From Thermodesulfobacteriota bacterium (GTDB lineage: Bacteria; Desulfobacterota; Desulfomonilia; UBA1062), in NCBI GenBank assembly GCA_034716155.1, contig JAYEFR010000082.1:427-64426 (forward strand): 64,000 nt of DNA. Reading direction: 5' to 3'. Within the stretch, counting starts at the first letter, position 1. Each line of letters begins with the position of its first letter. The notes beneath the pieces were generated by a model. The model was given only the letters and a program-made list of their open reading frames with translations. It had not been told where the DNA came from and made no database searches. Shown in pieces: positions 1 through 64,000 of this stretch. The position numbers and the translations under genes were made by a program.

Positions 1-1104
1 AGTATATATTGCCCTGGAAAGGTTGTGACATTGCTGAAGCACATGCCTCGCAACCAGCATACACCCCACACCAGGGGTTTTGCCGAAGGCTGCTCCCTGG
101 CATACATCCATGCCAATAGACAGGCCTTCGATATTTATTCCTACCGCCTGTCCCACAAACCCTGGAGGCGCTACCGTGACAAACGGATATCCGGAATCCG
201 GCAGATAGACCATCACGCAGGCGGCATCCTGGTACACATCTGCAGTGCCGAACATAAAGTCCCTGCCGTGATATGTCTGGCCACCCTTGGTGGCGCTACC
301 AGATACCACGAACTCATTGCACCCAAATCTCACTAAGGAGCTATTATCCAGGTTCAGACCAGAGAGATCGGATCCGTTATTTGCAATCCTTTGCTTGCGT
401 GCCTTCTCCAAGATATCAGAGAAAAGATTCAGCGCCATTTCATGTGCATCCCAGTCATCATTCGGGTCATTCGGCACCTTATTAAACAGGGAGGCCAAAA
501 AGAAGTACGTGCTGTCTACCCCCTGATTCAGGAGAAGCACCTGGTCAAAATCCACATCATCATAACCTTGATCTCTCACCCCCTGGACCAGCCCATGCAT
601 CTCATCTTTCAGGTAATCCGGGATATAGGCCTGCACCCTACTATTGTAGTTTTTAACCGCCGCGTCGTAAAAGGCTTTAAAGATATCCTTGGCCTGGTCA
701 GTGTCCGGACCGATATCAATACCCAGCATACCCAGTAATTCGCTCAGTGCAATCCTCCTCATAAAATCCGTTAACATAGCATGAGTTCTCTTTGGAAGTA
801 AGAACCCAGCCTGATATCCCATGCTGAAGGGCTTGCCTGTAAGCACAAGGCAATATTTTGGCATCTTGTGGCCACTTGCAAGATCCTGATACTCAGCCAG
901 ATAACCGGTATCACCATCATAGGTGACCTCACCAACAAGGGTAAGCCCCTGGGAGGCCAATATATCCTCTATTATTATGCCTTCACCTTCGCCACTGCCC
1001 CCTCCTCCCATAAACACATCGTCATCACTGTTGGAAGAACATCCAACAAGAATGAGGGCAAAAAGGCCCAGGACGATCATTAGTAACCTTACCTTTCTTA
1101 ACAT
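1..1104 (-). CDS. Secreted lipoprotein, tentatively an Ntn-hydrolase/peptidase C45-like acyltransferase; its 3' end runs off the window start
   Basis: Hand translation of the reverse strand from ATG at 1104-1102 (AAAGGGGG RBS upstream) gives MLRKVRLLMIVLGLFALILVGCSS (signal peptide plus lipobox) and stays open to position 1. It is absent from the ORF track because no stop lies inside the window. An internal FGCNEFVVSGS..HGRDFMF stretch hints at a Cys-nucleophile hydrolase; the function is a guess. Confidence 0.45.
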   Translation of the reverse strand, partial: MLRKVRLLMIVLGLFALILVGCSSNSDDDVFMGGGGSGEGEGIIIEDILASQGLTLVGEVTYDGDTGYLAEYQDLASGHKMPKYCLVLTGKPFSMGYQAGFLLPKRTHAMLTDFMRRIALSELLGMLGIDIGPDTDQAKDIFKAFYDAAVKNYNSRVQAYIPDYLKDEMHGLVQGVRDQGYDDVDFDQVLLLNQGVDSTYFFLASLFNKVPNDPNDDWDAHEMALNLFSDILEKARKQRIANNGSDLSGLNLDNSSLVRFGCNEFVVSGSATKGGQTYHGRDFMFGTADVYQDAACVMVYLPDSGYPFVTVAPPGFVGQAVGINIEGLSIGMDVCQGAAFGKTPGVGCMLVARHVLQQCHNLSRAIYT

Positions 1105-1753
1105 TAGAAACCCCCTTTTTTATATTACTTCCATATTGCATGAATAGATCCAGACCCAAATATGGATCATCCATAACAATCAAGACATAGCAACCAAGAT
1201 AACCTTTACTATTTAATATAACAATACACTAGCCAAAATCAAGCTCTAACGTGCCGAAGTTGCAGAATTGCCTAAATAACACATGAAGATATGAGCCCGT
1301 ACTCCCCTTGCCTATCACCTTTTGTCATAAACCCCCATGCCTGCAAGGAAGGCACAACCAAGGATGAAACTGCTTTCGGGATGGGGATCCTCTCGCTTAC
1401 ATTTTATCGCTCTTTGATACATCCTTTTGGCTTGCTTACGGGCGCTCCCTAACTCGCCCTTCGGGCTTAAACATAAGGGATCGATTCCCCTTTAAACTCC
1501 GCCAAAGGATGTATTAGCAAATCGCGATAGAAGGCCCGCTCAAGAACCCCCCCATCCCTTAATCTGCACGGACAGATTCCCCCTTTGAAGGGGGCCAGGG
1601 GGATGTTATTGGGGGACCCCCCTGATCGCTGATAGCTGTTTTCATATAAACCTGCATGAGCGGTCCACGCACACAACGAAGGATGAAAATATATGCTGCA
1701 TAAGAAAAGACCTTTGCGCAATTGCTTTCATAGTCATTGCGAGGAGGTTTTTA

Positions 1754-1842
1754 GGCCGATGTAGCAATCCCATTGGTTGCAGGCACTTTGAGATTGCTTC
1801 GCTAAAGCTCGCAATGACAATATGGGTATTCTGCAAAGGCCG
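1754..1842. repeat. Intergenic repeat family C, copy 1 (GTAG-containing REP-like element)
   Basis: GGCCGATGTAGCAATCCCATTGGTTGCAGGCACTTTGAGATTGCTTCGCTAAAGCTCGCAATGACAATATGGGTATTCTGCAAAGG recurs with small changes and one ~50-bp insertion at 7538-7672. Confidence 0.6.
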
Positions 1843-1896
1843 ATGAGGGCATCGGCCCCTACAAAACTTTCTACCTACCTTCACATAAATATGCTC

Positions 1897-1961
1897 GGGC
1901 TGAGAAAAACATCCATCCCCGAAAACCGACCCCTGACCCCCGATACCTGTTTTCATATAAA
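1897..1961 (-). repeat. Intergenic repeat family A, copy 1 (X module only, reverse orientation)
   Basis: Its reverse complement reads TTTATATGAAAACAGGTATCGGGGGTCAGGGGTCGGTTTTCGGGGATGGATGTTTTTCTCAGC, matching the 5' module of the repeats at 21163 and 47004. Confidence 0.6.
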
Positions 1962-2040
1962 GGTGATCACCTATCTTCCAATTGCCAAGAAATAGACATA
2001 TGAGGCAAAGTGCATGGATTAAAGGAGGCCGGAGATAAAG

Positions 2041-3489
2041 ATGAATCTTCACATTATTCCATTATCTATATTGATTTGTTACGTTGTGCTAACCCTTGTA
2101 GCTGCGAATTTTATACTTAGAAAACACCTAGGTTCAGAGCACTATCTCGCTGCCGGAAGACAACTCCCGGTCTTCATGGTGCTGGTAATTATTCTCGGTG
2201 ATTGGCTTGGCGGAGGATCCACTATCGGCGTGTGCCAAAGGGGCTATAACTTGGGCATTGTGGCCTGGGTCTATCCCATCTCCATAGGTATAGGCCTGTT
2301 TGCACTTGCCTTTACAATGGCTGCGAGATACAGGAGACTCGGAGCAGTAACCGTCCCAGAGGTCGTTGGTAGGATCTTCGATGCAAAGACAAGGCTTGCC
2401 TCTGCAATCTTTATCGGCCTGGCCTACTATTTCCTTGGGATTGCCCAGATAATTGCCGGCGGGGCATTGCTTGCACCCCTGCTTGGGGTTGAAAAATGGC
2501 TTGCTGAACTCATCTCAGCAATAATCTTCCTTGCTATTATTACGGCTGGAGGTTTGCGTTCAATAGCATTGGTCAACATCATCCAATGTTTAGTTATATA
2601 CATTGGAATGCTTTTAGGCCTCTTCTGTTCACTGCGCCTTATTGGAGGTTCAATCTCCACCGGCTTTAGCATGCTATTTAGCAAACTCCCATCATCATTC
2701 TGGAACTTTCAATCTATAAGTCCTGTTACATGGTCGGGTGAGATGCTATCTGCCATCTTTACCTGCTTTGCGGTTCAGGCAGCAATCTCAGGTATCTTCG
2801 CAGCTAAAGATGCAAGGGCAGCGGTTCGCGGGACATGGATCGCAGCTGCCCTTATAATCCCTATTGGCGTGGTTTATGTGCTAATAGGCATGTGTGCCAG
2901 GATCCAATTTGGCACTGCGCTTCCTTTGGGCTTATCAGCCGGCCCGGCAATGATGCTTGCCCTCACTCCTGTTGTGGCAGGGATTGCCCTTTGTGGCATT
3001 CTTGCCGCAATCATATCAACAGGGCCATTATGCTTTCTGGCCCCAACCCAGATTTTGATACGAGACATCTACTCAGTGCACATAAACCCAAATGCTTCAG
3101 ATAAAAAGATCCTCCTATACAGTAGGATGCTGGCAGCAGTCTTTATTGTCATTGGTTGGCTTATAGGCATAACAATGTATGACCTGCTCGGAACAATCTT
3201 CTGGGCGTTCACCCTTCGTTGCGGCATAGCTGTTATACTCCTTACCGTGACATATATGGGTGCCAGGTATGTATCTGAAGATGGGGCATTCTGGGGGGTG
3301 ATTATTGGATTCATAGGGCTGACAATCTGGACAACGTGTGGAAGTCCTTACAAAATACACGTGGCCATACCTACCATAATAACAGTATTCATATCCTCAC
3401 TAATAATCTCAAGGTTCAGAAGAAGGAAAAAAGAACTCTCACCAGAGGTCAAAAAATCCCTTCGATTTCACGGCAAACCCCAAGATTGA
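2041..3489 (+). CDS. Sodium:solute symporter (SSS) family transporter
   Basis: 482-aa polytopic membrane ORF; N-terminal region and glycine-rich TM pattern typical of SSS permeases; AAAGGAGG RBS upstream. Confidence 0.75.
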   Translation: MNLHIIPLSILICYVVLTLVAANFILRKHLGSEHYLAAGRQLPVFMVLVIILGDWLGGGSTIGVCQRGYNLGIVAWVYPISIGIGLFALAFTMAARYRRLGAVTVPEVVGRIFDAKTRLASAIFIGLAYYFLGIAQIIAGGALLAPLLGVEKWLAELISAIIFLAIITAGGLRSIALVNIIQCLVIYIGMLLGLFCSLRLIGGSISTGFSMLFSKLPSSFWNFQSISPVTWSGEMLSAIFTCFAVQAAISGIFAAKDARAAVRGTWIAAALIIPIGVVYVLIGMCARIQFGTALPLGLSAGPAMMLALTPVVAGIALCGILAAIISTGPLCFLAPTQILIRDIYSVHINPNASDKKILLYSRMLAAVFIVIGWLIGITMYDLLGTIFWAFTLRCGIAVILLTVTYMGARYVSEDGAFWGVIIGFIGLTIWTTCGSPYKIHVAIPTIITVFISSLIISRFRRRKKELSPEVKKSLRFHGKPQD

Positions 3490-3496
3490 AGAAATG

Positions 3497-3514
3497 TCCC
3501 GGCTTTCCCGGGGT
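3497..3514. terminator. GC hairpin (CCCGG-CTTTC-CCGGG) between convergent genes; likely bidirectional terminator
   Basis: Perfect 5-bp GC stem lying between the stop of the SSS transporter and the stop of the AOR gene. Confidence 0.4.
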
Positions 3515-3556
3515 TATTCATAGCCCCCTCGGTTCTTATTAACCCTGCTGTGCCCA

Positions 3557-5275
3557 TTACAAATCAAAGGTCTTATCCATGTCTTCGTCACTGATGAGAA
3601 AAATCTTATTGTGAGGGGGTAAGGCCTCTTTATAATAGAACTCCGGCAGGCGATCGTCCTTGTTTGTAAACCCTGCTTTACGGTTGAAGTCCAGCTCTGC
3701 CTGCAACACTTTTACGCCGATACCATTGATGGCATCCATATTATATTGGGTGCCGAGCTTGGCATTTATCATATTAACAAATGCCTCCATAACCTCGGGC
3801 ACAGCAAGCACTGAAGCCGCAAGGAGACAAAGCCCCATGCTGTCTATCATTGCTCCTGCTATCTGGGCCTTTCGGCTGGCCTCAACCTGGCCGCCTGTTT
3901 CCAATGGGTTAAGCGCTCCTCCCACATAGTCTTCAAGCAGGCCTCCTGCTGTGTGGTCCGCACCCATGGGAGAGGTGGCATATGTAACGCCATAACCCTG
4001 CATTCCTCTTGGATCGTAGGCTGACAGGCTCTGTCCCTTGACTGCGGGCACGCGGTGATGGTTCAGATGTTTGCCAACAGCAACAGGACCGTTACCAAAA
4101 ATTTTGCCTGTTTCAGAACATTTACCAATTTCCTCAATCATCTCGATAGCAGCCCGGCCATCTCCGAATTTCTTGTATCCCGCATCCATGGCCACGGCAA
4201 TAGCCACGCCTGTGTTTATGGTATCGATGCCAATATCATCACAGAGAAAGTCCAGCCTGGCAATCACATCCAGGTCATTAATATCGGTCATGCTCCCCAT
4301 GGACCATATCGTCTCATACTCTAAAGATCCGGTCACATACTTGCCCTGCTTATCCACAAACTGATTGGAGCAATGAATAGCACACTGGGAACACCCCCTG
4401 TGGCCTGTCTTACCCCCACGCTCCTGGATAACCCTGGCCAGTTCTTCACCGCTTATCTTTTCCCAGCCATCCATAACGCCTTTGGTTGCATTTAAGCTCG
4501 GAAAGGCACCCATGGAGTTTACTATCCCTATCAACACAGCGGTACCAAGAGAAGACAGCATCTGGCCGCAGAAAAGATCACCTTTTATTGCCTTGGCAAA
4601 GACTGCAGCCGCTTTTCTGAAGGCCTCCGGATCAGCTGGTGCGTCAGCGTTCTTTCCGCCCTGATCAACAACCAGGGCCTTCAACCCCTTTGCCCCCATG
4701 ACCGCGCCGAGGCCACCACGAGCCGCAGCCCTACAGGGGTAGCCATCAACATCAGAAGACTGGATTGAGGCTGATGCCAGTTGATACTCCCCAGCAGGGC
4801 CTATACACAGCACAGCGTTATTATCCCCATAGGTCTTAAACAGCCTTTCTGCAAGGGCATATGTCCTCATCCCTTTACAGTCCTGAGCAAGGTCAAGGCT
4901 TGCTGCGCTATCTTTATCGATCTTGAGGATGTACAGCTCTCCATCAAGTACCTTTCCCTCAACAATCACCGCTGTAATGCCTAAGTTACCCATGGCTGCC
5001 CCCACTGTTCCACCCGCATTGCTCTCCTTTATTGTCCCAGTCAGCGGGCTTTTCGCACCTATTGAAATCCTGCTGGTATTGACAAGGATTGTCCCGCTTA
5101 AGAGACCAGGGGCAAAGATGAGTTTGTTTTCCGGCCCAAGGGGATCACATTTGGCAGGCACCTCGGCATTGATCATTGCTGATGTAAGCCCTCTGCCACC
5201 AAGCCCGATGTACTCCTTAGGCACATCTTCTACGCTCACGGCCTTCTCTGTCATGTTCACCCTTAAAAATTTCAT
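3557..5275 (-). CDS. aor: Aldehyde:ferredoxin oxidoreductase (tungsten-containing AOR family)
   Basis: 572 aa; N-terminal MKFLRVNMTEKAVSVEDVPKEY...GGRGL and overall composition match the AOR family (N-terminal AFOR_N plus C-terminal cofactor-binding domains). Confidence 0.85.
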   Translation of the reverse strand: MKFLRVNMTEKAVSVEDVPKEYIGLGGRGLTSAMINAEVPAKCDPLGPENKLIFAPGLLSGTILVNTSRISIGAKSPLTGTIKESNAGGTVGAAMGNLGITAVIVEGKVLDGELYILKIDKDSAASLDLAQDCKGMRTYALAERLFKTYGDNNAVLCIGPAGEYQLASASIQSSDVDGYPCRAAARGGLGAVMGAKGLKALVVDQGGKNADAPADPEAFRKAAAVFAKAIKGDLFCGQMLSSLGTAVLIGIVNSMGAFPSLNATKGVMDGWEKISGEELARVIQERGGKTGHRGCSQCAIHCSNQFVDKQGKYVTGSLEYETIWSMGSMTDINDLDVIARLDFLCDDIGIDTINTGVAIAVAMDAGYKKFGDGRAAIEMIEEIGKCSETGKIFGNGPVAVGKHLNHHRVPAVKGQSLSAYDPRGMQGYGVTYATSPMGADHTAGGLLEDYVGGALNPLETGGQVEASRKAQIAGAMIDSMGLCLLAASVLAVPEVMEAFVNMINAKLGTQYNMDAINGIGVKVLQAELDFNRKAGFTNKDDRLPEFYYKEALPPHNKIFLISDEDMDKTFDL

Positions 5276-5321
5276 ACTTTTCTCCTTTCAAAGTTAAAAT
5301 GTTTGATCTTAACTCAACCTC

Positions 5322-6581
5322 TTATCCATCCCCGTCCGTTAAGAATTCCGGCCTTTGATAGGCCGGGGTTGGATATGCGTAGAATCCCTTGCCTGTCTTT
5401 TTACCCAACTCCCCACGCTCAACATAGGGCCGCAGGAAACCTGCGATCTCTTCTGGATTCCCAAACTGATATACCCACATCCCTGATGGTTCGTTGAGAC
5501 CCTCCAAAAAATCGTCTAATCCCTTGTTATCCAACATGCCAAATGGCCCTGTAGTAACGTTTTGACCTGCCATCCACGCCCGATCCACATCATCCACGTC
5601 TGCATATCCGTCAACAACTAACATTATGGCATTACATGCCAGAGAGCCAAAAAGTACATCATGAAGATGCCCACCATCTTCCATTCCTTTCAGAAAATCA
5701 GACTCTTGATAGGCAGGGCTTGGATATAAGTAGAGTCCCTTGCCCGTCTTGACACCCAACTCCCCACGCTCAACATAGGGCCGCAGGAAACCTGCGATCT
5801 TTTTGGCCCACACCTCCCAAACCCTATCCAGGTTCTCTGCCATCATACTGTCATATACAACATTCAACCCCACGTAGTCCATCATGCCAAAGGGTCCTAT
5901 CCAGTGTTTTTGTCCTGCCATCCAAGCCCTGTCTATTGCTTTAACACCCCCCCGGCCCCTGATAACCAACAGCAGCGAAGCTGCAAAAACCCCGCCTAGC
6001 ATCGAATTATAGAGGTAGCCGGGCTTTTCTCTTTTGAGCACGAGCGGGATACACCCCAGGCTTAAGACATAACGCTTGAGAATATCGATGGTCTCAGGAG
6101 ATGTCCGCTCTCCACCCACAATGTCGACCAGGCCTGATCCAAGGTGGGAATGCAGGGCTGCAAACCGGTCAGAGCGCGTCACGGCCTTTTCTATCTCGGA
6201 TACAGGTAGTCCTGATGTATTAGTGGTCATAATCGTCTTAGGCGGGCATAATGCGTCAAACTGTTTGTGGACCTTGCGCTTCAATTCCAGTCGCTCAGAC
6301 ACGGATTCGCTCAAAAGATCGGCATCTTCGGCGGCCTGCACAGGGTCTGAAACCAGGGATACACGGGACATACCCGCATCAACCAGGCCCTGATCAAAAA
6401 TCTTGTTATCAACCATATAGGCACCTGCTTCTTTTTGACGCTGGAATACCTGGCTTAGTGCTTCAGCAGAAACGTCATAAATCAGTGCATTATAACCGCC
6501 AATACCGCTGAGCAATGAATTAACACAACCCATGGTACCAGCCCCCACGAAGCAGACCGTCTTTATCTCTTTAATAGGCAT
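5322..6581 (-). CDS. 3-hydroxyacyl-CoA dehydrogenase with duplicated C-terminal (3HCDH_C) domain
   Basis: N-terminal Rossmann motif VCFVGAGTMG; two C-terminal copies of a ...IAGFLRPYVERGELG(V/K)KTGKG(L/F)Y(L/A)YP... segment. Confidence 0.8.
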   Translation of the reverse strand: MPIKEIKTVCFVGAGTMGCVNSLLSGIGGYNALIYDVSAEALSQVFQRQKEAGAYMVDNKIFDQGLVDAGMSRVSLVSDPVQAAEDADLLSESVSERLELKRKVHKQFDALCPPKTIMTTNTSGLPVSEIEKAVTRSDRFAALHSHLGSGLVDIVGGERTSPETIDILKRYVLSLGCIPLVLKREKPGYLYNSMLGGVFAASLLLVIRGRGGVKAIDRAWMAGQKHWIGPFGMMDYVGLNVVYDSMMAENLDRVWEVWAKKIAGFLRPYVERGELGVKTGKGLYLYPSPAYQESDFLKGMEDGGHLHDVLFGSLACNAIMLVVDGYADVDDVDRAWMAGQNVTTGPFGMLDNKGLDDFLEGLNEPSGMWVYQFGNPEEIAGFLRPYVERGELGKKTGKGFYAYPTPAYQRPEFLTDGDG

Positions 6582-6610
6582 AAGAATCCCCTATCCTTAA
6601 AGTCAATCTT

Positions 6611-7423
6611 TTAACGAAGGTCACGGGGAGGCCGATCCGGTATTTCAAGGTTGCTGCTCTCTTTGGTTACCAGAGCCGGAAGATATTCAAGTATAGGCAG
6701 ATCAGCCAAGGCATTAACAATATGATACTGCATCGGATTTTGCTCCCAGGTAAGATGCTGCCAGACAACCTCGCCTTGACCGACCCAGACTTCCTTGAAG
6801 ATTCTATCCACGGGGAAGAGGACAGGCTGGCTGATTTCAGCGCCCACGCTGTTAGACTTGGGGATGTACCTCCATCCCATCACGTGGTCTTTACCCTCCA
6901 TGTCTTTTACACCTTGCTTGATCTGTTCTTCTGTCACAGGGCTTAGATTGTCCACCATAAGATCCACGATCTTATGCCCGAAATGGCTTGCCACAGCTTG
7001 CCACTGCCCGCCGATGATACTATGATCCGGGATATCCGCATAAATTTTGGGGACGCCCAGGATCTCCCGACCGGAGATGATGGCGTCTGTAAGATTCTCC
7101 CACCACACAAGGGCATAATAGCCTGTCAAATAGTCAACATCTCCCTTGAAGATTGCCGAGGCATTCACAGCGATCAGGTTATATGAATGCCCGGCCAGCC
7201 AGTCGACCTCCTTGTTCATGCCATAGTAGACACTCACGATCGGCTCTTGACCCACCTCGAAGGGTTCTGGGAGATAAGCGGCCAATTTATCACGATCGGT
7301 AAGATACGAGACCGTTATGCTGGTCACATCGTGGTAGTATCCCGTAGCCTTCCCGATGGGCCTGGGACCGAAATTCCCAGGCATCATGTATGCCTGATTG
7401 GGGTCAAACTTAAACATACGCAA
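6611..7423 (-). CDS. Acetoacetate decarboxylase (ADC)-like family protein
   Basis: 270 aa; length and sequence pattern resemble ADC-fold proteins; located inside a beta-oxidation-like cluster. Confidence 0.45.
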   Translation of the reverse strand: MRMFKFDPNQAYMMPGNFGPRPIGKATGYYHDVTSITVSYLTDRDKLAAYLPEPFEVGQEPIVSVYYGMNKEVDWLAGHSYNLIAVNASAIFKGDVDYLTGYYALVWWENLTDAIISGREILGVPKIYADIPDHSIIGGQWQAVASHFGHKIVDLMVDNLSPVTEEQIKQGVKDMEGKDHVMGWRYIPKSNSVGAEISQPVLFPVDRIFKEVWVGQGEVVWQHLTWEQNPMQYHIVNALADLPILEYLPALVTKESSNLEIPDRPPRDLR

Positions 7424-7537
7424 GTCCTCCTTGGTTTAGTTTTTTTATTCTTAATATCCTTTCTGGCCATTGCTCTTTGAAAAACCAGATGCCCCCCTGA
7501 CTAGATAGGATCTGCCTGTCATTTCGGGAAGGGCGCA

Positions 7538-7672
7538 GGCCGACGTAGCAATCCCATTTTTTTTCAGGCACTTTGAGATTCTTCACTTCGCTTAAGCCCC
7601 TTTCACTTCGTGTAGGTCCCATAGTTTGCCTTCGCTAACGCCCGCAATGACAATATACGTATTATGCAAAGG
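7538..7672. repeat. Intergenic repeat family C, copy 2 (with internal insertion)
   Basis: GGCCGACGTAGCAATCCCATT...GCAGGCACTTTGAGATT...CGCAATGACAATATACGTATTATGCAAAGG; homologous to 1754-1842 with an extra segment that contains TTCACTTCG twice. Confidence 0.6.
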
Positions 7673-7702
7673 TCTCTCTTCGTATCCTTCTCCATCTTCT
7701 AT

Positions 7703-8674
7703 TTAACTATACAGGTGACAGGCTACATAGTGCCCTGGAGTTATTTCTCGCATGAAAGGAACTTTTTTGCTGCATTCGGGCCTGCATACCGGACACCTCG
7801 GGTGAAAAGTGCATCCATGCGGCGGGTTCAGGGGACTCGGCACCTCTCCTTCCAGGCTTACATCCCTGATATCTTCGGGATCCGCCACAGGAACGGACGC
7901 CAGAAGGGCACGCGTGTAGGGATGCTGGGCATTGTAATAAAGCTCCTCACTCGGGGCCAGTTCCACAAGATGACCGAGATACATTACACCAATATGAGTG
8001 CTGACGTGTTCCACCACGGCAAGGTCATGGGCAATAATAAGATATGTAAGACCGAGTTTTTCTTGCAGATCGATCAAAAGGTTCAGTATCTGGGCCTGAA
8101 TTGATACATCCAGGGCTGAGACCGGTTCGTCTAAGATAATCGTCTTGGGTCTCAAGGCCAAGGCACGTGCAATAGCAATCCTCTGTCGCTGTCCCCCGCT
8201 GAATTCATGGGGATAGAGATCCATCCGGAGAGATTCGAGACCTACTAATTCCACGAGTTCTAAAACGCGAGAAAAGGTTTCCTTCTTCGATAACACCTTG
8301 TGAACACGAAGCGGTTCGGAAATGATTTGCCTCACCTTTTTTCTGGGGTTCAACGAACGAAACGGGTCCTGGAATACAGCCTGAATATTTCGCCGGAATT
8401 TAAAAAGCTCCTTTCCATTAAATCCGGTGATGTCCTTTCCCTCGAACATAATCTGCCCGGATGTAGGCGCCTCAAGACCCAAAAGGACATTCGCCGTGGT
8501 GGACTTGCCGCAGCCAGACTCTCCAACCAGCCCAAGGGTCTGTCCCTGAGAGATGCTGAAACTAATATCATCCACGGCCTTGACATAGCCTGTAACCTTC
8601 GAGAAAAATGTACCCTTTGTAACGGGAAAGTACTTCTTGAGATTCATAGCGGAAATGATTGTATTATCTCTCAT
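7703..8674 (-). CDS. oppF: Oligopeptide/dipeptide ABC transporter ATP-binding protein (OppF/DppF)
   Basis: Walker [13 protein letters not shown] signature LSGGQRQR, C-terminal oligopeptide-ABC extension with Cys cluster. Confidence 0.85.
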
Positions 8675-8677
8675 CTC

Positions 8678-9676
8678 TTAATCCCCTGAATAGAGCCAGC
8701 ATGAAACATCATGACCCTCCTCTAAGGCAATCTGTGGAGGATAACTCTCAAAACAGATCTTTTTGGCCTTGGCGCATCTAGGCGCAAAACGACACCCGGA
8801 TGGCGGATCTAAAAGGTTCGGAGGATGCCCCTCGATGGAATAAAGACGTTTACTACGCCGCCCCAGCACAGGTACTGATTCGATCAGCCCAATAGAATAA
8901 GGATGCGCCGGATTTTTGTAGAATGTCTTGATAGGGGCCTTCTCAACGATCTTCCCCGCATACATCACCATGACCCTTGAACAAATCTGGGCAACACAAG
9001 CAAGATCATGGGTGATCAAGATAACAGATGCGTTGGATTCACGCTGTATGTCCCTCATAAGTTTTAATATCTGTGCCTGAACGCTCACGTCTAGGGCCGT
9101 TGTCGGTTCGTCGGCAATTAATAGATCAGGGGCATTAGCAATCCCCATGCCAATGAGGGCCCTCTGACACATACCGCCGCTAAATTCAAACGGATAATTA
9201 TTTATCCTGCTCTCCGGAGATGGTACCCTGACCTTTCTAAGAATGTCTATACACATATCTTTTAGAGAACCAGTGACCTTATTATGATACTTCAATGGCT
9301 CACCAAGCTGATACCCGACCGTAAGAAGTTGATTCAGCGATACCATTGGATCCTGCAAGATCATGGAGATCCGATCCCCCCGAAGCTGCCTCATCTCCTC
9401 TTCGCTCTTTTCAAGCAGGTTTTCATTTTTAAAGAGGATCTCTCCCGAGATGATCTCGCCTGCAGGCTGGGGCACAAGCCGCATAATAGAAAGGGATGTT
9501 ACGCTCTTACCGCATCCTGACTCACCGACCAGCCCCACAACTTCACCCCTTCTTATGGAAAAGCTCACACCATCAACCGCCTTGACCTCTCCTTCTCTGG
9601 TATAAAAGGAGGTCCTTACATCCTTCAACTCGAGGAGCTTATCATCTTTAGTATCTATGGTATTGTCTTTCATCAT
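8678..9676 (-). CDS. oppD: Oligopeptide/dipeptide ABC transporter ATP-binding protein (OppD/DppD)
   Basis: Walker [11 protein letters not shown], signature FSGGMCQR, Walker B LLIADEPTTALD. Confidence 0.85.
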   Translation of the reverse strand: MMKDNTIDTKDDKLLELKDVRTSFYTREGEVKAVDGVSFSIRRGEVVGLVGESGCGKSVTSLSIMRLVPQPAGEIISGEILFKNENLLEKSEEEMRQLRGDRISMILQDPMVSLNQLLTVGYQLGEPLKYHNKVTGSLKDMCIDILRKVRVPSPESRINNYPFEFSGGMCQRALIGMGIANAPDLLIADEPTTALDVSVQAQILKLMRDIQRESNASVILITHDLACVAQICSRVMVMYAGKIVEKAPIKTFYKNPAHPYSIGLIESVPVLGRRSKRLYSIEGHPPNLLDPPSGCRFAPRCAKAKKICFESYPPQIALEEGHDVSCWLYSGD

Positions 9677-10569
9677 CGTAACTTCTGTTTTGGATCAAAT
9701 ATTTCCCTGATCCAGTCTCCGGTCAGGTTAAATCCGAGCACAGCCACCACGATGGCAACCCCTGGAAATGTTACAAGCCACCAGGCATAGGTAATATACT
9801 GCCTTCCTTCGGCAAGCATCAGGCCCCAGTCACAGGAAGGAGGCTGGGTGCCTAATCCGAGAAAGCTCATCGTGGCGGTCAGTACAATGATGCCTCCTAC
9901 ATCTATTGTTGCCACAATTATGATGGTATTCATAATATTTGGAAAGATGTGGGAAAGCATGATACGCAGATTGCCGCACCCGGCCACCCTGGCCAGACGG
10001 ACAAAATCCCTCTCTCTCAAGCTCAGGCATTCACCACGTACTATCCTTGCATAGTTTGGCCAACCCATGATCCCAAAGGTAAGGATAAGCGTTTTTGCGC
10101 TAGGCCCATACACACTGGCAAGCATAAACAGGACGATTATCCCCGGCAATGACATCCAGAAATCAGTAAGACGCATGATAAACATATCCGTCTTGCCTCC
10201 AAAAAAGCCAGAGATAAGCCCCAGAATAACACCGATACTCCCATAAAAAGAGATACACCCCACGCTGATAAGGAAAGAGATCCTGGAACCATGGATCAAC
10301 CGGCTCAAGACATCACGACCCAGCATATCAGTGCCCAATAGATGTGCGGTTGTACCACCATCTTGCCAGAATGGAGGAAGGGTGATGTTTATAAGATCCC
10401 CCTCATATGGATCGTAAGGAGAGATCACATCGGCAAAGATCACGGCAAAAAAGAAAAGGGCAAGACAGGTAAAACCCAGATAAGGGATCTTAAGCCTTAC
10501 CTTTTTCCCGGATGATATATCGTTCTTTTTTCCAGGCCTGTTTCTTTTAAACAACCATATTCTCCACAT
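9673..10569 (-). CDS. oppC: Oligopeptide ABC transporter permease (OppC/DppC)
   Basis: 298-aa polytopic ORF sitting within the opp operon in the expected order. Confidence 0.8.
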   Translation of the reverse strand: MWRIWLFKRNRPGKKNDISSGKKVRLKIPYLGFTCLALFFFAVIFADVISPYDPYEGDLINITLPPFWQDGGTTAHLLGTDMLGRDVLSRLIHGSRISFLISVGCISFYGSIGVILGLISGFFGGKTDMFIMRLTDFWMSLPGIIVLFMLASVYGPSAKTLILTFGIMGWPNYARIVRGECLSLRERDFVRLARVAGCGNLRIMLSHIFPNIMNTIIIVATIDVGGIIVLTATMSFLGLGTQPPSCDWGLMLAEGRQYITYAWWLVTFPGVAIVVAVLGFNLTGDWIREIFDPKQKLR

Positions 10570-10588
10570 GCTTTTAACCTATCATCCC

Positions 10589-11509
10589 TTATCGATACCG
10601 GATGCGGGGGTCGATATATGCATACACAATATCAACAATAAGATTCAGAGTGACGACCACAAATGTTACAAACAAGACAAATATCTGAACTACCGGGTAA
10701 TCCCGGGCGAAAAAAGATTCTATAACAAGTCTGCCTATGCCAGGCCAGCTAAATATCGTCTCGACGACCACTGATCCTAGAATCAAGTATCCAAAGATGC
10801 TGAATATCACGGTGACAAGCGATATACAGGCATTCCGGAATGCATGCAAAAGGATTACATTGAATTCGGGAACGCCCTTTATTCGGGCCATTAGGACATA
10901 ATCACTTTTCAATGCATCAAGCATAGAAGATCTGGCCAAACGTGTTATCAATGCAATCGGATAAAGACTCAAGCAGAAAGCAGGCATGATAAAATGAAGA
11001 GGCGATCCCCGCCCAGCTATGGGGAGCCACCTCAAGGTGACCCCCAAAAAGAGTATCAGCATAATGCCCACCCAGAAAGTAGGCAGCGACATCCCTGCAA
11101 GCGCAAAGCCCCTGCCGAATCGATCAATCAATGAGTCGGGTTTGACGGCTGAAATAATGCCGATGAACAAACCAATCACCACAGCTGCAAAAAAGGCTAC
11201 CAGACCGAGCTGAATAGTAGCGGGTAATCGGGCGAAGAGTACTTTAAGCGCAGGCTCTGTATATCTGAAGGATAAACCAAAATTACCGTGACCCGCTCTC
11301 TTGATAAAATTCCAGTATTGAACAATCAATGGTTTATCAAGCCCAAATTTCTCTGTAAGTATCCTGGCATCCTTAGGGGTTGCATCAGGGGGCAGCATAA
11401 TCGCTACCGGGTCGGCAGCACCCATACGAAATATGAAAAATACAACGCTCACGACCAGAAATATCGTAAAGGCGGCGATGATAATTCGTTTTAGGATATA
11501 CCCCTGCAT
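10589..11509 (-). CDS. oppB: Oligopeptide ABC transporter permease (OppB/DppB)
   Basis: 306-aa ORF with BPD-transporter-like TM layout, including an EAA-like loop ...MARIKGVPE.... Confidence 0.8.
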   Translation of the reverse strand: MQGYILKRIIIAAFTIFLVVSVVFFIFRMGAADPVAIMLPPDATPKDARILTEKFGLDKPLIVQYWNFIKRAGHGNFGLSFRYTEPALKVLFARLPATIQLGLVAFFAAVVIGLFIGIISAVKPDSLIDRFGRGFALAGMSLPTFWVGIMLILFLGVTLRWLPIAGRGSPLHFIMPAFCLSLYPIALITRLARSSMLDALKSDYVLMARIKGVPEFNVILLHAFRNACISLVTVIFSIFGYLILGSVVVETIFSWPGIGRLVIESFFARDYPVVQIFVLFVTFVVVTLNLIVDIVYAYIDPRIRYR

Positions 11510-11638
11510 TTTACCCCTTATCTACCTGAAAGCCAGTGTTACAAGTGCATATGTAGCAATCTCTTTGGCTAAATATCAAACGATCCATTACCAAACAATA
11601 CATCTATGTATAGTTTCCTATTTTCTTGATGATTACCA

Positions 11639-13207
11639 TTATTTGACGACCTTTATTGTATTCAGATTGAACAGAAATGATTCATTGGGTGTCCACGTGT
11701 ATTCGATCCGGTCTGACATCGCATAGATCATGTTCAATCCGAACAGGACAATGCCGGTAGCGTCATAGGTCATTATCTCGTGGATCTGCTTTAACATGGC
11801 CAGACGCTTTTTCTCGTCGAGTTCATGGGATTGAGCCTTAACCAGTGCATCCATTTCATCCTTTCTTGGCCTGTTGGTAGCAACAGTATAAGGACTGGTG
11901 CTGAGAACCGACAATAACAGGCGCATGCTGGGGTCTCTTCCTCCAGCCCATGAATACAATCTCAGATGTCCAAGCCTTTTGTCCCTGTTCCTTGTGTAGG
12001 TCGTGGCTGTTCCCTCTTCAAGCTGCTGCAGCTTGACCGTAATTCCTACATCCTTCAAATACTTTTGTATGGCCGCTGCAATTAAAGGTGAGTTGGGCAA
12101 TATGCTTGTATATGTCAGCGTCAGGGGATAACCTGGTTTGTAGGCCGATTTTTTCAGATATTCCCTGGCCTTATCCGGATTAAAATCAAATCTGATGTTC
12201 GGATCATAACCCAGTTCAGACTTGCTCGCATACATATACATCGAATATCCCTGCCCAAGGAATATCTTGTCCACGATCTCCTGCCGGTTAATAGCATGCG
12301 TGATGGCCATCCCAAGATATCTGTCAGACATAACAGGGTCTGTCCGCGGCAGACAAACCATCCCGAACAGGCTCGGGACCTGATCGGTACTCTTGATCTT
12401 GACATATTTGTTACGCTTTAGCCTCTTCACCTGGTGTGGCAAGATGCCGCTTACCAGATCCAGTTCTCCTGTCTCCAGCATGGCCAGCCGGGTGATATCA
12501 TCCGGTACGGTTACAAACTGCAGCCTTTTAAAATCAGGCAGATCTTGCCCGAATCGTTCCTTTAAATACCCCTTCTGAGCATAATTTCTATCAAGCTCTA
12601 AAGTGACGGACTCGCCGATCTTCCGCTCCACAAAGCGAAACAGGCCGCTTCCAACAGGATGCTTTCTGAACTCTTCCCTTCCAACCTTCTCGTAGTACTT
12701 CTTCGAGCATATCCCCACCCACATCAACTCCCTCCAGGCTGCATAGGGCTCCCAGAAGTGAAAGATAAGGTTGTAATCGTCTAAGACCTCGATCTCTTCG
12801 ATCTCATCTATGGGGCCAGCCAGCATATTTGCATTCTTCGGATCCACACACTGCTCATAGGTAAACTTGACATCATGGGCGGTTACAGGATCTCCTGTAT
12901 GGAATCTTGATCCCTTCCGAAGCTTTATCCTGATATCTTTCCCGTTTTCCATGATCTCAAGCTTCTCAGCCAAAAAGGGTATCCTCTCCCCCGTCTTTGG
13001 ATCGACAGTTATCAATGTCTCATGCATACCCAAAATCACGGGCAGATCGTTTCCCAGCTTCATCTCGATGATGTTCACGGTTGAGGGATCATAGCGCATC
13101 CCCACCCTGACGGTGTCATTGCTTTTTGCAAAAACGGATGTAGACAAAAGCAGGACAACAAACAACAAAAGGCCCGCTGCTATAAGACTAAATTGTTTTT
13201 CCCTCAT
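11639..13207 (-). CDS. oppA: ABC transporter substrate-binding protein, family 5 (OppA/DppA-like)
   Basis: The ~520-aa periplasmic SBP probably starts at MREKQFSLIAAGLLLFVVLLLSTSVFA (signal peptide) rather than at the track start 13261. Confidence 0.8.
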   Translation of the reverse strand: MREKQFSLIAAGLLLFVVLLLSTSVFAKSNDTVRVGMRYDPSTVNIIEMKLGNDLPVILGMHETLITVDPKTGERIPFLAEKLEIMENGKDIRIKLRKGSRFHTGDPVTAHDVKFTYEQCVDPKNANMLAGPIDEIEEIEVLDDYNLIFHFWEPYAAWRELMWVGICSKKYYEKVGREEFRKHPVGSGLFRFVERKIGESVTLELDRNYAQKGYLKERFGQDLPDFKRLQFVTVPDDITRLAMLETGELDLVSGILPHQVKRLKRNKYVKIKSTDQVPSLFGMVCLPRTDPVMSDRYLGMAITHAINRQEIVDKIFLGQGYSMYMYASKSELGYDPNIRFDFNPDKAREYLKKSAYKPGYPLTLTYTSILPNSPLIAAAIQKYLKDVGITVKLQQLEEGTATTYTRNRDKRLGHLRLYSWAGGRDPSMRLLLSVLSTSPYTVATNRPRKDEMDALVKAQSHELDEKKRLAMLKQIHEIMTYDATGIVLFGLNMIYAMSDRIEYTWTPNESFLFNLNTIKVVK

Positions 13208-13331
13208 AGCCCAATCCTCCTTATCTCTCTCTTCTGATCCATCTGCTACACGTCGGACCAACCCACAGCAGTGTCAGCAAGAGACCGGACAGCCTAGCGC
13301 TATACTGTCCAGCCTCTTGTACTAAGACCGC

Positions 13332-13913
13332 TTACAGGAACTTAAGAGTAAGCACCATCCCGAGAAGTTCTTCAAGCGAGGTATCTCCTCCTAAGATAGT
13401 GGTAGCGATAAGCGAGATAGCCTTCCCTTCTTTATGTACGACCAAAGCAGCACTCTGCAGTTTTGTCATGCCGTCCGACCATGACCATTTAAAGGTAAAT
13501 GCAACACCCGGGGTACCGTCATTAAGCGTCACCCGCTTTTCTGATAAGATCTTGAAACGTTTCGTCCCTGGATTCGTTTCCCTTACAGACTCAATATAGT
13601 CTTTTGCTGCATTATCCAGGACTGCCCCCTCTTTTAGATCATCAACCGCAACGATTAGCAAGGGGACTTTGTAAATGTTGGTATTTACTACACGTAAGAC
13701 CTCGGCATCCTGCTGTTTTTTATCAGATACCCAATGTTTAGGATATTCAACAGAAAAAGCAGGCGAACTATTGACATAAAGCCCTGGCTTTGATAGTGAC
13801 TCCTCTGCACCAGGAGCCACCTGTGCCGGTTTTGTCGCACAGGCCTGAAACAGGACAAACCCTGTTAGTACCAATAAAACGACCAGTAAACTTCGTAATG
13901 CCTTCCCCATCAT
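13332..13913 (-). CDS. Secreted/lipoprotein of unknown function
   Basis: 193 aa with an N-terminal signal peptide ...VLFQACATKP (possible lipobox); no recognisable catalytic motif. Confidence 0.5.
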   Translation of the reverse strand: MMGKALRSLLVVLLVLTGFVLFQACATKPAQVAPGAEESLSKPGLYVNSSPAFSVEYPKHWVSDKKQQDAEVLRVVNTNIYKVPLLIVAVDDLKEGAVLDNAAKDYIESVRETNPGTKRFKILSEKRVTLNDGTPGVAFTFKWSWSDGMTKLQSAALVVHKEGKAISLIATTILGGDTSLEELLGMVLTLKFL

Positions 13914-14016
13914 AAATCCTCCTTTTTTTTATTTTCTACTCTTATTGGTTTCTCGATATAACATCCCGAAAAGACCTACCACCCAAGGATAAAGAAGTCT
14001 ATAATTCTTCATTTCC

Positions 14017-14742
14017 CTAAATAGCTATATCGCTAGCCCCTCCCTTAATAGACTTGAGATAGTGTTCATAGCCCTCTCTGGAAAGTTTGCGATAGAGATA
14101 ATAGATAAAAAGGCTCATTACCTCTTCATATCGCATCCCCTTCCCTAAGGTTTCAGTAGAAGGAGCATTTCCATAATTGATCTTGAGAAAGTCCTGCTGA
14201 CCTGCAAGCAGAACTCCCCGAATAAAATCGCCTGTACGCCTTAGACTCTCGGGGTCATGCCCGTCTTTTGGCCCAAAACCAAGGAGGTCCATTTCAACGA
14301 TCAACCTGCCTATAATCACGTCATCACTGGAATAGACCGACTGTCCATCCCGCAACTTGAAAGCGATAACGCCCCATTCCTCCATCTTTTTAAGCCACTT
14401 CTCCCCCATACCTGTTGCCTCAAGGAAAGCGCCTCTGCCTACAACCTCACTGGCAAGAAGGCGTTCAACCGGCTTGAAGTATTGATTTTGAATCTGCAAG
14501 GAAAACAATTCTGACCTGGATAGTTTATTTAATTGCTTAAGAACCTTTTTTATCTCCGGTAGCGGGAGAAAATAATGCTCTCTGAGTTCCTTTATTATCA
14601 AGAGTCTCTCGACATAGCCTTCAGTGTAATTGGCCACATTCTCTTTGGTCTTGAGAGGCCTTCGAAGGAGCCCTTCACGAATGTAATGATGAATGGTCTC
14701 TTTTGATGTATTGGTTCTTCTGGCCAGCTCGCTAATCTTCAT
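14017..14742 (-). CDS. MerR-family transcriptional regulator (N-terminal HTH, long C-terminal effector domain)
   Basis: N-terminal MKISELARRTNTSKETIHHYIREGLL is MerR-type HTH. Confidence 0.6.
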   Translation of the reverse strand: MKISELARRTNTSKETIHHYIREGLLRRPLKTKENVANYTEGYVERLLIIKELREHYFLPLPEIKKVLKQLNKLSRSELFSLQIQNQYFKPVERLLASEVVGRGAFLEATGMGEKWLKKMEEWGVIAFKLRDGQSVYSSDDVIIGRLIVEMDLLGFGPKDGHDPESLRRTGDFIRGVLLAGQQDFLKINYGNAPSTETLGKGMRYEEVMSLFIYYLYRKLSREGYEHYLKSIKGGASDIAI

Positions 14743-14833
14743 TATTTAGCCCCTTTGCTTGGATCAAAATAAAAATGTGCTATCAAGAAATTTAAGCTTA
14801 TCACTATTAAATCCTCTCCGAGGAATAATATAT

Positions 14834-14866
14834 ACTTTATATATTTTGTCAAGAAAAATATAAAGT
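14834..14866. promoter_or_regulatory. AT-rich dyad ACTTTATATATTTT-GTCAAG-AAAAATATAAAGT in the merR-like promoter region; candidate operator
   Basis: 13-14-bp inverted repeat arms around a 6-bp core, ~90 bp upstream of the MerR-family gene start. Confidence 0.3.
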
Positions 14867-15094
14867 TATATGAATATTTTTGTTTAATATTAACCATTAT
14901 AATCAATCAGTTATGCTAACCTCATATAATTAATTATACGTATAGCATGCAACATACTATACATAATTTGCGTTTCGTCGATGATTTGTGGAATGCATCC
15001 TGATTGTATCTTTCTTCTATGGGCTGCACTTAATCGTCGGCTTTGTATCATAGATTCACTGCCTGCTTTGACATCATGCATATCGAGTCAGGGT

Positions 15095-15562
15095 TTAGTC
15101 TATGACCACCATGCCAAGGTTGTCTGCTACGCAAGCAGGCCTATCTTGCCCCTCAATCTCGATTGTGTGGGTATAGGTCATAAGGATCCTTCCTGGGGAT
15201 TTTTCTTCCACAGCAGAGAGTACTACATGGGTCCTGATCTTCGAATCAACAGGTACTGGGTTCAGAAACCTGACCTTGTTCAGGCCATAATTTATAACCA
15301 GTTTTATATTTATTCCCTCGAGGGGCAACTTTATACATTCACTCAAATAAGAAATGAGGGAAAGGGTAAGGAAACCGTGGGTGATGGTCTTGCCAAACGG
15401 GCCTTTGGCCGCCTTTTCGGTATCAACATGTATCCACTGATAATCCTCAGTGCACTCGGCAAATTTATTGATGCGTTCCTGGTCAATTGTAAACCAGTCG
15501 CTTACACCCACTTCCTGACCAATTAAACCCCTTACCTTATCCAATTCTGTATTTTCACTCAT
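15095..15562 (-). CDS. MaoC-like (R)-specific enoyl-CoA hydratase/dehydratase (hotdog fold)
   Basis: 155-aa hotdog-fold protein with the MaoC-dehydratase pattern around ...YQWIHVDTEKAAKGPFGKTITHGF... Confidence 0.8.
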   Translation of the reverse strand: MSENTELDKVRGLIGQEVGVSDWFTIDQERINKFAECTEDYQWIHVDTEKAAKGPFGKTITHGFLTLSLISYLSECIKLPLEGINIKLVINYGLNKVRFLNPVPVDSKIRTHVVLSAVEEKSPGRILMTYTHTIEIEGQDRPACVADNLGMVVID

Positions 15563-15633
15563 GATCCTCCTCCTTCTTTTAAAAGATAAGGGGAGAGTTT
15601 TACCCTGCCCCCTTATATGCCTGCATATCGATA

Positions 15634-16542
15634 TTATTTCATTAACGGTGCGGAAAGCACATAGACATCTGCGCCTGTCTGGTAAGGTTTTGCATTTTCA
15701 ATGCTTTTTATCTTTTCAAACTCATCCCTTACCTCTTCGGCCAAGACATCCCTTTTGGCATCTCCAATACAAACACCTTCTCCGGAAACGATTGCAGTGC
15801 GGGCAAACCAGCCACCACTCATGGTGAATATCATGCCGGATTCCTGGTTCTCCTCGGAACAGAGATATACCACCATAGGCACATTAAATTTAGGCTTTAC
15901 CTTCGCTGCGAATTCCGGGGGGAAGACACCTTTTGTCATCCTTGAATCTGCATTTGGTGCAACTGTATTTACCTTGATATTGTATTTAGCTACTTCAAGT
16001 TTCAGGACATTCATCAACCCCACCATGCCCATCTTGGCCGCGCCATAGTTTGTCTGGCCAAAATTTCCGTAAAGCCCGGACGTTGAGACTGTAAAGACGA
16101 CCCTCCCGTATCCATTTTCTCTCATTATTTTAACTGCCGGCTGCGTAACACAGAAGGCGCCTTTTAAATGAACGGCAATAACCTGATCCCAATCATCCTC
16201 TCTCATCTTAAGAAATGATTTGTCTCTCAAGATCCCGGCGTTGCTGACAAGGATATCTACCTTGCCGAACGTATCAACAGCGGTCTTTACGATATTTTCA
16301 CCGCCTTGTATGGTTGAAACAGAATCGTAATTCGCTACGGCCTCGCCGCCTGCCGCTTTTATTTCTTCAACTACAACATCTGCTGCATTCCGGCTGGAAC
16401 CCGAACCATCCAGTGCACTACCAAGGTCATTGACAACGACCCTTGCTCCCCTTTTTGCCAGATCCAGCGCATACTCTCTGCCAAGTCCTCCACCTGCACC
16501 GGTTATGATTGCCACCCTTCCGTCAAAATCTAACTTAGACAT
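15634..16542 (-). CDS. Short-chain dehydrogenase/reductase (MFE-2-type 3-hydroxyacyl-CoA dehydrogenase-like)
   Basis: SDR motif TGAGGGLGR near the N-terminus; paired with the MaoC gene like a split multifunctional enzyme 2. Confidence 0.8.
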   Translation of the reverse strand: MSKLDFDGRVAIITGAGGGLGREYALDLAKRGARVVVNDLGSALDGSGSSRNAADVVVEEIKAAGGEAVANYDSVSTIQGGENIVKTAVDTFGKVDILVSNAGILRDKSFLKMREDDWDQVIAVHLKGAFCVTQPAVKIMRENGYGRVVFTVSTSGLYGNFGQTNYGAAKMGMVGLMNVLKLEVAKYNIKVNTVAPNADSRMTKGVFPPEFAAKVKPKFNVPMVVYLCSEENQESGMIFTMSGGWFARTAIVSGEGVCIGDAKRDVLAEEVRDEFEKIKSIENAKPYQTGADVYVLSAPLMK

Positions 16543-16619
16543 AACCCCTCCTTTCTCTCTGAGTATACTTTAAAACAGAAATGCTCAATTTTCAAAACTC
16601 CCTGGTCTATCCGGGAATC

Positions 16620-16658
16620 TGCGGGAGGCCTCAGTTATAACGTATAATGCCTCCCGCA
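16620..16658. other. 10-bp perfect-stem hairpin (TGCGGGAGGC...GCCTCCCGCA) between the NMO and SDR genes
   Basis: Inverted repeat with a 19-nt loop; no U-tract, so it may be a stabiliser/attenuator or REP-like rather than an intrinsic terminator. Confidence 0.35.
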
Positions 16659-16675
16659 ACCTGTAATTTACATAC

Positions 16676-17788
16676 TTACACCAAGACTCTCTTTGGCAGA
16701 TTTTCAATAATCTCTTCTGTCTGCCTTACGATTCTTTCTATAACTTCTCCTACTGCAGGCATGTCATTTACCCGCTGCGCAGATTCACCCCCTGCCATAA
16801 GCGCCTTTTCCTCATCACCTGTGTAGGTAGCATTTATGCCCTCAAGTTCGTTTATTATCAAGTCCATTGGAATTGTAGAATAATCATCCGGTCTTCCCAG
16901 AAACACACCTGGAGACATCTTAATCGTGTCCTCCTGATGTTTTAAGCTTCTAGGTGTCTTTAACCATCTGGCCGGCCCGACAAATCCCCTGGCAACAAGC
17001 GTTCCTCTGTCTCCGGCCTTTACAACACTTTCTTTCCACATCTGGACAAAATCACTCTCCTTGGTGGCCAGAAAACGCGTCCCCATCTGTGCACCCGATG
17101 CACCCAATGCCAATGCTGCGGCAAGGGATTTCCCGTCACAAAATCCGCCCGCGCCGACAACAAAAATCCCGGAACCAGACAATGCATCAACAACAGCGGG
17201 AAGTAACACCATGGAGTGTACCGGCTCCCATGAAGTATGGAACCCCCCTTCATGCCCGGATGCAATAACCACATCAACACCTGCCTTCTGGCACCTCAAT
17301 GCAGCCTTGACCGACGGCATAACATGCATCCATATCAGCCCTGCCTTCTTTACCTTGTCTGTCCAGGGAAGCGGGTCACCTGCCGATGAAACCAGGACCT
17401 TAAACCGCTCCTTCATCTCAGGGTCTTCTTCTCTGGCTTCGATCATGGTATCAATAATCATCTCGGCAGGCTCCCTCATCTCCGCAGATACCATCACATT
17501 GATCCCGAAGACCCCCTGCTTTTCCCTTGTACCGTCCAGGGTCTGTCTGTATATCTTTTTCATGATGGTCCTCTCGTCGTCTTCCAGTGATGCGCCGCCT
17601 GTCTCCACAAAATGTTTGTATACCCCGGGCTGATACTCTTTCGTCGCAATGCCGCTGGAACTGATGAGGCCGAGTATGCCTGCATTTGCCGTTGCAATAC
17701 TCAATTTGTTGGTCCCGAAAGGCCCCATCCCTGCCTGTATAATGGGATATTTTATCCCAACTAAGTCACAAAATTCTGTCTTAATCAT
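16676..17788 (-). CDS. Nitronate monooxygenase/FabK-like enoyl reductase (NMO family, FMN-dependent)
   Basis: ...GIKYPIIQAGMGPFG... motif. Start preferred at MIKTEF (17788), where a GGAGG RBS sits 8 nt upstream; the start codon lies 2 nt after the upstream gene's stop. Confidence 0.75.
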   Translation of the reverse strand: MIKTEFCDLVGIKYPIIQAGMGPFGTNKLSIATANAGILGLISSSGIATKEYQPGVYKHFVETGGASLEDDERTIMKKIYRQTLDGTREKQGVFGINVMVSAEMREPAEMIIDTMIEAREEDPEMKERFKVLVSSAGDPLPWTDKVKKAGLIWMHVMPSVKAALRCQKAGVDVVIASGHEGGFHTSWEPVHSMVLLPAVVDALSGSGIFVVGAGGFCDGKSLAAALALGASGAQMGTRFLATKESDFVQMWKESVVKAGDRGTLVARGFVGPARWLKTPRSLKHQEDTIKMSPGVFLGRPDDYSTIPMDLIINELEGINATYTGDEEKALMAGGESAQRVNDMPAVGEVIERIVRQTEEIIENLPKRVLV

Positions 17789-19300
17789 CAAAAATACCTC
17801 CAAAGTCGCAATTGATATGATTTTTTAGTTTCTTAGTCTTTTGTAAGCCCTGCAATGTCTCTGACGAGCTGTTTTCGCTCCTCGATATCATACTGCTGTT
17901 AATGGCGATCTGCTCCATGACAGGCGAACCTCCGCCGTGATAGTTGCCCACATTTGCAATACCACCGGTGGCCGAGCAGAGGATGTCTCCCATGTAACGC
18001 CAGAACTGGGCAGCATTCTTTGCGGATATCTTTGGGTTACGCATCACGTACTTCTCCAAAAAATCTTTTGTCTCCGGATTCACCCAGTCCCCCTCATACG
18101 GGAAGGTGGCCGGTATCCCGCCACAGATGTCGGTCAGGATCTCTGCCTCACGGTATACTGCCTCACCTGTCAGGCAGCGACCCACGTTGCAGTAGATGGA
18201 ATTGGGGATATAACTCCCAGGACCATAGGGATAAATCCCATACCAGGCATGTAGACCTCGGGCTTGCCCATGTCAGATGCGGTATAACCGGCTGCATATC
18301 CTAATTCCGTTGTCAAGATAACCTCAGCAAATTTCTTCCTCACGTGCCCGGCCTTCTCAATACCGTTGTATTCAGCGGCAAGAGCAGCTGTTCCGAGAAT
18401 AATGTCACCGATGGCAGGCTTACACCCGGAATAGCTGTGACGATGGAAAAGTGCAAATAACAGCGCCAGCGCCCCGCCGTGCATGTTCTCACCACAGAGG
18501 AACACCCTCTCCCATGGAATAAAACAATTGTCAAAAATTACATAGGAATCTGTCGCACCAGGCATAAACCCGCGGGGGAAATGCTCACGCTTGCGAAAAT
18601 TGTGGACCGTAACCACCTGCTTCATTCCTTCCCAGTCACCAGGTACGGCAAATGCAACCGCATAATCCTTGTCATCAGGCGTCAGCGCCCTTGTCGGAAC
18701 AACCAGGATCTCATCTGCAACAGACGCCTCCGAGATGTGAACCTTACAACCGCTTACCACAATCCCGTCACTCTTTCTCTCCTTGACATGTACATACAGA
18801 TCCGGATCAACCTGCTGGTAGGGCCGCTTCATGCGGTCACCCTTTACGTCTGTCTGCGCGCAACACCCGATCAAATCCTCTGTCTGGAACCGCGTGAGCC
18901 ACTTCTTGAAATTTTCGTGATACTTTGTGGAGCCATTATTCTGCTTGTCTGCCTCATAACTTGCGTTGTATATGGCGTTTGCGGCATCAATCCCCATACA
19001 ACGCTGAATACAACCGCCTACCTTCCTGCAGAGGAAACGGGTCATATCCTGCTTTTTGTGAAGATCATCCGTGTTCTGGTGTATGTGCGTGAAGCGGTTG
19101 ATCGTCTCACCGGTAAGGTGGGACTTTGCAGTCAGCAAATCTGCATTCTCAGGCTTCTGCGCCTCATCGTAAGTCAAACCAATGGTGTCGATAGTAGCCA
19201 TCTGAACCTCATCAGCACGATTGATCTTCTCACCATTAACATAGATGTTGTTCCTCATCTTCCGTAAGGCATCGATATACTGCTCCTTCGTCCTCAACAT
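17781..19300 (-). CDS. abfD: 4-hydroxybutyryl-CoA dehydratase/vinylacetyl-CoA isomerase (AbfD-like), interrupted by an apparent frameshift near 18180-18200 (pseudogene or sequencing error)
   Basis: Track ORFs 18170..19300 (376 aa, MLRTKEQYIDALRKMRNNIYVNGEKI...) and 17781..18185 (134 aa) are in different frames but together resemble the N- and C-terminal parts of AbfD-type flavoenzymes. Confidence 0.7.
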
Positions 19301-19756
19301 AAAAACCTCCTTTTTTTATTGTTGATTTCTACACACTACCAAAAAATGTCCTATTTATTTACACCTGCCAAGATTATCTATCATAAGATAACTTCCTTTT
19401 TTAACAAGGTACGCTTAACCTGTCAACATAAAATGTGGAATTTATGTAAAATATTAACATAATATAATCAATATATTATATGTAAAGTGTGTAGCCTTAC
19501 TATATGCCTATTATGTACTATGCTATATAAACATTTAGCAATCTGACAGTTGCAATACTATGATACGGTCACATTTATCACTGAAGATCAACATCAGTGT
19601 GCTCATATCCTTAAACGGTGAAAATGGTTGGCAGGGATCACAGGTCCTGCAAAGAAGATCAAAAAATCTTCCCTCACGCAAAGACGCAAAGATCGCAAAG
19701 GAAAATAAAGAAGAATGATAAAAAAAGAAAGTGTCTTTGTGTAGTTGGCGTTCTTT

Positions 19757-19925
19757 GCATGAGAATGCTTTTCATCTTTAGTTGTGAGCGCTGGCGCTCA
19801 TGCGCGTTTATATGAAAAAGAAGTCAGGAGTCAAAATTTAGAATCCAAAAGTTAGAATACACGTAATAATCCAATCGGAAGCATTCCGGCTCCTGGATTC
19901 TGAATACTTTTTTATGCCTCGTTGT
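19757..19925 (+). repeat. Intergenic repeat family A, copy 4 (Y+Z modules)
   Basis: ...GTTGTGAGCGCTGGCGCTCATGCGCGTTTATATGAAAAAGAAGTCAGGAGTCAAAATTTAGAA...GTTAGAATACACGTAATAATCCAATCGGAAGCATTCCGGCTCCTGGAT... is near-identical to 47100-47215. Confidence 0.65.
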
Positions 19926-19946
19926 GTCCGGCAGGCCATGGCTATC

Positions 19947-21098
19947 TTACTTTCTCTTGCCAAGTATGTTTCTCGCGATCACTATCCTCATTATCTCGTT
20001 TGTACCTTCATATATCTGGGTGATCTTTGCGTCCCTCATATGCCTTTCCATAGGATACTCTGTTATATATCCATATCCGCCAAGTATCTGCACTCCTTCT
20101 ACGGACGCATCCATTGCAACATCTGAGGCAAACATCTTGGCCTGGGCCGCCTCCTTTTCAAATGGCAACCCTTTGCTCTCAAGCCATGCTGCCTTTAAAA
20201 TAAGCATCTCTGACGCATCTATGCGTGTTGCCATATCAGCGAGCTTAAACTGGATTGCCTGAAAACTTTCCAATGGTTTTCCAAACTGGACTCTCACCTT
20301 AACATATTCCAAGGCCTCCTCCAGGCAGGCCTTGGCGATCCCTAAGGCCTGCGATGCAATACCTATACGGCCGGAATCCAGGGTGGTGAGCATCTGTCTG
20401 AATCCAGACCCTGGATCGCCAATGATAGCGTCTTTGGGGATCATGGCATCTTCAAACACCAGTTCTGCAGTACCAGACGCCCTGATCCCCAATTTGTCTT
20501 CAACCTTACCAACAGAAAAACCTTTGGTTTCCTCTAGGTCAACAACAAATTGAGAAATGCCACGATATCCCTTTTCTTTATCCGTTATTGCGGCAAGTAT
20601 GGCATATTTTGCAATATTCCCATTCGTGATAAATCTTTTCTCACCATTTACAATCCATGTGTCTCCATCCAATACAGCAGTGGTCTTCATCCCGGACGGA
20701 TCAGATCCCGCATTTGCCTCTGTAAGTCCATAACACCCATGGGCCTGTCCGGATGCAACCGGGGTTAGAAACTCTTTTTTTTGTTCTTCGGAACCAAACT
20801 TCAAGACAGGAAACCCATAAAGCGAGTTGTTTACTGACATAATCACGCCTGTACCGGCACATGCCCTTGATATTTCTGTAAGGATAAGCGCGTATGCAAC
20901 ATAATCCATATCTGCACCACCATACCCGGATGGTATGGCTACTCCCATAAATCCCTGCTCGCCCATCTTCTTCAGTATTTCGTCCGAATGCTGATGACTC
21001 GCATCTAATTCAGCGGCAATAGGCTTAATCTCCTGATCTGCAAACCTTCCGGCCATGTCCTGAACCATCTTGTGTTCTTCACTCAACGCAAAGTCCAT
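19947..21098 (-). CDS. bcd: Short-chain (butyryl-) acyl-CoA dehydrogenase
   Basis: Classical ACAD layout with C-terminal ...YEGTNEI... motif. Start preferred at MDFALSEEHK (21098), where a GGGGG RBS lies 5 nt upstream. Confidence 0.85.
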   Translation of the reverse strand: MDFALSEEHKMVQDMAGRFADQEIKPIAAELDASHQHSDEILKKMGEQGFMGVAIPSGYGGADMDYVAYALILTEISRACAGTGVIMSVNNSLYGFPVLKFGSEEQKKEFLTPVASGQAHGCYGLTEANAGSDPSGMKTTAVLDGDTWIVNGEKRFITNGNIAKYAILAAITDKEKGYRGISQFVVDLEETKGFSVGKVEDKLGIRASGTAELVFEDAMIPKDAIIGDPGSGFRQMLTTLDSGRIGIASQALGIAKACLEEALEYVKVRVQFGKPLESFQAIQFKLADMATRIDASEMLILKAAWLESKGLPFEKEAAQAKMFASDVAMDASVEGVQILGGYGYITEYPMERHMRDAKITQIYEGTNEIMRIVIARNILGKRK

Positions 21099-21162
21099 AT
21101 AATCCCCCTGTAATATAATTATTCCCACAGGGTATTATCATAATCCTATAATCAGATTCAAG

Positions 21163-21288
21163 TTTATATGAAAACAGGGGTCGGGGATCAGGGGCCGGTT
21201 TTCAGGGATGGATGTTTTTCTCATCCTGGGCATATTCTCATGCTTGGTTGTGGGTACCTGCGCTCATGCGGGTTTATTAGATTGGATA
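21163..21288 (+). repeat. Intergenic repeat family A, copy 2 (X+Y modules)
   Basis: TTTATATGAAAACAGGGGTCGGGGATCAGGGGCCGGTTTTCAGGGATGGATGTTTTTCTCATCC...GCGCTCATGCGGGTTTAT. Confidence 0.65.
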
Positions 21289-21364
21289 TATCCTGGACTT
21301 ATTAATGTAACATGGTTTATATAGATAACTAATCTAAATGATTTATTAGAGGAGGTCTATTAAA

Positions 21365-22591
21365 ATGACGGAAGAAACAACCTTTAAGGTCTATGGTTAC
21401 AGGTGGATAGTGCTTTTATTCTATTCAATACTTCAAGGTGTAATGCAAATGCTTTGGATTACCTTTGCACCTATCACTGGTCAGGCAGCTGACTTTTATC
21501 ATGTGACCCCATTGCAGATTGGTCTCCTTTCCATGATCTTTATGATCGTATACCTCTTTTTGTCTATACCTGCTTCATGGATGGTTGACACCTATGGTAT
21601 ACGTAAAGGGGTAGGATTAGGGGCCATCTTGACTGGTGTATTTGGGTTTACCAGGGGATTATTTGGGGATAACTACACGATTGTCTTTGCCTCCACATTT
21701 ATGATCGCCGTAGCACAACCATTCATTCTCAATTCTGTAACCGTAATGGCAGCCAGGTGGTTTCCTCTAAAAGAAAGGGCGACTGCAGCAGGGATTGCAG
21801 TCTTATTCCAGTACCTAGGTATTATTGTTGCGATGGCAGCGACACCTTTCCTTGCCATCAAATATACCATACCAGGTATGCTCAATATATTCGGGGTTAT
21901 CTCGATTATAAGTGCAATCGTCTTTTTCGTATTTGTGAAGGAACGCCCACTAACCCCACCCTGCGCCGCTGACCAGACTGAACGAACCCTGGTATTAGAA
22001 GGCCTCAAACACATCTTTAAACAGAGAAACATGATAATCGCTATACTTCTGTTCTTCATAGGATTAGGCATGTTTAATGCCGTAAGCACATGGATCGAGC
22101 AGATATTAAGCCCAAGGGGATTTAATGCCACACAGGCAGGGATGGTAGGTGCAATTATGATGATTGGTGGTATTGCTGGTGCATCCATCTTACCACCTCT
22201 ATCAGACAAATATCGCAGGAGAAAACCGTTTTTGCTGCTTGCCATGATCTGTGCAACCCCGGGGCTTATTGGTTTGTCCTTTGTAACGAGTTATCCTCTA
22301 CTGTTAGTATCAGGGTTTGTTTTAGGTTTCTTCTTTATGAGCGCTGGGCCTATAGGTTATCAATACAGTGCAGAGGTAAGTTACCCGGCACCAGAGGCCA
22401 CATCTCAGGGTCTTCTTGTACTTTCCGGACAGATCTCAGGGATAATCTTTATCTTTGGCATGGATGCGTTCAGAACCGTGTCAGGTTCCATGACCCCATC
22501 TTTGGTGGTGCTGGCAGGACTTATGATTGTAAACATAATACTGTGTACTATGTTAAAGGAATCCTCATTGATCAAGGCAGAACATAAATAA
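21365..22591 (+). CDS. MFS transporter
   Basis: 408-aa ORF with a 12-TM pattern; GGAGG RBS upstream. Confidence 0.75.
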   Translation: MTEETTFKVYGYRWIVLLFYSILQGVMQMLWITFAPITGQAADFYHVTPLQIGLLSMIFMIVYLFLSIPASWMVDTYGIRKGVGLGAILTGVFGFTRGLFGDNYTIVFASTFMIAVAQPFILNSVTVMAARWFPLKERATAAGIAVLFQYLGIIVAMAATPFLAIKYTIPGMLNIFGVISIISAIVFFVFVKERPLTPPCAADQTERTLVLEGLKHIFKQRNMIIAILLFFIGLGMFNAVSTWIEQILSPRGFNATQAGMVGAIMMIGGIAGASILPPLSDKYRRRKPFLLLAMICATPGLIGLSFVTSYPLLLVSGFVLGFFFMSAGPIGYQYSAEVSYPAPEATSQGLLVLSGQISGIIFIFGMDAFRTVSGSMTPSLVVLAGLMIVNIILCTMLKESSLIKAEHK

Positions 22592-22769
22592 CCAAAAATC
22601 AGGGGTGTGATTGCGCTAATAGCGCTCATAATACTGGGCATTATGCTATGCCTAAGATTTAAATAAAAAAAAGAAGCGGATGAATAAAAATTGTCTTTAC
22701 CTCATCCTCATATATGGGATATGAAGTATCCAAAATATCAAAACTAACTAGGGAGGGTAAAAAACCAAG

Positions 22770-23855
22770 ATGAAAAGGAATGTGTATATCTTCAATCCGG
22801 GACCAGCAGTCCTACCGGAGGTAGTACTTGAAAGTACCAGTAAGGCTGTATTGAATTTTGCAGGAACTAACATATCCATAATGGAGATAAGCCACAGATC
22901 AAAGGAATTCGATGGTCTTACAAATGATACGGCTGAACGCTTGAGACGAATCATGGATATACCTGACAACTATAAGATCTTATTTTTACAGGGTGGCGCC
23001 AGTCTGCAGTTTGCCATGGTGCCTATTAATCTTTTAGCCCCAGATAAAGTCGCAGATTACATAGATACCGGACGCTGGTCTACAAATGCAATAAAGGAGG
23101 CGAAAAAGATCGGAAAGGTGAACATTGCAGCATCATCAAAGGATCAAACCTATACAAGACTACCTTCTCCATCAGAGATTAAATTGAGCGTGGATGCCGC
23201 ATATTGTCATATCACATCAAATAACACCATCTATGGAACCCAGTGGCAAACATTTCCTGATACAGGAGAGACTCCTCTTATTGCAGATATGTCTTCTGAT
23301 ATACTATCCAGGAAGATTAAGGTTTCAGACTTTGGCATTATCTATGCCGGTGCACAGAAGAATATGGGGCCATCCGGGGTAACTGTAGTGATTATAAGGC
23401 AAGACCTTGCAAATAAGGCCCCGGAGGATACGCCAACTATGCTCAATTATTCAACCCATGTAGGAAAGAATTCCATGTTTAACACACCGCCGGTTCTCGC
23501 AATATTCGCTGTTCATGAGGTATTAAAATGGATAGAAGATGCGGGCGGCATCGAAAAGATAGAAGAGACCAACAATAAAAAGGCTGCCGCCATCTATGAA
23601 ATACTGGATTCGTCTGATTTTTACAGGGGTACTGTTGAGGCCGCATCAAGATCAAAGATGAATATACCATTCAGACTCCCATCAGAAAAACTTGAGCAGG
23701 AATTCCTATCGAATGCAACCAATCAAGGGTTTGTCGGGCTAAAAGGCCACAGATCTGTCGGAGGGATACGGGCGTCTATGTACAATGCACTGCCTCTGGA
23801 GGGCGCCGAGCGTCTGGCAGAGTTTATGCTCGATTTTGAAAAAAAGCATACATGA
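22770..23855 (+). CDS. serC: 3-phosphoserine/phosphohydroxythreonine aminotransferase
   Basis: 361 aa; N-terminus MKRNVYIFNPGPAVLPEVV... and length are typical of SerC. Confidence 0.9.
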   Translation: MKRNVYIFNPGPAVLPEVVLESTSKAVLNFAGTNISIMEISHRSKEFDGLTNDTAERLRRIMDIPDNYKILFLQGGASLQFAMVPINLLAPDKVADYIDTGRWSTNAIKEAKKIGKVNIAASSKDQTYTRLPSPSEIKLSVDAAYCHITSNNTIYGTQWQTFPDTGETPLIADMSSDILSRKIKVSDFGIIYAGAQKNMGPSGVTVVIIRQDLANKAPEDTPTMLNYSTHVGKNSMFNTPPVLAIFAVHEVLKWIEDAGGIEKIEETNNKKAAAIYEILDSSDFYRGTVEAASRSKMNIPFRLPSEKLEQEFLSNATNQGFVGLKGHRSVGGIRASMYNALPLEGAERLAEFMLDFEKKHT

Positions 23856-23885
23856 TCTTTTGACGTAACTACTTCGGTTGTCAGG

Positions 23886-24066
23886 TTCAAGGTTCACAGT
23901 TCACGGTTGGGCGCATCCAGGGCGACATAGCGCTTACTCTGGGCTTCCGTGCAAAACCTATCCGGCGTATTGCAAGAAGCGGATGAACTCCGCATTCATC
24001 TCTGAATCGAACCTCTCTTTCATCAGCTTAACCCTAAACCGTGAACCCCGGAACTTTGAACCTGAA
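23886..24066. repeat. ~180-bp element bounded by 27-bp inverted repeats (CAGGTTCAAGGTTCACAGTTCACGGTT ... AACCGTGAACCCCGGAACTTTGAACCTG); MITE-like
   Basis: The terminal inverted repeats are seen directly; the 68-aa ORF inside is probably spurious. Confidence 0.4.
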
Positions 24067-24078
24067 TGGTTACCTTTT

Positions 24079-24119
24079 GACTAACTGTCATGCCCTGTGC
24101 TGAAACATGACAGTTAGTC
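24079..24119. other. 14-bp perfect-stem hairpin GACTAACTGTCATG-(13 nt)-CATGACAGTTAGTC between convergent genes
   Basis: Seen directly; probably a transcript 3' end or stabiliser element between serC and the antiporter gene. Confidence 0.4.
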
Positions 24120-24195
24120 AGATTATGTGTCGTTCCTAAATAGTGATCACAAGTATATATTTTCTCTTGGCAAATCTTTCTGATCCCAATACCCT

Positions 24196-25407
24196 CTAGG
24201 CACCAGGCCTCTCATGGCTAGGTACAATGCCGCGTAATAGGATAGGCCCGAGGAATGTGGTGACCATAACCACTAACAACAAGGCAGAAAAATGCTCCTG
24301 ACACAGTACGCCGGATACAAGGCCAATATCGCCACAGATCAAACCCACCTCACCTCGTGGTAACATCCCTATACCTACAATGAGTCTAGTGCCTTTCCCT
24401 GCAGGAACAACAAGGCCACATACCAATTTCCCCACTATGGCGCAGGCTATAAGGACCATACTCAGCCCCAATATGGGTACGTTGCCGGGGTCAAAGGGGT
24501 TAAGGAGAGAAAGGTCCATCTTTAATCCCATCAGTATGAAAAACAGCGATGCAAATACACTGATGAATGGACGCAAGGCATGATCGATATCGCTTCGCTG
24601 CCTGACCTCAGAGAGGGTTAATCCTGCCATAAAAGCGCCTACTATAGGATCAAGCCCTATTACATTGGCTATGTATGCGAGAACAAGCAAAAACATGAAG
24701 CTTACTATGGTTACGCCTTTCTCACCATAGGTGTCTTCAAACAAATCCATGATTCTTGAGGCTAGGGGGCGCAAGACCAGAAGTACAATCGCAAAAAAGA
24801 CAACCACCATGCCAAGGATATGGAGTATATTCATCACCGATAATGATTGACCAGAGGCCATACCTGAAACCATTACAATGATGATCAGCCCTATCACGTC
24901 ATCCAGCACAGCCGCACTAAGAATTATGAGACTGCTGTCAGATTTAATCATGCCCAGTTCATCCAGCACCTCGGCTGTAATGCCTACGCTTGTAGCTGTC
25001 AATGTGGCCCCTATGAAGAGAGCAACCATTGTAGAAAGATTGAAGAGCATTATCGCTATCCAGTAACCAAGGGCGAAAGGCACAATAATCCCTACTAAGG
25101 CTACTGATACAGCGGTTCCTCCAACAGAGATGACCTTTTTCAGGCGTATATCGAGGCCCACCTCGAAAAGTAGGGCACATATACCTATCTGGGCCAGTAG
25201 ATGCAGACACTCTCCACAACACACTTCGTGCGCAGCCAATAATGGGATAGCATTTTGAAAAACGAGCCCGAGGAGTGCCCCTGCGGTCAACTCCCCCAAT
25301 ATGATAGGCTGCCCAAGTTGCTTTGCAATCCAGCCCCCAGCTACTCCTGATACCAAAAGAACAAAAAGAACTATAAAAACATCCCCAACTTCCACTGCAA
25401 CCTCCAA
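24196..25407 (-). CDS. Cation:proton antiporter (Na+/H+ exchanger family, CPA1/CPA2)
   Basis: 403-aa polytopic protein with the Na_H_exchanger-like TM pattern. Confidence 0.7.
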   Translation of the reverse strand: MEVAVEVGDVFIVLFVLLVSGVAGGWIAKQLGQPIILGELTAGALLGLVFQNAIPLLAAHEVCCGECLHLLAQIGICALLFEVGLDIRLKKVISVGGTAVSVALVGIIVPFALGYWIAIMLFNLSTMVALFIGATLTATSVGITAEVLDELGMIKSDSSLIILSAAVLDDVIGLIIIVMVSGMASGQSLSVMNILHILGMVVVFFAIVLLVLRPLASRIMDLFEDTYGEKGVTIVSFMFLLVLAYIANVIGLDPIVGAFMAGLTLSEVRQRSDIDHALRPFISVFASLFFILMGLKMDLSLLNPFDPGNVPILGLSMVLIACAIVGKLVCGLVVPAGKGTRLIVGIGMLPRGEVGLICGDIGLVSGVLCQEHFSALLLVVMVTTFLGPILLRGIVPSHERPGA

Positions 25408-25462
25408 AATTATAAAATCAGGAGATCAAAAAATATAAGTGCATCTATAATACAAAATTATA

Positions 25463-25960
25463 TCAACCCTTGCGGGACTTAAAGATCCTCGATAAAAGGC
25501 CACCACGGTCTAAGACCTTTTCTTCTTTAGCCCTCTCCTCTTCATAACCCATAGCTGAAAAGAATATAACCCTATCAAAAAATAGGATTACACGATTGTT
25601 TAACTCCAGCGATCGCTGACATTCATATGAAGAATCTATTATTTGATTTTCCACTATATACAGCCACAAGTGTCTCTTCATAAGCATAAAAGCCATCATA
25701 ACTTCATGACAGGGGATGCCTTCTCTGTATCTCTGCCCCCCAAGCTCAGTATAGTATTTCCTAATATTCGTCTTACCCTTATCCCTGCTAAGCCATGAAT
25801 CTAACCTGCTGTACACATCATGAACACGCTCATATACACGGTCCTCCGACAGGTTTCGGTAATGCTTTGTCTCTTCCCTACTAAGAAGATCCTTCATTAA
25901 ACGCCTGGTCAATTCATCTGCACGTTGCTCTATCAAATCAATTAATTTTTGAGAAATCAT
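25463..25960 (-). CDS. Hypothetical cytoplasmic protein (possibly an RsbR-N-like sensor/regulatory domain)
   Basis: 165 aa, helical composition, no catalytic motif. Confidence 0.45.
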   Translation of the reverse strand: MISQKLIDLIEQRADELTRRLMKDLLSREETKHYRNLSEDRVYERVHDVYSRLDSWLSRDKGKTNIRKYYTELGGQRYREGIPCHEVMMAFMLMKRHLWLYIVENQIIDSSYECQRSLELNNRVILFFDRVIFFSAMGYEEERAKEEKVLDRGGLLSRIFKSRKG

Positions 25961-26163
25961 AACCCCTCCCTAGCGTATTTAATATGTGTTATAAATATAT
26001 TAAACATATAAACCTTTGCAAGGCCTATAAGCCCAAGCTGCGTTCAATTAGTTACCTTCCGGAATTGCTCCCCATATATTTGTGTCATAAAACAATTGGC
26101 CCCTGATTTAGGCAAATCTTTTTAATCCTTACGAAATGCCTGAGACGATTTTACACATGCATC

Positions 26164-27144
26164 TTAGTCACTGTTCATCGGTGTTGTGTCCTGATCTTTT
26201 TCTTTTATCTCTCCTTGAGATTTCGTGTCTTTGTCATCTTTCGCCTCGATTTTACTTTCTGGAGCAAATTCCTTGGACAATGCGGCGATACCTGCAATAG
26301 AGCCTAGTTGCATAGTTTCAACAGCAGTGCTGGGGACGATCACCAAAGTACTCCTTTCCTTTATGCCCTCATAAAGTATGTTCATAGCCCTTAGATGGAG
26401 AGCAGTTGGGTTATCAGTATAGGTCTTGGCCGCTTCTTCAAACTTCTCTGCCACCTGCCTTTCTGCATCCCCAAGGATAATTCTTGCCTGACGCTCTCTT
26501 TCTGCCTGTGCCTGCATCGACATAGCATCCTCCAACCCTGAGGGGATGACCACATCCCTGATCTCAACGGCAATCACATTGACTCCCCACGGCTCTATTC
26601 GCTCATATATAATATTTTGAAGTTCAGTATCAATTTTTTCCCTCCCCACCAACATATCAGAGAGCTTGCTCTTACCAATCACATCACGTAAGGCTGTTTG
26701 ACAGGCCCAGGTTATGGCTTCACGATAATCAGCCACCTCTAAAGCCGCCTTCTCCGGAACAATAACCTTCCAGAAAAGGACTGCGTCGACGTCCACCGGT
26801 ACAGTATCTTCCGTAAGGGTCTTCTCCGCGCTGAAAGAAGTAGTGATCACCCTGAGGTCAATCCAGTAAGGTATGGAGTCAATAACAGGGATAATGAAAA
26901 ATAGCCCCGGGCCCTTTAGTGAAAGAAATTTGCCCAACCGCAACACAACAACCCTTTCCCACTGATCCGCAACCTTAATGGCGGAAGATATAGCCAACGC
27001 AATAACAAGGGCGATAATCCAGATCCAATTGGTATTAGGATCACCGGAACTCATATATTTCATATATGCTAACACTGCACTAGGAACGAAAATTATACAA
27101 AAAATCAGTATGGCAAACATGTTTGGACCTGCTTTTTTCATCAT
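26164..27144 (-). CDS. SPFH/band-7 (stomatin/prohibitin-like) membrane protein
   Basis: N-terminal TM segments followed by an SPFH core (...RVVVLRLGKF... EIRDVVIP...) and an Ala/Glu-rich coiled-coil tail. Confidence 0.8.
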   Translation of the reverse strand: MMKKAGPNMFAILIFCIIFVPSAVLAYMKYMSSGDPNTNWIWIIALVIALAISSAIKVADQWERVVVLRLGKFLSLKGPGLFFIIPVIDSIPYWIDLRVITTSFSAEKTLTEDTVPVDVDAVLFWKVIVPEKAALEVADYREAITWACQTALRDVIGKSKLSDMLVGREKIDTELQNIIYERIEPWGVNVIAVEIRDVVIPSGLEDAMSMQAQAERERQARIILGDAERQVAEKFEEAAKTYTDNPTALHLRAMNILYEGIKERSTLVIVPSTAVETMQLGSIAGIAALSKEFAPESKIEAKDDKDTKSQGEIKEKDQDTTPMNSD

Positions 27145-27282
27145 ATGCCTCCTTTCTTTTTCTTACCTTACTTACTGCCAATACCTAGCTCATAATTGCT
27201 TATTACAAGTTTCTGATTCATATCACATTAATATAATTTTTATTAAGCAAAAAACAATGCATTATATGAACTCTGGTTATCT

Positions 27283-27855
27283 CTATCCGATTATGATATC
27301 ATCCACGGCACGCTTTGGAACGTGGTGAACGCCTTTACTATCTCTCCAGTACTTGATATCTCCAGTAGAATCAACTGTCTCTATCTTAACTGTCTCCTTT
27401 GGTTTGCCCAAGGCCAAGACGAGAAGAATTTCATATTGGGGTGGTATATCCAAGGCATCCTGAAGCCTTTTCTTATTTACTGAAGCGATCATGCATCCAC
27501 CCATGCCCTTTTCTGCAGCACCCAAGAGGATGGTTTGAGCCGCTATTCCATGGTCACACCAAAAATAGGGGCTTATCTCTTTGTCCCCAAGGATAATAAT
27601 ATAAGCCGACGGCCTCTCCCCCTCGGGGGGGCCAGGCCAGTCTTCAAGATAGGCAGCCCAGGCAAGGTGGGGAAATATCAAGCTATTTTTTTCAGGATCA
27701 TTCGATAGGATATATTTTAAGGGCTGGATATTGCCTGCTGAGGCAGAGAGCCTCGCATAATCAACGAGCTGCCTGAGGGTATCCATATCTATTGCAACTT
27801 CCTGATAAAACCTGCGATAACTTCTGTTCTTTAGTATTAGATTTTTTACCATCAT
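27283..27855 (-). CDS. Nitroreductase family protein
   Basis: 190 aa with nitroreductase fold motifs (...RRSYRRF..., ...GMGGCMI...). Confidence 0.75.
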   Translation of the reverse strand: MMVKNLILKNRSYRRFYQEVAIDMDTLRQLVDYARLSASAGNIQPLKYILSNDPEKNSLIFPHLAWAAYLEDWPGPPEGERPSAYIIILGDKEISPYFWCDHGIAAQTILLGAAEKGMGGCMIASVNKKRLQDALDIPPQYEILLVLALGKPKETVKIETVDSTGDIKYWRDSKGVHHVPKRAVDDIIIG

Positions 27856-27995
27856 AATCCCCTTAATTTTATTAATTACCTATAACTCAATTTTTTATAA
27901 CCTGCAAAAAATACTGGCTTTTATTTTCCGGCAGTGTCTGTATTTCATCTAAGTATCTAGAAATACAACTGACCACTGGTGGTGGTCTACTGACA

Positions 27996-28508
27996 CTACC
28001 TGTTTTTCAGTGCCTTTATAATCTCTTTGCTAAATACGATCAGGTCCGCCGGAGTCCTTGATGTTATGAGATTTTCGCATACGACAACCTCTGCATCTAC
28101 AAAGTCGGCCCCTGCATTTAAAAGATCATCCTTGATCGAGAAAAAACCAGTTACCTTTTTACCTCTCAGGTTGCAACAAGATGCCATCATCCAGGGTCCA
28201 TGGCATATCGCGGCAATCAGTTTCTTTTTCCTATCCATCTGCATTACAAACTCTACAGTAGAAGGACATCTCCTCATCCTGTCCGGAGAATACCCCCCTG
28301 GAATAACAACCGCATCATAATCATCTGCCTTAATCTCATTCGATGCAAACCCGCTCTTTGTGGGATATCCATGTTTCCCTTTGTATTCCACACCCTTTTC
28401 TGTCCCAATTATATCCACCTTAAATCCCTCTTCCTGCAATCTATACAAAGGATATTGCAGCTCCATATCCTCATACAAATCTTCCACCAAGATTGCAACG
28501 TGTATCAT
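27996..28508 (-). CDS. DJ-1/PfpI family protein (intracellular protease/amidase)
   Basis: MIHVAILVEDLYEDMEL..., nucleophile-elbow ...AAICHGPW... Confidence 0.85.
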   Translation of the reverse strand: MIHVAILVEDLYEDMELQYPLYRLQEEGFKVDIIGTEKGVEYKGKHGYPTKSGFASNEIKADDYDAVVIPGGYSPDRMRRCPSTVEFVMQMDRKKKLIAAICHGPWMMASCCNLRGKKVTGFFSIKDDLLNAGADFVDAEVVVCENLITSRTPADLIVFSKEIIKALKNR

Positions 28509-28533
28509 CTATTCTCCCCTTTGCACGGTAGTT

Positions 28534-28848
28534 TTATTTTGTCTCTTCTTCAATCCACTCCAGAAACTTAGCATTCCCGCCTAAGATTGGCAGAACCACT
28601 ATACATGGGCACGAGTATGAGTGCATCTGCCTTACCTTCTCAACCAATTCAGGTACCAGATTCTCCTTTGTCTTTGCAATAAGGATGGCTTCGCTGTCGT
28701 CCTGAATCTCTCCCTCCCACCAGTACATGGAATTCATATTGTCTATGATATTGACACATGCAGCCAACCTGGTCTCGACCAATTCCTTGCCGATCCTTCT
28801 TGCTTCATCTTTATCCTTTGTGGTTACGTAGATGATATTTAGTTTCAT
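28534..28848 (-). CDS. cutA: Divalent-cation tolerance protein CutA
   Basis: 104 aa; ...YVTTKDKDEARRIGKELVETRLAACVNII... matches the CutA1 family. Confidence 0.85.
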   Translation of the reverse strand: MKLNIIYVTTKDKDEARRIGKELVETRLAACVNIIDNMNSMYWWEGEIQDDSEAILIAKTKENLVPELVEKVRQMHSYSCPCIVVLPILGGNAKFLEWIEEETK

Positions 28849-28965
28849 GGTTTCTCCCTGGTTACATATTTATTAAGTGGATGAAAATTCCACATGCTCT
28901 TACCGAGATGTCCTCTGCTAAAGTTGATTGCCAAAGGCAGGCTCTGCCTGAACCTTCCATCTGTT

Positions 28966-31900
28966 CTATTCAAGATCAAGATTGATAGTTTCTTTCTCTA
29001 CTTCAGGATACACCTTGTCAATTGCCTTCTGAACTTCAATTGTTTTTTTAAGGGATGTAACAACCTTGCAGTAATGTTTTATATCCTCAAGGGATAGCAC
29101 CTTATCCTTTCTATCTTTCAGCCATTTACTGCAAACTTGATACCCACCGATCTGATATTCCCAGCAATCTTTCGGAATCCCTTCAAAATACTGGTTTTGA
29201 TTGATATAGATACATTCTTGCTTTTCATCATATCTTAACTTCTCGACCTTTTCGTCACCACTTCCCTGAAATTTGGCAAGGGGAGGATCAAGTTCTTGTG
29301 ATCTCAATAAATGCAAATCAACCAATTCTTTTCCATATTCAGCCATCCTGTTAAATATCTTGCAATCTCTTGTAAATGGAATTCTCGGGAAACCTCCCTT
29401 TAGAAACTCGGCATATTGAGTACGGTAGATATTCGAATAGAGAATTGCGTAGATGTAGTAGAAAATCTCTTCTGGTGTAATATTGGTAGAACAGACATTC
29501 TTGTCTGTTTCCTCTCTGTCTGTTTCTCCGTTGAAATACCAACCATGATACCCCCATGGACTTTCTGTTAATGCTCTTTTCACTGGATTATTCAGCATAT
29601 AATTCATTTTCTCGTTCAACTCGTTTTGATCCCTTATAATTCTATCAAAAGATTCCTCTTGCCAGATAGAGCCAGAAGTCCCCCTTTTTAAGTTGAGTTG
29701 TCGGGCTGATGCCCCCTTAATACCTCTCATTATTCTACTAAGATTATATTCTTCCTTCGGGGTCAACAAAAGATGAACATGATCTGGCATTACAATGGCT
29801 GCAATAAGTGTATAAAATTTTCCATTGCCCTCTATAATGTGTTTCAAAACCAGTTTCTGTTCCTCGATAGATAGATCTCCTTGGGCTGTTCTGAAAGTAA
29901 CAAAATATGTTGCATCCTTCAATGTCCAGTGTGGGAGATGTCTTCTTGTGATTTGAAGGTCATTGGTAGAACAGACATTTTTGTCTGTTTCCTCCAAGGT
30001 AGAACAGACATTTTTGTCTGTTTCCTCCAAATTAGTGTCAGACAAGAATGTCCGACCTACCGGACCTACCGCCGGACCTGCACTTTTACAAATGTCGGAT
30101 AACGCCTTGAAAATCTTTGGATTTATATTGGGTTGCCTTTTCTCTGCCTTTTCCATGTGGCCAATGAGCTCTTTCCTGTCTGTGTAGGGGTAGAGGTAGA
30201 GGGGAGCTAAGCTCATAATTCCTCTGTTGCTATAAAATGACCGATTGTCGATAATATTTTGGCTAATAAAAACATGGCTATATGTCTCATTTAATGCTAC
30301 CTGACGCATAAAGACAAGTCCTATATTCCCCTGCATCATGTGACGCATGACCTTTTTGCGTGAACGTTCAATAACTGCATCGTGATAGAAAATCCATCGA
30401 ATATCAAAGGGCCGATATAAAATCTTTGTGATAGAATCTCCCCATTTTTTATCCTTTCTCACCTCTTCTCGTGCAGCTTCCAATTTCCAGTTTGATTTAT
30501 CCTTTAACTCAAAGGTTTGTCTTACAAGGCCATCGGGCATATTTTTATCGCAGAAGGTCCTAATCCGCTGTTTAAGCTTTTCTTTATCAGAGTCTATTAC
30601 AAATTTGTCTCTTGATGTTACCACCCCCACACTATTAAGTGGAAATATCTCAGTTATTTTAGGCCATCTTTCATAATACTCTAAAAGCCTTTCATCCCTT
30701 GGCACAAAAAGATAAAATTCAGATTTTGGGGAGAGCTGATTCCATTCAATTGTTTCTACATTATTCTCTAAAAGCCACTCGTATTTATTTTCTCGCATCC
30801 CCCAAATCTCTGAATGATAGACCTTGCATTCGCTCTTTTTCTCTTGATTTTTTATACAGAGTGCAATGGCTACACCCTGCTGGATGTCAAAGACATTTTC
30901 ATCCTTAGAGCCGTCAGGGCTCTTCTCTTTTTTCAGGCTATTGCCGTGTAGATCAAGAATATAGATTTCATTGAAACTGTTCATCACTGATTGGCGCATA
31001 CCTCTAAAGGTGGGATTATCAAGATAGCTATGATTGGTAATATATCCTAATACTCCTTCACCTGCCTGATCAATCTTCCACTGGGCAAACCGGATGAATT
31101 TCACATAATCGTCCTGAAGCCATTTTGGATTCTTTTCTCCAAGGGGTTTACCATCAACAAACTTGTAATCCCCAATAAGCTTTCCTATCCACGTTTTTAT
31201 CTTTCTTCTCTTTGCTATACCCTTTTTTGTTTTTATTGTGATGTACCTTTCACTTGCATTTGCAGAATGCCCTGAATACGGCGGATTGCCGAGGATTACC
31301 AGTATAGGCTGTTCCTTTTTAACTTTACCAGCCAGATGAGATTCCTCAGAAAGAGATGCCATAAACGGCAACCCTGTTTCAGCAAGTTCCTCCATCTCCA
31401 ATGTATTGGTGAGGTATAGTTTGAATCTGTCATCTTCTTTGAGTCTATACCCAAGCTCTTCTAAGAGAAAAGACATCTTCAAATAGCCCACTGCATAGGG
31501 AGCCATCATCAACTCAAAGGCATAAAAATTCTTAAGGATATGTTCTTTAATAAAATTCCCTTCCCCCCCTTCGCCATATTTAAAGACAAATTCCTCAACT
31601 GCCTGTTTTGCTGCCTCAGCTAGAAAGGTGAGGGTGCCTGCTGCTGGATCTAATACAGTAACCGAGCTGATTGCAAATCCCTCCCGTTTATCAAAGTGCT
31701 GCTTCAAGATGTGATGCAAAGAACGGACAATATAGGATACCACTGATTCTGGCGTATAATAGACACCTCTTTTCTCTCTTGTCTTTGGGTCATATTCGGC
31801 CAAAAAGGTCTCATAGAAATGAACAATAGGATCTTTGCCCCTTCCTTCATGAAAATACGTATGGAGAATTTCATTTACATCAGTAACCGCTAAGACCTCG

Positions 31901-32745
31901 GATATATCATCTATAATCCACTCCATTTGTTTGGGTAAGTCTTCAAGGGAGACAAAACTGAATACATCTCGTAAGATCCCAATAGTGTGTGGAATGTTGT
32001 CGTATGCAAGTTTTCTATTAAATCCATTTTCAGAGCGGGTACGGGCAGCAAAGAGACCATAGGTAATGGTCTGGGAATAGAGATCGGCAAACTCTTCTTT
32101 AGAAAGAGTACCAATAAGATATTTCCTGAATGCCTCATAAAATCCAAAGATGTGACCTTTTCCTTCCTCTTCTTTTAACTCCTGAGCAATGACTTCATCC
32201 TTTAAAAAACGTGTCCTCTTTGCCAATTCTATTGCCAAAGTTTTCGCACTATAGACCTTTGGAAGAGAAAAGGAGAAAAACTTTTCAAGCAATTTGATAA
32301 AATCTGCCTGTTTTTCAACAGGAGGTATCATTTTAAGTTTTTGTGCAACAAATGGCCTGCCGATGAGGACTTGATCTGCCAGGGTGCCATCACGATACAG
32401 CCTAAACTCAAAGAAATTGGTTAGTATCAGATTGGGGAAAGTTTTGCGATAGCGTTTTAACTGCTCGGAATTTTCTATCCTGTCTAAATTCTCAACCATT
32501 GGTGATTTTGCTTCAATGTATCCAACAATATGCTGGGTTCCGTCCCAGACTCTGAAATCAGGATTGCCGGCTTCGGTCTTTTTTGGCAAGATTGTAATAT
32601 AAATATTCCTTTTGCCGACTGAATCTGAATATTCTTTTAATAGACCTTTGAGGACAGAATAATAACTTTCTTCCCTTGCATCCCCCCGAGTTGCAATCTC
32701 AGATATTTTTCTCAAATACGACTTTAGCATCATGTCTTCTTTCAC
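28966..32745 (-). CDS. Single-polypeptide type IIG/IIL (MmeI-like) restriction-modification enzyme, carrying an in-frame RAYT/IS200-like transposase insertion in its C-terminal region
   Basis: 1259-aa continuous ORF. N-terminus has a PD-(D/E)xK-like motif NPDFRVW...IVGYIEAKS. Gamma-class N6-adenine MTase motifs follow: YYTPESVV, VLDPAAGTLTFL (motif I) and ILGNPPYSG (motif IV). The C-terminal ...EEIFYYIYAILYSNIYRTQYAEFLKGGFPRIPF... module is typical of large type IIG/PglX-like MTases. The aa ~850-1040 insert has Y1 HuH motifs (see mobile_element). Confidence 0.7.
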   Translation of the reverse strand: MKEDMMLKSYLRKISEIATRGDAREESYYSVLKGLLKEYSDSVGKRNIYITILPKKTEAGNPDFRVWDGTQHIVGYIEAKSPMVENLDRIENSEQLKRYRKTFPNLILTNFFEFRLYRDGTLADQVLIGRPFVAQKLKMIPPVEKQADFIKLLEKFFSFSLPKVYSAKTLAIELAKRTRFLKDEVIAQELKEEEGKGHIFGFYEAFRKYLIGTLSKEEFADLYSQTITYGLFAARTRSENGFNRKLAYDNIPHTIGILRDVFSFVSLEDLPKQMEWIIDDISEVLAVTDVNEILHTYFHEGRGKDPIVHFYETFLAEYDPKTREKRGVYYTPESVVSYIVRSLHHILKQHFDKREGFAISSVTVLDPAAGTLTFLAEAAKQAVEEFVFKYGEGGEGNFIKEHILKNFYAFELMMAPYAVGYLKMSFLLEELGYRLKEDDRFKLYLTNTLEMEELAETGLPFMASLSEESHLAGKVKKEQPILVILGNPPYSGHSANASERYITIKTKKGIAKRRKIKTWIGKLIGDYKFVDGKPLGEKNPKWLQDDYVKFIRFAQWKIDQAGEGVLGYITNHSYLDNPTFRGMRQSVMNSFNEIYILDLHGNSLKKEKSPDGSKDENVFDIQQGVAIALCIKNQEKKSECKVYHSEIWGMRENKYEWLLENNVETIEWNQLSPKSEFYLFVPRDERLLEYYERWPKITEIFPLNSVGVVTSRDKFVIDSDKEKLKQRIRTFCDKNMPDGLVRQTFELKDKSNWKLEAAREEVRKDKKWGDSITKILYRPFDIRWIFYHDAVIERSRKKVMRHMMQGNIGLVFMRQVALNETYSHVFISQNIIDNRSFYSNRGIMSLAPLYLYPYTDRKELIGHMEKAEKRQPNINPKIFKALSDICKSAGPAVGPVGRTFLSDTNLEETDKNVCSTLEETDKNVCSTNDLQITRRHLPHWTLKDATYFVTFRTAQGDLSIEEQKLVLKHIIEGNGKFYTLIAAIVMPDHVHLLLTPKEEYNLSRIMRGIKGASARQLNLKRGTSGSIWQEESFDRIIRDQNELNEKMNYMLNNPVKRALTESPWGYHGWYFNGETDREETDKNVCSTNITPEEIFYYIYAILYSNIYRTQYAEFLKGGFPRIPFTRDCKIFNRMAEYGKELVDLHLLRSQELDPPLAKFQGSGDEKVEKLRYDEKQECIYINQNQYFEGIPKDCWEYQIGGYQVCSKWLKDRKDKVLSLEDIKHYCKVVTSLKKTIEVQKAIDKVYPEVEKETINLDLE
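29485..30030 (-). mobile_element. RAYT/IS200-IS605-family Y1 (HuH) transposase module flanked by GTAG-hairpin REP sequences, inserted in-frame inside the RM gene
   Basis: Hairpin GGTAGAACAGACAttcttGTCTGTTTCCTC at 29485-29515, followed by a partial reiteration through ~29530. Tandem copies GGTAGAACAGACAtttttGTCTGTTTCCTCCAA sit at 29965-29996 and 29998-30029. Between them the translation RRHLPHWTLKDATYFVTFRT...IVMPDHVHLLLTP...RGTSGSIWQEESFDRIIRD...NYMLNNPVKRAL carries Y1 transposase hallmarks (HuH = HVH, Q..F.D/R.IR, Y...NPV). No ATG start of its own; each hairpin is translated as (E)ETDKNVCST(N) within the host ORF. Confidence 0.7.
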
Positions 32746-33074
32746 AATTATAAAGTTCTTAATACAGCATAGGAGACAATATCAGATCACAAAACACCTC
32801 AAAAATAACAATTGATATAAAACAGTGCTGATACTTTATGTCAGGCTTACCGATATGGAACTCACACCTGTCAGAAAGATACCAACAAAAGAATCACCTC
32901 CCTGAAATTTCCAATTTTATAGACGATTCCTGTAATCATTGTCAATAGCAAGCAGGGTGCTACCCTAATTCTTTTGAGAGGACATTCAAGCGTTTTTTGC
33001 TAATACATCTTGGCGAAGCGGAAGGATAGCGATTCTCCACCTTTAGCAATACCCCTTAAGCCCCGCATTTTACA

Positions 33075-35060
33075 CTATTCCGGATTAAGTAATAAACGCG
33101 CTAACCCGGCAATCTTGTCCGGTGTTCCAAGGACAACAACCACATCGTGAGCCATGATTTGTGTGTCTCCCGTTGGATTGGACAAGATTTGCGAATCCCG
33201 CTTTATTGCAAGCAAGGTAACACCATATTCCTTTCTCAGCTTAATCTGAGCTACTGTCTTTCCGGCTACAGATGATACTTCACCAACCCGCAACGCACTG
33301 ATCTCAACATCTTGAAGATAGCGATCTAGATCAAGAAAAGAGGGTGATTTTTTTGTAATACTTCGTAACATCTGGTAACTGTCTGTACGCACTTCAGAAA
33401 TCAACTGTTCGATTTGATCTCTGGGCATGAGGTATTTCCTCAAGACCCGGGTAAAGATCTCCACGGATGTCTCAAACTCCTCTGGGATGACTTCGTTAGC
33501 GCCCAGATCATACAAGGGTTTCAATTCCTGGAGATATCGCGTTCGTACTATTATGTAAACCTTGGGGTTCATTCTTCGAGCGATATCAGTGATCCTACGG
33601 GCTGCCGTAGGATCGTTAATGGCCACCACTACCACTCGCGCATCCTTTATGTCGGCACGCTCAAGCACTACTTCCTGGGTAGCGTCCCCATAATAAATCA
33701 GCTCCCCCTTCCCTTTCTCGTCTCGTACTGTTTCAGGGTTCATTTCAATAATCACATAGGGGATGCCTCCTGCCCTGGCGGCTCTCGCCAGATTTCTGCC
33801 ATTAACTCCGAATCCAATGATTATAAGGTGGTCTCTTTTGCCCACATCTTCTATCTCGTCTACAGGATAAAAGCCGGACTTCAATCTACCATGCATAGGC
33901 AACCTCAAAACAAGATCTGCTACGCGAGGAGAAAGGTCTACAATGAATGGGGTCAAGGCCATGGTAAGCACTGTGACTGCAAGAAAAAGCTGATAGGCGC
34001 CTCCAGCAAGTAAACCATACTCTACCCCTACCTTAGACAAGATAAAAGAGAACTCACCTACCTGGCTGAGTGCAAGCCCGACTAAAATCGCAGTGCGAAG
34101 CGGAAATCCCAGTAAAGCTGTTGCAAGGCCGGCACTTAGAGTCTTTAATACAAAAATACCTAAAGCAATCAGTACGATAACCCCTGGATGCTGGAGAAGG
34201 AAAGCAACATCTAACAGCATCCCGATTGAGACAAAGAAGAAACTGGTAAAGACATCCCGGAAGGGCAAGATATTGCCAAGGGCCTGATGAGAGTACTCAG
34301 ATTCAGATATGATAAGTCCTGCCATGAATGCACCCAGGGCAAGGGAAAGTCCTGCCATGGAGGTGAGCCATGCAACTGCAAGGCATATTACAATAACAAC
34401 CAATAAGAAAAGCTCGCGAATTCGCGTTCTGGCAATCTGATACAGGACCTGTGGCACAATCCATTTGGCGCCAATGATAACCAAAACAATAATACCGAGC
34501 CCTTTGACCATAAGAATAAAGAGTGACCCGCCTAAATTCTCAGTAGACCCTCCCAGTAAAGGTATCAACAACATCATCGGAACAACAATGATATCCTGAA
34601 AGATTAAGATGCCAAGACCTGTACGCCCATGCGGGCTATCGATTTCAGCCCTTTCCTGGAACAATTTGAGTACAATCGCGGTGCTGCTAAGGGACACAAG
34701 GAATCCTATAAATACAGCCTCCCCAAAGGGCTGGCCGAATTTCAGGGCTGTGGCAAAACCCGCTATGAAGGTCAATAGTACCTGGATAGCCCCGCCCATC
34801 AAGAGTGTTTTCCTGATTTGCAGCAGATTCTTGAATGAAAACTCCATACCGATGGTAAAAAGCAACAACCCTATCCCTATCTCAGCCAAGGTCTCAACTT
34901 CATTAACTGCCTTTACCAACCCAAGCCCATGAGGCCCTGCCATTATCCCTGTCAGGATAAATCCTACAATTACCGGTATCCGAAGTTTGTGGAATATATA
35001 GAGGACAACAACAGAGAGCCCAAATATGATTATAATTTCATTTAGCAGAGGTATTCCCAT
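33075..35060 (-). CDS. Monovalent cation:proton antiporter-2 (KefB/KefC-like) with TrkA-N and TrkA-C (RCK) domains
   Basis: 661 aa; N-terminal Na_H exchanger TM core, then Rossmann-like ...LIIIGFGVNGRNLA... and a C-terminal TrkA-C. Confidence 0.8.
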   Translation of the reverse strand: MGIPLLNEIIIIFGLSVVVLYIFHKLRIPVIVGFILTGIMAGPHGLGLVKAVNEVETLAEIGIGLLLFTIGMEFSFKNLLQIRKTLLMGGAIQVLLTFIAGFATALKFGQPFGEAVFIGFLVSLSSTAIVLKLFQERAEIDSPHGRTGLGILIFQDIIVVPMMLLIPLLGGSTENLGGSLFILMVKGLGIIVLVIIGAKWIVPQVLYQIARTRIRELFLLVVIVICLAVAWLTSMAGLSLALGAFMAGLIISESEYSHQALGNILPFRDVFTSFFFVSIGMLLDVAFLLQHPGVIVLIALGIFVLKTLSAGLATALLGFPLRTAILVGLALSQVGEFSFILSKVGVEYGLLAGGAYQLFLAVTVLTMALTPFIVDLSPRVADLVLRLPMHGRLKSGFYPVDEIEDVGKRDHLIIIGFGVNGRNLARAARAGGIPYVIIEMNPETVRDEKGKGELIYYGDATQEVVLERADIKDARVVVVAINDPTAARRITDIARRMNPKVYIIVRTRYLQELKPLYDLGANEVIPEEFETSVEIFTRVLRKYLMPRDQIEQLISEVRTDSYQMLRSITKKSPSFLDLDRYLQDVEISALRVGEVSSVAGKTVAQIKLRKEYGVTLLAIKRDSQILSNPTGDTQIMAHDVVVVLGTPDKIAGLARLLLNPE

Positions 35061-35422
35061 AAGCTATTAATCCCTTTATCTTATTGATACCACCAAACAC
35101 TAAAGCAAGCATCATAGATATGCTTCCAACTTAGAGATATATACTTAAATATTGCAAATATATCTACCTACTCTTAAAAACCTTTAACTCTTATATCTTA
35201 GGTTGTGTATGGGTGCTAAGCAAAGAAAGAGATCTACATGTTGTATAATATCTCGTAACTGCTCAGGTTATTAGCCTGAAGGATACTGATATCCCACCAA
35301 CGGCAAAAGCCGTATTTGGAGAGTATTATACTTGAATGGCTATGCTATTATTGGGTTTTGTAAATCTTTTCCTTAAAAACCTTCAGCCTTTAGCCTATTC
35401 ACACAGAGTAGTTACAATATCT

Positions 35423-36765
35423 CTATTTATTTCCGAACCGCCCAAGGAGTTTATATATTGCATCAGTCCCAAAGGTCAGTGCCTCTACAGGGATGCGCTC
35501 ATCAGCCCCATGAATAAGCTCCATAGTCTTAAATCCTTTAGGCAGCTTCATTGGCGTAAATCCGTATGTCTGAATGCCTAACCTTGAGAAAAAGCGCGCA
35601 TCTGAGCACCCTGAAAGCAAAAGAGGTCCTGGTATACATCCCGGGTCAGCCTCTTGCAAGATATCCGCTAATATAGCGAACATACTCATATCCGGCTCAT
35701 TTGGCCCTGGATCATAACGAATGAGTTCAAGTTCCACTTCTTTCCCGATAATTCGTCTCAGCTCAGCCATCAGATCATCAGGGCTATATCCTGGAAGCAA
35801 GCGGCCATCCAGTTCAATGGCAATCTCGCTCGGTATAACATTGATTTTATCACTCGCATGTATAATGGTAGGACTCACCGTATTATGAAGCAGGGGGTAA
35901 AGGGCCTTGCCCTTATCTCCAAGCAGGCCCAGCACTATATCTGTCAACCTTGGATTGAGAAGCGAGCGCAAAATAAGATTTAAAGGTAGCGGCATAAAAA
36001 AAGCCATTTTCTCAATCATCTGGCATGCAACAGGCGTGATATGCACCGGCAGGCGATGTTTATCCAGCTGTCTAAGCACACAGGCCAGTTTAGCCATTGC
36101 CCCGCCTCTAATAGGTAAAGACCCATGCCCTCCCGGTCCCCGCAAAATTGCTTTTATCCAGCATACCTGCTTTTCAGAGACCATAATAGGGTATATCCTT
36201 TTGCCGGCAAAGTGGAGGGTAAAACCACCAAACTCCCCTATGGCATAGCGAATACCTTTAAATAGATCCGCATGGTTTTCTACCAGATATCTTGCACCAT
36301 AATCTCCCCCGGCCTCCTCATCACTCACAACGGTAAGTATCACATCGCCAGGCAAAGTAAGTCCTTGGGCCTTCGCACGCATCAGGGCGGCAAGCATCAT
36401 GGCAACACCACCCTTCATATCAAGGGCACCCCTGCCCCAAACATAGTCATCTACTACCCTGGCCTCGAAGGGAGGATTGCTCCATGTCTGGTTTGCTGTA
36501 GTGACTACATCCACATGTCCGTAAAGCAGTAATGGGGGGGCGCTCCCCTGTCCAGCCAGACGGGTAACTAGGTTAGGCCTTCCGGGGTCACGGGCATAAA
36601 TAGTAGTCTTAAATCCTACCTGTCTCAATAGATTATCTATGTAGGTAATACATCCTGCTTCATCTCCAGGTGGATTGGTTGTGTCGAAGCGAATGAGTCT
36701 CTGCAACAACTCCACTGGCCGCTTAAAGATGGTAGCCTCTTCATTTGTAAATGGTTTGGACATCT
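35423..36765 (-). CDS. M20-family metallopeptidase/deacylase (ArgE/DapE/CPG2-like)
   Basis: ...LIRFDTTNPPGDE...LLLYGHVDVV...DMKGG...EEAGG... motifs. Start preferred at MSKPFTNEE (36765), with AGGAG RBS 7 nt upstream, rather than the track start. Confidence 0.75.
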
Positions 36766-37017
36766 CTGCACTCCTAAATCCCAGGTTGGAAAAATATACA
36801 CAAGTATTACAAATACACCTGCAATAACAAACTTCTACCATGAGAAAAAGACATCGGTCAAACCTTATTTAGTACCAATCCAGAGATGAACCCTTGGGCA
36901 CGGGAGAGTTTCCAGATCAGAGTTGGCCAATTCTTACACCCCTTTTTTTATTAATTGACAACAAAACTGCAGATGTTTATAGTGATCAGCAGGTTACAAT
37001 AGTACTGGAGGAGCACT

Positions 37018-37212
37018 ATGGAAAACAATGTAGGTATGGTGGATCGTATAATTAGAGCATTAGTTGCTACTACCATTATCGCACTCTATCTGAAGGGTAA
37101 GATCCGTGGCATAGCCGGCCTTCTGCTGGTTGCAAGTGGTGCATTGATGGCTAGTGTTATGAGTGGTTACTGCCCGCTTTATAAACCCTTAAAGATCAAT
37201 ACAAACAAGTAG
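37018..37212 (+). CDS. DUF2892 (YgaP-like) small inner-membrane protein
   Basis: 64 aa; ...DRIIRALVATTIIALYL...GALMASVMSGYCPLY... matches the DUF2892 pattern. Confidence 0.55.
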   Translation: MENNVGMVDRIIRALVATTIIALYLKGKIRGIAGLLLVASGALMASVMSGYCPLYKPLKINTNK

Positions 37213-37287
37213 TGGGGTTTCCTTACCTTTAATCTTCGCCGATCATTCTTCCCTATTCTGCCGAAATTGTGCCTGACCTTACCCCTC

Positions 37288-37443
37288 ACTATTTTATAAC
37301 GGTCTCATCTGGAATATTTCCATTCTTAAAATGCTTATCTAGCCCACCTGAGACAATATTATTACGGCCATCAAAGTATTTGACATAAGGTTTTATATCA
37401 AGAAGAGGTGTTTCATCTAAAACATCTACTTCTGTAAAATACA
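37288..37443 (-). CDS. Small ORF (51 aa) with a TrmO/TsaA C-terminal-like motif (TPLLDIKPYV); possible gene remnant
   Basis: Hand-translated MYFTEVDVLDETPLLDIKPYVKYFDGRNNIVSGGLDKHFKNGNIPDETVIK; below the ORF-track size cutoff. Confidence 0.25.
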
Positions 37444-37599
37444 TTTTGTTCTCCTTTATGCTTTTGATTTTTACAATAGAAAATCCTATATGATTGGGCC
37501 GGTGGGGGCTTCTTTATATGAAAATACCTTTAGTCGGTCAGGCTTTATGGGCCTTTCGAGCCGTATGCTGATATGTATTAGGCGATGTCTCTGCCGGAT

Positions 37600-38157
37600 C
37601 TATACATAACGACTTACTTTCTTTTTGTATTCCAGCCATTCGTGTTTAAATTCCTGCTCAAGATAATCTTCCTCGGCAACAACTATTTTGTGATGAATAA
37701 ATATGCCGATTAATGAAAAGAACAAATTGAGCGGATTTGGTGCGTAAATACATGATGCTATGCACATCAAATAAAACCCAACATACATTGGATTTCTACT
37801 AATGTTGTAAATACCATTTTTCTTGGGGGTTATCTTTTCCTTGGGTATCCCAAATCTATTGGATAGACCAAGCTCATAAAAGGAAAATGTAACAAAGATA
37901 CTTGCAATAGTGAATATTATAGTCCCTAGCCACGAAAGATATGTTGGGACGGGAAAAGATGCTGTATTTATTTTTGCAGCTTGAGCAATAAGAAACGCCC
38001 ATGATAAACCCATTGAAACCTTACCAATGAAATACAAGCTTCTATTAATCGGTGTTTTCCCTAAAAAGTCTTTCTTATTAAATCTCATCAGGATTCCTGT
38101 GGATATTGCTATTAATGCAAAAATTAAAAAAAGCGATAGTATTATCAAATTATGCAT
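37600..38157 (-). CDS. Isoprenylcysteine carboxyl methyltransferase (ICMT)/phospholipid methyltransferase family membrane protein
   Basis: 185-aa multi-TM protein with ...NGIYNISRNPMYVGF... C-terminal motif. Confidence 0.7.
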   Translation of the reverse strand: MHNLIILSLFLIFALIAISTGILMRFNKKDFLGKTPINRSLYFIGKVSMGLSWAFLIAQAAKINTASFPVPTYLSWLGTIIFTIASIFVTFSFYELGLSNRFGIPKEKITPKKNGIYNISRNPMYVGFYLMCIASCIYAPNPLNLFFSLIGIFIHHKIVVAEEDYLEQEFKHEWLEYKKKVSRYV

Positions 38158-38311
38158 ATTTTCCCACCTTATTATCTAGCGGCATAGATTCCGTCTAACG
38201 TCTCCAGCATACACGACGTTGCGACCGAGGGGAGCAATGTCCTGAAGGGCAAGGGCAAAAGTTCATAGCGTATATGCTGTGTTAGATGAAGTTGCTGTCC
38301 TTCAAATATCA

Positions 38312-38877
38312 TTATCTCGCCGGCCAGACATGTTCATGGCAATTAGAGATGGGAAAAGGGAACTTTATGCTTATTGTTGTTTTTACTCCCTGAACTTCCC
38401 CCTCCCAGTAAAGCTCTTTCTCTCTTCTTTCGAAATGGCTATCAATAAAATCTAAACTATACGGTCTTAAAAACCAATCAAAATCAAACCAAGAGCCTTC
38501 TTTTGCACCTTTTATATCACAGATAAAAACTGCTGACTTTTTTGATTCGTCAAGTTTTATCTTAGGAGTAACAGCATGTCTGTTGTATTTCTTTAGAGTT
38601 TTTCTAAAAAAGTCAATCTCTTTAGCCTCAGATTCTTCTTTCAATTCTAAAAGCTTAGAAAAATCTTCATCACCCCACAAAGATTCTCTTTGATAATGCA
38701 AAACTTCTCCTTCTGCTTTTATCTCTATAGCATTCCTCAATGGTTCAACTTCTTCAATTTTTGGAGGTTTTTCTGCCTTTGCAATACCTTTTCTCTCTTT
38801 TTCACAACTTATTATCAGTGTTCCTAAAACCATCAATCCAATTGCCAATAAAGAATAAAAAAATTTCTTATTCATAA
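38312..38877 (-). CDS. Lipoprotein of unknown function
   Basis: Probable start MNKKFFYSLLAIGLMVLGTLIISC (lipobox) rather than track start 38974. Confidence 0.5.
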
Positions 38878-39318
38878 AACAACCCCCTCCCTGACTAAAC
38901 AGCACTTTTATATAACTTAAAACAACCGAACTGCTTCGTTTATGCAAGCCTCCAAGTGAAGCCTTCCGCCACAAATATAGGCGGATAGCCTTTTGCTGCT
39001 TTTATATGAATCATTTTGCGCTTCGTACCTATATCCTGCATATTTATTTTACTACTTCACTTACCCTTTATCCAGCAGAAAAATTAGGGTGAGGTAACCA
39101 TTCAGTTACAAAGGCACTGAGGCACAAAGTAAAGACCTGAATAGTACTACAATATCTTACTTATAAAAAACTCTCAGTATTAGCCCTGCGCTTATGGGCG
39201 GCTTATAAAGCCTTATTAATTTTATGGTTGGCGCTTTGTGCCTTTGCCACTTTGTGCCTTGCAATCTTGTGCTACACTGAAGGTTTACCCTTGCTTACTA
39301 TTCACTATTCACTGATCA

Positions 39319-40503
39319 CTATTCACTATCTTCACCCAAAGAAGCCACCGCCCGTTTCAGCCCTGGCGCCGCACCTTCTATCGTAGCCTCATCCACGCAA
39401 TAGGCAAACCTGACATAGCCCTTGTATCCAAATCCTCTACCCGGGACTACAAGTATCTTTTCTTTTAGTAAGGCATTACTAAAGGCCAGGTCATCTGCTA
39501 TGGGAGACTTGACAAATAGATAAAACGCCCCTTCAGGGGGTGCATAGCTAAGGTCCATGTCATCTAATATAGACCTAAGCAGGTCCCTTCGCCTTTTATA
39601 TATGTCTATATCTACACTCAAGTGAATACACTGCCCCAAAACCCTTTGCATCAATGCAGGGGCATTTACAAAGCCAAGTATCCTGGTAGCCAGTATCAGG
39701 GCATCTATAAATCTATCTTTCTCAGCAATTCCAGCCCCTGCTGCAATATAGCCTATACGTTCACCAGCCAAAGAAAGCTCCTTAGAAAAAGATGTGACCA
39801 CCACTGATTTCGGCAAAATCTTTAATATTGATGGCACATGGAGATTGTCATATACAAGTCTTCTGTATGGCTCGTCTGAAATAACAAGGATGTCAGGATG
39901 GCCGGCCAGGACATCCTGTAGACCGGTAAGTATCTTTTCAGGATACACTCTCCCTGTCGGGTTGTTTGGTGAATTTATAATGATGGCCTTGGTACGTTCA
40001 GTAATCGCTTTCTTTATCTTTTCCAGATCAGGTAAGAAATCGGCATCGCACTCTACCGCCACAAGTACCCCGCCATGATTTTCAACATAAAATCCGTACT
40101 CCACAAAGTAAGGCGAAATGACCATTACTTCGTCACCAGGGGCTATTATAGATTTTAGAATAACATTTATCCCGCCTCCTGCTCCGCAACTCATCACAAT
40201 GTCATCAGGGCTAAGCTCTACCCTATAAAGGTTGGATGCATACCCTGCTACTGCCTTTCTCACCTGTGGATAACCTGCATTCGGCATATATCCATGGCCT
40301 GTATTAATATCAGAAGCGAGATCCCCCATAACATCAATGACCTTTTTAGGTGGAGGCACATCAGGATTGCCGAGGCTAAAGTCAAATACATTTTCCATTC
40401 CATATTCAGCCTTAAGCCTCGCACCTTCTTCAAACATCTTCCGAATCCAAGACGATGCCTTGGAATAGTCCATCATTTGCCTTGAAACTATCATGAGCCC
40501 TCC
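39319..40503 (-). CDS. Pyridoxal-phosphate-dependent aminotransferase, class I/II (aspartate/aromatic aminotransferase-like)
   Basis: ...NPTGRVY... and the fold-type I layout; AGGAGG RBS upstream of the preferred start. Confidence 0.8.
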   Translation of the reverse strand, partial: GGLMIVSRQMMDYSKASSWIRKMFEEGARLKAEYGMENVFDFSLGNPDVPPPKKVIDVMGDLASDINTGHGYMPNAGYPQVRKAVAGYASNLYRVELSPDDIVMSCGAGGGINVILKSIIAPGDEVMVISPYFVEYGFYVENHGGVLVAVECDADFLPDLEKIKKAITERTKAIIINSPNNPTGRVYPEKILTGLQDVLAGHPDILVISDEPYRRLVYDNLHVPSILKILPKSVVVTSFSKELSLAGERIGYIAAGAGIAEKDRFIDALILATRILGFVNAPALMQRVLGQCIHLSVDIDIYKRRRDLLRSILDDMDLSYAPPEGAFYLFVKSPIADDLAFSNALLKEKILVVPGRGFGYKGYVRFAYCVDEATIEGAAPGLKRAVASLGEDSE

Positions 40504-40600
40504 TAACAAGATATCATAGATCACACCGGATATATCAAAACCTTGCCATTATGTACAGATAGACTAAACATAAGATCCGTATGTACCGATATATGAAAGG

Positions 40601-41587
40601 ATGTCTTTTAAACCCATACCCATAGAGATCATGCAGTTAGATAAAAAAAAGGCGTTTGAACTGTATATCAGGATAGGAAACAGGTTTGTCCTCTTTGCCG
40701 GTTATGACCTTGCCTTTACAGAGGAGCACAAGGCCAAGCTGCTGGCCTCCGGGCTAAAGAGACTGTATGTAAAAGATACAGATGAAGAGTCCCTAACACT
40801 CTATACTGCAAAACATATGGACAAAATACTCTCAGACCCACATGTAGCGCCAAAGACAAAGGCAAAAATCTTTTATTCATCATCAACCTATACCATGGAA
40901 GAGGTATTCAAAGACCCGAGGGCAAAAACCATATCTGAAATGAAAAATACAATAAACCCCATGGTAAAACTCCTACTTGAAGACCAAGATGTAATGAAGA
41001 ATCTCCTTGTGCTGACCGAGCATGATTATTATACATACACACACTCAGTAAACGTAGGCATCTTCGCCACAGCCCTTGCTATCAAGCTATTTGAAAAAGA
41101 CATGGGGGAACATAATATGTATAACTTAGGTGCCGGATTCTTTCTTCATGACATAGGAAAATCAAAGATACCTTCCGAGATCTTAAATAAACCGGGTGCG
41201 CTCACAGAAAAAGAGTGGGATATTATAAAGAAACACCCAAGATGGGGTTATGAGGTCTTAATGGAGACCGGCGATATGACAGAGGAGGCGGCACATATCG
41301 TCTTAGAACATCATGAGAGGACCGATGGGAGTGGTTATCCCTCTGGTAAGGCAGGGGATGAGATACATATATATGCCAGGATATGTGCCATAGCAGATGC
41401 ATATGATGCCTTAACTACCAAGCGCAGTTATAAATCTGCAGAAAGGCCTTTTGATGCATTAAAGGTCATGCAGAAAGAGATGGCGCAAGAATTTGACCCG
41501 GAGTTTTTCGCCACTTTTGTAATGCTCTTTGCACCTTCAGAGTATAATGCCACTCATATGCCTGGCTCATCTGCCAGCCTTGTATGA
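40601..41587 (+). CDS. HD-GYP domain phosphodiesterase (c-di-GMP)
   Basis: HD motif ...FLHDIGKSKIP..., ...HHERTDGSGYP..., ...IADAYDALTTKRSYK... Confidence 0.8.
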   Translation: MSFKPIPIEIMQLDKKKAFELYIRIGNRFVLFAGYDLAFTEEHKAKLLASGLKRLYVKDTDEESLTLYTAKHMDKILSDPHVAPKTKAKIFYSSSTYTMEEVFKDPRAKTISEMKNTINPMVKLLLEDQDVMKNLLVLTEHDYYTYTHSVNVGIFATALAIKLFEKDMGEHNMYNLGAGFFLHDIGKSKIPSEILNKPGALTEKEWDIIKKHPRWGYEVLMETGDMTEEAAHIVLEHHERTDGSGYPSGKAGDEIHIYARICAIADAYDALTTKRSYKSAERPFDALKVMQKEMAQEFDPEFFATFVMLFAPSEYNATHMPGSSASLV

Positions 41588-41617
41588 ACATGTATAAGAT
41601 GGTATCTTAATTGTATT

Positions 41618-41890
41618 ATGAAAGGGATTACTCAAGAAAAAATCAATTGGGCAAGAAAAATCCTTGGCTTGGATGATATTGCCACATATAAAGAGGTGAT
41701 GCTTACATGGAGAACCTCTATAAAAAAGATGCATCCGGATAAAGGTGGAGATAATGATAAAACAAGAGAGATTACCGAGGCAAAGGACATATTAGTTAAA
41801 TTCATAGAGAACTGTCCGTGTAGATTAATTCTAGAAGACAAATCTGACTGGTGGAATAGACGTTTTGGAAGACTTTGGGAAGAGGATTAA
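41618..41890 (+). CDS. Small J-domain (DnaJ-like) protein
   Basis: 90 aa with ...YKEVMLTWRTSIKKMHPDKGGDND... (HPD motif). Confidence 0.65.
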   Translation: MKGITQEKINWARKILGLDDIATYKEVMLTWRTSIKKMHPDKGGDNDKTREITEAKDILVKFIENCPCRLILEDKSDWWNRRFGRLWEED

Positions 41891-43766
41891 AAGGCCGGCA
41901 CATCCAAGAGCTCTCTTCTTGGTTATACTTGCTGCATTAATATTTGGTATCTACTATAATACCCTCGATAATGCCCCAACCAACTGGGATGATCCAGCAC
42001 TCTTTAGCAGACCCACCATCCACAAGATATCCATTGATAACCTAAAAGAAGTCCTGTCCTTCCATCCAGGCTCTACATACCAACCGATTAGGGATATATC
42101 ATATATGATAGACTTTAGCCTTTGGAAAAATAAGGCTGTCTTCGGCATGCATCTGCACAGCATGCTCCTCTATTATCTAATGATAGTTTTTTGCTGGGTC
42201 TTCCTTTTGAAACTGCTGCAAGCCTTTGGTATCGAAGAGGAAAAGGCCTTCCTATGGGCAGTATTATCATCTCTCATATTTGCCGTGCACCCTGTACATG
42301 TGGAGAGTGTGACATGGTTATATGCAAGAAAAGAACCTCTGCTTGGTATCTTTACGTTTTTGAGTCTGATATCGTTTTTAAAGGCAATATCCGGTAGAAA
42401 AAGACATTATATCCTCAGCATTGTCTTCCTTATTCTGGGAGCCCTCTCCAAACCCACCGCCTTGATGATCCCTTTAATAATGTTTGGTATTGACTTATGC
42501 CTTTATGTAAAAGACAAAGGAACGTCATACTGGAAAAAAAGGCTCCTTGTATATATCCCTCTAGTAATCATTGTAGCCCCCATGATGTTCAGGCTCATAT
42601 CCATGATGTCTGCAGTTGGTGGCATAAAACCCTACCATGGCGGCTCATTTGGGACCAATCTGCTGGCTGTATCTCAAATCCTGGCAAGTTATATCAAGCT
42701 TATCTCCCTAACCATCAATTATGCAGCTGACTATCCTATAAGGCTTTATGCAGATCCCCACCTATGGCAGGCATGGGTTTTTGTAGTGGTAAATATCTTC
42801 TTTATTGCCTCTGGTGTATGGGCATTCTTTAAAGGTAGGTATATATATCCCATCTTTGTGGGTTGGTATTATATATTTTTGCTGCCCGTATCACATATCT
42901 TTCCTATATCTCAAATACTGACAGATAGGTATGCACTGCTTCCCTCTTTGACCTGGTGTGTATTTATAGCCTATATCCTTAGCAAACTGTGGGATATACG
43001 TATAAATGTATGGAGGCTGTCACCGGACTTGCTAAGGCTTGTCTCTATTGCTTTGCTATCCATAATTATATGTTCATACAGTGCGATGACTATAAGGCAA
43101 AATGGCATCTGGCAAAATTCACTTTCACTGTGGGAAGACACCCTGGCAAAATACCCAAATTCAAGTCCTGCCAATGTAAATCTTTCTGTCTTATACATAA
43201 AACTGGGGAGATACAAAGAAGCTCAAGAACTTTGCGTAAATGCAATCAAAGAGCTCCCTTATGATTATCTGGCCATAAGCAATCTGGCGCTTGCTCAAAT
43301 GATGATGGAACAATACGATAACGCCATACATAACTACAAACAGGCGCTAAAACTAAAGCATGATCTCTCCAAGGCAAAATTGGGGCTGGCTAATGCCTAC
43401 TGGAAAGAAAGAGACTTTATAAATGTATATCAAGTATACAAAAATATAACCACCTCTTGTAATGTAAACAGAGCAAGATATGGCGCCCTTATCTATTACA
43501 GGCTTGGCTTTAGTGCATGGAAATTAAATAAAAAAGAACAGGCATTAATATATTACAAAAAGGCGAGCGTTCCGTCTTCCTGTCCACCCGTAGTCTTAAA
43601 AGACCTGGCAGATGCCTACACAAGCATGGGCGAAGTGCCTGAGGCACTAGAATGCTATAAAAGGGTATTAAAGACTGAAACAAACAAAAAACTAAAGAGT
43701 TATGCAAAGGACCGGATAAAGATGCTTTCTCATAAACACCCATACCTGCAAGGCTCTCACAACTAA
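41865..43766 (+). CDS. Polytopic membrane protein with C-terminal TPR repeats (TMTC/PMT-like putative glycosyltransferase, DUF1736-type)
   Basis: N-terminal ...YYNTLDNAPTNWDD..., ~10 TM segments, then a TPR-rich C-terminus. The start overlaps the J-domain gene by ~26 nt and may lie further downstream. Confidence 0.6.
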   Translation: MEDFGKRIKRPAHPRALFLVILAALIFGIYYNTLDNAPTNWDDPALFSRPTIHKISIDNLKEVLSFHPGSTYQPIRDISYMIDFSLWKNKAVFGMHLHSMLLYYLMIVFCWVFLLKLLQAFGIEEEKAFLWAVLSSLIFAVHPVHVESVTWLYARKEPLLGIFTFLSLISFLKAISGRKRHYILSIVFLILGALSKPTALMIPLIMFGIDLCLYVKDKGTSYWKKRLLVYIPLVIIVAPMMFRLISMMSAVGGIKPYHGGSFGTNLLAVSQILASYIKLISLTINYAADYPIRLYADPHLWQAWVFVVVNIFFIASGVWAFFKGRYIYPIFVGWYYIFLLPVSHIFPISQILTDRYALLPSLTWCVFIAYILSKLWDIRINVWRLSPDLLRLVSIALLSIIICSYSAMTIRQNGIWQNSLSLWEDTLAKYPNSSPANVNLSVLYIKLGRYKEAQELCVNAIKELPYDYLAISNLALAQMMMEQYDNAIHNYKQALKLKHDLSKAKLGLANAYWKERDFINVYQVYKNITTSCNVNRARYGALIYYRLGFSAWKLNKKEQALIYYKKASVPSSCPPVVLKDLADAYTSMGEVPEALECYKRVLKTETNKKLKSYAKDRIKMLSHKHPYLQGSHN

Positions 43767-43932
43767 GGATGAAAATATATCTAGCCCTGAGTGGTTTTTT
43801 AGTTTTGTACATATACTTGTCAGTAGTCCATTGCTCGTTGTCCGTTGTAAAACCTTCAGATATAATTATCACCTCCCAATATACCACTGACAACTAACTA
43901 CGGACAACGGACGAGTATTTTTTATATAAACA
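43765..43932 (+). repeat. Intergenic repeat family B, copy 1 (MITE/REP-like, begins right after the TPR gene stop)
   Basis: AAGGATGAAAATATATCTAGCCCTGAGTGG...CTTGTCAGTAGTCCATTGCTCGTTGTCCGTTGT...CCACTGACAACTAACTACGGACAACGGACGAGTATTTTTTATATAAACA. Confidence 0.65.
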
Positions 43933-43935
43933 TAC

Positions 43936-45486
43936 CTAGAGCCCAGACCCGGGCTTAAATTTCGAGGTAACAGCAAGCAAGGCATATACGCGATTGGACT
44001 TAAAACTACTCTTTACCCCTATATCCATACGGCCCTTTAACTCTTTAATCAGATCACCCAAATCCTTTGTGGATACAGCCAAATAAAAGCTGTTGCCAAA
44101 GGGGACCACATCTCTGCTTACTATTGCCGGAGATGCCCCTACATATCCCAGGTAGCCCCTCATATACATATCATCTTCAAACACCAAAAGGGGCAGGCCT
44201 GATATCTCTTTTATATATTGCTCAGGGTTATATACGATGTCCTTTGCAGGTAGCATTATGAAGGAGTATGCCCAGCATACGACAATAACAGAGAGGACCT
44301 CTAAAAATACGGCCAGAGCCAATCGGTTCCTGTGAATTAGCCACGCAAGACAAATAGCAATAGAACCAAGGACCCCTATGGCTATGCCTTGCTTTATATA
44401 TAGAGAGCTATCTGTATCAGTGCAGATAATAGCTATCACTCCTGCTGCAAGGATAATAAGACCGGCAGATATAACAGCCCATCTTTTAACCTTAAGGATA
44501 CGAGAAACACCTTTAAGGCCTGTAGCGACCCAGTAACCTATAAGTATCCCAATAAATGGCACAGCAAGGACAGCATAGCCTGGCTCACAATGCTGAGAAA
44601 ACCACAGTATCGCAAGACTTACTACAAGTGCAATCTTCGAAGGTAAGAGCTTCTTCCATGCGCCGTCCTCATCTGGTTTTATTTCATAGGCCCATGCCGG
44701 TATTACGAGGGGAAACCACGGCAGGCCAAATTTAATGAGCGCCCATGAACTTTTGAAAAACCCCATATCAAGGCCGTGAGATAATGCCCCAGATACAAAA
44801 GAAGGCCCTCCGGCAATTCTATATACAAGGTAAAACCCTAACAGAACCACGCAGAATATAAAGACACCTGTGATAGGCATTATACCTAAGAATCTGCCAG
44901 GGGCCAGATCGATCAGGATTAGGAATATTACGCTAAAGACTACGAATGCCAGCATAGTCCAGCCACCCGTAATAGTGGCAAGGCAGACCATGATGTATGA
45001 AGGTATATACCACACAGGCTTTACACCTTTCAGGTATGCTGTAAAAAACATCATGAGCGCAACTATAGAACATGTGCAAGGGATGGCCGACACATTTAAT
45101 GACGAATACGTAATTAAAAAGCCATAGCTGGTAGCAGTAAAGAGGGAAGACCACAAAGCTGTCCAGGTATTCCAGAGCACAAGACAAAAGATAAAGACAC
45201 TCCCCGCGACTATGAGGCCTAATAAGATGGCAACAAATCTGAAAACAAGTATGTTATCTCCAGGAATAAGGGATAGTAAAATAATATTTACAGGGTTTTG
45301 ATCAGAAAGGATCTGTCCATTTAACTCCGGCACCAGGGGAAAAACCCCGTGTAACTCTCTAATTACCTCCAAGAGCCATATCTCCTGGCCTTGCCATAAA
45401 CCATGGTTAAGGATAAGGGGAACCATACATACAAGACAAACGGCACACACTCCAATAAGTATCATAAGGTTCTTTAAGCCCCTCAC
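43936..45486 (-). CDS. Polytopic membrane protein, putative GT-C-fold glycosyltransferase (ArnT/PMT-like)
   Basis: 516 aa with 12+ TM segments; only weak resemblance to the 4-amino-arabinose/mannosyltransferase family, so the call is tentative. Confidence 0.45.
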   Translation of the reverse strand: MRGLKNLMILIGVCAVCLVCMVPLILNHGLWQGQEIWLLEVIRELHGVFPLVPELNGQILSDQNPVNIILLSLIPGDNILVFRFVAILLGLIVAGSVFIFCLVLWNTWTALWSSLFTATSYGFLITYSSLNVSAIPCTCSIVALMMFFTAYLKGVKPVWYIPSYIMVCLATITGGWTMLAFVVFSVIFLILIDLAPGRFLGIMPITGVFIFCVVLLGFYLVYRIAGGPSFVSGALSHGLDMGFFKSSWALIKFGLPWFPLVIPAWAYEIKPDEDGAWKKLLPSKIALVVSLAILWFSQHCEPGYAVLAVPFIGILIGYWVATGLKGVSRILKVKRWAVISAGLIILAAGVIAIICTDTDSSLYIKQGIAIGVLGSIAICLAWLIHRNRLALAVFLEVLSVIVVCWAYSFIMLPAKDIVYNPEQYIKEISGLPLLVFEDDMYMRGYLGYVGASPAIVSRDVVPFGNSFYLAVSTKDLGDLIKELKGRMDIGVKSSFKSNRVYALLAVTSKFKPGSGL

Positions 45487-45628
45487 AAAATCATCCTCCC
45501 AATATTACAAGGATTTACCTGCTCGTCATAACGGTGTCAAGCTCAACAATCAAATATTTTCTAAGGGCTTGACTTAAAGGAGACACAGAAATAATATACC
45601 CGCCAATAAATTATGGTGGAGGGAATAA

Positions 45629-46405
45629 ATGGCATCCATAGAAGAAATCCTTAAACAAAAAGGAACCCCTAGACCAAAAATCAGCCTCCGTTCTGATGGA
45701 AGAAAGCCGGAAGAAATGAGGTATGTGCATTTGACCCGCAATTATCTTAAAACCGCCCCTGGGTCTTGCCTTATAGAGGTAGGAGATACAAAGGTAGTAT
45801 GTGCAGCAAATATAGAAGAGAGGGTGCCACCTCGCCTGAAAAATACTGGGACAGGGTGGATAACAGCGGAATATAGCATGCTCCCTGCCTCAACATCCCC
45901 ACGTTCTGTAAGGGAGGCATCTCGAGGTAGGATGAAGGGAAGAACACATGAAATCCAGAGACTCATAGGAAGAGCATTAAGGGCAGCAGTGAATCTTCAA
46001 CTCCTGGGGGAAAGAACCATTTTACTGGATTGTGACGTAATACAGGCAGATGGGGGGACAAGAACTGCATCTATCACGGGTGCATACGTGGCTCTTTATG
46101 ACGCCATTTCGTGGATACTCAAAAATAGCATGATAGCCAAAAACCCTATCCATGATCAGGTAGCTGCCATCTCCGTTGGTATAGTAGAAGAAGATCTCCT
46201 CTTAGACCTTAACTATGAAGAAGACTCAAAAGCAGATGTGGATATGAATGTAGTTATGACAGGAAAAGATTATATTATAGAGGTACAGTGTACTGCTGAA
46301 GGCAGGCCCTTTTCAAAAGAACAGATGGAAACACTTATCGGAATCGCACAAGAAGGGATTCACAAACTCATACAAAAACAGTTGAATATACTTGGTCTGA
46401 AATGA
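45629..46405 (+). CDS. rph: Ribonuclease PH
   Basis: ...[11 protein letters not shown]...[12 protein letters not shown]...[20 protein letters not shown]... are canonical RNase PH motifs. Confidence 0.9.
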
Positions 46406-46992
46406 AGGTCTTGCTTGCCACCACAAACCAGAAAAAGATACAAGAAATTTCAGACATCCTTTCCGATACAACAATCACTATAATAACACCTGACGATATG
46501 GATATGTTTATGACTGTGAAAGAAGATGGATCAACCTTCAAAGAAAATGCAATCAAAAAGGCCACTGCCTGGGCAGAAGCCTCAGGAATGAATGCACTGG
46601 CTGATGATTCCGGTCTATGTCTTACAGCCCTTGGCGGGAGGCCCGGGGTGAAGTCTGCACGCTTTGCCGGAGAGAATGCGACTGATGAAGATAACTGGAG
46701 ATTATTGCTCAAGTGTATGAAGGGTATAAAAGACAGAGGGGCAAAATTTATATGCGTGGTAGCACTGGCTATGCCTGATAGTAATGTAATAACAGCACAA
46801 GGGGTCTACCCCGGTTTTATCCTGGACAAACCTGCGGGCACTAGTGGTTTTGGATATGACCCTGTCTTTTTCGATCCTGAAACAAAAAAGACCTTTGCAC
46901 AACTATCTCCTGAGGGCAAAAATCAGCGCAGCCACAGAACAAGGGCACTTCTGGCACTCAAAAGGCGCCTTAAGGAGTTAAAATATATATAA
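46402..46992 (+). CDS. rdgB: Non-canonical purine NTP pyrophosphatase (RdgB/HAM1, dITP/XTP)
   Basis: [16 protein letters not shown]..., ...GFGYDPVF...; its start overlaps the rph stop (ATGA). Confidence 0.85.
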
Positions 46993-47003
46993 CCCATCAA
47001 CTG

Positions 47004-47226
47004 TTTGTATGAAAATAGGGGTCGGGGATCAGGGGTCGGTTTTCAGGGATGAATGTTTTTCTCATCCCGAAAATATTTTCATCGTTAGTTGTGGCCGGTA
47101 GGCCATGGCAGTTTATATGAAAAAGAAGTCAGGAGTCAGAATTCAGAAGTTAGGATACACGTAATAATCCAATCGGAAGCATTCCGGATTCTGGATACTT
47201 TTTCATGCTTCGTTTATATGAAAATA
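47004..47226 (+). repeat. Intergenic repeat family A, copy 3 (most complete: X+Y+Z modules)
   Basis: TGTATGAAAATAGGGGTCGGGGATCAGGGGTCGGTTTTCAGGGATGAATGTTTTTCTCATCC...GTTTATATGAAAAAGAAGTCAGGAGTCAGAATTCAGAAGTTAGGATACACGTAATAATCCAATCGGAAGCATTCCGGATTCTGGAT...CGTTTATATGAAAATAGC. Confidence 0.65.
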
Positions 47227-47593
47227 GCAATCAGCATTAAATCAAAATAAAAAAATTTAGTGCTTACATAGAAAACATGAGTGAATATCTAGGTTTTCTA
47301 TCAGAGGGGGTCGAATTTTAAAGGAAAAGTTAGATTTAGCAAATTATGAGTTGTCTACAAAATGTAGAAAACCTTAGAATATGAGCTTATGACAATGTAA
47401 ATCAATATTATGTGGAATACCATAAAAAGTTTAGCGATCTTAGTGCATTAACTTTTGTATCTCTCTATTAAGGGGAATTTTTTATTTGGTGCTAAATGAC
47501 GAAAATCGACCGAGTCGAAGATTGACGTCATCTTGTGAAAGTAAGATACATGGCAACATATACTGTGGTAAACAAATTTTATATGGGGGGCAT

Positions 47594-48940
47594 ATGAACA
47601 AACAACCAGGTCTTGGACATATAAAAGACTTAATACAGACAAAAGTAAAAAATCCCTCAGAAAAACCGCTGATAGATCAAATGGATATCTGCATACAGGA
47701 TGGGTCTGCTATGGTATATTGCCCAAGCCCTTTTGTTCTCAATTATATACATCAACATCACAAAGACATTATTATAAATGAGATACAAAAACTCCTTGGT
47801 AAATCTGCGGACATAGAATTCTCTGTGCGCTCTAATAAAGGCTCCAATAAAAAGTCATCTTCTATAAACAAGCCCATACAAATGGTTCTCCCCTCTGCTG
47901 CTAAGCCCTCACCTGTACGAGGGCTCAATCCAAAATTTACATTTGAGGAATTTGTGGTTGGTAAGTGTAATGCCTTTGCATATGAGGCAGCAATGGCGGT
48001 GTCTGACGAGGCTCTAAGCAAATACAGTCCATTATACTTCTATTCGGATACAGGCCTTGGGAAGAGTCATATTGCGCACGCTATTGGGAATAAGGTGATA
48101 AAGTCCGAGGCAAATATTACGGTAAGGTATACCACAGCTCAAGATTTCTCCGCAGAATATGTGTATTCTGTTAGAAATAATCGTATTGATCAATTCAAAC
48201 GCACGTATAGTAGCAAGTGTGATGTCTTTTTTATTGATGATGTACATCTATTCAAAAACAAAGAAAAGACTCAAATGGAGCTAAGCTATATACTAGATGA
48301 ATTTATGAGTAATGATAAACAGGTTGTCCTTTCGGGATTCAGACCTCCGGCATCAATCCCCTATATGGATAAAGGCCTAAAATCAAGATTTTCTTCTGGA
48401 TTGGTAATAGATATAAAGAGGCCTGACAGACAAACCAGGGCCAATATTGTAAGACGTAAGGCATCAAAAGAGGGTATATCTCTTCCGGATGATATAGTAG
48501 GCTTTATTAGCGAGAATATAAAGAATAATATCAGAGAACTAGAAAGTGCAGTGCTGACCGTATCTGCTATGAGTTCTTTGATGAAAAGAGAAATCACATT
48601 GGATATGGTAAAAGAACTCCTGGAAGGAACACTTGAAAGGCGGGAAAGGATATCCATCCCGTTTATCCAGGGATTTGTGGCAAAAAACTTTGGGATCTCA
48701 AAGGAGCAATTAATCTCCCCGTCAAGAAAGAAAGGGATTGTATATCCAAGGCAAGTCGCAATATTTCTATGCAGGCACTACACAAAAGAGCCCTTACAGG
48801 TTATCGGCCAGACCTTTTCCAGAAGGCATTCCTCTATTATACACTCTCTAGAGGTAATCGATGAAATGTACACCGGAAATTTGAAGACAAAAAGAGAGAT
48901 CGATTTCCTTATGGAAACATTAGAAAATGCCGTACTCTAA
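47594..48940 (+). CDS. dnaA: Chromosomal replication initiator protein DnaA
   Basis: Domain III NPKFTFEEFVVGKCN, Walker A GDTGLGKSHIAHAIGN, Walker B-like DVFFIDDVH, sensor IRELESAV; domain IV ...YPRQVAIFLCRHYTKEPLQVIGQTFSRRHSS.... Start preferred at MNKQPGLGHIKDL (47594, G-run RBS); the 36-codon extension to 47486 looks non-coding. Confidence 0.9.
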   Translation: MNKQPGLGHIKDLIQTKVKNPSEKPLIDQMDICIQDGSAMVYCPSPFVLNYIHQHHKDIIINEIQKLLGKSADIEFSVRSNKGSNKKSSSINKPIQMVLPSAAKPSPVRGLNPKFTFEEFVVGKCNAFAYEAAMAVSDEALSKYSPLYFYSDTGLGKSHIAHAIGNKVIKSEANITVRYTTAQDFSAEYVYSVRNNRIDQFKRTYSSKCDVFFIDDVHLFKNKEKTQMELSYILDEFMSNDKQVVLSGFRPPASIPYMDKGLKSRFSSGLVIDIKRPDRQTRANIVRRKASKEGISLPDDIVGFISENIKNNIRELESAVLTVSAMSSLMKREITLDMVKELLEGTLERRERISIPFIQGFVAKNFGISKEQLISPSRKKGIVYPRQVAIFLCRHYTKEPLQVIGQTFSRRHSSIIHSLEVIDEMYTGNLKTKREIDFLMETLENAVL

Positions 48941-48943
48941 GGC

Positions 48944-49122
48944 CTTTATATGAAAATACTTGTCCGTTGTCCGTGGTTAGTTGTCAGTGGTATATTGGAA
49001 GGAGATCATCCTATTTGGAGGGTTTATTACAACGGACAACGAGCAAAAAAACTACTGACAGGTATAAGTACAGAACTAAACGATCGCTCAGGGCAAAATA
49101 CATTTTCATTCTTCGTTGTGTC
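48944..49122 (-). repeat. Intergenic repeat family B, copy 2 (inverted relative to copy 1; begins right after the dnaA stop)
   Basis: Its reverse complement aligns base-for-base with 43765-43932, including the GTCCGTTGTCCG and TTGTCAGT cores and TTTATATGAAAATAC at one end. Confidence 0.65.
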
Positions 49123-49147
49123 CAAAAGGACATGCAGGTTAGATTAG

Positions 49148-50437
49148 TTAATCGAAAGATCCCGTGTTTCCAAACTGAGAATCTTCTTTAAGAAGCGCTC
49201 TCCTGCTTATCTCTCTGAAGTTATCCACCCCTATAAAGAACTCCCTCATCATAATAACCCAGTAATACATACCCTTTTCAGTTACCCTGATGATGTCTTT
49301 ATCCATATGAATACCCCCTATTAAAAGAAAGAATAAGCACTCGACCCATAAGGCAGACCATAAACCACAACCAAACCTCTCCTTAAAAAGGGCCCTTCCC
49401 ATCTCTAAACCAAAGAGGCTCATAAGAAAGTGATATCGAGCCATCTCCTTTATGGAAAATATCTTTTTCGATTTCAAGGGGAGTCTGCCTGAATTTAAAT
49501 CTTCTGCATACTCTTTTATGGAAAATGTATTAGAGTAGATGGTGTTGCCCACAAGACCGAAAGAGCCACTTCCTGCTCCAACATATTGATCGTAGTTTAC
49601 TATATACTCATCTATCATATCTAAATCCTTTTTCGAAAAACACCATGCAGAACTTGGTGTATAACCATCAGCCAGTCTGTCTTGAATCATGCGGTAGAAG
49701 GCAGCCTCTTTTTTATAGCTTATCCTCCCCATGATCTTCTCCATCCTTCTCTTGGTGGCATCAGGTACCATCAATGGATAAAATGTAACCTGGTCCGGGG
49801 CAATTTTTTCTATCACATCAAGATCATGCTCCAGCATAGCTGGCGTCTGAATTGGAAAATTATATATCATGTCCAGATTTAGTGTCCCTACATCCCCCAT
49901 GACATCTTGCACAAGACGCTTCATCTCAAATCCGGATCCATATCTATCATACCTGTCTATAAGTCTTAGGATGGTATCGTCAAAGCTTTGTATACCTACA
50001 GATATTCTGCCAACCCCCATATCAACCAGTAAGGCTATATCCTTTTTGTGTAGATGATCCGGGTTTGTCTCTACAGATATGTCTTTTGGCGAGAACAATT
50101 TATGTATAAGAGATAGAGTATCAACAAGCTCATCCATCATAATCGTAGGGGTCCCCCCTCCAATATATACCCCTCCAAATTTATACCCCATATCCTTGTA
50201 GATCTTCAGTTCTTTTCTCAATGCCTTGTAGTATAGCCGCGCAGTCTCTTCATGAAACTTAAACCTGTGAAAAGAACAATACGGACACAGTTCTTTACAA
50301 AATGGTATGTGCACATAGAGTTCTATGCTATCCAATGGTGGATTTGGCGGAAGCAAAATATTATCAGGTTCCTCAAATTTAAGGTATGCCTTTGACTTGT
50401 ATTTTAAAAACCATCCAATAAACTCTTCTATAATCAT
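49148..50437 (-). CDS. Radical SAM protein, HemN/HemW-like (oxygen-independent coproporphyrinogen-III oxidase-like/heme chaperone)
   Basis: ...ELYVHIPFCKELCPYCSF... (CxxxCxxC) followed by the HemN-type core. Confidence 0.75.
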   Translation of the reverse strand: MIIEEFIGWFLKYKSKAYLKFEEPDNILLPPNPPLDSIELYVHIPFCKELCPYCSFHRFKFHEETARLYYKALRKELKIYKDMGYKFGGVYIGGGTPTIMMDELVDTLSLIHKLFSPKDISVETNPDHLHKKDIALLVDMGVGRISVGIQSFDDTILRLIDRYDRYGSGFEMKRLVQDVMGDVGTLNLDMIYNFPIQTPAMLEHDLDVIEKIAPDQVTFYPLMVPDATKRRMEKIMGRISYKKEAAFYRMIQDRLADGYTPSSAWCFSKKDLDMIDEYIVNYDQYVGAGSGSFGLVGNTIYSNTFSIKEYAEDLNSGRLPLKSKKIFSIKEMARYHFLMSLFGLEMGRALFKERFGCGLWSALWVECLFFLLIGGIHMDKDIIRVTEKGMYYWVIMMREFFIGVDNFREISRRALLKEDSQFGNTGSFD

Positions 50438-50480
50438 TTATGGTTCCACCTTTTAGGATTTGTGCTACAAATAAAAATAT

Positions 50481-50684
50481 CTATTTAAAGAAATAAAGAA
50501 TGAAACTTATGATAATACTTATCAATATGCAAGTGGCCATGGGGAAATAAAACCTAAATCCAGGCCTTATTATCTTGATATCCCCTAGCAGCCTCCCTAA
50601 CCAGCTCAGATTATCACCCAGGATAAATATCAACCCTGCGGTAATGACGACTACCATTATCAGTAAAAAACCTGTTTCTCTCAT
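50481..50684 (-). CDS. DUF2905 family small membrane protein
   Basis: 67 aa; ...LGRLLGDIKIIRPGFRFYFPMATCILISI... matches the DUF2905 signature. Confidence 0.55.
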   Translation of the reverse strand: MRETGFLLIMVVVITAGLIFILGDNLSWLGRLLGDIKIIRPGFRFYFPMATCILISIIISFILYFFK

Positions 50685-50896
50685 GGAATTCGTCTTTTAA
50701 TTAAATATGCCGGGTTTGTCCAGCCCCCCTTTGATGTGGCAATCATAGTACTGGAAAAATCAGATAAGACTATGTTAAATAATTAGTAACTACTCAGGTG
50801 GATAGACTGAAGGTGGAAGGTAGAAGGTTTCTAATGCGTGATCACACAAAACTAGGTATTCAGCCTTTAAATGGCTTGATTCGAGCGTTGCGGGAT

Positions 50897-50921
50897 GGCT
50901 GAAATGGTTCAGCCTTTAGTC
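50897..50921 (+). terminator. Intrinsic-terminator-like hairpin GGCTGAA-ATGG-TTCAGCC followed by TTTAGTCTT; possible 5'-leader attenuator of the cupin-rhomboid genes
   Basis: 7-bp perfect stem plus T-rich tail ~60 nt upstream of the cupin start; an upstream TTCAGCCTTTAAATGGCTTGA segment could form an alternative pairing. Confidence 0.35.
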
Positions 50922-50980
50922 TTCAACCTAAATAGCTGGGTAGTTACGATAATTGGAGATATTACTAAAGGAGGGAGCAA

Positions 50981-51322
50981 ATGATCGCACGTCATATATC
51001 GAAGGTAAAAGAGACCACAGATATAAGTAATGCCCGAGGCGTAAGCAAACGGGTTCTGATAGGCAAGGATGAAGGTGCCCCAATATTCTATATGAGACAC
51101 TTTCATATAAAACCTTATGGGTTCAGTCCATTACATTCTCACCCATGGGAACACGAGATATATATCATATCTGGTAAAGGCACTGTCACTGTGGGTGATG
51201 AAGAGGCGGAACTCAAAGAAGGTATGGCAATATTTATCCCGCCTGATACCCCCCACCAGATTAAGGCTCAAGAAAGTGATATCGAATTCCTCTGCTGTAT
51301 ACCAGCCATAGAAGAAACATAA
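50981..51322 (+). CDS. Cupin-domain protein
   Basis: 113 aa; ...HSHPWEHEIYIISGKG...IFIPPDTPHQ... cupin motifs; GGAGGG RBS. Confidence 0.75.
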   Translation: MIARHISKVKETTDISNARGVSKRVLIGKDEGAPIFYMRHFHIKPYGFSPLHSHPWEHEIYIISGKGTVTVGDEEAELKEGMAIFIPPDTPHQIKAQESDIEFLCCIPAIEET

Positions 51323-51330
51323 AATAACAT

Positions 51331-52026
51331 ATGATTCCTATAAGGGACACTACTATCTCAAAAGGCATCCCCTTTGTTACCTTAAGCCTTATTATGTTAA
51401 ATGCAGCCATGTTTGTAGAAGAAATCACAATAGGCCCTGAGATCATACAGCTGTACAGCACAAGCCCTTTAGATATCTCGATGTGGATTACAAAAGGTAA
51501 CGGCGACTTTTTTAGTATCCACAAGGCCATTTTTGTATCTGGATTCATCCATGGCGGCTACATCCATTTTCTGGGGAATATGCTCTTTCTATATGTATTC
51601 GGCCCGGGTGCAGAAAGGGCATTTGGCAAGTTGAGATATGCAGTTTTTTACTGCCTCGCTATATTTGTCGCCTTTTATACACATACTGCCATCTATCCTC
51701 ACTCTCACATCCCTGTAATCGGCGCATCTGGTGCTATTGCTGCTGTAATGGGTTCATATCTTATCTTTTATCCGAGGGCAAAGATTGTAACCATTATCCC
51801 CATATTCTTCTTTATAAAGATAGTAGAAGTCCCATCTGTTATATTCATATTAGGATGGTTTATCCTTCAGGGTGCAAATGGCTATCTTAGTATTGGCTCT
51901 CAAACTTCCATTGCATGGTGGGCACATATAGGCGGCTTTACTATGGGTGCCCTTGTTGGGCTAAGGTACAGATTATTTAGCAACCCACTCGGGCCAGTGG
52001 GTGTCCCGAGTCATGTCAAAAAGTAA
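51331..52026 (+). CDS. Rhomboid-family intramembrane serine protease
   Basis: ...HGGYIHFLGNMLFL..., catalytic GASGAI, ...AHIGGF... Confidence 0.8.
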   Translation: MIPIRDTTISKGIPFVTLSLIMLNAAMFVEEITIGPEIIQLYSTSPLDISMWITKGNGDFFSIHKAIFVSGFIHGGYIHFLGNMLFLYVFGPGAERAFGKLRYAVFYCLAIFVAFYTHTAIYPHSHIPVIGASGAIAAVMGSYLIFYPRAKIVTIIPIFFFIKIVEVPSVIFILGWFILQGANGYLSIGSQTSIAWWAHIGGFTMGALVGLRYRLFSNPLGPVGVPSHVKK

Positions 52027-52094
52027 CCATGTGGTATTGAGTAGAATCAACATATTACAAGAATAGTTACTTAGGAGTATATATAAATAACCAA

Positions 52095-52472
52095 ATGAAT
52101 ATATTTCAAGAGACTACTATAGCAGATAAAATTATGATCGCTTCTATCCTTACCACCTGTTTGATCTGGGCCATATTTTTATTCAAAGGAACATCCCTTG
52201 GGCAGGAAGTGGAAATCTATAACATGAACGGCCTCTTAGGGATCTATTCACTTGATCAAGATACCACTATCAACGTGCCAGGCCCGCTTGGATATACTGT
52301 GGTGGCAATAAAATCCTGTAAGGTATCTGTGAAGTCATCTCCGTGTCCTAATAAGATATGTGTGCTCACCGGCAAAATAGAACATACAGGAGAGGGCCTT
52401 ATATGTATCCCCAATAAAGTAAATGTAATAATAAAAGGCAAAAAGCAAAAATTTGATACACTATCCTATTAA
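52095..52472 (+). CDS. NusG-domain-II (DUF1312)-containing small membrane-anchored protein
   Basis: N-terminal TM, then ...CPNKICVLTGKIEHTGEGLICIPNKVNVIIKG... typical of the NusG_II family. Confidence 0.5.
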   Translation: MNIFQETTIADKIMIASILTTCLIWAIFLFKGTSLGQEVEIYNMNGLLGIYSLDQDTTINVPGPLGYTVVAIKSCKVSVKSSPCPNKICVLTGKIEHTGEGLICIPNKVNVIIKGKKQKFDTLSY

Positions 52473-52527
52473 AGCCTTTGAGAATCAAGATGATTGGGGG
52501 ATCCCGAAATTTATTATATCATTTAGC

Positions 52528-54198
52528 CTAAGCGCTATATCTTTGCTCTAACCGTTTTTTTGTATACTCATCTATCATCTTCAACAAGACATCCTTCTTT
52601 GCCTCAAGATATGTATTTCCTTTTATATATTCATTGAAGAACAACATTCTTTTCTCAAGGGGGGTAAATTCCGTAAGCGATGCATTTAAATAGCTTAAAT
52701 TTTTCGCTATCTGCCTGATTCCCAAGAAATGACGCCTTTTAAGCCTATCCAAATCTATTAAAAAGAATTCTTTTTTATCCAGAGAAACAAGGATATTATC
52801 TCCCTTTAGATCCACGGGCAATAACCCCATCTCATGGATATGTCTTACATAATGAGAGAGGGCTAATATTTCTTCATCACTAATACCCTTTTGCTCTACA
52901 TACTCTACGAGGTTTAATGCATTAAGACCGTATGTCGCAATAAATGAATTGATAAGCACCCTAAATACCCTCTTCTCACAGGCGAATACCGGCATGGGTG
53001 TGCGCATTCCCAAGGAATCCATAACAAGGGCCCCTTCAAAGGTATTAAGCGCCCTGCTTTTCCGAAATACATTTTTGATGGTGTCTTTAATCCCCTTAAA
53101 ATTGTATCGTTTCAGATATATGAAATCTCTATCCAGGTATCCCCTCTTCACAAAGGTCGTCCTGGATCGATTCATTACATCCCAGGCGGATGACTCCATG
53201 AATATATTAGGGGCTATGATTTGTGGTGGGACCCGTGCTTTTTTGGCTAAAAACCACTTATATCCATTTTTCATTATAACTTTATATCTTAGAGTTAAGT
53301 CTTCCAACCCCCATGTAGACGGCATACCTATTAGGTGCCATAAAAGGAGGACAAAAGATCGCTTTAATCTTTTCCTCATATCAGGGATAAAAGAAATCAA
53401 TAGATTCGCACCAATCTCTAATGAAAGTTTCAGGAGCATACCTATATAAAGCATTATAGTGTTGTATATGCCTTTATGTTTCAGGAAAAACCTGTACAAA
53501 GAACGATAAAATTCTATCTTCCTTTGGGTATCCAGCCTTCTTGCGCTCAAGCCCTGATAATGAACGATCTTGAGCCCAGGCAGGTGCCATACCTCAAAGC
53601 CATGATCTGTTGCCCTTTTACAAAAGTCTGTCTCCTCTAAGTAAAAGAAGAAGCCTTCATCAAGGAGACCTATCTCATCTATAAGGCACCTCCTTATCAT
53701 CATAAACGCACCAATGACAGATGGGACCTCTACAGGGGATGTAAACTTGGAGCGCTTGCTTGGATAGGACACAGGAAAGATAATCTTTAAAAGGGCCTTA
53801 TTCAAGAGTTGAGTGGTAAGCGTTGGTATAACATCTACAGAATTTTGGAGTCTCCTATCCCCAAAGACAAGCTGAATCCCACAGACTCCAGCCCTTGGAT
53901 GCCCCTTCATAAAATTTTGCGCAGGGGTTATTACATCGGTAATAAGCAAGGTGTCTGCATTCAATAATAATACAAACTCGCCTGAAGCTATCCTTATGCC
54001 CATATTTGCTGCCCTGGCAAACCCGAGATTCTGTCTGTTCTCTATAATAGTAATGTCTTTATCTGGAATATTAAGGGAAGTGGCAAAATTATTCACGACT
54101 ATAATCTCGTAATCACAGCCTGCATTTTCTCTAATGGATGCAATACAGTTGATAAGATGTTCATCTTGGCCCAGTGTTATTATGATTATGCTGACCAT
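52528..54198 (-). CDS. Bifunctional family-2 glycosyltransferase / lipopolysaccharide (Kdo/WaaP-type) kinase fusion protein
   Basis: N-terminal GT2 (MVSIIIITLGQDEHLINCIASIREN...), C-terminal LPS-kinase-like region (...LPVDLKGDNILVSL...FFLIDLDRLK...). Confidence 0.65.
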   Translation of the reverse strand: MVSIIIITLGQDEHLINCIASIRENAGCDYEIIVVNNFATSLNIPDKDITIIENRQNLGFARAANMGIRIASGEFVLLLNADTLLITDVITPAQNFMKGHPRAGVCGIQLVFGDRRLQNSVDVIPTLTTQLLNKALLKIIFPVSYPSKRSKFTSPVEVPSVIGAFMMIRRCLIDEIGLLDEGFFFYLEETDFCKRATDHGFEVWHLPGLKIVHYQGLSARRLDTQRKIEFYRSLYRFFLKHKGIYNTIMLYIGMLLKLSLEIGANLLISFIPDMRKRLKRSFVLLLWHLIGMPSTWGLEDLTLRYKVIMKNGYKWFLAKKARVPPQIIAPNIFMESSAWDVMNRSRTTFVKRGYLDRDFIYLKRYNFKGIKDTIKNVFRKSRALNTFEGALVMDSLGMRTPMPVFACEKRVFRVLINSFIATYGLNALNLVEYVEQKGISDEEILALSHYVRHIHEMGLLPVDLKGDNILVSLDKKEFFLIDLDRLKRRHFLGIRQIAKNLSYLNASLTEFTPLEKRMLFFNEYIKGNTYLEAKKDVLLKMIDEYTKKRLEQRYSA

Positions 54199-55151
54199 AA
54201 CTCCTCTAGTCTTTCTATTACATCATCTGAGGTAATTGCCTCCATACATATAGGATTGCTACACCTTCTTGCATTGCACGGATTACACCCCACGTCCTTT
54301 TGGATGACCTGTCCTTTAAATGGCCCTGTCCTTTTTGGATCTGATGGTCCAAACAGGGCAACTACATCCTTTCCAATGGCAGAAGCCAGGTGCATAGGCC
54401 CTGTATCACAACTTACCACCACCTTAGAGCCGGCCAGCACCTCCTTTAGTTCCAGGACCGATGTCTTTCCAACAAGGGCTATCACTTCACTATCTGCCAT
54501 GGTTAGTATCTCCTTTGCCATAGGGATATCCTGACTTGCCCCCGTAAGTACAGAGACCATTTGAAATCTCCGCCTAATGCCCTTCGCTAGATCGGCAAAC
54601 CCTTTTGCATTCCATCTATTTGCTTTTTTGGTAGCCCCAAGATTCAATACCACATAGTCATCCGGAAGATTATACGGCGTTATGCCTTTTACAGGGATAT
54701 CCCATCTGATATCCGGATTCTTTATTCCAAGGTATTTGCCAAACTCCAAATATTGGAATACCATATGGGTGTTCGGATCAGATTCCGGTATCCTCTCGAA
54801 TGGAAACAGATAACTCGATTCCTTGCACCTTTTTTTATCAAAGCCTATGCGTCTTTTAGCCTTTGATGCCTGGCAAAATAGAGCAGATTTTATGATCCTT
54901 TGCAGATCCAATACTACATCAAAATTTCTACACCTGAGCTGTTTTATAAGACCAGGAAGAGCCTCTGCCCAATTATATCTGTCAAACAATATTGCATGAT
55001 CCACATAACTGTGTTCTGCAACTATGGGATAGCTAAGTGGCTCAACAACCCAGGATACATCTGCGTGCATATATCTTTTTAAGTTTATCACGAGAGGCAG
55101 TGTATTAATCACATCACCTAAAGAACCCAACTTTATAATCAATATATCCAT
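54186..55151 (-). CDS. Family-9 glycosyltransferase (ADP-heptose:LPS heptosyltransferase-like)
   Basis: MDILIIKLGSLGDVINTLPLV... is the canonical GT9 N-terminus. Start preferred at 55151; the track start at 55187 lies inside a 34-bp perfect palindrome. Confidence 0.8.
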   Translation of the reverse strand: MDILIIKLGSLGDVINTLPLVINLKRYMHADVSWVVEPLSYPIVAEHSYVDHAILFDRYNWAEALPGLIKQLRCRNFDVVLDLQRIIKSALFCQASKAKRRIGFDKKRCKESSYLFPFERIPESDPNTHMVFQYLEFGKYLGIKNPDIRWDIPVKGITPYNLPDDYVVLNLGATKKANRWNAKGFADLAKGIRRRFQMVSVLTGASQDIPMAKEILTMADSEVIALVGKTSVLELKEVLAGSKVVVSCDTGPMHLASAIGKDVVALFGPSDPKRTGPFKGQVIQKDVGCNPCNARRCSNPICMEAITSDDVIERLEELWSA

Positions 55152-55177
55152 AACGCTTAATCCTACAATGACACTTA

Positions 55178-55211
55178 GTAATTTCATAACCGTTAACGGT
55201 TATGAAATTAC
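55178..55211. promoter_or_regulatory. 34-bp perfect palindrome GTAATTTCATAACCGTTAACGGTTATGAAATTAC at the 5' edge of the LPS-core operon
   Basis: Seen directly: the 17-nt half-sites are exact reverse complements around a GTTAAC centre. Confidence 0.55.
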
Positions 55212-55337
55212 TTTGTCCTCTGCGTATAGTTTTATGGAGTAGGAGTAATGGAATGTTGGAGTACTGGAATTTTAAAAGCCATCCCACTAGATGCACAATT
55301 GCGCACACAGAACAATGGCAAACGCCCACCATCTTTT

Positions 55338-55362
55338 CAATACTCCAATACTCCAATACTCC
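55338..55362. repeat. Three tandem CAATACTC octamers in the same divergent promoter region
   Basis: CAATACTCCAATACTCCAATACTCC seen directly. Confidence 0.5.
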
Positions 55363-55470
55363 AAACAATATGTTGTGTTATAGTTACTCAATTTATACCA
55401 TATATTGTACCAAAAATGCTAGATGCCGTTGTAAGGTTAAGTGATATTTCATATTTAATATTTTAGCAAG

Positions 55471-55499
55471 TCCTTGACACTAGTATAGAACAGTTGTAT
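55471..55499 (+). promoter_or_regulatory. Sigma70-like promoter (TTGACA, 17 nt spacer, TATTCT) for the coiled-coil gene at 55535
   Basis: TTGACActagtatagaacagttgTATTCT ~35 nt upstream of a strong AGGAGG RBS. Confidence 0.4.
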
Positions 55500-55534
55500 T
55501 CTAAAGACAAATATAATCTATAAGGAGGTTCCCC

Positions 55535-56041
55535 ATGGAGGAAAAAAAGAATAAAAGCTCGACAGCCCCTATTATCTTAGCTGTGGTAGTGTTTATTATT
55601 GGGCTTGGCCTCGGGTATTTCTTGTGGGGTGTAAACAGAGAAAAGGCTCCTGATTATAAAAACATGCTAAAAGAGACCATCGATTACATAGCCACAATAG
55701 AGCATAAAAACCGGCAAACCATCCAGAAGGTAGATGCCCTGGAAAATGAAATTGCTATGCTGCAGAAAGAGAAGGTGGCCTCCGAGGTGTCAGAGGAGAC
55801 AGAGGTTAAGATTAAAGAGATGGAAAAAGAGATACAAGTCCTTCAAGAAGAAAATGCAAGCTTAAAATCCAGTACAACAACACAAAAGGAAATCTTACAA
55901 CAAAACCGGATGTTAAAGGCTACGATCCAACAACTTACGGAGGAATTGACATCCATGAATGCCCGTATGGGTGCTGTGCAGGAGTTGGTAGAACCTCAGA
56001 CGACTATTGGCACATCTGAAATTCCTCCTGGCTTAAAATAA
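55535..56041 (+). CDS. Membrane-anchored coiled-coil protein of unknown function
   Basis: N-terminal TM (APIILAVVVFIIGLGLGYFLW) followed by a heptad-rich, Glu/Lys-rich segment. Confidence 0.5.
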   Translation: MEEKKNKSSTAPIILAVVVFIIGLGLGYFLWGVNREKAPDYKNMLKETIDYIATIEHKNRQTIQKVDALENEIAMLQKEKVASEVSEETEVKIKEMEKEIQVLQEENASLKSSTTTQKEILQQNRMLKATIQQLTEELTSMNARMGAVQELVEPQTTIGTSEIPPGLK

Positions 56042-56044
56042 CCA

Positions 56045-57475
56045 TCACACCTTAGATCTGGCTACCTTCTGGATAAAGACCTCAGCAATTTCAGGATCAA
56101 ACTGGGTTCCCTTACACCTGGCTATCTCACGAATGGCCTTCTCAAGGGGAAGGGCCTTCCTGTAAGGCCTGTCAGATGTCATGGCATCAAAGGAATCTGC
56201 CACAGCGATCACCCTGGATAAAAATGGAATGTCACCACCTTTAAGCCCCTTAGGATAGCCTTTACCATCATATCGCTCGTGATGATGCCTGATAATCTCT
56301 ACGGTATGTCTCATTGGTACAATGGATGAGAGTATATCCGCTCCAATATCAGGATGTCTCTTTATAACATCCATCTCATCAGGTGTAAGACTGCCTGGTT
56401 TTAATAGTATTCTATCCGGTATACCTACCTTGCCTATATCATGCAATGACGCGGCTGCTTGCAGGATATCCGTAGTATCCTCAGGAATATTGAGGGCCTT
56501 TACTATAGCCATAGAAAGGGCTGTAACCCTGGTAGAATGCTGACTGGTATGAGGGTCTCTTGCATCTAATATTTTTGCCATAGTATTTAAGGTAGCTAAA
56601 ACATTTTCATATAGCCCTTCATAAAGGACTACATTTTCCATACGTTCTGCTACCCTCTGAAGTAGGTATACGATCTTTCCTTCATCATCACTACTGAGCT
56701 TCTTAGCGGTAATTACCTTCAAAGCGCCAAACATCTGCCCTTCTATCATCAAAGGTAACACGCTTATGTGGTCTGAGGTTCCCATTGCGCTCGACGCCTT
56801 GTATCTCACTACCCCTCTTATCAACGAATCGGGGGTTAGAGTTAAGCCATCTCCTCCATCAGGGTCTATAAACATCTTTTTTTGTTTATTCAAAGGAAGG
56901 AAAGAGATCTCCCCTGAATCCACAATATCTGAAGTTACATCAATCATGGCTGATACCAAATCCTTGATAGCGCCGAGGTAGGTGATCCTCTCGGATATGG
57001 CTTGGAGTGCCGTTACTTCCTGAACCCTCTTTTCTAACTGCCCTGCAAGATTATCTATGAGGCGATGCCATGCAAGCACATCTGAAATCTTCCTGTTTTC
57101 TTCTAAAAGAGTCCTTTCTCTTTTTACCTTATTTAATATATACTCAATCTGTTTGACCCTGAATGGTTTTGATATAAAGTCGGAGGCACCATACTTCATT
57201 GCATCTATAGCTATCTCAATGGATGCATATCCTGTTATTACTATTACAGGCGTAGCCATATCTCGTGCCTTAATCTCTTTTATAAGCTCAAGCCCTGTCA
57301 TCTTAGGCATCATTATATCTGTAAATACACACAGGTAGGGCCCTGAATTAAACCTGGCTATAGCACTAAGCCCATCTTCTGCAGTAAAGGGCTTACACCC
57401 TAACATAGAGATCAAATCTGAAAGGGTATCCCGTATCCCAGGATCATCATCTACAATTAAAATTTTGTCTGTCAC
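56045..57475 (-). CDS. Response regulator with receiver + (GAF-like linker) + HD-GYP phosphodiesterase domains
   Basis: REC (...ILIVDDDPGIRDTL...FTDIMMP...), C-terminal HD-GYP (...HSTRV...LHDIGKVGIPD...HHERYDGKGYP...). Confidence 0.8.
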   Translation of the reverse strand: MTDKILIVDDDPGIRDTLSDLISMLGCKPFTAEDGLSAIARFNSGPYLCVFTDIMMPKMTGLELIKEIKARDMATPVIVITGYASIEIAIDAMKYGASDFISKPFRVKQIEYILNKVKRERTLLEENRKISDVLAWHRLIDNLAGQLEKRVQEVTALQAISERITYLGAIKDLVSAMIDVTSDIVDSGEISFLPLNKQKKMFIDPDGGDGLTLTPDSLIRGVVRYKASSAMGTSDHISVLPLMIEGQMFGALKVITAKKLSSDDEGKIVYLLQRVAERMENVVLYEGLYENVLATLNTMAKILDARDPHTSQHSTRVTALSMAIVKALNIPEDTTDILQAAASLHDIGKVGIPDRILLKPGSLTPDEMDVIKRHPDIGADILSSIVPMRHTVEIIRHHHERYDGKGYPKGLKGGDIPFLSRVIAVADSFDAMTSDRPYRKALPLEKAIREIARCKGTQFDPEIAEVFIQKVARSKV

Positions 57476-58090
57476 TTAAGCAATCCTCTTGAGAAGTTTT
57501 CCTTTATATTCGCCAAATTCATCCTCTGTAATAAGACCTTCCGCCTTCAGGTGGCCAAGGTGTTCAATTGCTGAGAAGACCTTCCCTGCTTCGTAATGCC
57601 CCCTCAAAAAATGCTCGAGGGACTGCCTGGGCACTTTGGGTGCATAAACCTCTTCCTTTCCCTCCAGCCTTTGCGTAAGCAATTTTATCTCCTCTTTAAG
57701 ATGATACACCTCCTCTATTAATCCCTGCCTCTGTCTGAGCCGATTTATCACGAATCTTATCTCTTCGATATTAAATGGCTTTTTTATATAATAAAAAGCG
57801 CCACGATTTATAGCCTCTATAGCTGAATCCAGGGATGCATAGCCTGTAATCAGGACGAAAGGGACATCATACCCCTTTATATTAAGCTCTTCCAGCAGAC
57901 CCAAGCCTGAAATCCCGGGAAGTACAAGATCTGATATAATGAGATCAAACGTCTCCTCCGGAAGGATCTCCAAAAGGGCCTCTGCCTGATGTTTACGAGT
58001 TACATCGAGGCCTTCTTCTTTTAAGATTTGTTCTATAAGGTCTAAGATTGCCTCGTCATCATCTACAATGGCTACCTTTGCAAGTCTCAT
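57476..58090 (-). CDS. Response regulator receiver protein with C-terminal SHOCT-like short domain
   Basis: REC (...VAIVDDDEAILDLI...ISDLVLPGISG...), C-terminal ...LKAEGLITEDEFGEYKGKLLKRI. Confidence 0.65.
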   Translation of the reverse strand: MRLAKVAIVDDDEAILDLIEQILKEEGLDVTRKHQAEALLEILPEETFDLIISDLVLPGISGLGLLEELNIKGYDVPFVLITGYASLDSAIEAINRGAFYYIKKPFNIEEIRFVINRLRQRQGLIEEVYHLKEEIKLLTQRLEGKEEVYAPKVPRQSLEHFLRGHYEAGKVFSAIEHLGHLKAEGLITEDEFGEYKGKLLKRIA

Positions 58091-58143
58091 CTATAGTTAT
58101 ATCGAAGGGGCTTCCATATTACTTTAGAAATAAATTTGATGTT

Positions 58144-59139
58144 CTACTTTTTAGCCTTGCGGGCCCTATTTACTGCCTTGTTATGCTCTGCAAGTGTAGA
58201 GGAAAAATCATGATGCCCATCTCCTTTTGATACAAAATACAGATAATCCACCTTGGCAGGATAAAGTATCGCGGTAATGGCACTCCCGCCCGGATTACAT
58301 ATAGGCCCTGGAGGAAGGCCGGAATGTCTGTATGTGTTGTATGTCGAATCACGCAAGAGATCCTTCTTTGATATCTTCCCTTGAAAACCTTCTATACCAT
58401 ATATAGCAGTAGGGTCTGACTGCAATCTCATGCCTTTCTTTAATCTATTATGAAACACAGCAGAGATTATAGGCATCTCTTGAAGATACACCGCCTCTTT
58501 CTCCACAATGGACGCGAGTGTAATAATTTCATTCTCCGAAAGCCCCCACTCCCTTGCTTTGTTTGCAAGATTTGGAGTATAAAAGTGATAAAGCTGAGTT
58601 ACCATTATCCCTATTATCTCAAGAGGTGTCATGTCAGGAGACAAAAAATAGGTCTCCGGAAAGAGATATCCTTCCATGGCAGGGGCATCCAAGTCAAAAA
58701 ATTCGGCTGTCTGCCTTGAGCATGCTAATTTTATAAACTCATGTCTGTCGACCAGGCCTTTAGCCGACAAGACATCTGCTACATCAAATATATTGGACCC
58801 CTCAGGGATAGTAACCTTATACCTTATGGTCTTCCCACGAAAGAGGGCGTCTATAATCCCTTTAGGACAAAGCTCTCCTTCAAATACATATACCCCTGCC
58901 TGAAGATGCCTGGCCTTTTGAGAATACAGCGCCACAAGCATAAAGAGCGAGGCATTTGAAACAACACCTCTTTCCTCAAGTTCTTTAGAAATATTCCATG
59001 CACTTGTGCCACTTTTGATATTTATGTCTACTGGTGCATTTAATAAAACAGGTGTAGTTATGAAAACATAGATATGGATAACACCTATTATAATAAGAGA
59101 GGATACTATAGAGAAAAATAAGCCCCTGCAATCCTTCAT
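58144..59139 (-). CDS. mltG: Endolytic murein transglycosylase MltG (YceG family)
   Basis: N-terminal TM anchor plus YceG-like core (...KVTIPEGSNIFDVADVL...). Confidence 0.8.
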   Translation of the reverse strand: MKDCRGLFFSIVSSLIIIGVIHIYVFITTPVLLNAPVDINIKSGTSAWNISKELEERGVVSNASLFMLVALYSQKARHLQAGVYVFEGELCPKGIIDALFRGKTIRYKVTIPEGSNIFDVADVLSAKGLVDRHEFIKLACSRQTAEFFDLDAPAMEGYLFPETYFLSPDMTPLEIIGIMVTQLYHFYTPNLANKAREWGLSENEIITLASIVEKEAVYLQEMPIISAVFHNRLKKGMRLQSDPTAIYGIEGFQGKISKKDLLRDSTYNTYRHSGLPPGPICNPGGSAITAILYPAKVDYLYFVSKGDGHHDFSSTLAEHNKAVNRARKAKK

Positions 59140-59549
59140 GTACTTAGTGAATCAAGATACCCTTTGAGAATAAAACCGGCTGCTATCTTATCACGAACCT
59201 GCCTTTGCCTTTTCCTGCGTACATTAGAACGGGTAAGAAGATCTTGAGCCTCATAAGTGGTGAGCCGTTCATCCCAAAGTGTTACCGGTAGACCAATGCT
59301 CTCTTCTAATTGCCTCGACCATTCTATAATACTGTTACCACAGTCTCCTATGCTTCCGTCCATATTGTATGGGAGCCCCACGATTACGTGTGTTATGTTA
59401 TATCCCTTTGCAATGTCTTTGATCCTTTCTATGTGGGAATTATCTCCTCTCACATCAACTACCTCAAGTGGGTGCGCCATTGTGCACAACGGGTCACTGA
59501 TAGCCACACCTATCCTTTTTGTGCCATAATCAATGCCCATAAACCTCAT
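59136..59549 (-). CDS. ruvX: Holliday-junction resolvase-like protein RuvX/YqgF
   Basis: MRFMGIDYGTKRIGVAISD... is the canonical YqgF N-terminus; the start overlaps the mltG gene. Confidence 0.85.
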   Translation of the reverse strand: MRFMGIDYGTKRIGVAISDPLCTMAHPLEVVDVRGDNSHIERIKDIAKGYNITHVIVGLPYNMDGSIGDCGNSIIEWSRQLEESIGLPVTLWDERLTTYEAQDLLTRSNVRRKRQRQVRDKIAAGFILKGYLDSLST

Positions 59550-59550
59550 A

Positions 59551-60573
59551 TTAACCACCAGTCAGCTGCCTCATGGATTTCAGGGCGTTCATCTCACCAA
59601 TACAGACAAGGATATCCCCTTTAGATAGTGAGTATTCTGCAGGCGGATTAAATATCATATCCCCTTCACCACCCTTTACAGCTACTACAGTCAGCTCCAG
59701 ATCCTTCCTTATTGGAGAGTCTCTTAATGTCTTGTCAATAAGAGCAGATGAGGCATTTATCTTAAATTCCTCCATCTGGATATGCAAGTCTTCCCGCTTT
59801 TCTCCTCCTGTTGCCAGTTGTACAAAATCCACCACTGTGGGCTTTAAGATTATATTAGCCATATGCCGCCCACCTATCATATATGGAGAGACTACCCTAT
59901 CCGCACCTGCCCGTTTTATATTCCTTGTGGAATCCTCGGTCTCTGCCCTGGCAAGGATAAAGATGCTTGGATTTAGTTCCCTTGCAATAAGTGTTATATA
60001 CACATTTGTCACATCAGATGCCGCCGTTGCTATAAGACACTTGGCCCTCTCGATCCCTCCCTTTATCAGGGTCTCCTCTTTTGTGGCATCACCTAGTATA
60101 TAGGGTATATTCTCCATCTCCAAAGGGTGTACGGCGGAAGGCTCTGGGTCTATCACTACAAAGGGCCGCTTATTTGCCTGCAATTCCTTCCACACAAGGC
60201 ATCCTATCCTGCCATTACCACATATAATATAATGCTGTTGCATGCTTGTTATCTTTTTATTCAACCTCCTCCTCCCTAAAATATTTTGTATTTCACCTTC
60301 TATAATAAATTGGGCAACTGTTGCAAAACCGTATGCAGCAGTTCCAACCCCTATAAAGATAATAAAGACATCAAAGACCTTGCCGGCGCTTGATAATGGC
60401 TGAACCTCTCTATAGCCTATAGTAGTAATGGTTATAAGGGTCATAAAAAAAGAATCCAGAGCCCCCCAGCCTTCTATAAAATGAAAGCCAACAGTCCCCA
60501 CTATAAATAGAAGGGAAAATAAACTGATTACTACCTTAAGTTTGTCTTCGATGGGGGTATCTCTTACTGCCAA
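59551..60573 (-). CDS. Two-TM pore-loop cation channel with RCK (TrkA-N/TrkA-C) domains (Kch/MthK-like), with a non-canonical TIGYRE filter
   Basis: Two TM helices flank a pore helix ...FFMTLITITTIGYREV...; Rossmann-like ...YIICGNGRIGC... RCK domain follows. Confidence 0.7.
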   Translation of the reverse strand: MAVRDTPIEDKLKVVISLFSLLFIVGTVGFHFIEGWGALDSFFMTLITITTIGYREVQPLSSAGKVFDVFIIFIGVGTAAYGFATVAQFIIEGEIQNILGRRRLNKKITSMQQHYIICGNGRIGCLVWKELQANKRPFVVIDPEPSAVHPLEMENIPYILGDATKEETLIKGGIERAKCLIATAASDVTNVYITLIARELNPSIFILARAETEDSTRNIKRAGADRVVSPYMIGGRHMANIILKPTVVDFVQLATGGEKREDLHIQMEEFKINASSALIDKTLRDSPIRKDLELTVVAVKGGEGDMIFNPPAEYSLSKGDILVCIGEMNALKSMRQLTGG

Positions 60574-61433
60574 TGAAATTCCTTTACCTCTACCTGGAAC
60601 GATTTGCTCCTTAGTGCTGCATCACCGAAAAAGGCGGCTGCAAAAGGTATATCAACCGGTAAAGGTGACATCTCTATATCTGCAGGCCTAGAGTCCAGTA
60701 AGGCATTTATCTCACTACTTCCCTGTCTTGTAAATTCAGATGAATTAGGAATAATCCCAGCATAAACATCACGTGAGGCTATAAGATTTTTATTACGGTC
60801 ATAAACCCTTGCTTGGACAAGAATATAATCCACCGGACGCTTCGTAAGCCTTTTAACCATACCTTTTATTACCAGCACCGTACCTTCTTTATAGTTGTTG
60901 AGTATCTCATAGGTAACACTACTTTCAGGGATATTAAAGAAGGGCCCCCTTTCCAGCATGCCCTGGGTTGTATCCTCCGGTGGGCTGTATAATTCAAACA
61001 ATCTCTCCCTCATAAACCATGCTAAGATACCTATTATTATCAAGATTATCAATACAACCAATAAGGATATCTTCCTTCCTTTTTTCTTTGCCTTGGAGGA
61101 TAGTTGTGTATCTACTTGATCGATTCCTAATTGCTCATCTGATCCCAAGATAGAATCAATTTCCTTTATAACAGATTCGGGCTGAATTTGAATAGCCTCT
61201 TCATCGCTTGCCTTTTCTTTGTCCTCTTGAGCTGGGCCCTCAATTTGTTCTTGTAATACATCTTTTTGTGTCTCTAGAACCTCTTCTATTTCCTCCTCTA
61301 AAGGCATATTTTTAAGTCTATCGAACGTGAATACATGAGAACATATGCTACATCGCATCCTGATCTTTTTTCTTGTGAGTATGCTGTCATCTACTTTAAA
61401 TTTACTCTGGCAGTTAGGGCATTCTATTATCAT
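60564..61433 (-). CDS. Zinc-ribbon (MJ0042-type) plus DUF3426 membrane protein
   Basis: MIIECPNCQSKFKVDD...RMRCSICSHVF zinc ribbon, acidic linker, single TM, DUF3426-like C-terminus. Confidence 0.6.
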   Translation of the reverse strand: MIIECPNCQSKFKVDDSILTRKKIRMRCSICSHVFTFDRLKNMPLEEEIEEVLETQKDVLQEQIEGPAQEDKEKASDEEAIQIQPESVIKEIDSILGSDEQLGIDQVDTQLSSKAKKKGRKISLLVVLIILIIIGILAWFMRERLFELYSPPEDTTQGMLERGPFFNIPESSVTYEILNNYKEGTVLVIKGMVKRLTKRPVDYILVQARVYDRNKNLIASRDVYAGIIPNSSEFTRQGSSEINALLDSRPADIEMSPLPVDIPFAAAFFGDAALRSKSFQVEVKEFHWQ

Positions 61434-61436
61434 AAA

Positions 61437-61958
61437 CTACTCCCTGTCTTGAGGTTCTAATACATATATCTCTGGTAGGGCTCGGTATTTTTCTGCATAA
61501 TCTAAACCATAGCCTACAATGAATCCTTTTTCCAGATAAAATCCTGTAAAATCAGGTTTCATGTGTGCTTGCCTGCGCCAATTCTTATCAATTAGTGTGC
61601 AAATCTTAACAGAGGTCGCCCCCTTTGCCATAAGGTGTTCTTTAAACACATGTAGTGTATGCCCTGTATCCATTATGTCATCTACTATCAAAATGCTCTT
61701 ATCTTCTATGTCTATCTCAATATCCTTTAAGATCTTTACTTGCCCGGAAGGGCTATCGGAATCGCCATAGCTGGCTAGTCTCGCAAAATCCATCTCTAGG
61801 GGTAATTTTATTTTTCTTACAAGATCCGACATAAAGACAAAGCAACCCTTTAATATCCCTATAGCCACAAGATCGGAGTCCTTATAAGCAGTTGTTATCT
61901 CATCTGCCAGCTGATCAACCCTTGCAGCGATCTCTTCAGCTGTATACAAGACCCTCAT
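61437..61958 (-). CDS. hpt: Hypoxanthine(-guanine) phosphoribosyltransferase
   Basis: PRPP-binding motif ...ILIVDDIMDTGHTL... The ATG start at 61958 is preferred; the track's longer form starts from TTG at 61994. Confidence 0.85.
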   Translation of the reverse strand: MRVLYTAEEIAARVDQLADEITTAYKDSDLVAIGILKGCFVFMSDLVRKIKLPLEMDFARLASYGDSDSPSGQVKILKDIEIDIEDKSILIVDDIMDTGHTLHVFKEHLMAKGATSVKICTLIDKNWRRQAHMKPDFTGFYLEKGFIVGYGLDYAEKYRALPEIYVLEPQDRE

Positions 61959-62050
61959 AAAAAAACATATATAGCATTGGATAAGGACTGTCAATTAAAG
62001 TGTTTCTATCAGCGTAGAAAGCCGTCAACTTTTCACAACCATGTTGTCTT

Positions 62051-62106
62051 TTATATATATAGCTGATAGCTAAATGCTGATAGCTAAATGCTGATAGCTA
62101 AATATA
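62051..62106. repeat. Four perfect tandem copies of GCTGATAGCTAAAT (iteron-like array) immediately upstream of a TTGACC -35-like element
   Basis: Seen directly. The array is followed by TTGACC and the palindrome CCAAAAACATTTTTGG, ~100 bp upstream of the acyl-CoA synthetase start. Confidence 0.6.
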
Positions 62107-62203
62107 AGTTAGCTATTGACCCCAAAAACATTTTTGGAATAAGAGTATTCCTCTTTACACAAGGGCTGACGTTCATAACAAGAAGGGAGCTAGGAGTGAT
62201 ATT

Positions 62204-63682
62204 ATGAAAGATGAAATGCTTTTCCATAATCTAGACAAGATGTTTTTCCCAAATACTGTAGCAATAATAGGCGCCTCTGATGTCCCAGGCAAATGGGGTT
62301 TTTTGTTAACATCCAATATATTAGGTGGTGGATATAAGGGAAAGGTACTACCTGTAAACCCGAATAAAAAATCTATCATGGGGCTTAAGGTATATAACTG
62401 CCTGAAAGACATCCAAGAAGATGTGGATCTGGCAGTAATCACCATCCCCGCAAATTCTCTACCAAGTATCTTAGAGGATTGTATTGCCAAAGGTATACAC
62501 GCGGTAGTAGTTATCACATCGGGATTCAGCGAGGTAGGGAATAAAGGTGCTGAATTGGAAAGACGCATCTCAGAGATCGCCTCTAAAGGGGATCTTACCT
62601 TTATAGGTCCTAATACTATGGGGATTGTATCAGCACATAACAATCTTGTGGCTGTGGGGGCCCCATTAAGCCCTATAGAGGGAGGACTTGGTATAATCTC
62701 TCAAAGCGGGAACCTAGGGGTTCAGATCATCCAATGGGCTATGTCTAAAGGCATTGGTGTAGGTATCTATGCAGGTACAGGAAACGAGGCGCTCTTAAAG
62801 ACAACAGATATCCTTTCATATTTTGGCCATCGAGACGAAGTGAAGGCAATAGCGCTATATGTGGAAGGCATAGATGATGGAAGGACATTTATGGAGGTTA
62901 CAAGACAGATAACAAAGGCAAAGCCTGTAATAACACTAAAGGCAGGCAGGACAGCAACCGGGGCAATGGCAGCCAAATCTCATACCGGTTCTATGGCAGG
63001 TTCCTTTGAGGTATATAGCGCAGTCTTTAAACAGGCAGGGGTTATTCAGGTGGATAGCCCATCGGAACTGCTAAGCGTAGCAGGGGCTATGTCAATCCTT
63101 CCTATCCCAAGGGGTAATCGTGTTGGTATTATGAGTTTGGGTGGTGGCTGGGGTGTGGTCACTGCTGATGAGTGCGAAGGTGCGGGCCTTGAAATCCCCA
63201 CACTATCAGAAGACATTATAAAAGACCTGAGTAGCGAACTGCCAAGCTTTTGGAATAGGGCAAATCCAATAGATTTAGTGGGAGAGCCAGACCCGGATCT
63301 TCACATACATGCCCTTAATCTGCTGGCCAATTGGGATAAGGTTGATTCTATTATCGCTCTGGGTATAATAGGACAAACCTCTTTCTATAGAGCTACCTTA
63401 GCAAATCAAGAGAGGATCAGCGGCAAAAGGTTCAGGCGAGAGACCATTGACTCTATAATAAAAGCACGCTCTGATACAGAAAAAAGGTTCCTTACAGAGA
63501 TGGCAAGGCTGCAAAAAAAGACATCAAAACCTATCATAGCAATCTCTCTTGGTGGAGATGATGCAAGATTTGTAAATAGGATAGATGGCTATGGGAGTGT
63601 TACCACCCTCTCTACTCCGGAAGAGGCCGTAAATATAATTAAACATATGGCCAGGTATCGGAGATATCTCGATAATTTGTAA
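62204..63682 (+). CDS. Acyl-CoA synthetase (NDP/ADP-forming), alpha/CoA-binding subunit-like
   Basis: N-terminal CoA-binding Rossmann (...VAIIGASDVPGKWG...), succinyl-CoA-synthetase-like ligase-CoA domain; AGGAG RBS. Confidence 0.75.
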   Translation: MKDEMLFHNLDKMFFPNTVAIIGASDVPGKWGFLLTSNILGGGYKGKVLPVNPNKKSIMGLKVYNCLKDIQEDVDLAVITIPANSLPSILEDCIAKGIHAVVVITSGFSEVGNKGAELERRISEIASKGDLTFIGPNTMGIVSAHNNLVAVGAPLSPIEGGLGIISQSGNLGVQIIQWAMSKGIGVGIYAGTGNEALLKTTDILSYFGHRDEVKAIALYVEGIDDGRTFMEVTRQITKAKPVITLKAGRTATGAMAAKSHTGSMAGSFEVYSAVFKQAGVIQVDSPSELLSVAGAMSILPIPRGNRVGIMSLGGGWGVVTADECEGAGLEIPTLSEDIIKDLSSELPSFWNRANPIDLVGEPDPDLHIHALNLLANWDKVDSIIALGIIGQTSFYRATLANQERISGKRFRRETIDSIIKARSDTEKRFLTEMARLQKKTSKPIIAISLGGDDARFVNRIDGYGSVTTLSTPEEAVNIIKHMARYRRYLDNL

Positions 63683-63752
63683 CTACTTAGGTGGATAGGC
63701 TAATAACCCGAGCAGTTACAATAACTTTTAACATATCAGAGCCAATGTGAAG

Positions 63753-64000
63753 CATGACGAGCAAACTCATGATTCACAACTTGACACAAGCATCCTTTTC
63801 CTTTAATTATACCAATATGCCTTATATTAAAGAGAGGAGATCCTTTGCACGCAAACCTTTAAAAGATGTACTCGGTTTTATAGAACTAAAAGATCAAAAC
63901 CAAGAGGTTACCATAAATAATGCAAGCAAAGGTGGCGTGTGCATTGCAAGGACGATACTTCCCGTAGGTACAGTAGTACGCCTGCATATGGATATTCCCC
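63753..64000 (+). CDS. PilZ-domain protein (c-di-GMP receptor), 3' end beyond the window
   Basis: Hand-translated MTSKLMIHNL...ERRSFARKPL...NASKGGVCIA... shows the PilZ RxxxR and (D/N)xSxGG motifs; the ORF is still open at the window end. Confidence 0.5.

What the first reader, a model, noticed from the sequence alone, without database searches (positions are those of the whole stretch)
28966..32745. RAYT/IS200-like Y1 transposase module with GTAG-hairpin REPs sits in-frame inside a 1259-aa MmeI-like restriction-modification gene
The host ORF reads straight through the element. The three REP hairpins (GGTAGAACAGACAtttttGTCTGTTTCC) are translated as the peptide ETDKNVCST three times. The roughly 150-190-aa transposase core lies between them (HuH = HVH, Y1 region IWQEESFDRIIRD...NPVKRAL), has no ATG of its own, and is in the same frame and orientation as the RM enzyme. 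It interrupts the C-terminal target-recognition/conserved FYYIYAILYS...FPRIPF region. RAYTs are normally single-copy, stand-alone domesticated genes flanked by REP doublets, so a copy translationally embedded in a defence enzyme is very unusual. Three readings are possible: a recent insertion that fortuitously preserved the frame (the RM enzyme may be inactivated or specificity-altered); a fusion that expresses the transposase only as part of the RM protein; or a selfish element using the RM gene as a safe haven. No other copies of this REP occur in the window.
Basis: partly seen in the sequence, partly recalled or inferred. Interest (0 to 1): 0.8.

Follow-up and report, generated by a model that had tools for sequence, protein, structure and literature searches.

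The report
Transposase nested in-frame inside restriction enzyme
A small DNA-cutting "REP transposase" gene, together with its hairpin repeats, sits in-frame inside a bacterial restriction-modification gene; the same arrangement recurs and is conserved in many unrelated metagenomes, so it looks like a stable lodger rather than an accident.

Summary
ORF 28966-32745 (-) encodes a 1,259-aa single-chain DrdV/MmeI-like (Type IIL) restriction-modification enzyme. A 600-nt segment (29485-30084) inside it is a complete REPtron. It holds a RAYT that passes NCBIfam's REP_Tyr_transpos cut-off and most resembles E. coli TnpAREP (4ER8).

The insert has no start or stop codon. It lies in the linker between the DNA-reading part of the TRD and the C-terminal subdomain.

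It is not a recent accident:
- At least 14 independent assemblies (about six lineages) carry the same RAYT family at the same site.
- Syntenic pairs show vertical inheritance.
- dN/dS is 0.02-0.14 for the RAYT and 0.03-0.26 for host domains.
- Every indel keeps the frame.
- REP stems covary.

Carrier alleles are scattered among more than 100 uninterrupted homologues, but share the about 84 residues downstream of the insert. More distant homologues carry other RAYT classes and a DUF559 domain in the same linker.

Best reading: a selfish REPtron expressed as an internal domain of a mobile RM gene that serves as its vehicle. Expression and activity are untested. I found no description of this in the searchable literature.

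The parts
28966..32745 (-). Host gene: a single-chain Type IIL (DrdV/MmeI-like) restriction-modification enzyme, 1,259 aa including the insert. The likely true start is the ATG at 32730.
   Evidence: ORF. Exact protein P0001 in an NCBI Thermodesulfobacteriota MAG. Pfam N6_Mtase and a split Type_ISP_C. DrdV 7LO5 at E 8e-48. Homologues start at MLKSYL.
32506..32565 (-). N-terminal PD-(D/E)XK nuclease motif (NPDFRV ... GYIEAK, aa 61-80).
   Evidence: Aligns with DrdV PDG...GYWESK, though the local score is weak. Nearly invariant in 13 homologues. Coordinates.
30826..31845 (-). N6-adenine methyltransferase domain (about aa 300-640), with motif I LDPAAGTLTF (31624-31653) and motif IV GNPPYSG (31270-31290).
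   Evidence: Pfam N6_Mtase, MmeI_Mtase and Eco57I. Motif coordinates. In RAYT-bearing alleles the MTase dN/dS is 0.03.
30085..30825 (-). DNA-reading part of the TRD (Type_ISP_C profile positions 1-183), ending at ...LSDICK (K887). Includes the variable specificity module at about aa 800-887.
   Evidence: The Pfam hit is split into two stretches. Alignment to DrdV, where base contacts end at K807. Variable-module swaps.
29485..30084 (-). The inserted REPtron cassette: 600 nt, aa 888-1087, with no start or stop codon.
   Evidence: Comparison of filled and empty sites in DNA and protein.
30039..30070 (-). REP4: an inverted-orientation REP variant with a duplicated GGTAGGTCC head, translated (P)VGRTFLSD.
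Evidence: Inverted-repeat pairs I1-I3. Hairpin of -8.0 kcal/mol, z -4.2.
29998..30025 (+). REP3 (GTAG head on the plus strand), translated ETDKNVCST. It is one unit of a 33-nt tandem duplication.
   Evidence: The near-identical relative L134 has only one of the two copies.
29965..29992 (+). REP2, identical to REP3.
29524..29964 (-). RAYT (HUH/Y1 REP-associated tyrosine transposase) core, aa 928-1074. HUH is H989-V-H991 (within 29764-29790). The catalytic-Tyr helix is at 29572-29607, with Y1049.
   Evidence: NCBIfam NF047646 at 86 bits against a cut-off of 80. Pfam Y1_Tnp. 4ER8 by sequence and by fold, TM 0.68. AF2 pLDDT 88-98. dN/dS 0.02-0.14.
29485..29527 (+). REP1 (29485-29512) plus an adjacent half-REP remnant (GAAACAGACAGAGAG), translated ETDREETDKNVCST.
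   Evidence: A 36-nt block here is absent from the 96%-identical relative L134.
28966..29484 (-). C-terminal helical subdomain of the RM enzyme (Type_ISP_C profile positions 184-339), starting at NITPEEIFYYIYAILYSN...FPRIPF.
   Evidence: Pfam. AF2 pLDDT 87-97. dN/dS 0.06-0.26. The first 84 aligned columns are co-inherited among RAYT-bearing alleles.

Best explanation
Segment 29485-30084 is a REPtron: a RAYT (an HUH/Y1 single-strand DNA transposase) bracketed by GTAG-headed REP hairpins in inverted orientation. It landed in the linker between the DNA-reading part of the TRD and the C-terminal helical subdomain of a DrdV/MmeI-type single-chain RM enzyme. It has since lived there in-frame.

Shown:
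- It has no start codon, no stop codon, and no promoter signal above chance.
- Host and insert are both under strong purifying selection.
- The arrangement is inherited vertically in syntenic relatives.
- It occurs on many different RM backbones, which share the stretch just downstream of it.
- The REPs keep their hairpins through compensatory changes even though they are translated.
- All REP-associated indels keep the reading frame.

Inferred:
- The RAYT is made only as an internal, autonomously folding domain of the RM polypeptide. It is tethered by disordered REP-encoded linkers and stays catalytically competent.
- The element uses the RM gene as its expression platform and as its vehicle. 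The RM gene is itself horizontally mobile, plasmid-borne in relatives, and hard to lose.
- The element moves between RM alleles mainly by homologous recombination of the cassette plus its flanks.
- The RM enzyme tolerates it because the linker is permissive.
- Selection for an intact RM protein filters REP copies, leaving only those in the stop-free frame and in surface loops.
For: Identity of the parts.

Cassette anatomy and inverted REPs.

No internal promoter signal: 9 sites found against 12.3 expected. No consistent in-frame start codon or Shine-Dalgarno site.

AF2 model: RAYT pLDDT 88-98; REP linkers below 50; C-domain 87-97.

Recurrence at the same codon position: P0001-5, P0008, P0084, P0241-6 and L135, from NCBI, JGI, ENA and Logan assemblies.

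Syntenic pairs:
- L002/L004: 92.5% nt identity, 10 internal indels (3-63 nt), all multiples of 3.
- L001/L132: flanking genes 73-81% nt, RAYT 86-90%.
- Window/L134: 96% nt.

Selection:
- dN/dS for the RAYT is 0.02-0.14 and for the C-domain 0.06-0.26.
- In a RAYT-bearing pair, nuclease 0.17, MTase 0.03, TRD 0.09. These are similar to an uninterrupted pair.

REP hairpin covariation: 96.3% of cells paired; 43 double-change cells against 15.1 in shuffles, 0 of 500 shuffles reaching the observed value.

Host phylogeny:
- Carriers are scattered in the 843-column N part, with 0% bootstrap for a clade.
- In the first 84 columns downstream, carriers resemble each other more than they resemble non-carriers (0.75-0.84 against 0.66-0.73; Mann-Whitney p 0.001-0.005 for each of 5).

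Free-standing RAYTs are up to 81% identical.

The RM superfamily occurs on 360 plasmid records. The gene's GC content is below that of its flanks.
Against: - There are no expression data. Internal initiation or proteolytic release of the RAYT cannot be excluded.
- The activity of a RAYT as an internal domain is untested, as is the activity of the RM enzyme with a 200-aa insert.
- The co-inherited flank is only modestly supported. An NJ clade of carriers in the C part has just 5.5-29% bootstrap (28-40% in its first half).
- Unrelated RAYT classes (28-38% identical) and a DUF559 domain use the same linker. The same RAYT family also occurs at another loop of the gene. A passive hitch-hiker model explains this only by invoking permissiveness; it could instead mean targeted insertion or a functional benefit.
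- dS of the RAYT is lower than dS of the adjacent host C-domain in all 7 computable pairs, syntenic ones included. This is not explained.
- No census of REPs in the whole genome was possible.
Confidence: 0.6

Rival explanations
1. Co-opted domain. The HUH/Y1 domain has become a working part of the defence enzyme. It could be a second nuclease acting on single-stranded or hairpin DNA of invaders, or a REP-directed recombinase that helps shuffle the adjacent TRD specificity module. The fusion would then be kept because it benefits the RM system.
For: - Strong purifying selection on the embedded RAYT, with intact HUH and Tyr motifs, across lineages.
- Long-term retention in syntenic genomes.
- Another nuclease-like domain (DUF559) and other RAYT classes sit in the same linker of related enzymes.
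- The insert lies directly downstream of the variable TRD module, which is swapped between near-identical alleles.
Against: - Only a small minority of alleles carry it: 7 of the 120 best matches, out of more than 8,000 homologues.
- TRD-module swapping is just as evident in RAYT-less alleles.
- The REP hairpins are retained and covary, as expected if the RAYT-REP relationship is what is being maintained.
- The same RAYT family is mostly free-standing and also occurs fused to ThiE, which has nothing to do with defence.
Confidence: 0.15
2. Active site-specific homing. RAYT-mediated single-strand cut-and-paste repeatedly inserts the cassette into a preferred target in this linker of RM genes. That would explain the same site on unrelated backbones, and two RAYT sub-lineages (about 67% identical) at the identical position.
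For: - The same site occurs in alleles that are polyphyletic in the N part.
- There are two RAYT sub-lineages. Free-standing RAYTs fall inside their common clade in the NJ tree.
- Distinct RAYT classes occupy the same linker.
- RAYT dS is lower than host dS.
- IS200/IS605 relatives are known to insert site-specifically and excise precisely (general knowledge).
Against: - No conserved target motif is visible at the left junctions (TAC AAG|GTAGG, TAT AAA|GTGGG, TAC ACG|GTAGG, and extra codons in the window).
- Filled and empty sites differ by a small substitution as well as by the insertion.
- Co-inherited downstream residues point to recombination.
- No empty allele more than 79% identical to the window's gene was found.
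- RAYTs have never been shown to move themselves (PMC5581495).
Confidence: 0.15
3. A recent, fortuitous in-frame insertion that has inactivated or will inactivate the RM gene (an intact-looking pseudogene).
For: The insert is large (200 aa) and splits a Pfam domain. One carrier (P0244) has a 5-aa deletion in the conserved YRTKYAEFLK motif.
Against: - At least 14 assemblies hold an intact frame.
- Synonymous sites between carriers are near saturation while proteins stay 83-87% identical.
- Host-domain dN/dS in carriers equals that in uninterrupted alleles.
- All indels are multiples of 3.
Confidence: 0.03
4. An assembly or binning artefact, that is, a chimeric contig joining a RAYT locus to an RM gene at repeats.
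For: REPs are repeats, and several related contigs end at the cassette.
Against: The same junctions occur in independent assemblies from four sources and different assemblers. Codon-level continuity holds on both sides, and host and insert diverge together.
Confidence: 0.01

Closest known systems
REPtron: RAYT (TnpAREP, E. coli YafM type; PDB 4ER8) flanked by REP/BIME sequences
   Same: An HUH/Y1 domain with the HUH motif and the catalytic Tyr in a Y-x3-N-P-V helix. GTAG-headed hairpin REPs lie on both sides in inverted orientation. Only one copy occurs in the sequence available. It passes the NCBIfam REP_Tyr_transpos cut-off.
   Different: It is not a stand-alone gene. It has no start or stop codon, sits inside another protein's reading frame, and its REPs are translated as linkers. 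It is carried on a horizontally mobile RM gene. REP copies more than 0.8 kb from the RAYT are found only in other loops of the same gene.
In-frame intragenic palindromic repeats (Rickettsia RPEs; intragenic GTAG/CGTC REPs described in PMC3733652)
   Same: Short palindromic repeats are inserted in-frame in genes that stay functional. Only stop-free frames survive, and many hosts are DNA-metabolism genes (here).
   Different: Here the transposase gene itself is in-frame along with its REPs. The whole unit is conserved at one site across lineages.
Inteins carrying homing endonucleases, and IStrons (an IS200/IS605 element fused to a group I intron)
   Same: A selfish nuclease gene lodged at a conserved position of a conserved, widely shared host gene without destroying it. 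Flanking host sequence is co-inherited with the element.
   Different: There is no Hint/intein domain, no splicing junction residues and no intron. The insert stays in the mature protein. Homing is not demonstrated.
[quoted passage not shown]
   Same: The domain order is nuclease, helical connector, gamma-class N6A MTase (NPPY), TRD. The E-value to DrdV is 8e-48, and fold matches go to 7LO5/7LVV, 5FFJ and 4XQK.
   Different: A 200-aa foreign domain lies at the position aligning to DrdV residues about 838-840, after the last base-contacting residue (K807). There is no ATPase/helicase domain, so it is not Type ISP despite the database name.
IS200/IS605 TnpA
   Same: The same HUH/Y1 fold, acting on hairpin substrates.
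   Different: It scores 28.5 bits against the 55-bit cut-off of NF033573. There is no TnpB, no LE/RE ends and no multicopy behaviour.

Membership tests
RAYT (REP-associated tyrosine transposase) | HUH metal-binding motif and a catalytic Tyr in the C-terminal helix | tested here: met
   PDHVHLLL (H989, H991) and MNYMLNNPVK (Y1049) align with lPeHmHc and vdYiyiNPVK of TnpAREP 4ER8. Both are conserved in all embedded copies.
RAYT (REP-associated tyrosine transposase) | Scores above the curated family threshold | tested here: met
   NCBIfam NF047646 equivalog: 86 bits against a cut-off of 80. The fold match to 4ER8 has TM 0.68.
RAYT (REP-associated tyrosine transposase) | Flanked by cognate REP hairpins (GTAG head) in inverted orientation | tested here: met
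   REP4 (30039-30061, minus strand) pairs with REP1-3 (plus strand), with arms 83-87% complementary. Hairpins are confirmed by folding and covariation.
RAYT (REP-associated tyrosine transposase) | Single copy per genome, with a dispersed REP/REPIN population | tested here: inconclusive
   The 64-kb window holds one RAYT and no REPs outside the gene. The whole genome could not be read. Stand-alone relatives likewise show REPs mostly within 400 nt of the RAYT.
RAYT (REP-associated tyrosine transposase) | Free-standing gene with its own start and stop codons | tested here: not met
   There is no in-frame ATG with an SD site and no stop codon; the host ORF reads through. This is an atypical context rather than a reason to exclude the domain from the family.
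Type IIL RM enzyme (MmeI/DrdV family) | Single chain in the order PD-(D/E)XK nuclease, connector, N6A MTase (NPPY), TRD | tested here: met
   D63...E78-A-K80, the DPAAGTLTF and NPPY motifs, and the Type_ISP_C TRD. DrdV matches at E 8e-48 over aa 306-1030 of P0007. The N-terminal nuclease alignment is weak on its own (4.6 bits).
Type IIL RM enzyme (MmeI/DrdV family) | Demonstrated methylation and cleavage activity | not testable with these tools
   Only indirect evidence is available: dN/dS of 0.03-0.17 in host domains of carriers.
Type ISP RM enzyme (LlaGI/LlaBIII) | RecA-like ATPase/translocase domain between the nuclease and the MTase | tested here: not met
   No helicase or ATPase family appears in the Pfam or NCBIfam scans. 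The protein's length and alignment match DrdV, not the 1,400-1,580-aa ISP enzymes.
Intein / homing element | Hint fold with splicing junction residues (N-terminal C/S/T; C-terminal HN followed by C/S/T) | tested here: not met
   No Hint or intein family in Pfam. The junctions are K|SAGP and CST|NIT. The model shows disordered linkers around an HUH fold.
IS200/IS605 insertion sequence | TnpA above the family threshold, with LE/RE ends, often TnpB, and multiple copies | tested here: not met
   NF033573 scores 28.5 bits against a cut-off of 55. There is no TnpB and no further copies in the window.

The most novel reading that the evidence does not exclude
Single-chain RM genes of the DrdV/MmeI/Type_ISP_C superfamily are a dedicated, repeatedly colonised niche for REP transposases. 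At least three RAYT classes, each with its own REPs, have independently entered the same TRD/C-domain linker or neighbouring loops in-frame; a DUF559 nuclease-like domain sits in the same linker. This would imply one of two things. Either there is an unrecognised targeted, splicing-free 'homing' lifestyle for RAYTs, or there is a functional partnership in which the tethered HUH domain acts on DNA bound by the RM enzyme, for example ssDNA nicking or REP-guided shuffling of the adjacent specificity module.
Probability: 0.25. Interest if true: 0.85.

Novelty: new variant of a known kind. Interest (0 to 1): 0.7.

Why it matters
RAYTs are usually described as single-copy, stand-alone, vertically inherited 'domesticated' transposases. 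How they are maintained, and what they do, remain open questions (PMC5581495).

Here a RAYT persists in another way. It has no expression signals of its own. It lives as an internal domain of a horizontally mobile, hard-to-lose restriction-modification gene, with its REP hairpins doubling as protein linkers.

If this holds, three things follow:
1. It offers a concrete mechanism for RAYT persistence and spread: hitch-hiking on another selfish or defensive gene.
2. It shows that a Y1 transposase can be kept under selection while embedded in another protein. That makes RAYT biochemistry testable in a natural fusion.
3. It identifies a permissive and repeatedly used insertion point in Type IIL enzymes, just after the specificity module. 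That is of practical interest for engineering these enzymes.

It also warns annotators that 'unexpectedly long' RAYT proteins, which earlier surveys discarded as fusions or errors (PMC6006769), can be real.

Tried and rejected
- **RAYT-only word-index protein search.** It returned only stand-alone RAYTs and failed to return the window's own protein. Counts of embedded copies from that tool are therefore lower bounds. I recovered more with a RAYT+C-domain profile and with the index-free representative search.
- **Genome-contig scan for the REP pattern.** It did not include the window's genome, so no genome-wide REP census was possible. Only 5 of those stretches had a RAYT nearby, and none had the RM C-domain.
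- **Metagenome scan with the profile.** It used RAYT motifs only and gave just one further embedded locus (L135). I reused the rest as a control for REP clustering. That control weakened my initial idea that confinement of REPs to the RM gene is exceptional.
- **NJ bootstrap for a carrier clade in the C-terminal part.** Support was low (5.5-29%). I therefore rely on the rank test and treat co-conversion as suggestive only.
- **Internal promoter or start site for the RAYT.** Nothing above chance, and no consistent SD/ATG.
- **Other checks.** No Rfam match in the window. No meaningful phage match. No paper found that describes a RAYT inside an RM gene.
- **Intein, IStron, IS200/IS605 and Type ISP memberships.** I considered these and rejected them; see the membership tests.

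Full report
**1. What is in the window**

ORF 28966..32745 on the minus strand is uninterrupted and encodes 1,259 aa. The identical protein (P0001) is on record from an NCBI Thermodesulfobacteriota MAG, on a 65-kb contig.

Pfam finds N6_Mtase (aa 304-495) and weak MmeI_Mtase and Eco57I hits. It finds a Type_ISP_C domain split into two stretches, the second covering aa 1086-1238 (profile positions 184-339). Between them it finds Y1_Tnp. NCBIfam places aa 939-1066 in REP_Tyr_transpos (NF047646) at 86 bits, above the curated cut-off of 80. The IS200 model scores only 28.5 against 55.

The best solved relative of the uninterrupted host family is the Type IIL enzyme DrdV (7LO5/7LVV, E 8e-48). LlaGI and LlaBIII come next.

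The nuclease motif (D63...E78-x-K80), MTase motif I (DPAAGTLTF) and MTase motif IV (NPPY) are all intact.

**2. Anatomy of the insert**

They lie at 29485-29512, 29965-29992 and 29998-30025, and none of 100 shuffles gave a match. Each is read as ETDKNVCST.

There is also a fourth REP. It is a variant in the opposite orientation: GGTAGGTCGGACATTCTTGTCTG on the minus strand, 30039-30061, read as VGRTFLSD. It is preceded by a duplicated GGTAGGTCC head.

On the coding strand the order is REP4 (forward), REP3 and REP2 (reverse, a 33-nt tandem duplication), the RAYT, then REP1 (reverse). That is a RAYT bracketed by inverted GTAG-REPs, which is the classical REPtron layout. Each REP folds as an 8-bp stem with a 4-nt loop, at -7.2 to -8.0 kcal/mol and z -3.3 to -4.2.

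The RAYT has its HUH motif at H989-V-H991. Its Tyr helix MNYMLNNPVKRA (Y1049) aligns with the catalytic helix of E. coli TnpAREP, 4ER8. Compared with uninterrupted homologues, the insert is exactly 600 nt (30084 to 29485, aa 888-1087).

The empty site reads ..LSxxYK-KEP-TPEEIFYYIYA. The spacing from PN to YIYA is 30 residues in most of the uninterrupted homologues among the 120 best matches.

There is no in-frame ATG with a Shine-Dalgarno site, no stop codon, and no promoter-like signal above chance (9 found against 12.3 expected). No other REP and no second RAYT occur in the 64 kb.

**3. Structure**

I made an AlphaFold2 model of aa 640-1259 from a 98-sequence alignment.
- The RAYT comes out as a confident autonomous domain (pLDDT 88-98).
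- The REP-encoded stretches on both sides are disordered (pLDDT below 50).
- The C-terminal subdomain is confident (87-97).
- The overall pTM is 0.44 because the domain arrangement is undetermined.

Foldseek returns DrdV, LlaGI and LlaBIII for the host part. For the insert it returns TnpAREP 4ER8 (TM 0.68 on the target), followed by IS200/IS608/ISDra2 transposases.

In DrdV the TRD spans residues 636-1029, and the base-contacting residues end at K807 (bioRxiv 10.1101/2021.01.06.425610). The insertion point aligns to about residues 838-840. It therefore lies after the specificity-determining part, at the start of the C-terminal helical subdomain.

**4. It is not a one-off**

Among the 120 best of more than 8,000 homologues, 113 are uninterrupted proteins of about 1,050 aa. 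These include the closest relatives of the window's host part (77-79% identity). Seven carry Y1_Tnp, and alignment shows the RAYT at exactly the same position in all seven.

A RAYT+C-domain profile found six more contig-end fragments, P0241-P0246. A metagenome scan found one more full-length case, L135, with a 1,331-codon stop-free frame.

That makes at least 14 assemblies from NCBI, JGI, ENA and Logan, falling into about six lineages. The embedded RAYTs form two sub-lineages. One is 82-90% identical internally and includes the window. The other (P0008, P0243, P0245) is about 67% identical to the first.

Free-standing RAYTs of 150-180 aa are up to 81% identical to the embedded ones. The segment is therefore an inserted mobile-element gene, not a native domain.

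**5. It is old and maintained**

Three syntenic pairs show vertical inheritance of the fused state.
- L002/L004 share neighbours and are 92.5% identical in DNA.
- L001/L132 share neighbours that are 73-81% identical, while the RAYT is 86-90% identical.
- The window and L134 are 96% identical, with the same DJ-1/PfpI gene downstream.

All ten internal indels between L002 and L004 are multiples of three, and most are REP units.

NG86 dN/dS is 0.02-0.14 for the embedded RAYT and 0.06-0.26 for the host C-domain. In the carrier pair L002/L004 it is 0.17 for the nuclease and connector, 0.03 for the MTase and 0.09 for the TRD. These values are like those of the uninterrupted pair L003/L009. Four-fold degenerate sites between lineages are near saturation, yet the RAYT proteins remain 83-87% identical.

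This excludes a recent fortuitous insertion into a dying gene.

**6. The REPs are real hairpins even though they are translated**

Carrier alleles other than the window's also have REP-derived peptides (VGQTFLSD/GQAFLPD in one orientation, TDKNVCPT in the other). These sit in a few other loops: at about aa 190, after the MTase at about aa 645, near aa 1230, and inside the RAYT. None of the 113 uninterrupted homologues has any.

Each orientation is always read in the one frame that lacks stop codons.

I selected 56 units by head, 5' arm and loop only. One was a chance match; 51 of the 55 genuine units have 7-8 of 8 stem pairs. On 41 distinct units, 96.3% of cells pair. There are 43 double (compensatory) changes at 4 of 8 positions, against 15.1 in shuffles, and none of 500 shuffles reached the observed value.

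The two orientation types differ by a flipped pair (U-A to A-U). That flip removes a TGA in the frame used.

REP copy number changes quickly. The 96%-identical L134 lacks the right-hand REP (36 nt) and one of the two left tandem copies (33 nt).

Across the loci first fetched there were 4-8 REP hairpins inside each carrier RM gene. Only one loose pattern match, probably chance, lay in the flanks, which include about 60 kb of the window. However, a control on stand-alone RAYT loci of the same family shows the same thing: REPs cluster within 400 nt of the RAYT and are rare in the flanks. This clustering is therefore partly a trait of the family. In other genomes most REPs of this type are intergenic; 126 of 153 lie outside long stop-free frames.

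**7. How it got onto different backbones**

In the 843 aligned columns upstream of the insert, carrier alleles are scattered across the tree of 120 homologues. Each has non-carriers as its nearest neighbours, and bootstrap support for a carrier clade is 0%.

Downstream, the NJ point estimate groups the six alleles of sub-lineage 1, but bootstrap support is weak: 5.5%, or 29% without the window. All of that signal lies in the first half of the region.

A rank test is clearer. In the first 84 columns after the insert, every carrier is more similar to the other carriers (0.75-0.84) than to non-carriers (0.66-0.73). Mann-Whitney p is 0.001-0.005 for each of five alleles. The N-terminal 760 columns show no such effect (sliding windows).

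The family is visibly a recombination mosaic. The TRD variable module is swapped between otherwise near-identical alleles, and an MTase indel differs between L135 and P0005.

The simplest history is one or two ancient insertions, followed by spread of the cassette plus adjacent host sequence among RM alleles by homologous recombination and horizontal transfer. Related RM genes occur on 360 plasmid records. The window's gene has lower GC content (0.38-0.41) than its neighbours (0.44-0.48).

Active RAYT-mediated homing is not excluded. Points in its favour are the same site in two RAYT sub-lineages, and RAYT dS below host dS in all seven computable pairs. But no conserved target motif is visible at the junctions. 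No near-identical empty allele was found either.

**8. The pattern extends to distant relatives**

The index-free search of 1.84 billion cluster representatives, using the window's RAYT+C-domain, turned up more distant RM homologues with in-frame inserts.
- P0287 (1,545 aa) has the same RAYT family (54% identical), but between the MTase and the TRD. It has REP-peptide arrays at the usual linker and elsewhere.
- P0292, P0293 and P0296 have a different, longer RAYT class (28-35% identical to the window's, about 190 aa). It has its own REP peptides and sits in the same linker, a few residues before the ..PE[DE][IV]F motif.
- P0286 has yet another RAYT (38% identical) in the loop just upstream.
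- P0365 has a class-c-like RAYT between MTase motifs X and I.
- P0425 has a DUF559 nuclease-like domain in the same linker.

Within sub-lineage 1 the RAYT evolves more slowly than its host (dN 0.05-0.08 against 0.12-0.22). A RAYT identity of 28-38% at about 45-50% host identity therefore argues for independent acquisitions, not co-divergence. This last step is inference.

The same RAYT family also occurs as a read-through C-terminal fusion to ThiD2-ThiE, joined by tandem translated REPs, with a classical inverted REP after the stop codon. Free-standing members often translate their upstream REP doublet as an N-terminal leader. Translatable REPs and translational piggy-backing thus look like a habit of this family.

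**9. Interpretation**

Shown:
- a REPtron in-frame in a permissive linker of a Type IIL RM gene;
- recurrence of the arrangement, vertical persistence, and purifying selection on both partners;
- conserved hairpins and frame-preserving indels;
- a mosaic spread across backbones.

Inferred: the RAYT is made only as an internal domain and remains active. It exploits the RM gene for expression, persistence and horizontal spread. Selection for an intact RM protein filters which REP copies survive.

Rivals are a co-opted functional domain (0.15), active homing (0.15), a recent accident (0.03) and an artefact (0.01).

The main weakness is that there is no expression or activity evidence. Passive hitch-hiking also does not fully explain why unrelated RAYT classes and a DUF559 domain converge on the same linker.

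**10. Comparison with what is known, and novelty**

RAYTs and REPtrons are known (PMC5581495, PMC6006769). So are in-frame intragenic REPs and RPEs (PMC3733652). [quoted passage not shown]

Five full-text searches found no description of a RAYT nested in an RM gene. The searchable library does not cover most subscription journals.

I rate it a new variant of a known kind. It is a REPtron with an intein-like, in-frame, host-gene-resident lifestyle, but without splicing.

Noticed in passing
L133 nt 998-1611; proteins P0264, P0269, P0271, P0278, P0284, P0384: The same RAYT family occurs as a read-through C-terminal fusion to thiamine-phosphate synthase (ThiD2-ThiE). Three tandem translated REPs (VGQTFLSV x3) form the join, and a classical inverted REP follows the stop codon. 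This is a second host gene on which the RAYT is translationally piggy-backed.
   Followed up: partly
P0425 (aa 134-236 between the two halves of Type_ISP_C): A DUF559 (PF04480) nuclease-like domain sits in the same TRD/C-domain linker of a related RM enzyme. The linker therefore accepts other inserted domains as well.
   Followed up: partly
P0287, P0286, P0292, P0293, P0296, P0365: Distant RM homologues carry other RAYT classes, each with its own REP-derived peptides (AGWKPA, CGAGFQPA, GVPPVGHGLEAHAT, GATPRGMSV).
   Followed up: partly
L002 vs L004, gene nt about 2400-2700; L135 vs P0005 (MTase indel SEKYITI...KTW): The RM family is a recombination mosaic. The variable TRD module directly upstream of the insertion site is only 58-76% identical between alleles that are otherwise 90-100% identical. 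An MTase indel also differs between near-identical alleles.
   Followed up: partly
P0122, P0134, P0194, P0216, P0228 (stand-alone RAYTs): Free-standing RAYTs of this family carry in-frame REP peptides in their own N-terminal leaders and internal loops. The REPs therefore invade the transposase gene itself.
   Followed up: no
window 16381-16468 (-): ARAGORN calls an 88-nt tRNA-Asp here. It lies inside a 302-aa ORF (15634-16542) with a GAGGGLG short-chain-dehydrogenase-type motif, and Rfam finds no tRNA. It is most likely a false positive.
   Followed up: yes
window 28534-28848 (-) vs L134: In the window, a 104-aa ORF (CutA-like, judged from its sequence only) lies between the RM gene and the DJ-1/PfpI gene. 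It is absent at the syntenic position of the 96%-identical relative L134.
   Followed up: no
window 28966-32745 vs flanks: The RM gene has lower GC content (0.38-0.41) than the flanking genes (0.44-0.48). It is a solitary RM gene among housekeeping-type neighbours, and every carrier lineage has different neighbours. This is consistent with horizontal acquisition.
   Followed up: partly
L089 nt 4592-6605 (-), Verrucomicrobia MAG: Five REPs of this family lie inside a 671-aa stop-free frame that has no Pfam match. It is either a REP array that happens to be open or another REP-riddled gene.
   Followed up: partly
window 32730 vs 32745: The ORF tool and the NCBI record start the gene at GTG 32745 (MKEDMMLKSYL). 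All homologues start at MLKSYL, so the ATG at 32730 is the likelier start.
   Followed up: yes
method note: The word-index protein search did not return the window's own 1,259-aa protein, or the other long carriers, for RAYT-containing queries. Counts of embedded RAYTs from that tool are therefore lower bounds.
   Followed up: no

Follow-up and report, generated by a model that had tools for sequence, protein, structure and literature searches.

The window, a 64-kb stretch of DNA from an uncultured Desulfomonilia-like deltaproteobacterium, contains a TPR-repeat protein gene and a radical-SAM gene that enclose rph, rdgB and dnaA. Pfam confirmed the TPR, RNase PH, Ham1/RdgB, DnaA and radical SAM assignments, and the start of dnaA is likely the ATG at 47594. 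The title of the preliminary description named rph, rdgB and dnaA but omitted a 516-aa open reading frame on the − strand (43936–45486) in the same block, which has homologues (93–94% identity) on two contigs from relatives, L121 and L123. Two repeat copies, B1 and B2, lie at the ends of this block, and the region is organized as follows.

41865–43766, + strand: TPR-repeat protein gene (Pfam), its 3′ end within the B1 junction module
43732–43932, sense strand −: B1, family-B unit (16-copy alignment)
43732–43778, − strand: B1, REP-like junction and 3′ module after the flanking TTTAT
43816–43848, − strand: B1, right heptamer arm ACAACGGACAACGAGCAATGGACTACTGACAAG, read on the − strand
43884–43915, − strand: B1, left heptamer arm CTCGTCCGTTGTCCGTAGTTAGTTGTCAGTGG, read on the − strand
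43915–43931, − strand: B1, 5′ module GTTTATATAAAAAATAC
43936–45486, − strand: 516-aa open reading frame without a confident domain, convergent with the TPR gene
45629–46405, + strand: rph (Pfam)
46402–46992, + strand: rdgB/Ham1 (Pfam)
47003–47330, + strand: tandem array of three superfamily units upstream of dnaA
47003–47110, + strand: array, family-A unit with long junction
47111–47212, + strand: array, family-C unit with short junction; the array also holds a third unit
47594–48940, + strand: dnaA, 448 aa (Pfam)
48945–49138, + strand: B2, family-B unit (16-copy alignment)
48945–48958, + strand: B2, 5′ module TTTATATGAAAATA
~48959–48990, + strand: B2, left heptamer arm, followed by the conserved loop
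~49027–49062, + strand: B2, right arm, followed by the conserved tail
49103–49117, + strand: B2, 3′ module TTTTCATTCTTCGTT
49118–49138, + strand: B2, junction hairpin GTGTCCAAAAGGACATG plus CAGG
49148–50437, − strand: radical-SAM gene (Pfam), convergent with dnaA

B1 and B2 span two convergent gene gaps

The inverted repeats of ~170 bp previously described around the dnaA segment are real, and both end motifs cited for them are present in the sequence. Aligned with MAFFT, B2 and the reverse complement of B1 show 85% mean column identity over ~200 columns. A repeat search of the window recovered two inverted arm pairs, 43848–43921/48953–49026 (74 nt, 86%) and 43758–43827/49051–49120 (70 nt, 83%). 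Unit boundaries were set by comparing B1 and B2 with 14 further copies, giving two units of ~200 nt, each spanning the entire gap between convergent stop codons. Because these boundaries place B1 at 43732–43932, the unit does not begin 1 bp past the TPR stop, as had been stated; its 3′ module covers the stop (43764–43766) and the ~11 last codons. The other end of B1 lies 4 nt from the stop (43936–43938, − strand) of the 516-aa open reading frame. B2 does start 4 nt past the dnaA stop (stop at 48940, unit from 48945), and it ends 9 nt short of the convergent radical-SAM stop (49148–49150).

Their position between convergent stops, shared in part by several other B copies that also adjoin stops, raises the possibility that B units are primarily transcription terminators or REP-type 3′-end mRNA stabilizers of the adjoining genes. 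REPs are mostly found downstream of coding regions (PMC3733652), and one junction, the hairpin plus GGTTTAT at 47088–47109 with the tail AGTTTATATG, scores as terminator-like. It is the sole junction to do so, and a terminator scan found no GC-rich stem followed by a T-run in 43732–43932 or 48945–49138. Folding of the B core is only ~1.6–1.9 s.d. better than that of shuffled sequences, with z = −0.4 for B2. Moreover, some B copies are located upstream of genes or between divergent gene starts, and the genes that flank B2 are only 23 nt apart in close relatives, with no element between them. We therefore consider this function unlikely. From the earlier suggestion of a REP-type 3′ element, what holds is the resemblance to REPs, namely dispersed intergenic repeats with a REP-like hairpin module in each unit; a dedicated terminator or 3′ stabilizer is not supported.

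Family B is one body type in a modular superfamily

Family B represents one body type within a modular superfamily of intergenic units, most of which are flanked by TTTAT on both sides. The 5′ module GTTTATATGAAAAnA (consensus ATGAAAAnA) and the 3′ module TATTTTCAT-nnTTnGTT (consensus TnTTTTCAT-nnTTnGTT) supply inverted 9-mers, ATGAAAAnA and TnTTTTCAT, that close the body; beyond the 3′ copy, the unit extends to include nnTTnGTT and the junction hairpin. This optional REP-like hairpin of 16–19 nt has the form GTG-stem-loop-stem-CAT and is followed by G-nnG-GTT and TAT. The body carries a pair of arms built from variable NNGTCNG-type heptamers; in family B, a conserved loop of 40 nt separates the arms, and a conserved 60-nt tail follows them. 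Read in ascending coordinates, B1 (sense strand −) continues past the 3′ module with the tail, right arm, loop, left arm and 5′ module. Further units of the superfamily lie elsewhere in the window.

1330–1966, − strand: superfamily unit cluster, with a long unit at ~1330–1650 and a junction at 1651–1690
1888–1966, − strand: family-A unit within this cluster
19769–19945, + strand: junction module, then a family-C unit, adjoining the stop of an acyl-CoA dehydrogenase gene on the − strand
21162–21277, + strand: family-A unit with junction, in a divergent intergenic gap

The junction hairpin occurs in 25 distinct instances of 4–5 stem types in 245 kb of DNA from the lineage, and all 25 pair. It starts with GTT-GTG and ends with CATG; the closing pair is G·T in 19 instances (GTG...CAT) and A-T in 2 (ATG...CAT), and both sides have changed at three pairs.

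Across 16 B copies, the loop TTTGTGGTATATTGGAAGGTGATCATCC and the tail are strongly conserved, beyond what a purely selfish spacer would seem to need, which could reflect a host or RNA function. The 16-copy alignment contains no conserved reading frame; heptamer indels shift the frame between copies. A search of the whole window against Rfam 15 gave no match that reached the gathering score of any family; below threshold, the top hits, in B2 and in the dnaA-upstream array, had E-values of 0.6–10.

Such conservation would also suit a multicopy small-RNA gene with its own promoter and a transcript of ~110–130 nt ending at the junction hairpin. The putative promoter would comprise a heptamer resembling a −35 box (TTGTCC/TTGTCA) and, after an 18-nt spacer, an extended −10, TGGTATATT. 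The GTGGTATATTGG block is invariant or almost invariant in the 16 copies, and the 105 nt downstream are the best-conserved part. The two top hits of a promoter scan (10/12) both fall in B1, one per strand, while the proposed −35/extended −10 scores 9/12 with TG at 48967–48996 (B2) and 43907–43878 (B1). One-sided G-C to G-U changes preserve GTGGT/ACCAC pairing on the sense strand. However, the region shows no excess of promoter-like hits (17 versus 15.4 expected), the predicted conserved pairing takes in the −10 block, which would be upstream of the proposed start, the internal stems show no both-side covariation and no Rfam family matches. A small-RNA gene is thus a distinctly improbable explanation.

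Units are numerous and dispersed

The motif TTTATATGAAAA has 30 sites in the window at ≤2 mismatches, compared with 15.2 expected, a number reached in 0 of 100 shuffles; ~10 of these sites head recognizable units. Approximately 50 5′ modules in the 245 kb of lineage DNA correspond to a density of ~1 unit per 5 kb; genome-wide copy number and strand bias relative to replication are extrapolations. A B-specific 24-base pattern had 14 hits in JGI metagenomes, of which 13 belong to a single relative's assembly. The 16 distinct B copies that we aligned, from the window and close relatives, occupy convergent, tandem and divergent gaps in both orientations. This dispersal contradicts a special relation of the repeats to the dnaA block. 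The preliminary description had itself named, as grounds against its proposal, dozens of randomly distributed B copies without orientation bias together with a fixed orientation of the block in all reads and relatives; the dispersed B copies and the relatives' contigs agree with this. Short-read contigs also end exactly at units.

Repeats of this kind raise the question of whether they are REP/BIME elements mobilized by a RAYT (REP-associated tyrosine transposase) that acts on hairpins in single-stranded DNA. A RAYT gene, the only transposase-like gene in the 64-kb window, is located at 29548–29931 on the − strand (NF047646, 86 bits versus a cutoff of 80; HUH motif DHVHLL). REPs are imperfect palindromes of 20–40 nt, extragenic and in high copy number; the junction hairpin (16–19 nt) qualifies as such a short palindrome, units are arranged in BIME-like arrays and some superfamily bodies hold GTAG-tagged palindromes of the GTAGGGGCCGATGCCCTCATCGGCC type. 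The junction hairpins, with their G·T closing pair, are also stabler on one strand (average of −8.3 versus −7.3 kcal/mol). In REPs, one end of the palindrome additionally bears a conserved tetranucleotide, GTAG or CGTC (PMC3733652), but neither tag is present on family B or its junction hairpin, and no consistent GTAG occurs in the B body. The RAYT gene is flanked by a different, GTAG-tagged REP (GGTAGAACAGACATTTTTGTCTGTTTCC), so that no REPtron, in which a cognate RAYT is flanked by the same repeats, was found within the 64-kb window. The RAYT island is absent from L121, yet many B copies are present there. Mobilization by this route is, on balance, quite unlikely.

Gene order is fixed and units turn over

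Order and orientation from the TPR gene to the radical-SAM gene are identical in the window, L121 and L123 (relatives with 92–96% DNA identity), and the same arrangement is seen on the partial contigs L122, L124 and L125. The convergent dnaA/radical-SAM junction is kept in L002, L003, L117, L118 and L119, and in all relatives examined. Inverted, 85% identical and 5 kb apart, B1 and B2 had been proposed as substrates for recombinational inversion of the dnaA-containing block. This synteny comparison gave one orientation only, on all relative contigs; the dnaA/radical-SAM junction retained in the window is the ancestral arrangement; and L123 and L002 are entirely without B2. B1 and B2 match perfectly over at most 23 nt, which is marginal for RecA recombination, and the window has many other copies in mixed orientation. 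An inversion is extremely unlikely.

The units themselves differ between these genomes. In the window, the B2 site holds a B body. L121 shares the 5′ and 3′ modules there, with a 1-nt difference in the junction hairpin, and its body is unrelated; in L123 and L002 the gap is just 23 nt, and in more distant relatives it is 8–32 nt. The B1 site is occupied by B in the window and L121, with different heptamer arms, and by the same modules with a different composite body in L123. The array upstream of dnaA has three different contents between conserved modules in three genomes: the A and C bodies of the window are replaced by an unrelated body in L121, and the C unit is missing from L123. A third B copy in L121 lies at the place of the window's 4.2-kb R-M island.

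Between two genomes, copies that occupy one position resemble each other no more than copies from different positions do. B1 is ~80% identical to its same-position counterpart in L121, within flanks that are 96% identical, and is nearer to copies at other positions. These comparisons show gain, loss and exchange of units between genomes of 92–96% identity, and show that bodies are swapped and heptamer number changes while the terminal modules stay.

Different bodies at the same site in close relatives, between conserved and inverted ends and next to stop codons, recall integron cassettes, with the ATGAAAA/TTTTCAT ends as attC-like sites at which a site-specific recombinase exchanges bodies. 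By inspection, the ends GTTTATATGAAAA and TTTTCATnnTTnGTT match neither of the attC core sites (RYYYAAC, GTTRRRY), the genes on either side are conserved, syntenic housekeeping genes rather than cassettes, and no integrase is encoded among the neighbouring genes. We give this mechanism next to no credence.

A probable mosaic mobile repeat

Most likely, B1 and B2 are both copies of family B, a mosaic repeat that is lineage-specific, non-coding and non-autonomous, and their inverted placement around rph-rdgB-dnaA is coincidental. The best reading is a BIME/BOX/MITE-like element whose spread involves both insertion and exchange between units. New sites would be colonized by transposition-like insertion at or near TTTAT, presumably by an enzyme acting in trans; no 5′/3′ module pair encloses a transposase-sized segment in the 245 kb, and no transposase or autonomous partner with these termini was found there. 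The body of a resident unit may then be replaced through gene conversion or unequal recombination between shared terminal modules, and heptamer arms would vary by slippage. The inverted arrangement would represent two independent occupancies of convergent gene gaps. We infer the insertion step, because comparison of filled and empty B2 sites gave no clean target-site duplication: the one naive empty site, GGCCTTATTTATCTTTTAGATAG (L123, L002), does not convert cleanly into the filled site. Any putative effect on the genes nearby, for instance a weak stop in one direction or a 3′-end hairpin from the junction module, is probably a by-product.

Relation to known repeat systems

The units share with the REP/BIME elements of enterobacteria and pseudomonads a high copy number, an extragenic location often between convergent genes, arrays, strain-variable presence and a mosaic of a short palindrome with other conserved motifs. 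They differ in being far longer (100–200 nt) and in their heptamer-repeat arms and ATGAAAA/TTTTCAT closing modules. The BOX elements of Streptococcus pneumoniae (boxA-boxB(n)-boxC) are dispersed, intergenic and non-coding, with conserved terminal modules, a variable middle and no transposase of their own. The modular design is alike, but sequences and host phylum are unrelated, and the middle here consists of unrelated body types and heptamer arrays rather than a variable number of one box. Like MITEs (such as the Correia element of Neisseria and cyanobacterial Nezha), the units are small, non-coding and multicopy, with empty sites in relatives, short inverted ends (ATGAAAAnA/TnTTTTCAT) and the direct repeat TTTAT on both flanks. 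Unlike MITEs, their inverted 9-mers are not at the extreme ends, bodies are exchanged while ends stay, comparison at the B2 site showed no clean target duplication and no parent IS was found in 245 kb. Small dispersed repeats were reportedly treated by Elhai and colleagues in 2008; the GTT-flanked junction hairpin (20–24 nt) resembles very small nested repeats.

Heptamers offer a further link. Geobacter metallireducens, likewise a 'deltaproteobacterium', has (MTYCTGA)5 hairpin sites and (GGACCGG)4 elements, multicopy and mostly intergenic sets of 4–5 tandem heptamers drawn as hairpins, the (GGACCGG)4 family also occurring within genes (Aklujkar et al. 2009, PMC2700814). The MTYCTGA consensus is the reverse complement of the family-C heptamers in the window (TCAGGAG/TCAGAAT). 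The Geobacter elements were described only as putative IHF/HU or regulatory sites, and terminal modules, body swapping and family B are not described in that report (PMC2700814). The TAACTGA repeats of Beggiatoaceae (MacGregor 2015, PMC4679880) are closely related tandem heptamers (CAACTGA/CAACGGA here). Like them, the cyanobacterial STRR heptamer repeats are intergenic and patchy across phyla. STRR/TAACTGA repeats are mainly direct-repeat arrays, whereas the heptamers here form two hairpin arms inside a larger conserved unit. Heptamer-hairpin cores of the form (TTGTCAG/TTGTCCG)n-loop-(CGGACAA/CTGACAA)n are found, identical in sequence, in Cyanobacteria, Planctomycetota, Acidobacteriota, Chloroflexota, Bacteroidota, Verrucomicrobiota and Desulfobacterota. 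A dedicated enzyme that recognizes the ATGAAAAnA/TnTTTTCAT and GTG-hairpin-CATG modules and exchanges bodies between sites would define an undescribed, cassette-like class of hairpin elements, which we regard as very unlikely.

For the question as originally posed, the result is ordinary: the repeats do not mark the dnaA block, are unlikely to regulate it and give no sign of an inversion switch. What they reveal is a modular repeat, present about once per 5 kb, with fixed terminal modules and bodies that are replaced between genomes only 4–8% apart. Unit turnover is a main source of small-scale genome differences in the lineage, and units break short-read assemblies and remodel gene 3′ ends, as for the TPR gene, which ends inside a unit. 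The link to heptamer hairpins in multiple phyla bears on the old question of the nature and origin of cyanobacterial STRR-type heptamers. If a dedicated exchange enzyme did exist, heptamer-hairpin cores would be products of one widespread, uncharacterized DNA-level mechanism rather than of independent slippage.

Position of the B repeats

On direct inspection and a repeat scan of the region, two inverted arm pairs linked 43758–43921 with 48953–49120 (one of 74 nt with 86% identity, the other of 70 nt with 83%), and alignment of the reverse complement of B1 with B2 gave 85% identity over ~200 columns. The two inverted family-B copies therefore lie where the preliminary description had put them, and the end motifs it cited are present in the region. 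Using 14 additional copies as a guide, we set the unit boundaries as follows, shown with neighbouring features.

Repeat units and genes around the dnaA block (window coordinates)
41865–43766, + strand: TPR protein gene (Pfam)
43732–43932, − sense: B1 unit, overlapping the TPR 3′ end
43936–45486, − strand: unannotated 516-aa ORF
47003–47330: tandem array of three units, directly upstream of dnaA
48945–49138, + sense: B2 unit
49148–50437, − strand: radical-SAM protein gene (Pfam)

Pfam also supported the identities of RNase PH, Ham1/RdgB and DnaA; dnaA likely starts at the ATG at 47594. Each B unit spans the whole gap between two convergent stops, in agreement with the earlier placement of both copies at stop codons. 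B1 does not begin after the TPR stop, as had been stated, and instead covers this stop together with approximately the last 11 TPR codons. The final TPR codons and stop (SHKHPYLQGSHN*) come from the repeat junction module (43732–43766), the REP-like part at the 3′ side of a unit, and the same module at 1320–1366 translates as CHKPPCLQGRHNQG*. It seems that a gene obtained its 3′ end and stop codon from an inserted repeat.

Orientation of the dnaA block across relatives

DnaA homologues were labelled as metagenome-assembled genomes (MAGs) of Deltaproteobacteria, Desulfomonilia or Thermodesulfobacteriota. The exact DnaA was found only on one 1.8-kb Logan contig, both ends of which lie inside repeat units. 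Reads of the source sample, SRR26901925, contain the identical dnaA contig. L121 and L123 were located via homologues of the 516-aa ORF.

Relatives compared with the window
L002, GCA_964625035.1: DnaA 92% identical
L003, GCA_021162585.1: DnaA 75% identical
L117–L120, several assemblies: DnaA 61–64% identical
L121, 151-kb contig: ~96% DNA identity
L123, 391-kb contig: ~92% DNA identity

B1 and B2 had been suggested as substrates for inversion of the segment between them. The order and orientation of the genes for the TPR protein, the 516-aa ORF, rph, rdgB, dnaA and the radical-SAM protein are the same in the window, L121 and L123, and the partial contigs L122, L124 and L125 are consistent with this arrangement. 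B1 and B2 match perfectly over no more than 23 contiguous nt. In L002, L003, L117, L118 and L119, dnaA likewise converges on the radical-SAM gene, beyond which come DUF2905 and a rhomboid gene; the dnaA/radical-SAM gaps there are 23, 290, 32, 32 and 8 nt, respectively. This conservation indicates that dnaA in the window keeps its ancestral orientation with respect to the DNA outside the bracket. Inversion of the block between B1 and B2 is not supported.

DnaA boxes are not enriched in the window (22 matches at ≤1 mismatch versus 20.7 expected) and form no cluster near dnaA (46993–47593), and cumulative GC skew across the window does not change over at dnaA. These results give no support to an origin between B1 and B2, nor to a replichore-dependent orientation of B; other units left of dnaA face both directions. 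In this genome, the origin may lie away from dnaA, or the DnaA boxes may have a different sequence.

A common plan with variable bodies

The window contains TTTATATGAAAA more often than expected, with 30 matches to this motif (≤2 mismatches) versus 15.2 and none of 100 shuffles reaching 30. Sites extracted from the window share one layout: (G)TTTAT, then ATGAAAAnA, a variable body and TnTTTTCAT-nnTTnGTT, often with a short hairpin, GTG-stem-loop-stem-CATG-nnG-GTT, and then TAT. The body consists of the heptamers GGGGTCG/GGGATCA with a small hairpin in family A, TTGTCCG/TTGTCAG in family B and GAGTCAG/AATTCAG/AAGTTAG in family C, and further body types are present. The 64-kb window contains ~10 units, while 245 kb of lineage DNA contains ~50 5′ modules, roughly one per 5 kb.

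All 25 distinct instances of the junction hairpin pair, with four to five different stems; the closing pair is G·T in 19 and A–T in 2. In an RNAalifold analysis of 16 B copies, both-side changes occurred solely in this hairpin, at three pairs. A short junction lacking it also exists (TTTTTCATGCTTCGTTTATATG, 47195–47220), which suggests that the hairpin module is an optional insertion between GTT flanks.

Two other repeats were observed. A hairpin family of the GTCATTGCGAG...CTCGCAATGAC type occurs at 1735–1820 and 7630–7672, and a related form lies between dnaA and the radical-SAM gene in L003 (11420–11490), the relative with 75% DnaA identity. A longer repeat of ~300 nt (core TTGCTAATACATCCTTTGGCGG) is common to the distant positions 1353–1650 and 32990–33040, and in L123 (17366–17596) it is inserted where the window has a unit at 37513.

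Family B is multicopy and turns over between close genomes

A search of JGI metagenomes with 24 bases from the non-heptamer tail of B returned 14 places, 13 of them in assembly Ga0210003, which includes the L121 sequence. Across 16 distinct aligned copies, the conserved parts are the 5′ module, TTTGTGGTATATTGGAAGGTGATCATCC, ACAACGGAC and the tail ACTACTGACAAGTATAnGTACAnAACTAAAAGACCACTCAnGGCTAnATATATTTTCAT, while the two arms vary in how many heptamers they have and in heptamer sequence, and the junction hairpin varies in type. On the lineage DNA examined, a B-core profile found one partial match (L130:12226–12287) and no additional full copies, with no copy in L123, L002 or L003; on loci of other phyla, it gave weak heptamer matches only. 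The copies lie in both orientations and in gaps of all three kinds (convergent, tandem and divergent), and B is thus not special to the dnaA block. The bracketing of dnaA by B1 and B2 is a coincidence.

The B2 site is a 23-nt gap in L123 and L002, with the element absent. In L121, this site keeps the 5′ and 3′ modules of the window and a junction hairpin differing by one base, and they enclose an unrelated body (GACAGAAAGCCTTGTAGGGGCCGATGCCCTCATCGGCC...) versus B in the window. The B1 site contains B in both the window and L121, with differing heptamer arms, and in L123 the same modules enclose a different composite body. B1 and its positional counterpart in L121 are only ~80% identical, compared with 96% for the flanks, and B1 is closer to copies at other positions. 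A third B copy occurs in L121 (20617–20810), where the window has a 4.2-kb restriction-modification island. The array upstream of dnaA has different content between conserved modules in each of three genomes.

Further indels that distinguish these genomes are heptamer hairpins as well. A 280-nt insertion at 55157–55440, comprising a perfectly palindromic sequence (AGTAATTTCATAACCGTTAACGGTTATGAAATTACT) and a heptamer hairpin of the (GGAGTAn)/(CAATACT) type, is absent from L121, L123 and L002. These three carry a 195-nt (GCTTACT/GCCTACT/CCCTACT) hairpin (2810–3005 in L121) that is missing at window position 52528–52531. Between close genomes, B sites vary in presence and absence, bodies are replaced with terminal modules retained, heptamer number changes and the junction hairpin is maintained.

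RNA, terminator and coding potential

Rfam gave no family match, whether the window was scanned at gathering thresholds or B2 and the array upstream of dnaA by E-value. B1 and B2 had also been proposed as terminators; a terminator scan found no canonical terminator in either. Folded singly, B1 scored z = −1.8 and B2 scored −0.4; for 16 copies folded on both strands, the mean z was −1.9 (sense) and −1.6 (antisense), indicating that B is not a strong hairpin. Inspection of small ORFs in B by eye identified no conserved reading frame, with heptamer indels shifting the frame and start codons varying. A scan detected a promoter-like arrangement of TTGTCC, an 18-nt spacer and TGGTATATT within B. Because this arrangement falls on the best-conserved block of B, we retain, at low probability, the reading that B might be a small-RNA gene.

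The units were also considered as integron attC sites, a reading rejected because core-site sequence and gene context do not fit. Separately, ARAGORN called a tRNA-Asp (GTC) at 16381–16468 (−); at 88 nt it is unusually long for tRNA-Asp, and it overlaps a mechanical ORF at 15634–16542 (−).

A RAYT gene and comparison with known repeats

The window encodes a REP-associated tyrosine transposase (RAYT) at 29548–29931 (NF047646, 86 bits) that also matches Pfam Y1_Tnp and has the HUH motif DHVHLL. It is complete and in frame inside a 1259-aa Type ISP/IIG restriction-modification ORF (28966–32745, −) with an N6_Mtase domain and a Type_ISP_C domain divided into two stretches. The RAYT and its flanking REPs look like a REPtron, a RAYT gene with its own REPs, nested within the restriction-modification gene. 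As the enzyme that moves the superfamily units, this RAYT has low probability: its flanking REPs (GGTAGAACAGACATTTTTGTCTGTTTCC, translating as the peptide EETDKNVCST) are of a different, GTAG-tagged kind, and the whole ~4.2-kb island is missing from the 96%-identical L121.

The closest concepts to B include REP/BIME mosaics with RAYTs (PMC3733652), pneumococcal BOX elements and MITEs. The suggested REP-like nature is partly right, the units being dispersed and multicopy and often having a short hairpin module. The tests for a REP tag and for a REPtron were both negative for family B, and for this reason we do not class it as a REP/BIME member. MITE features are mixed in B: inverted 9-mers (ATGAAAAnA and TnTTTTCAT) close the body, and the unit runs on past the 3′ one. 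We describe B as working like a mosaic repeat of the BIME/BOX/MITE type rather than as belonging to one of these families.

Heptamer hairpins in other phyla

Cyanobacterial STRR repeats are heptamer-repeat elements with no established function. Nor is a function established for the (MTYCTGA)5 hairpins and (GGACCGG)4 heptamer elements of Geobacter metallireducens (PMC2700814) or for the TAACTGA arrays of Beggiatoaceae, Cyanobacteria and Bacteroidetes (PMC4679880). To count B copies, we scanned species-representative genomes with the pattern GTTGTCAGTGG N25–50 ACAACGGACAAC. The matches listed (L005–L116) comprise more than 112 stretches, with heptamer hairpins in many phyla and no B unit among them. 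These hairpins have the form (GTCAGTT/GTCCGTT/GTCAGTG)n - loop - (AACGGAC/AACTGAC)n, with the same heptamers as B. Hosts among the matches listed are Anabaena/Dolichospermum, Planctomycetota (including Tepidisphaerales), Acidobacteriota, Flavobacteriales, Verrucomicrobiae, Kuenenia, Desulfobacterales and a Chloroflexia chromosome with many copies. The listed hairpins have strong folds, at about −0.39 kcal/mol per nt, and many lie directly 3′ of stop codons; a coding/intergenic split was dropped, as calling ORFs from stop to stop is not reliable in genomes of high GC content. Literature searches for the heptamers as words returned no description of TTGTCAG/TTGTCCG hairpins.

In Chloroflexia OY969916.1, a heptamer hairpin lies in frame within NRPS adenylation-domain genes (L029:963–1019, L029:4446–4502, L084:3309–3365 and L087), where it encodes CPWSVVSGQLQRTTDNGQRTTDN between the conserved motifs ...LTAERFVP and RLYRTGDLA. 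In Tepidisphaerales (L018, L030 and L031), a single hairpin nests several heptamer types, with the form (GGGTTCA)n (GAAGTTA)n (GAAGCGA)n (GTCNGTN)n - loop - complements, resembling the co-occurring A, B and C heptamers of the window's lineage.

Proposed route of unit turnover

TTTAT is present at both ends of most units, and the one naive empty site gives no clean duplication. No autonomous element with the same termini was found in 245 kb of lineage DNA. We propose that new sites would be colonised through transposition-like insertion near TTTAT, that bodies would then be replaced via gene conversion or unequal recombination across the shared 13–20-nt modules, and that slippage would alter the heptamer arms. 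Family B belongs to a modular, body-swapping superfamily of heptamer hairpins.

Follow-up and report, generated by a model that had tools for sequence, protein, structure and literature searches.

An inverted pair of DnaA-box-like 9-mers with a variant position 6 upstream of dnaA in uncultured Desulfobacterota, a candidate site of dnaA autoregulation

The DnaA box (TTWTNCACA, or TTATCCACA) normally carries an invariant C at position 6. An oriC of the Bacillus type, with dnaA followed by dnaN, has DnaA-box-like sites and an AT-rich tract in the non-coding DNA 5' of dnaA, and these elements are also found upstream of the dnaA gene described here, which is located within a 64-kb stretch of DNA that was analysed as a whole and is referred to as the window. 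The dnaA gene of E. coli is repressed through a DnaA box positioned between its two promoters (PMC5835720). As in the E. coli p1/p2 region, DnaA-box-type sites at this locus are found directly 5' of dnaA in a control region of a few hundred bp, and the autorepression of E. coli dnaA leads to the expectation of negative feedback here as well (PMC5835720). Unlike E. coli, the locus features two boxes that are exactly inverted, separated by a 3-bp gap and have T or G at position 6, and the -35 hexamer, the only one that can be recognised, follows approximately 161 bp downstream of these boxes, a spacing that is rigidly conserved. The cores of E. coli DARS1 and DARS2 are likewise composed of two oppositely oriented DnaA boxes a few bp apart, with a gap of 5 bp (PMC6868365). 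On balance, the inverted pair at this locus is read as a putative autoregulatory pair of clade-specific DnaA boxes within the dnaA control region.

The ORF at 47486–48940 encodes DnaA, as the sequence-only reading had stated, with Pfam matches to Bac_DnaA (4.9e-49, full model) and Bac_DnaA_C (6.3e-21) and a score of 397.5 bits for the NCBIfam equivalog TIGR00362, above the cut-off of 343.9. The Walker A, Walker B and arginine finger elements of the AAA+ ATPase domain III are present, and the motifs GLGKSH, DDVH and KSRF in this domain are invariant across the family alignment. The arginine of SRF, which we take to be the arginine finger, aligns with the SRF arginine in the DnaA of B. subtilis. 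The C-terminal domain IV contains the helix-turn-helix and the DnaA signature, and it aligns to the structures 8btg, 2z4r, 1l8q, 1j1v and 3pvp. Identical proteins are also encoded on 1.8-kb Logan fragments from run SRR26901925.

The same reading had proposed that the start of this ORF was mis-called, that the true start is probably the ATG at 47594 behind a G-run ribosome-binding site and that the extension looks non-coding, and this start call held up. The homologues are mostly 446–448 aa in length, and the N-terminus of a protein with 92% identity (P0001) is MNKQQGL. The 36-codon extension 5' of ATG 47594 is interrupted by in-frame stops in two related loci (L002 and L003) and overlaps the conserved dnaA promoter. 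A GGGGG/GGAGG run 5–10 nt 5' of this start (47585..47590, forward strand) is kept across the family as the ribosome-binding site. The dnaA annotation is corrected to this start, which gives a forward-strand CDS at 47594..48940 encoding 448 aa.

Directly upstream, as previously noted, are rph (45629–46405, Pfam RNase_PH) and rdgB/Ham1 (46402–46992, Pfam Ham1p_like), both on the forward strand. Neither gene precedes dnaA in any of the related loci compared by tblastn synteny, and this arrangement is, judging from these loci, specific to this genome. Downstream is a convergent gene on the reverse strand (49148–50437) encoding a radical SAM protein of the HemN/HemW-like type, assigned to PRK08629 using Pfam and NCBIfam, and the statement that this gene takes the place of dnaN is thereby upheld. 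It is followed on the forward strand by a cupin gene (50981–51322, Pfam/NCBIfam) and a rhomboid gene (51331–52026), the latter named through the Pfam match of its orthologue in L084. This downstream block (49148..52026) is syntenic in about 40 related loci by tblastn. The possibility that this dnaA is a secondary paralogue was rejected because the gene belongs to the main orthologue group and shares the dnaA-radical SAM-cupin-rhomboid block. Several genomes of the clade carry two dnaA genes each.

A search for dnaN and gyrB had been suggested and neither was located: Pfam or NCBIfam scans of approximately 40 large ORFs in the window gave no dnaN, gyrB, recF or parAB domains. A tblastn search of the window with E. 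coli DnaN, a query of limited sensitivity, gave no match, and with the same query and the same limit none of 86 related loci showed a dnaN in the vicinity of dnaA. The annotated neighbourhoods of dnaA in the relatives also contain no dnaN. A dnaA gene without adjacent dnaN is, by these comparisons, the rule in these Desulfobacterota, and since none of the roughly 80 retrieved loci was found to have dnaN close to dnaA, the missing linkage is not the oddity that had been implied. For annotation, neither the absence of dnaN beside dnaA nor the adjacent repeats signal anything unusual.

The region between rdgB and dnaA (46993–47593) is interpreted, with moderate confidence in the explanation as a whole, as a composite in which the left 235 bp would be made up of repeats and the right 340 bp would be the ancestral dnaA control region. 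The left part contains two tandem copies of a MITE/REP-like repeat termed family A (47003–47110 and 47111–47211, forward strand) followed by a third terminal motif (47212–47227), so that the stretch covers 47003..47227 and occupies the synteny breakpoint behind rdgB. Each copy opens with GTTTRTATGAAAA and can form a long hairpin through its ATGAAAA...TTTTCAT ends, with fold z-scores of -2.8 and -2.3 for the two tandem copies. Further copies are dispersed within the window at 21162–21253 (87%) and 19799–19901 (86–89%), and the terminal motif GTTTATATGAAAA occurs 14 times in the window with up to two mismatches against 3.3 expected, which agrees with the family-A repeat reported from sequence alone. 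The motif was not found in the loci of this dnaA clade, with the exception of L001, a contig of the same organism. Another element of this type, opening with CTTTATATGAAAA, is inserted between dnaA and the radical SAM gene (48944..49147, forward strand). Positions 48947–49138 have no counterpart in the collinear locus L002 (90–94% identical), where approximately 9 bp are found instead, and family A is therefore polymorphic for presence between close relatives. No target-site duplication was evident by eye at the family-A junctions. Units of approximately 100 nt with inverted ends and hairpins, many copies at the 3' ends of genes and presence that differs between close relatives are also features of REP/BIME and MITE-like repeats. 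The family-A repeats are mobile-element-like insertions with no tie to replication initiation and are, likewise, not the oddity that had been implied.

The right part begins with a conserved block (47256..47345, forward strand) that is probably what remains, in decayed form, of a glgA-like (GT5) gene lost except for its 3' end. In most relatives a glgA-like gene directly precedes dnaA, and the C-terminal coding end of these genes lines up with the block in register. The blastn homology to L003 starts at 47256, and the block is 78% identical to this locus, against 67% at synonymous sites. An inverted repeat within the block (ATAGAAAAC...GTTTTCTAT, 47268–47301) was rejected as a source of additional boxes, since it is part of this glgA-like relic and L003 has not retained the repeat.

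Closer to dnaA, an alignment of 47 loci reveals conserved blocks at 47502..47551 on the forward strand that probably represent a core promoter of the sigma-70 type. These comprise AAAATCG (47502–47508, family consensus ATAAYCG), a -35 element TTGACG (47522–47527) with the conserved TTGAC of the -35 hexamer and a weak -10 element ATACAT (47546–47551), for which the family consensus is CATTAT after a 17-nt spacer. Scanning for the promoter consensus gave no excess over chance (8 sites vs 7.5 expected), and the -10 element of the window is poor. The segment between the palindrome described below and the promoter gave no consensus RNA structure with RNAalifold, and Rfam had no match anywhere in the window; a structured RNA in this spacer is thus unsupported.

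Immediately 3' of the relic is the near-perfect palindrome GTTGTCTACAAAATGTAGAAAAC at 47350..47372, the proposed DnaA operator. Its existence had been noted, and its position had been given as 47378–47400, 28 nt too far downstream. It contains the half-site TTGTCTACA on the forward strand (47351–47359), an AAA gap and the half-site TTTTCTACA on the reverse strand (47363–47371), which reads TGTAGAAAA on the top strand. The palindrome is 97% identical to that of L003 and is found 215–253 bp 5' of the start codon in 43 of the 46 related dnaA loci in the alignment, which include paralogous copies, over a range of 48–92% DnaA identity. The family consensus is TTWTCKACA-WWW-TGTMGAWAA. Within the half-site consensus TTWTCKACA, positions 1, 2, 4, 7, 8 and 9 are invariant, position 3 is degenerate (W), position 5 is almost always C, and position 6 is T in 63/86 half-sites, G in 19/86 and never C. 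The distance from the palindrome centre to the -35 hexamer is 159–163 bp in 33 loci, unlike the distance from the -35 hexamer to the start codon, which varies from 54 to 90 bp. The box pair is the only occurrence within ±10 kb in each of 50 related loci, and single half-sites in the window are at chance level (4 vs 2.9 expected). The palindrome has been duplicated together with dnaA and is retained where glgA is absent. At positions 3 and 6 each half varies without a matching change in the other, with no upkeep of pairing, which argues for a protein-binding site over an RNA or DNA hairpin. A hairpin or terminator was rejected on these grounds and due to the lack of a GC-rich stem and a U-tract.

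Canonical DnaA boxes had been reported as lacking upstream of dnaA, and the consensus scans agree. TTWTNCACA does not occur in 46990–47600 and is present five times in the whole window against 5.9 expected, and no match to TTATCCACA with up to one mismatch is found in the 800 bp upstream of dnaA. Neither exact TTWTNCACA nor TTATCCACA with up to one or two mismatches is enriched anywhere in the window. One weak box that had been put forward as an example, TGTGGAATA (47411–47419), is present with two mismatches and is not conserved in L003. The accompanying suggestion of divergent boxes is partly borne out by the palindrome, an inverted 9-mer pair conserved throughout the clade and off-consensus at position 6. 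The clade half-site is identical to the canonical box at positions 1–4 (TTWT) and 7–9 (ACA) and shares the W3 degeneracy, so that it agrees with 7/8 specified positions of TTWTNCACA, whereas the canonical C6 is replaced by T or G. If a 9-mer with this variant position is counted as a DnaA box, DnaA-box-type sequences are conserved among the relatives in the dnaA control region. On the reading of these 9-mers as DnaA boxes, T or G in place of C at position 6 would explain why consensus scans find nothing.

Six residues of E. coli DnaA contact bases in the box: R399, P423, D433, H434, T435 and H439 (PMC2533591, PMC7561715, PMC5043019). The equivalent residues of domain IV here are R, Q, R, H, S and H, so that 3/6 differ from E. 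coli; the R399 equivalent is invariant in the family, and Q, R/K and S take the place of P423, D433 and T435, respectively. The replacement of D433 by K or R was considered as the basis for the change from C6 to K and was rejected, as the DnaA of the Syntrophobacterales outgroup has K at this position yet the dnaA genes of this outgroup are preceded by two canonical TTTTCCACA boxes whose relative positions are fixed. No residue change that explains T or G at position 6 was found among those compared. A literature search on the variant box strings and on dnaA paralogues returned nothing relevant.

The lack of a contact-residue change accounting for position 6 would suit a different reading, in which dnaA would be controlled by an unrelated dimeric transcription factor acting at the palindrome as its operator, and any likeness of the palindrome to DnaA boxes would be coincidental. 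The perfect two-fold symmetry and the 3-bp A/T spacer are typical of dimeric helix-turn-helix operators, and C, the base required by canonical boxes, never occurs at position 6. This is nevertheless judged unlikely, given that the half-site matches the canonical box so closely, W3 included, in front of dnaA itself. Additionally, no regulator gene is conserved beside any copy of the palindrome, the only DNA-binding-protein gene that consistently accompanies it is dnaA, and it was not seen upstream of other genes in 1.4 Mb of related sequence.

Under the preferred reading of the palindrome as an autoregulatory pair, two DnaA molecules would bind it through domain IV, and DnaA bound at this fixed position, approximately 161 bp before the -35 hexamer, would feed back on dnaA transcription. 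The control region would then consist, in order, of the glgA-like relic, TTGTCTACA-AAA-TGTAGAAAA, a length-constrained spacer with the AT-rich tract, the promoter, the G-run ribosome-binding site and ATG 47594. Both DnaA as the binding protein and the sign of the regulation are putative. The presumed transcription start lies approximately 185 bp downstream of the palindrome, a distance that is far for simple repression and would call for a second promoter, looping or oligomerisation. The symmetric 9-3-9 site would equally suit a dimeric transcription factor, an observation that speaks against autoregulation by DnaA.

The palindrome may additionally titrate DnaA. As a stand-alone function, plain titration or a DARS-like core, where a head-to-head DnaA dimer would promote ADP release and transcription control would be secondary, is considered very improbable. 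The boxes are inverted and their 3-bp gap is strictly kept, as might be expected of such a core, but the gap differs from the 5 bp of DARS1 and DARS2, the third box that DARS requires is not conserved here, and the constant spacing between the palindrome and the dnaA promoter speaks for a role in transcription.

The upstream region of dnaA is unlikely to be the replication origin, and it probably is not, because it has only two boxes, there is no switch in skew or gene orientation and the duplicated dnaA carries the same palindrome. Unlike a Bacillus-type oriC, the locus has no dnaN, its two variant boxes are not part of a cluster, with no further copies within ±10 kb, and the palindrome has been duplicated with paralogous dnaA. 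The cumulative GC skew of the 64-kb window falls straight through the dnaA locus. The skew itself is -0.028 on the left side of dnaA and -0.091 on the right side, where the window extends for only 15 kb; in some relatives it changes sign. At third codon positions the forward strand is C-rich on either side of dnaA for genes of both orientations, and the reverse strand carries 79% of coding bases to the left and 76% to the right. The leading strand appears to be the reverse strand, which would put the origin beyond the right-hand end of the window. The suggestion that the origin may lie elsewhere is therefore supported in part: no origin-type switch occurs at 47 kb, and we infer a location outside the window.

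The relatives give some grounds for regarding the conserved intergenic region as a compact oriC, or as half of a bipartite one, with the dnaA promoter embedded as in Bacillus or Helicobacter. Their genes upstream of glgA-dnaA are on the reverse strand and most of those downstream are on the forward strand, and in 28/29 type-1 loci the GC skew changes across dnaA from negative to approximately zero or positive (-0.10 to +0.05 in L043, L046 and L058). Apart from this region, no non-coding stretch of any size is conserved at the switch, its rigid spacing suggests a nucleoprotein assembly, and it contains a tract of 40–50 bp with 74–78% A+T whose distance from the boxes is fixed (+80 to +125 relative to the palindrome centre) and in which no 13-mer or DnaA-trio repeats were seen by eye. 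However, this reading is held to be decidedly unlikely, since no box-like sites are conserved beyond the two boxes and the strand composition and gene orientation of the window are unswitched at dnaA. The skew change in the relatives is also confounded by gene orientation and by the shared ancestry of the loci. Furthermore, the paralogous dnaA copies in L036, L039 and L051 carry the palindrome without a skew switch, which would imply two or three origins per genome. The changes in orientation and skew sign near dnaA in the relatives make an ancestral origin function of the intergenic region possible.

A broader proposal, which is tentative and rather doubtful, is that in this uncultured Desulfobacterota clade (Desulfomonilia/'Syntrophaceae' UBA-type MAGs) DnaA recognition has been re-tuned to the T/G6 box, and that the rigid head-to-head pair is a dnaA-control or DnaA-reactivating module copied with dnaA. 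Were this the case, the origins in this clade would escape standard origin finders, and if DnaA reads TTWTCKACA, origin prediction with matrices of the TTATCCACA type would break down across a large environmental group of Desulfobacterota. The clade would also offer a natural example of altered DnaA-box specificity in which the reading of position 6 by domain IV could be studied, and a strictly spaced inverted pair inherited by duplicated dnaA genes would be a compact, testable module for initiator autoregulation.

The dnaA ORF (47486–48940, + strand) carries the Pfam domains Bac_DnaA (4.9e-49) and Bac_DnaA_C (6.3e-21) and scores 397.5 bits against the NCBIfam equivalog TIGR00362 (cut-off 343.9). 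The genes rph (45629–46405) and rdgB/Ham1 (46402–46992) lie upstream, and the downstream neighbour (49148–50437, − strand) is a radical-SAM gene in convergent orientation that belongs to the HemN/HemW-like family PRK08629. The Pfam and NCBIfam matches agree with the gene identity and the neighbours named in the sequence-only reading, which had also given ATG 47594 as the probable dnaA start. Database homologues are mostly 446–448 aa long, and the closest (P0001, 92% identity) has the N-terminus MNKQQGL, which equals a start at this codon. The frame of the 36-codon 5' extension is interrupted by stop codons in the related loci L002 (92% DnaA identity) and L003 (75%), the extension overlaps a conserved -35 hexamer, and a G-run ribosome-binding site precedes the start throughout the family; together these features identify ATG 47594 as the true start. 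Some DnaA motifs of this clade are atypical (window 47594–48940, family alignment A1), with GLGKSH in place of the usual GLGKTH and SGFRPP in place of SSDRPP. An invariant DKGL stands where B. subtilis has EDRL, replacing an arginine (R260, B. subtilis numbering) with glycine; the proteins nonetheless score above the DnaA equivalog threshold.

A scan of one genome per species provided 80 related loci, about 50 of which encode DnaA proteins 52–92% identical to that of the window and belong to MAGs labelled Desulfomonilia, Syntrophaceae UBA1062/UBA6087, Deltaproteobacteria or Thermodesulfobacteriota. The convergent radical-SAM gene also follows dnaA in about 40 of these loci, accompanied by a rhomboid gene and in many cases by a cupin gene, and this shared block marks the window copy as the main orthologue. 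The clade is represented by two full-length loci in at least seven MAGs (L040/L046, L013/L039, L014/L036, L015/L051, L016/L035, L043/L044 and L042/L058). The neighbour-joining tree suggests two independent duplications, a younger one inside the main group (L035, L036, L039, L051) and an older one separating L040, L042 and L044 from L043, L046 and L058. Bin contamination is possible for two-copy MAGs, but cannot explain L040 and L046, which lie about 800 kb apart on a single 1.21-Mb contig (CAXXDQ010000003.1).

The upstream side of dnaA is not conserved among relatives. A glgA-like GT5 gene directly precedes dnaA in most of them; L003 lacks glgA and keeps the genes further upstream, and the window contains neither the glgA-like gene nor those further-upstream genes. 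The latter include a MiaB-like radical-SAM gene and a gene of about 200 aa, found upstream of glgA-dnaA in L084 (6405–8310) and retained in L003 (8993–9580 and 7582–8829). Homology of the window to L003 starts at 47256; the stretch 47256–47345 contains stop codons, can be aligned in register with the final codons of glgA-like genes, and is probably a relic of the 3' end of such a gene. The differing upstream genes and the onset of homology place a rearrangement breakpoint next to inserted repeats; since both genes retained in L003 are missing, the synteny break (47250 region) falls exactly at the boundary between these repeats and the conserved dnaA control region.

The inserted stretch (47003–47227) is composed of two tandem family-A units (47003–47110 and 47111–47211) plus a third terminal motif, and the units are 86–89% identical to copies at 21162–21253 and 19799–19901. 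The window has 14 occurrences of the terminal motif GTTTATATGAAAA (≤2 mismatches; 3.3 expected), most of them just 3' of gene ends, and the ends ATGAAAA...TTTTCAT close a long hairpin that each unit forms. A further copy (48944–49147) lies directly 3' of dnaA. L002, collinear with window 47479–59121 at 90–94% nucleotide identity, lacks this copy (window 48947–49138, 192 bp) and two small inverted-end elements at 50784–50956 (173 bp) and 55155–55440 (286 bp). These two belong to families other than A, with the inverted ends GTAACTAC...GTAGTTAC and CTTAATCCTACAA...TTGTAAGGTTAAG, and several MITE-like families seem to be abundant in the genome. The repeats at 47003–47227 are small MITE/REP-like mobile elements without a role in initiation, and such insertions account for the repeat-rich appearance of the region upstream of dnaA.

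The palindrome reported upstream of dnaA exists, though 28 nt further upstream than first described, as GTTGTCTACAAAATGTAGAAAAC at 47350–47372. Canonical DnaA boxes are missing as claimed: TTWTNCACA does not occur in 46990–47600 (5 in the whole window, 5.9 expected), and TTATCCACA with ≤1 mismatch is not found within 800 bp before dnaA. Alignment of 47 upstream regions, representing 46 distinct loci because L001 duplicates the window sequence, places the palindrome block in 43 of the 46; the three exceptions (L040, L042, L044) form one divergent paralogue group. The 86 half-sites have the consensus (G)TTWTCKACA, with positions 1, 2, 4, 7, 8 and 9 invariant, A or T (rarely G) at position 3, C at position 5 in 80 and T, G, A and C at position 6 in 63, 19, 4 and 0, respectively. 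Position 6 apart, the half-site is identical to the DnaA box TTWTNCACA and shares the degeneracy known for position 3 of that box. Identity between the window and L003 is 97% in the palindrome, compared with 58–78% in its flanks and 67% at synonymous sites. No second such pair occurs within 10 kb on either side of each dnaA, and single half-sites are at chance level in the window (4 against 2.9 expected). The 3-bp gap is always A/T. At positions 3 and 6 each half varies independently of the other, so pairing between them is not kept and a protein site is favoured over a hairpin.

Downstream of the palindrome are an AT-rich tract with the family consensus ATTGATATTA ... AAAATTAACA (74–78% A+T at +80 to +125 in 46 relatives), a conserved block ATAAYCG, and a conserved block GGTTTGAYCTTT that includes a near-consensus -35 hexamer, followed after a 17-nt spacer by a conserved CATTAT. 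In the window, TTGACG (47522–47527) and a weak -10 (47546–47551) constitute the putative dnaA promoter; a generic promoter scan did not rise above chance. The palindrome centre and the -35 hexamer are 159–163 bp apart in the 33 loci where both were located automatically; between the -35 and the start codon there are 54 to 90 bp. The palindrome–promoter spacer is variable in sequence and yielded no consensus RNA structure, so its fixed length reflects a constraint acting on DNA.

DnaA itself is the most economical candidate binder of the palindrome, because the half-site departs from the DnaA box at a single specified position, the site is seen upstream of dnaA alone, each duplication of dnaA copied the site as well, loci without glgA retain it, and no regulator gene is conserved nearby. 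The palindrome and promoter are kept in all dnaA copies except the L040/L042/L044 group. Another dimeric regulator could occupy an inverted site and would suit the change at position 6, yet this is unlikely given that no conserved regulator gene was found near the palindrome among the related loci. The E. coli dnaA gene is autorepressed via a DnaA box between its promoters (PMC5835720), and an inverted pair of variant boxes may serve dnaA here in the same way; the conserved, rigidly positioned pair is, somewhat more probably than otherwise, an autoregulatory operator. Opposed boxes also form the DARS core, there with a 5-bp gap and a third box (PMC6868365), and a DARS-like module is a very improbable reading of this pair. 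Base-specific contacts in E. coli DnaA are reported for R399, P423, D433, H434, T435 and H439 (PMC2533591, PMC7561715, PMC5043019); the corresponding residues in the DnaA of the window are R, Q, R, H, S and H, and domain IV of the clade departs from E. coli at 3 of the 6. A change of D433 to K/R was rejected as the sole cause of the position-6 change, as an outgroup with K there keeps C6 boxes. The pair would be a variant of a familiar type of element, one whose position-6 specificity may be altered. Similarly, in the Syntrophobacterales outgroup dnaA is preceded by two canonical TTTTCCACA boxes at fixed relative positions. These have the same orientation and are always 145–146 bp apart (L056, L057, L059, L060, L061, L063, L065), another rigidly spaced box arrangement in the phylum.

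The sequence-only reading had allowed that the origin lies elsewhere or uses divergent boxes; variant boxes were found, and 46990–47600 is the control region of dnaA, into which mobile elements have inserted, and is no evident origin. That it serves as a compact oriC, or contributes to one, is improbable. Only the two variant boxes are present, no relative has a box cluster within 10 kb of dnaA, and across the locus the cumulative GC skew of the window declines steadily with no origin-type switch. The + strand is C-rich at third codon positions on both sides of dnaA in genes of both orientations, and the − strand carries 79% of coding bases on the left and 76% on the right. Genomes with two dnaA genes carry the element at both, and the secondary copies L036, L039 and L051 show no skew change. 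In favour of an origin, genes upstream of glgA-dnaA in relatives are on the − strand and most downstream genes on the + strand, and across dnaA the skew is first negative and then near zero or positive in 28 of 29 type-1 loci, and it changes from -0.10 to +0.05 in L043, L046 and L058. Gene orientation and common descent of the loci confound this signal. An ancestral origin near dnaA is nonetheless conceivable. Both flanks of the 5-kb dnaA block have been rearranged in the window lineage, where the local signal indicates a single replichore. The leading strand is usually G-rich; if this rule holds, the origin is to the right of the window.

The reported lack of dnaN downstream of dnaA was upheld. 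None of dnaN, gyrB, recF or parAB was found among the approximately 40 large ORFs of the window scanned against Pfam or NCBIfam, and tblastn with E. coli DnaN, a query of limited sensitivity, had no match in the window or in 1.42 Mb of fetched sequence. The relatives checked directly (both paralogue types, L003 and two outgroups, Desulfocicer vacuolatum DSM 3385 and a Syntrophobacterales chromosome) also have no dnaN beside dnaA. In this part of the phylum dnaA and dnaN are therefore normally unlinked, and the window is not peculiar in this.

Elsewhere in the window, a 1259-aa ORF (28966–32745, − strand) has N6_Mtase and Type ISP C-terminal specificity domains, an IS200-like Y1 transposase match at residues 978–1029 and a 33-nt repeat GGTAGAACAGACATTTTTGTCTGTTTCCTCCAA at 29485, 29965 and 29998; an insertion into, or a fusion within, a restriction-modification gene might explain this. 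The 5' part of a short-chain dehydrogenase ORF (15634–16542, − strand) overlaps tRNA-Asp (16381–16468, − strand), and its real start is probably further downstream than listed. The G+C content is about 47–50% in the first 20 kb (1–20000), which encode aldehyde:ferredoxin oxidoreductase, a peptide ABC transporter and acyl-CoA genes, and about 37–43% in the rest (27000–64000), a compositional step that might mark acquired DNA.
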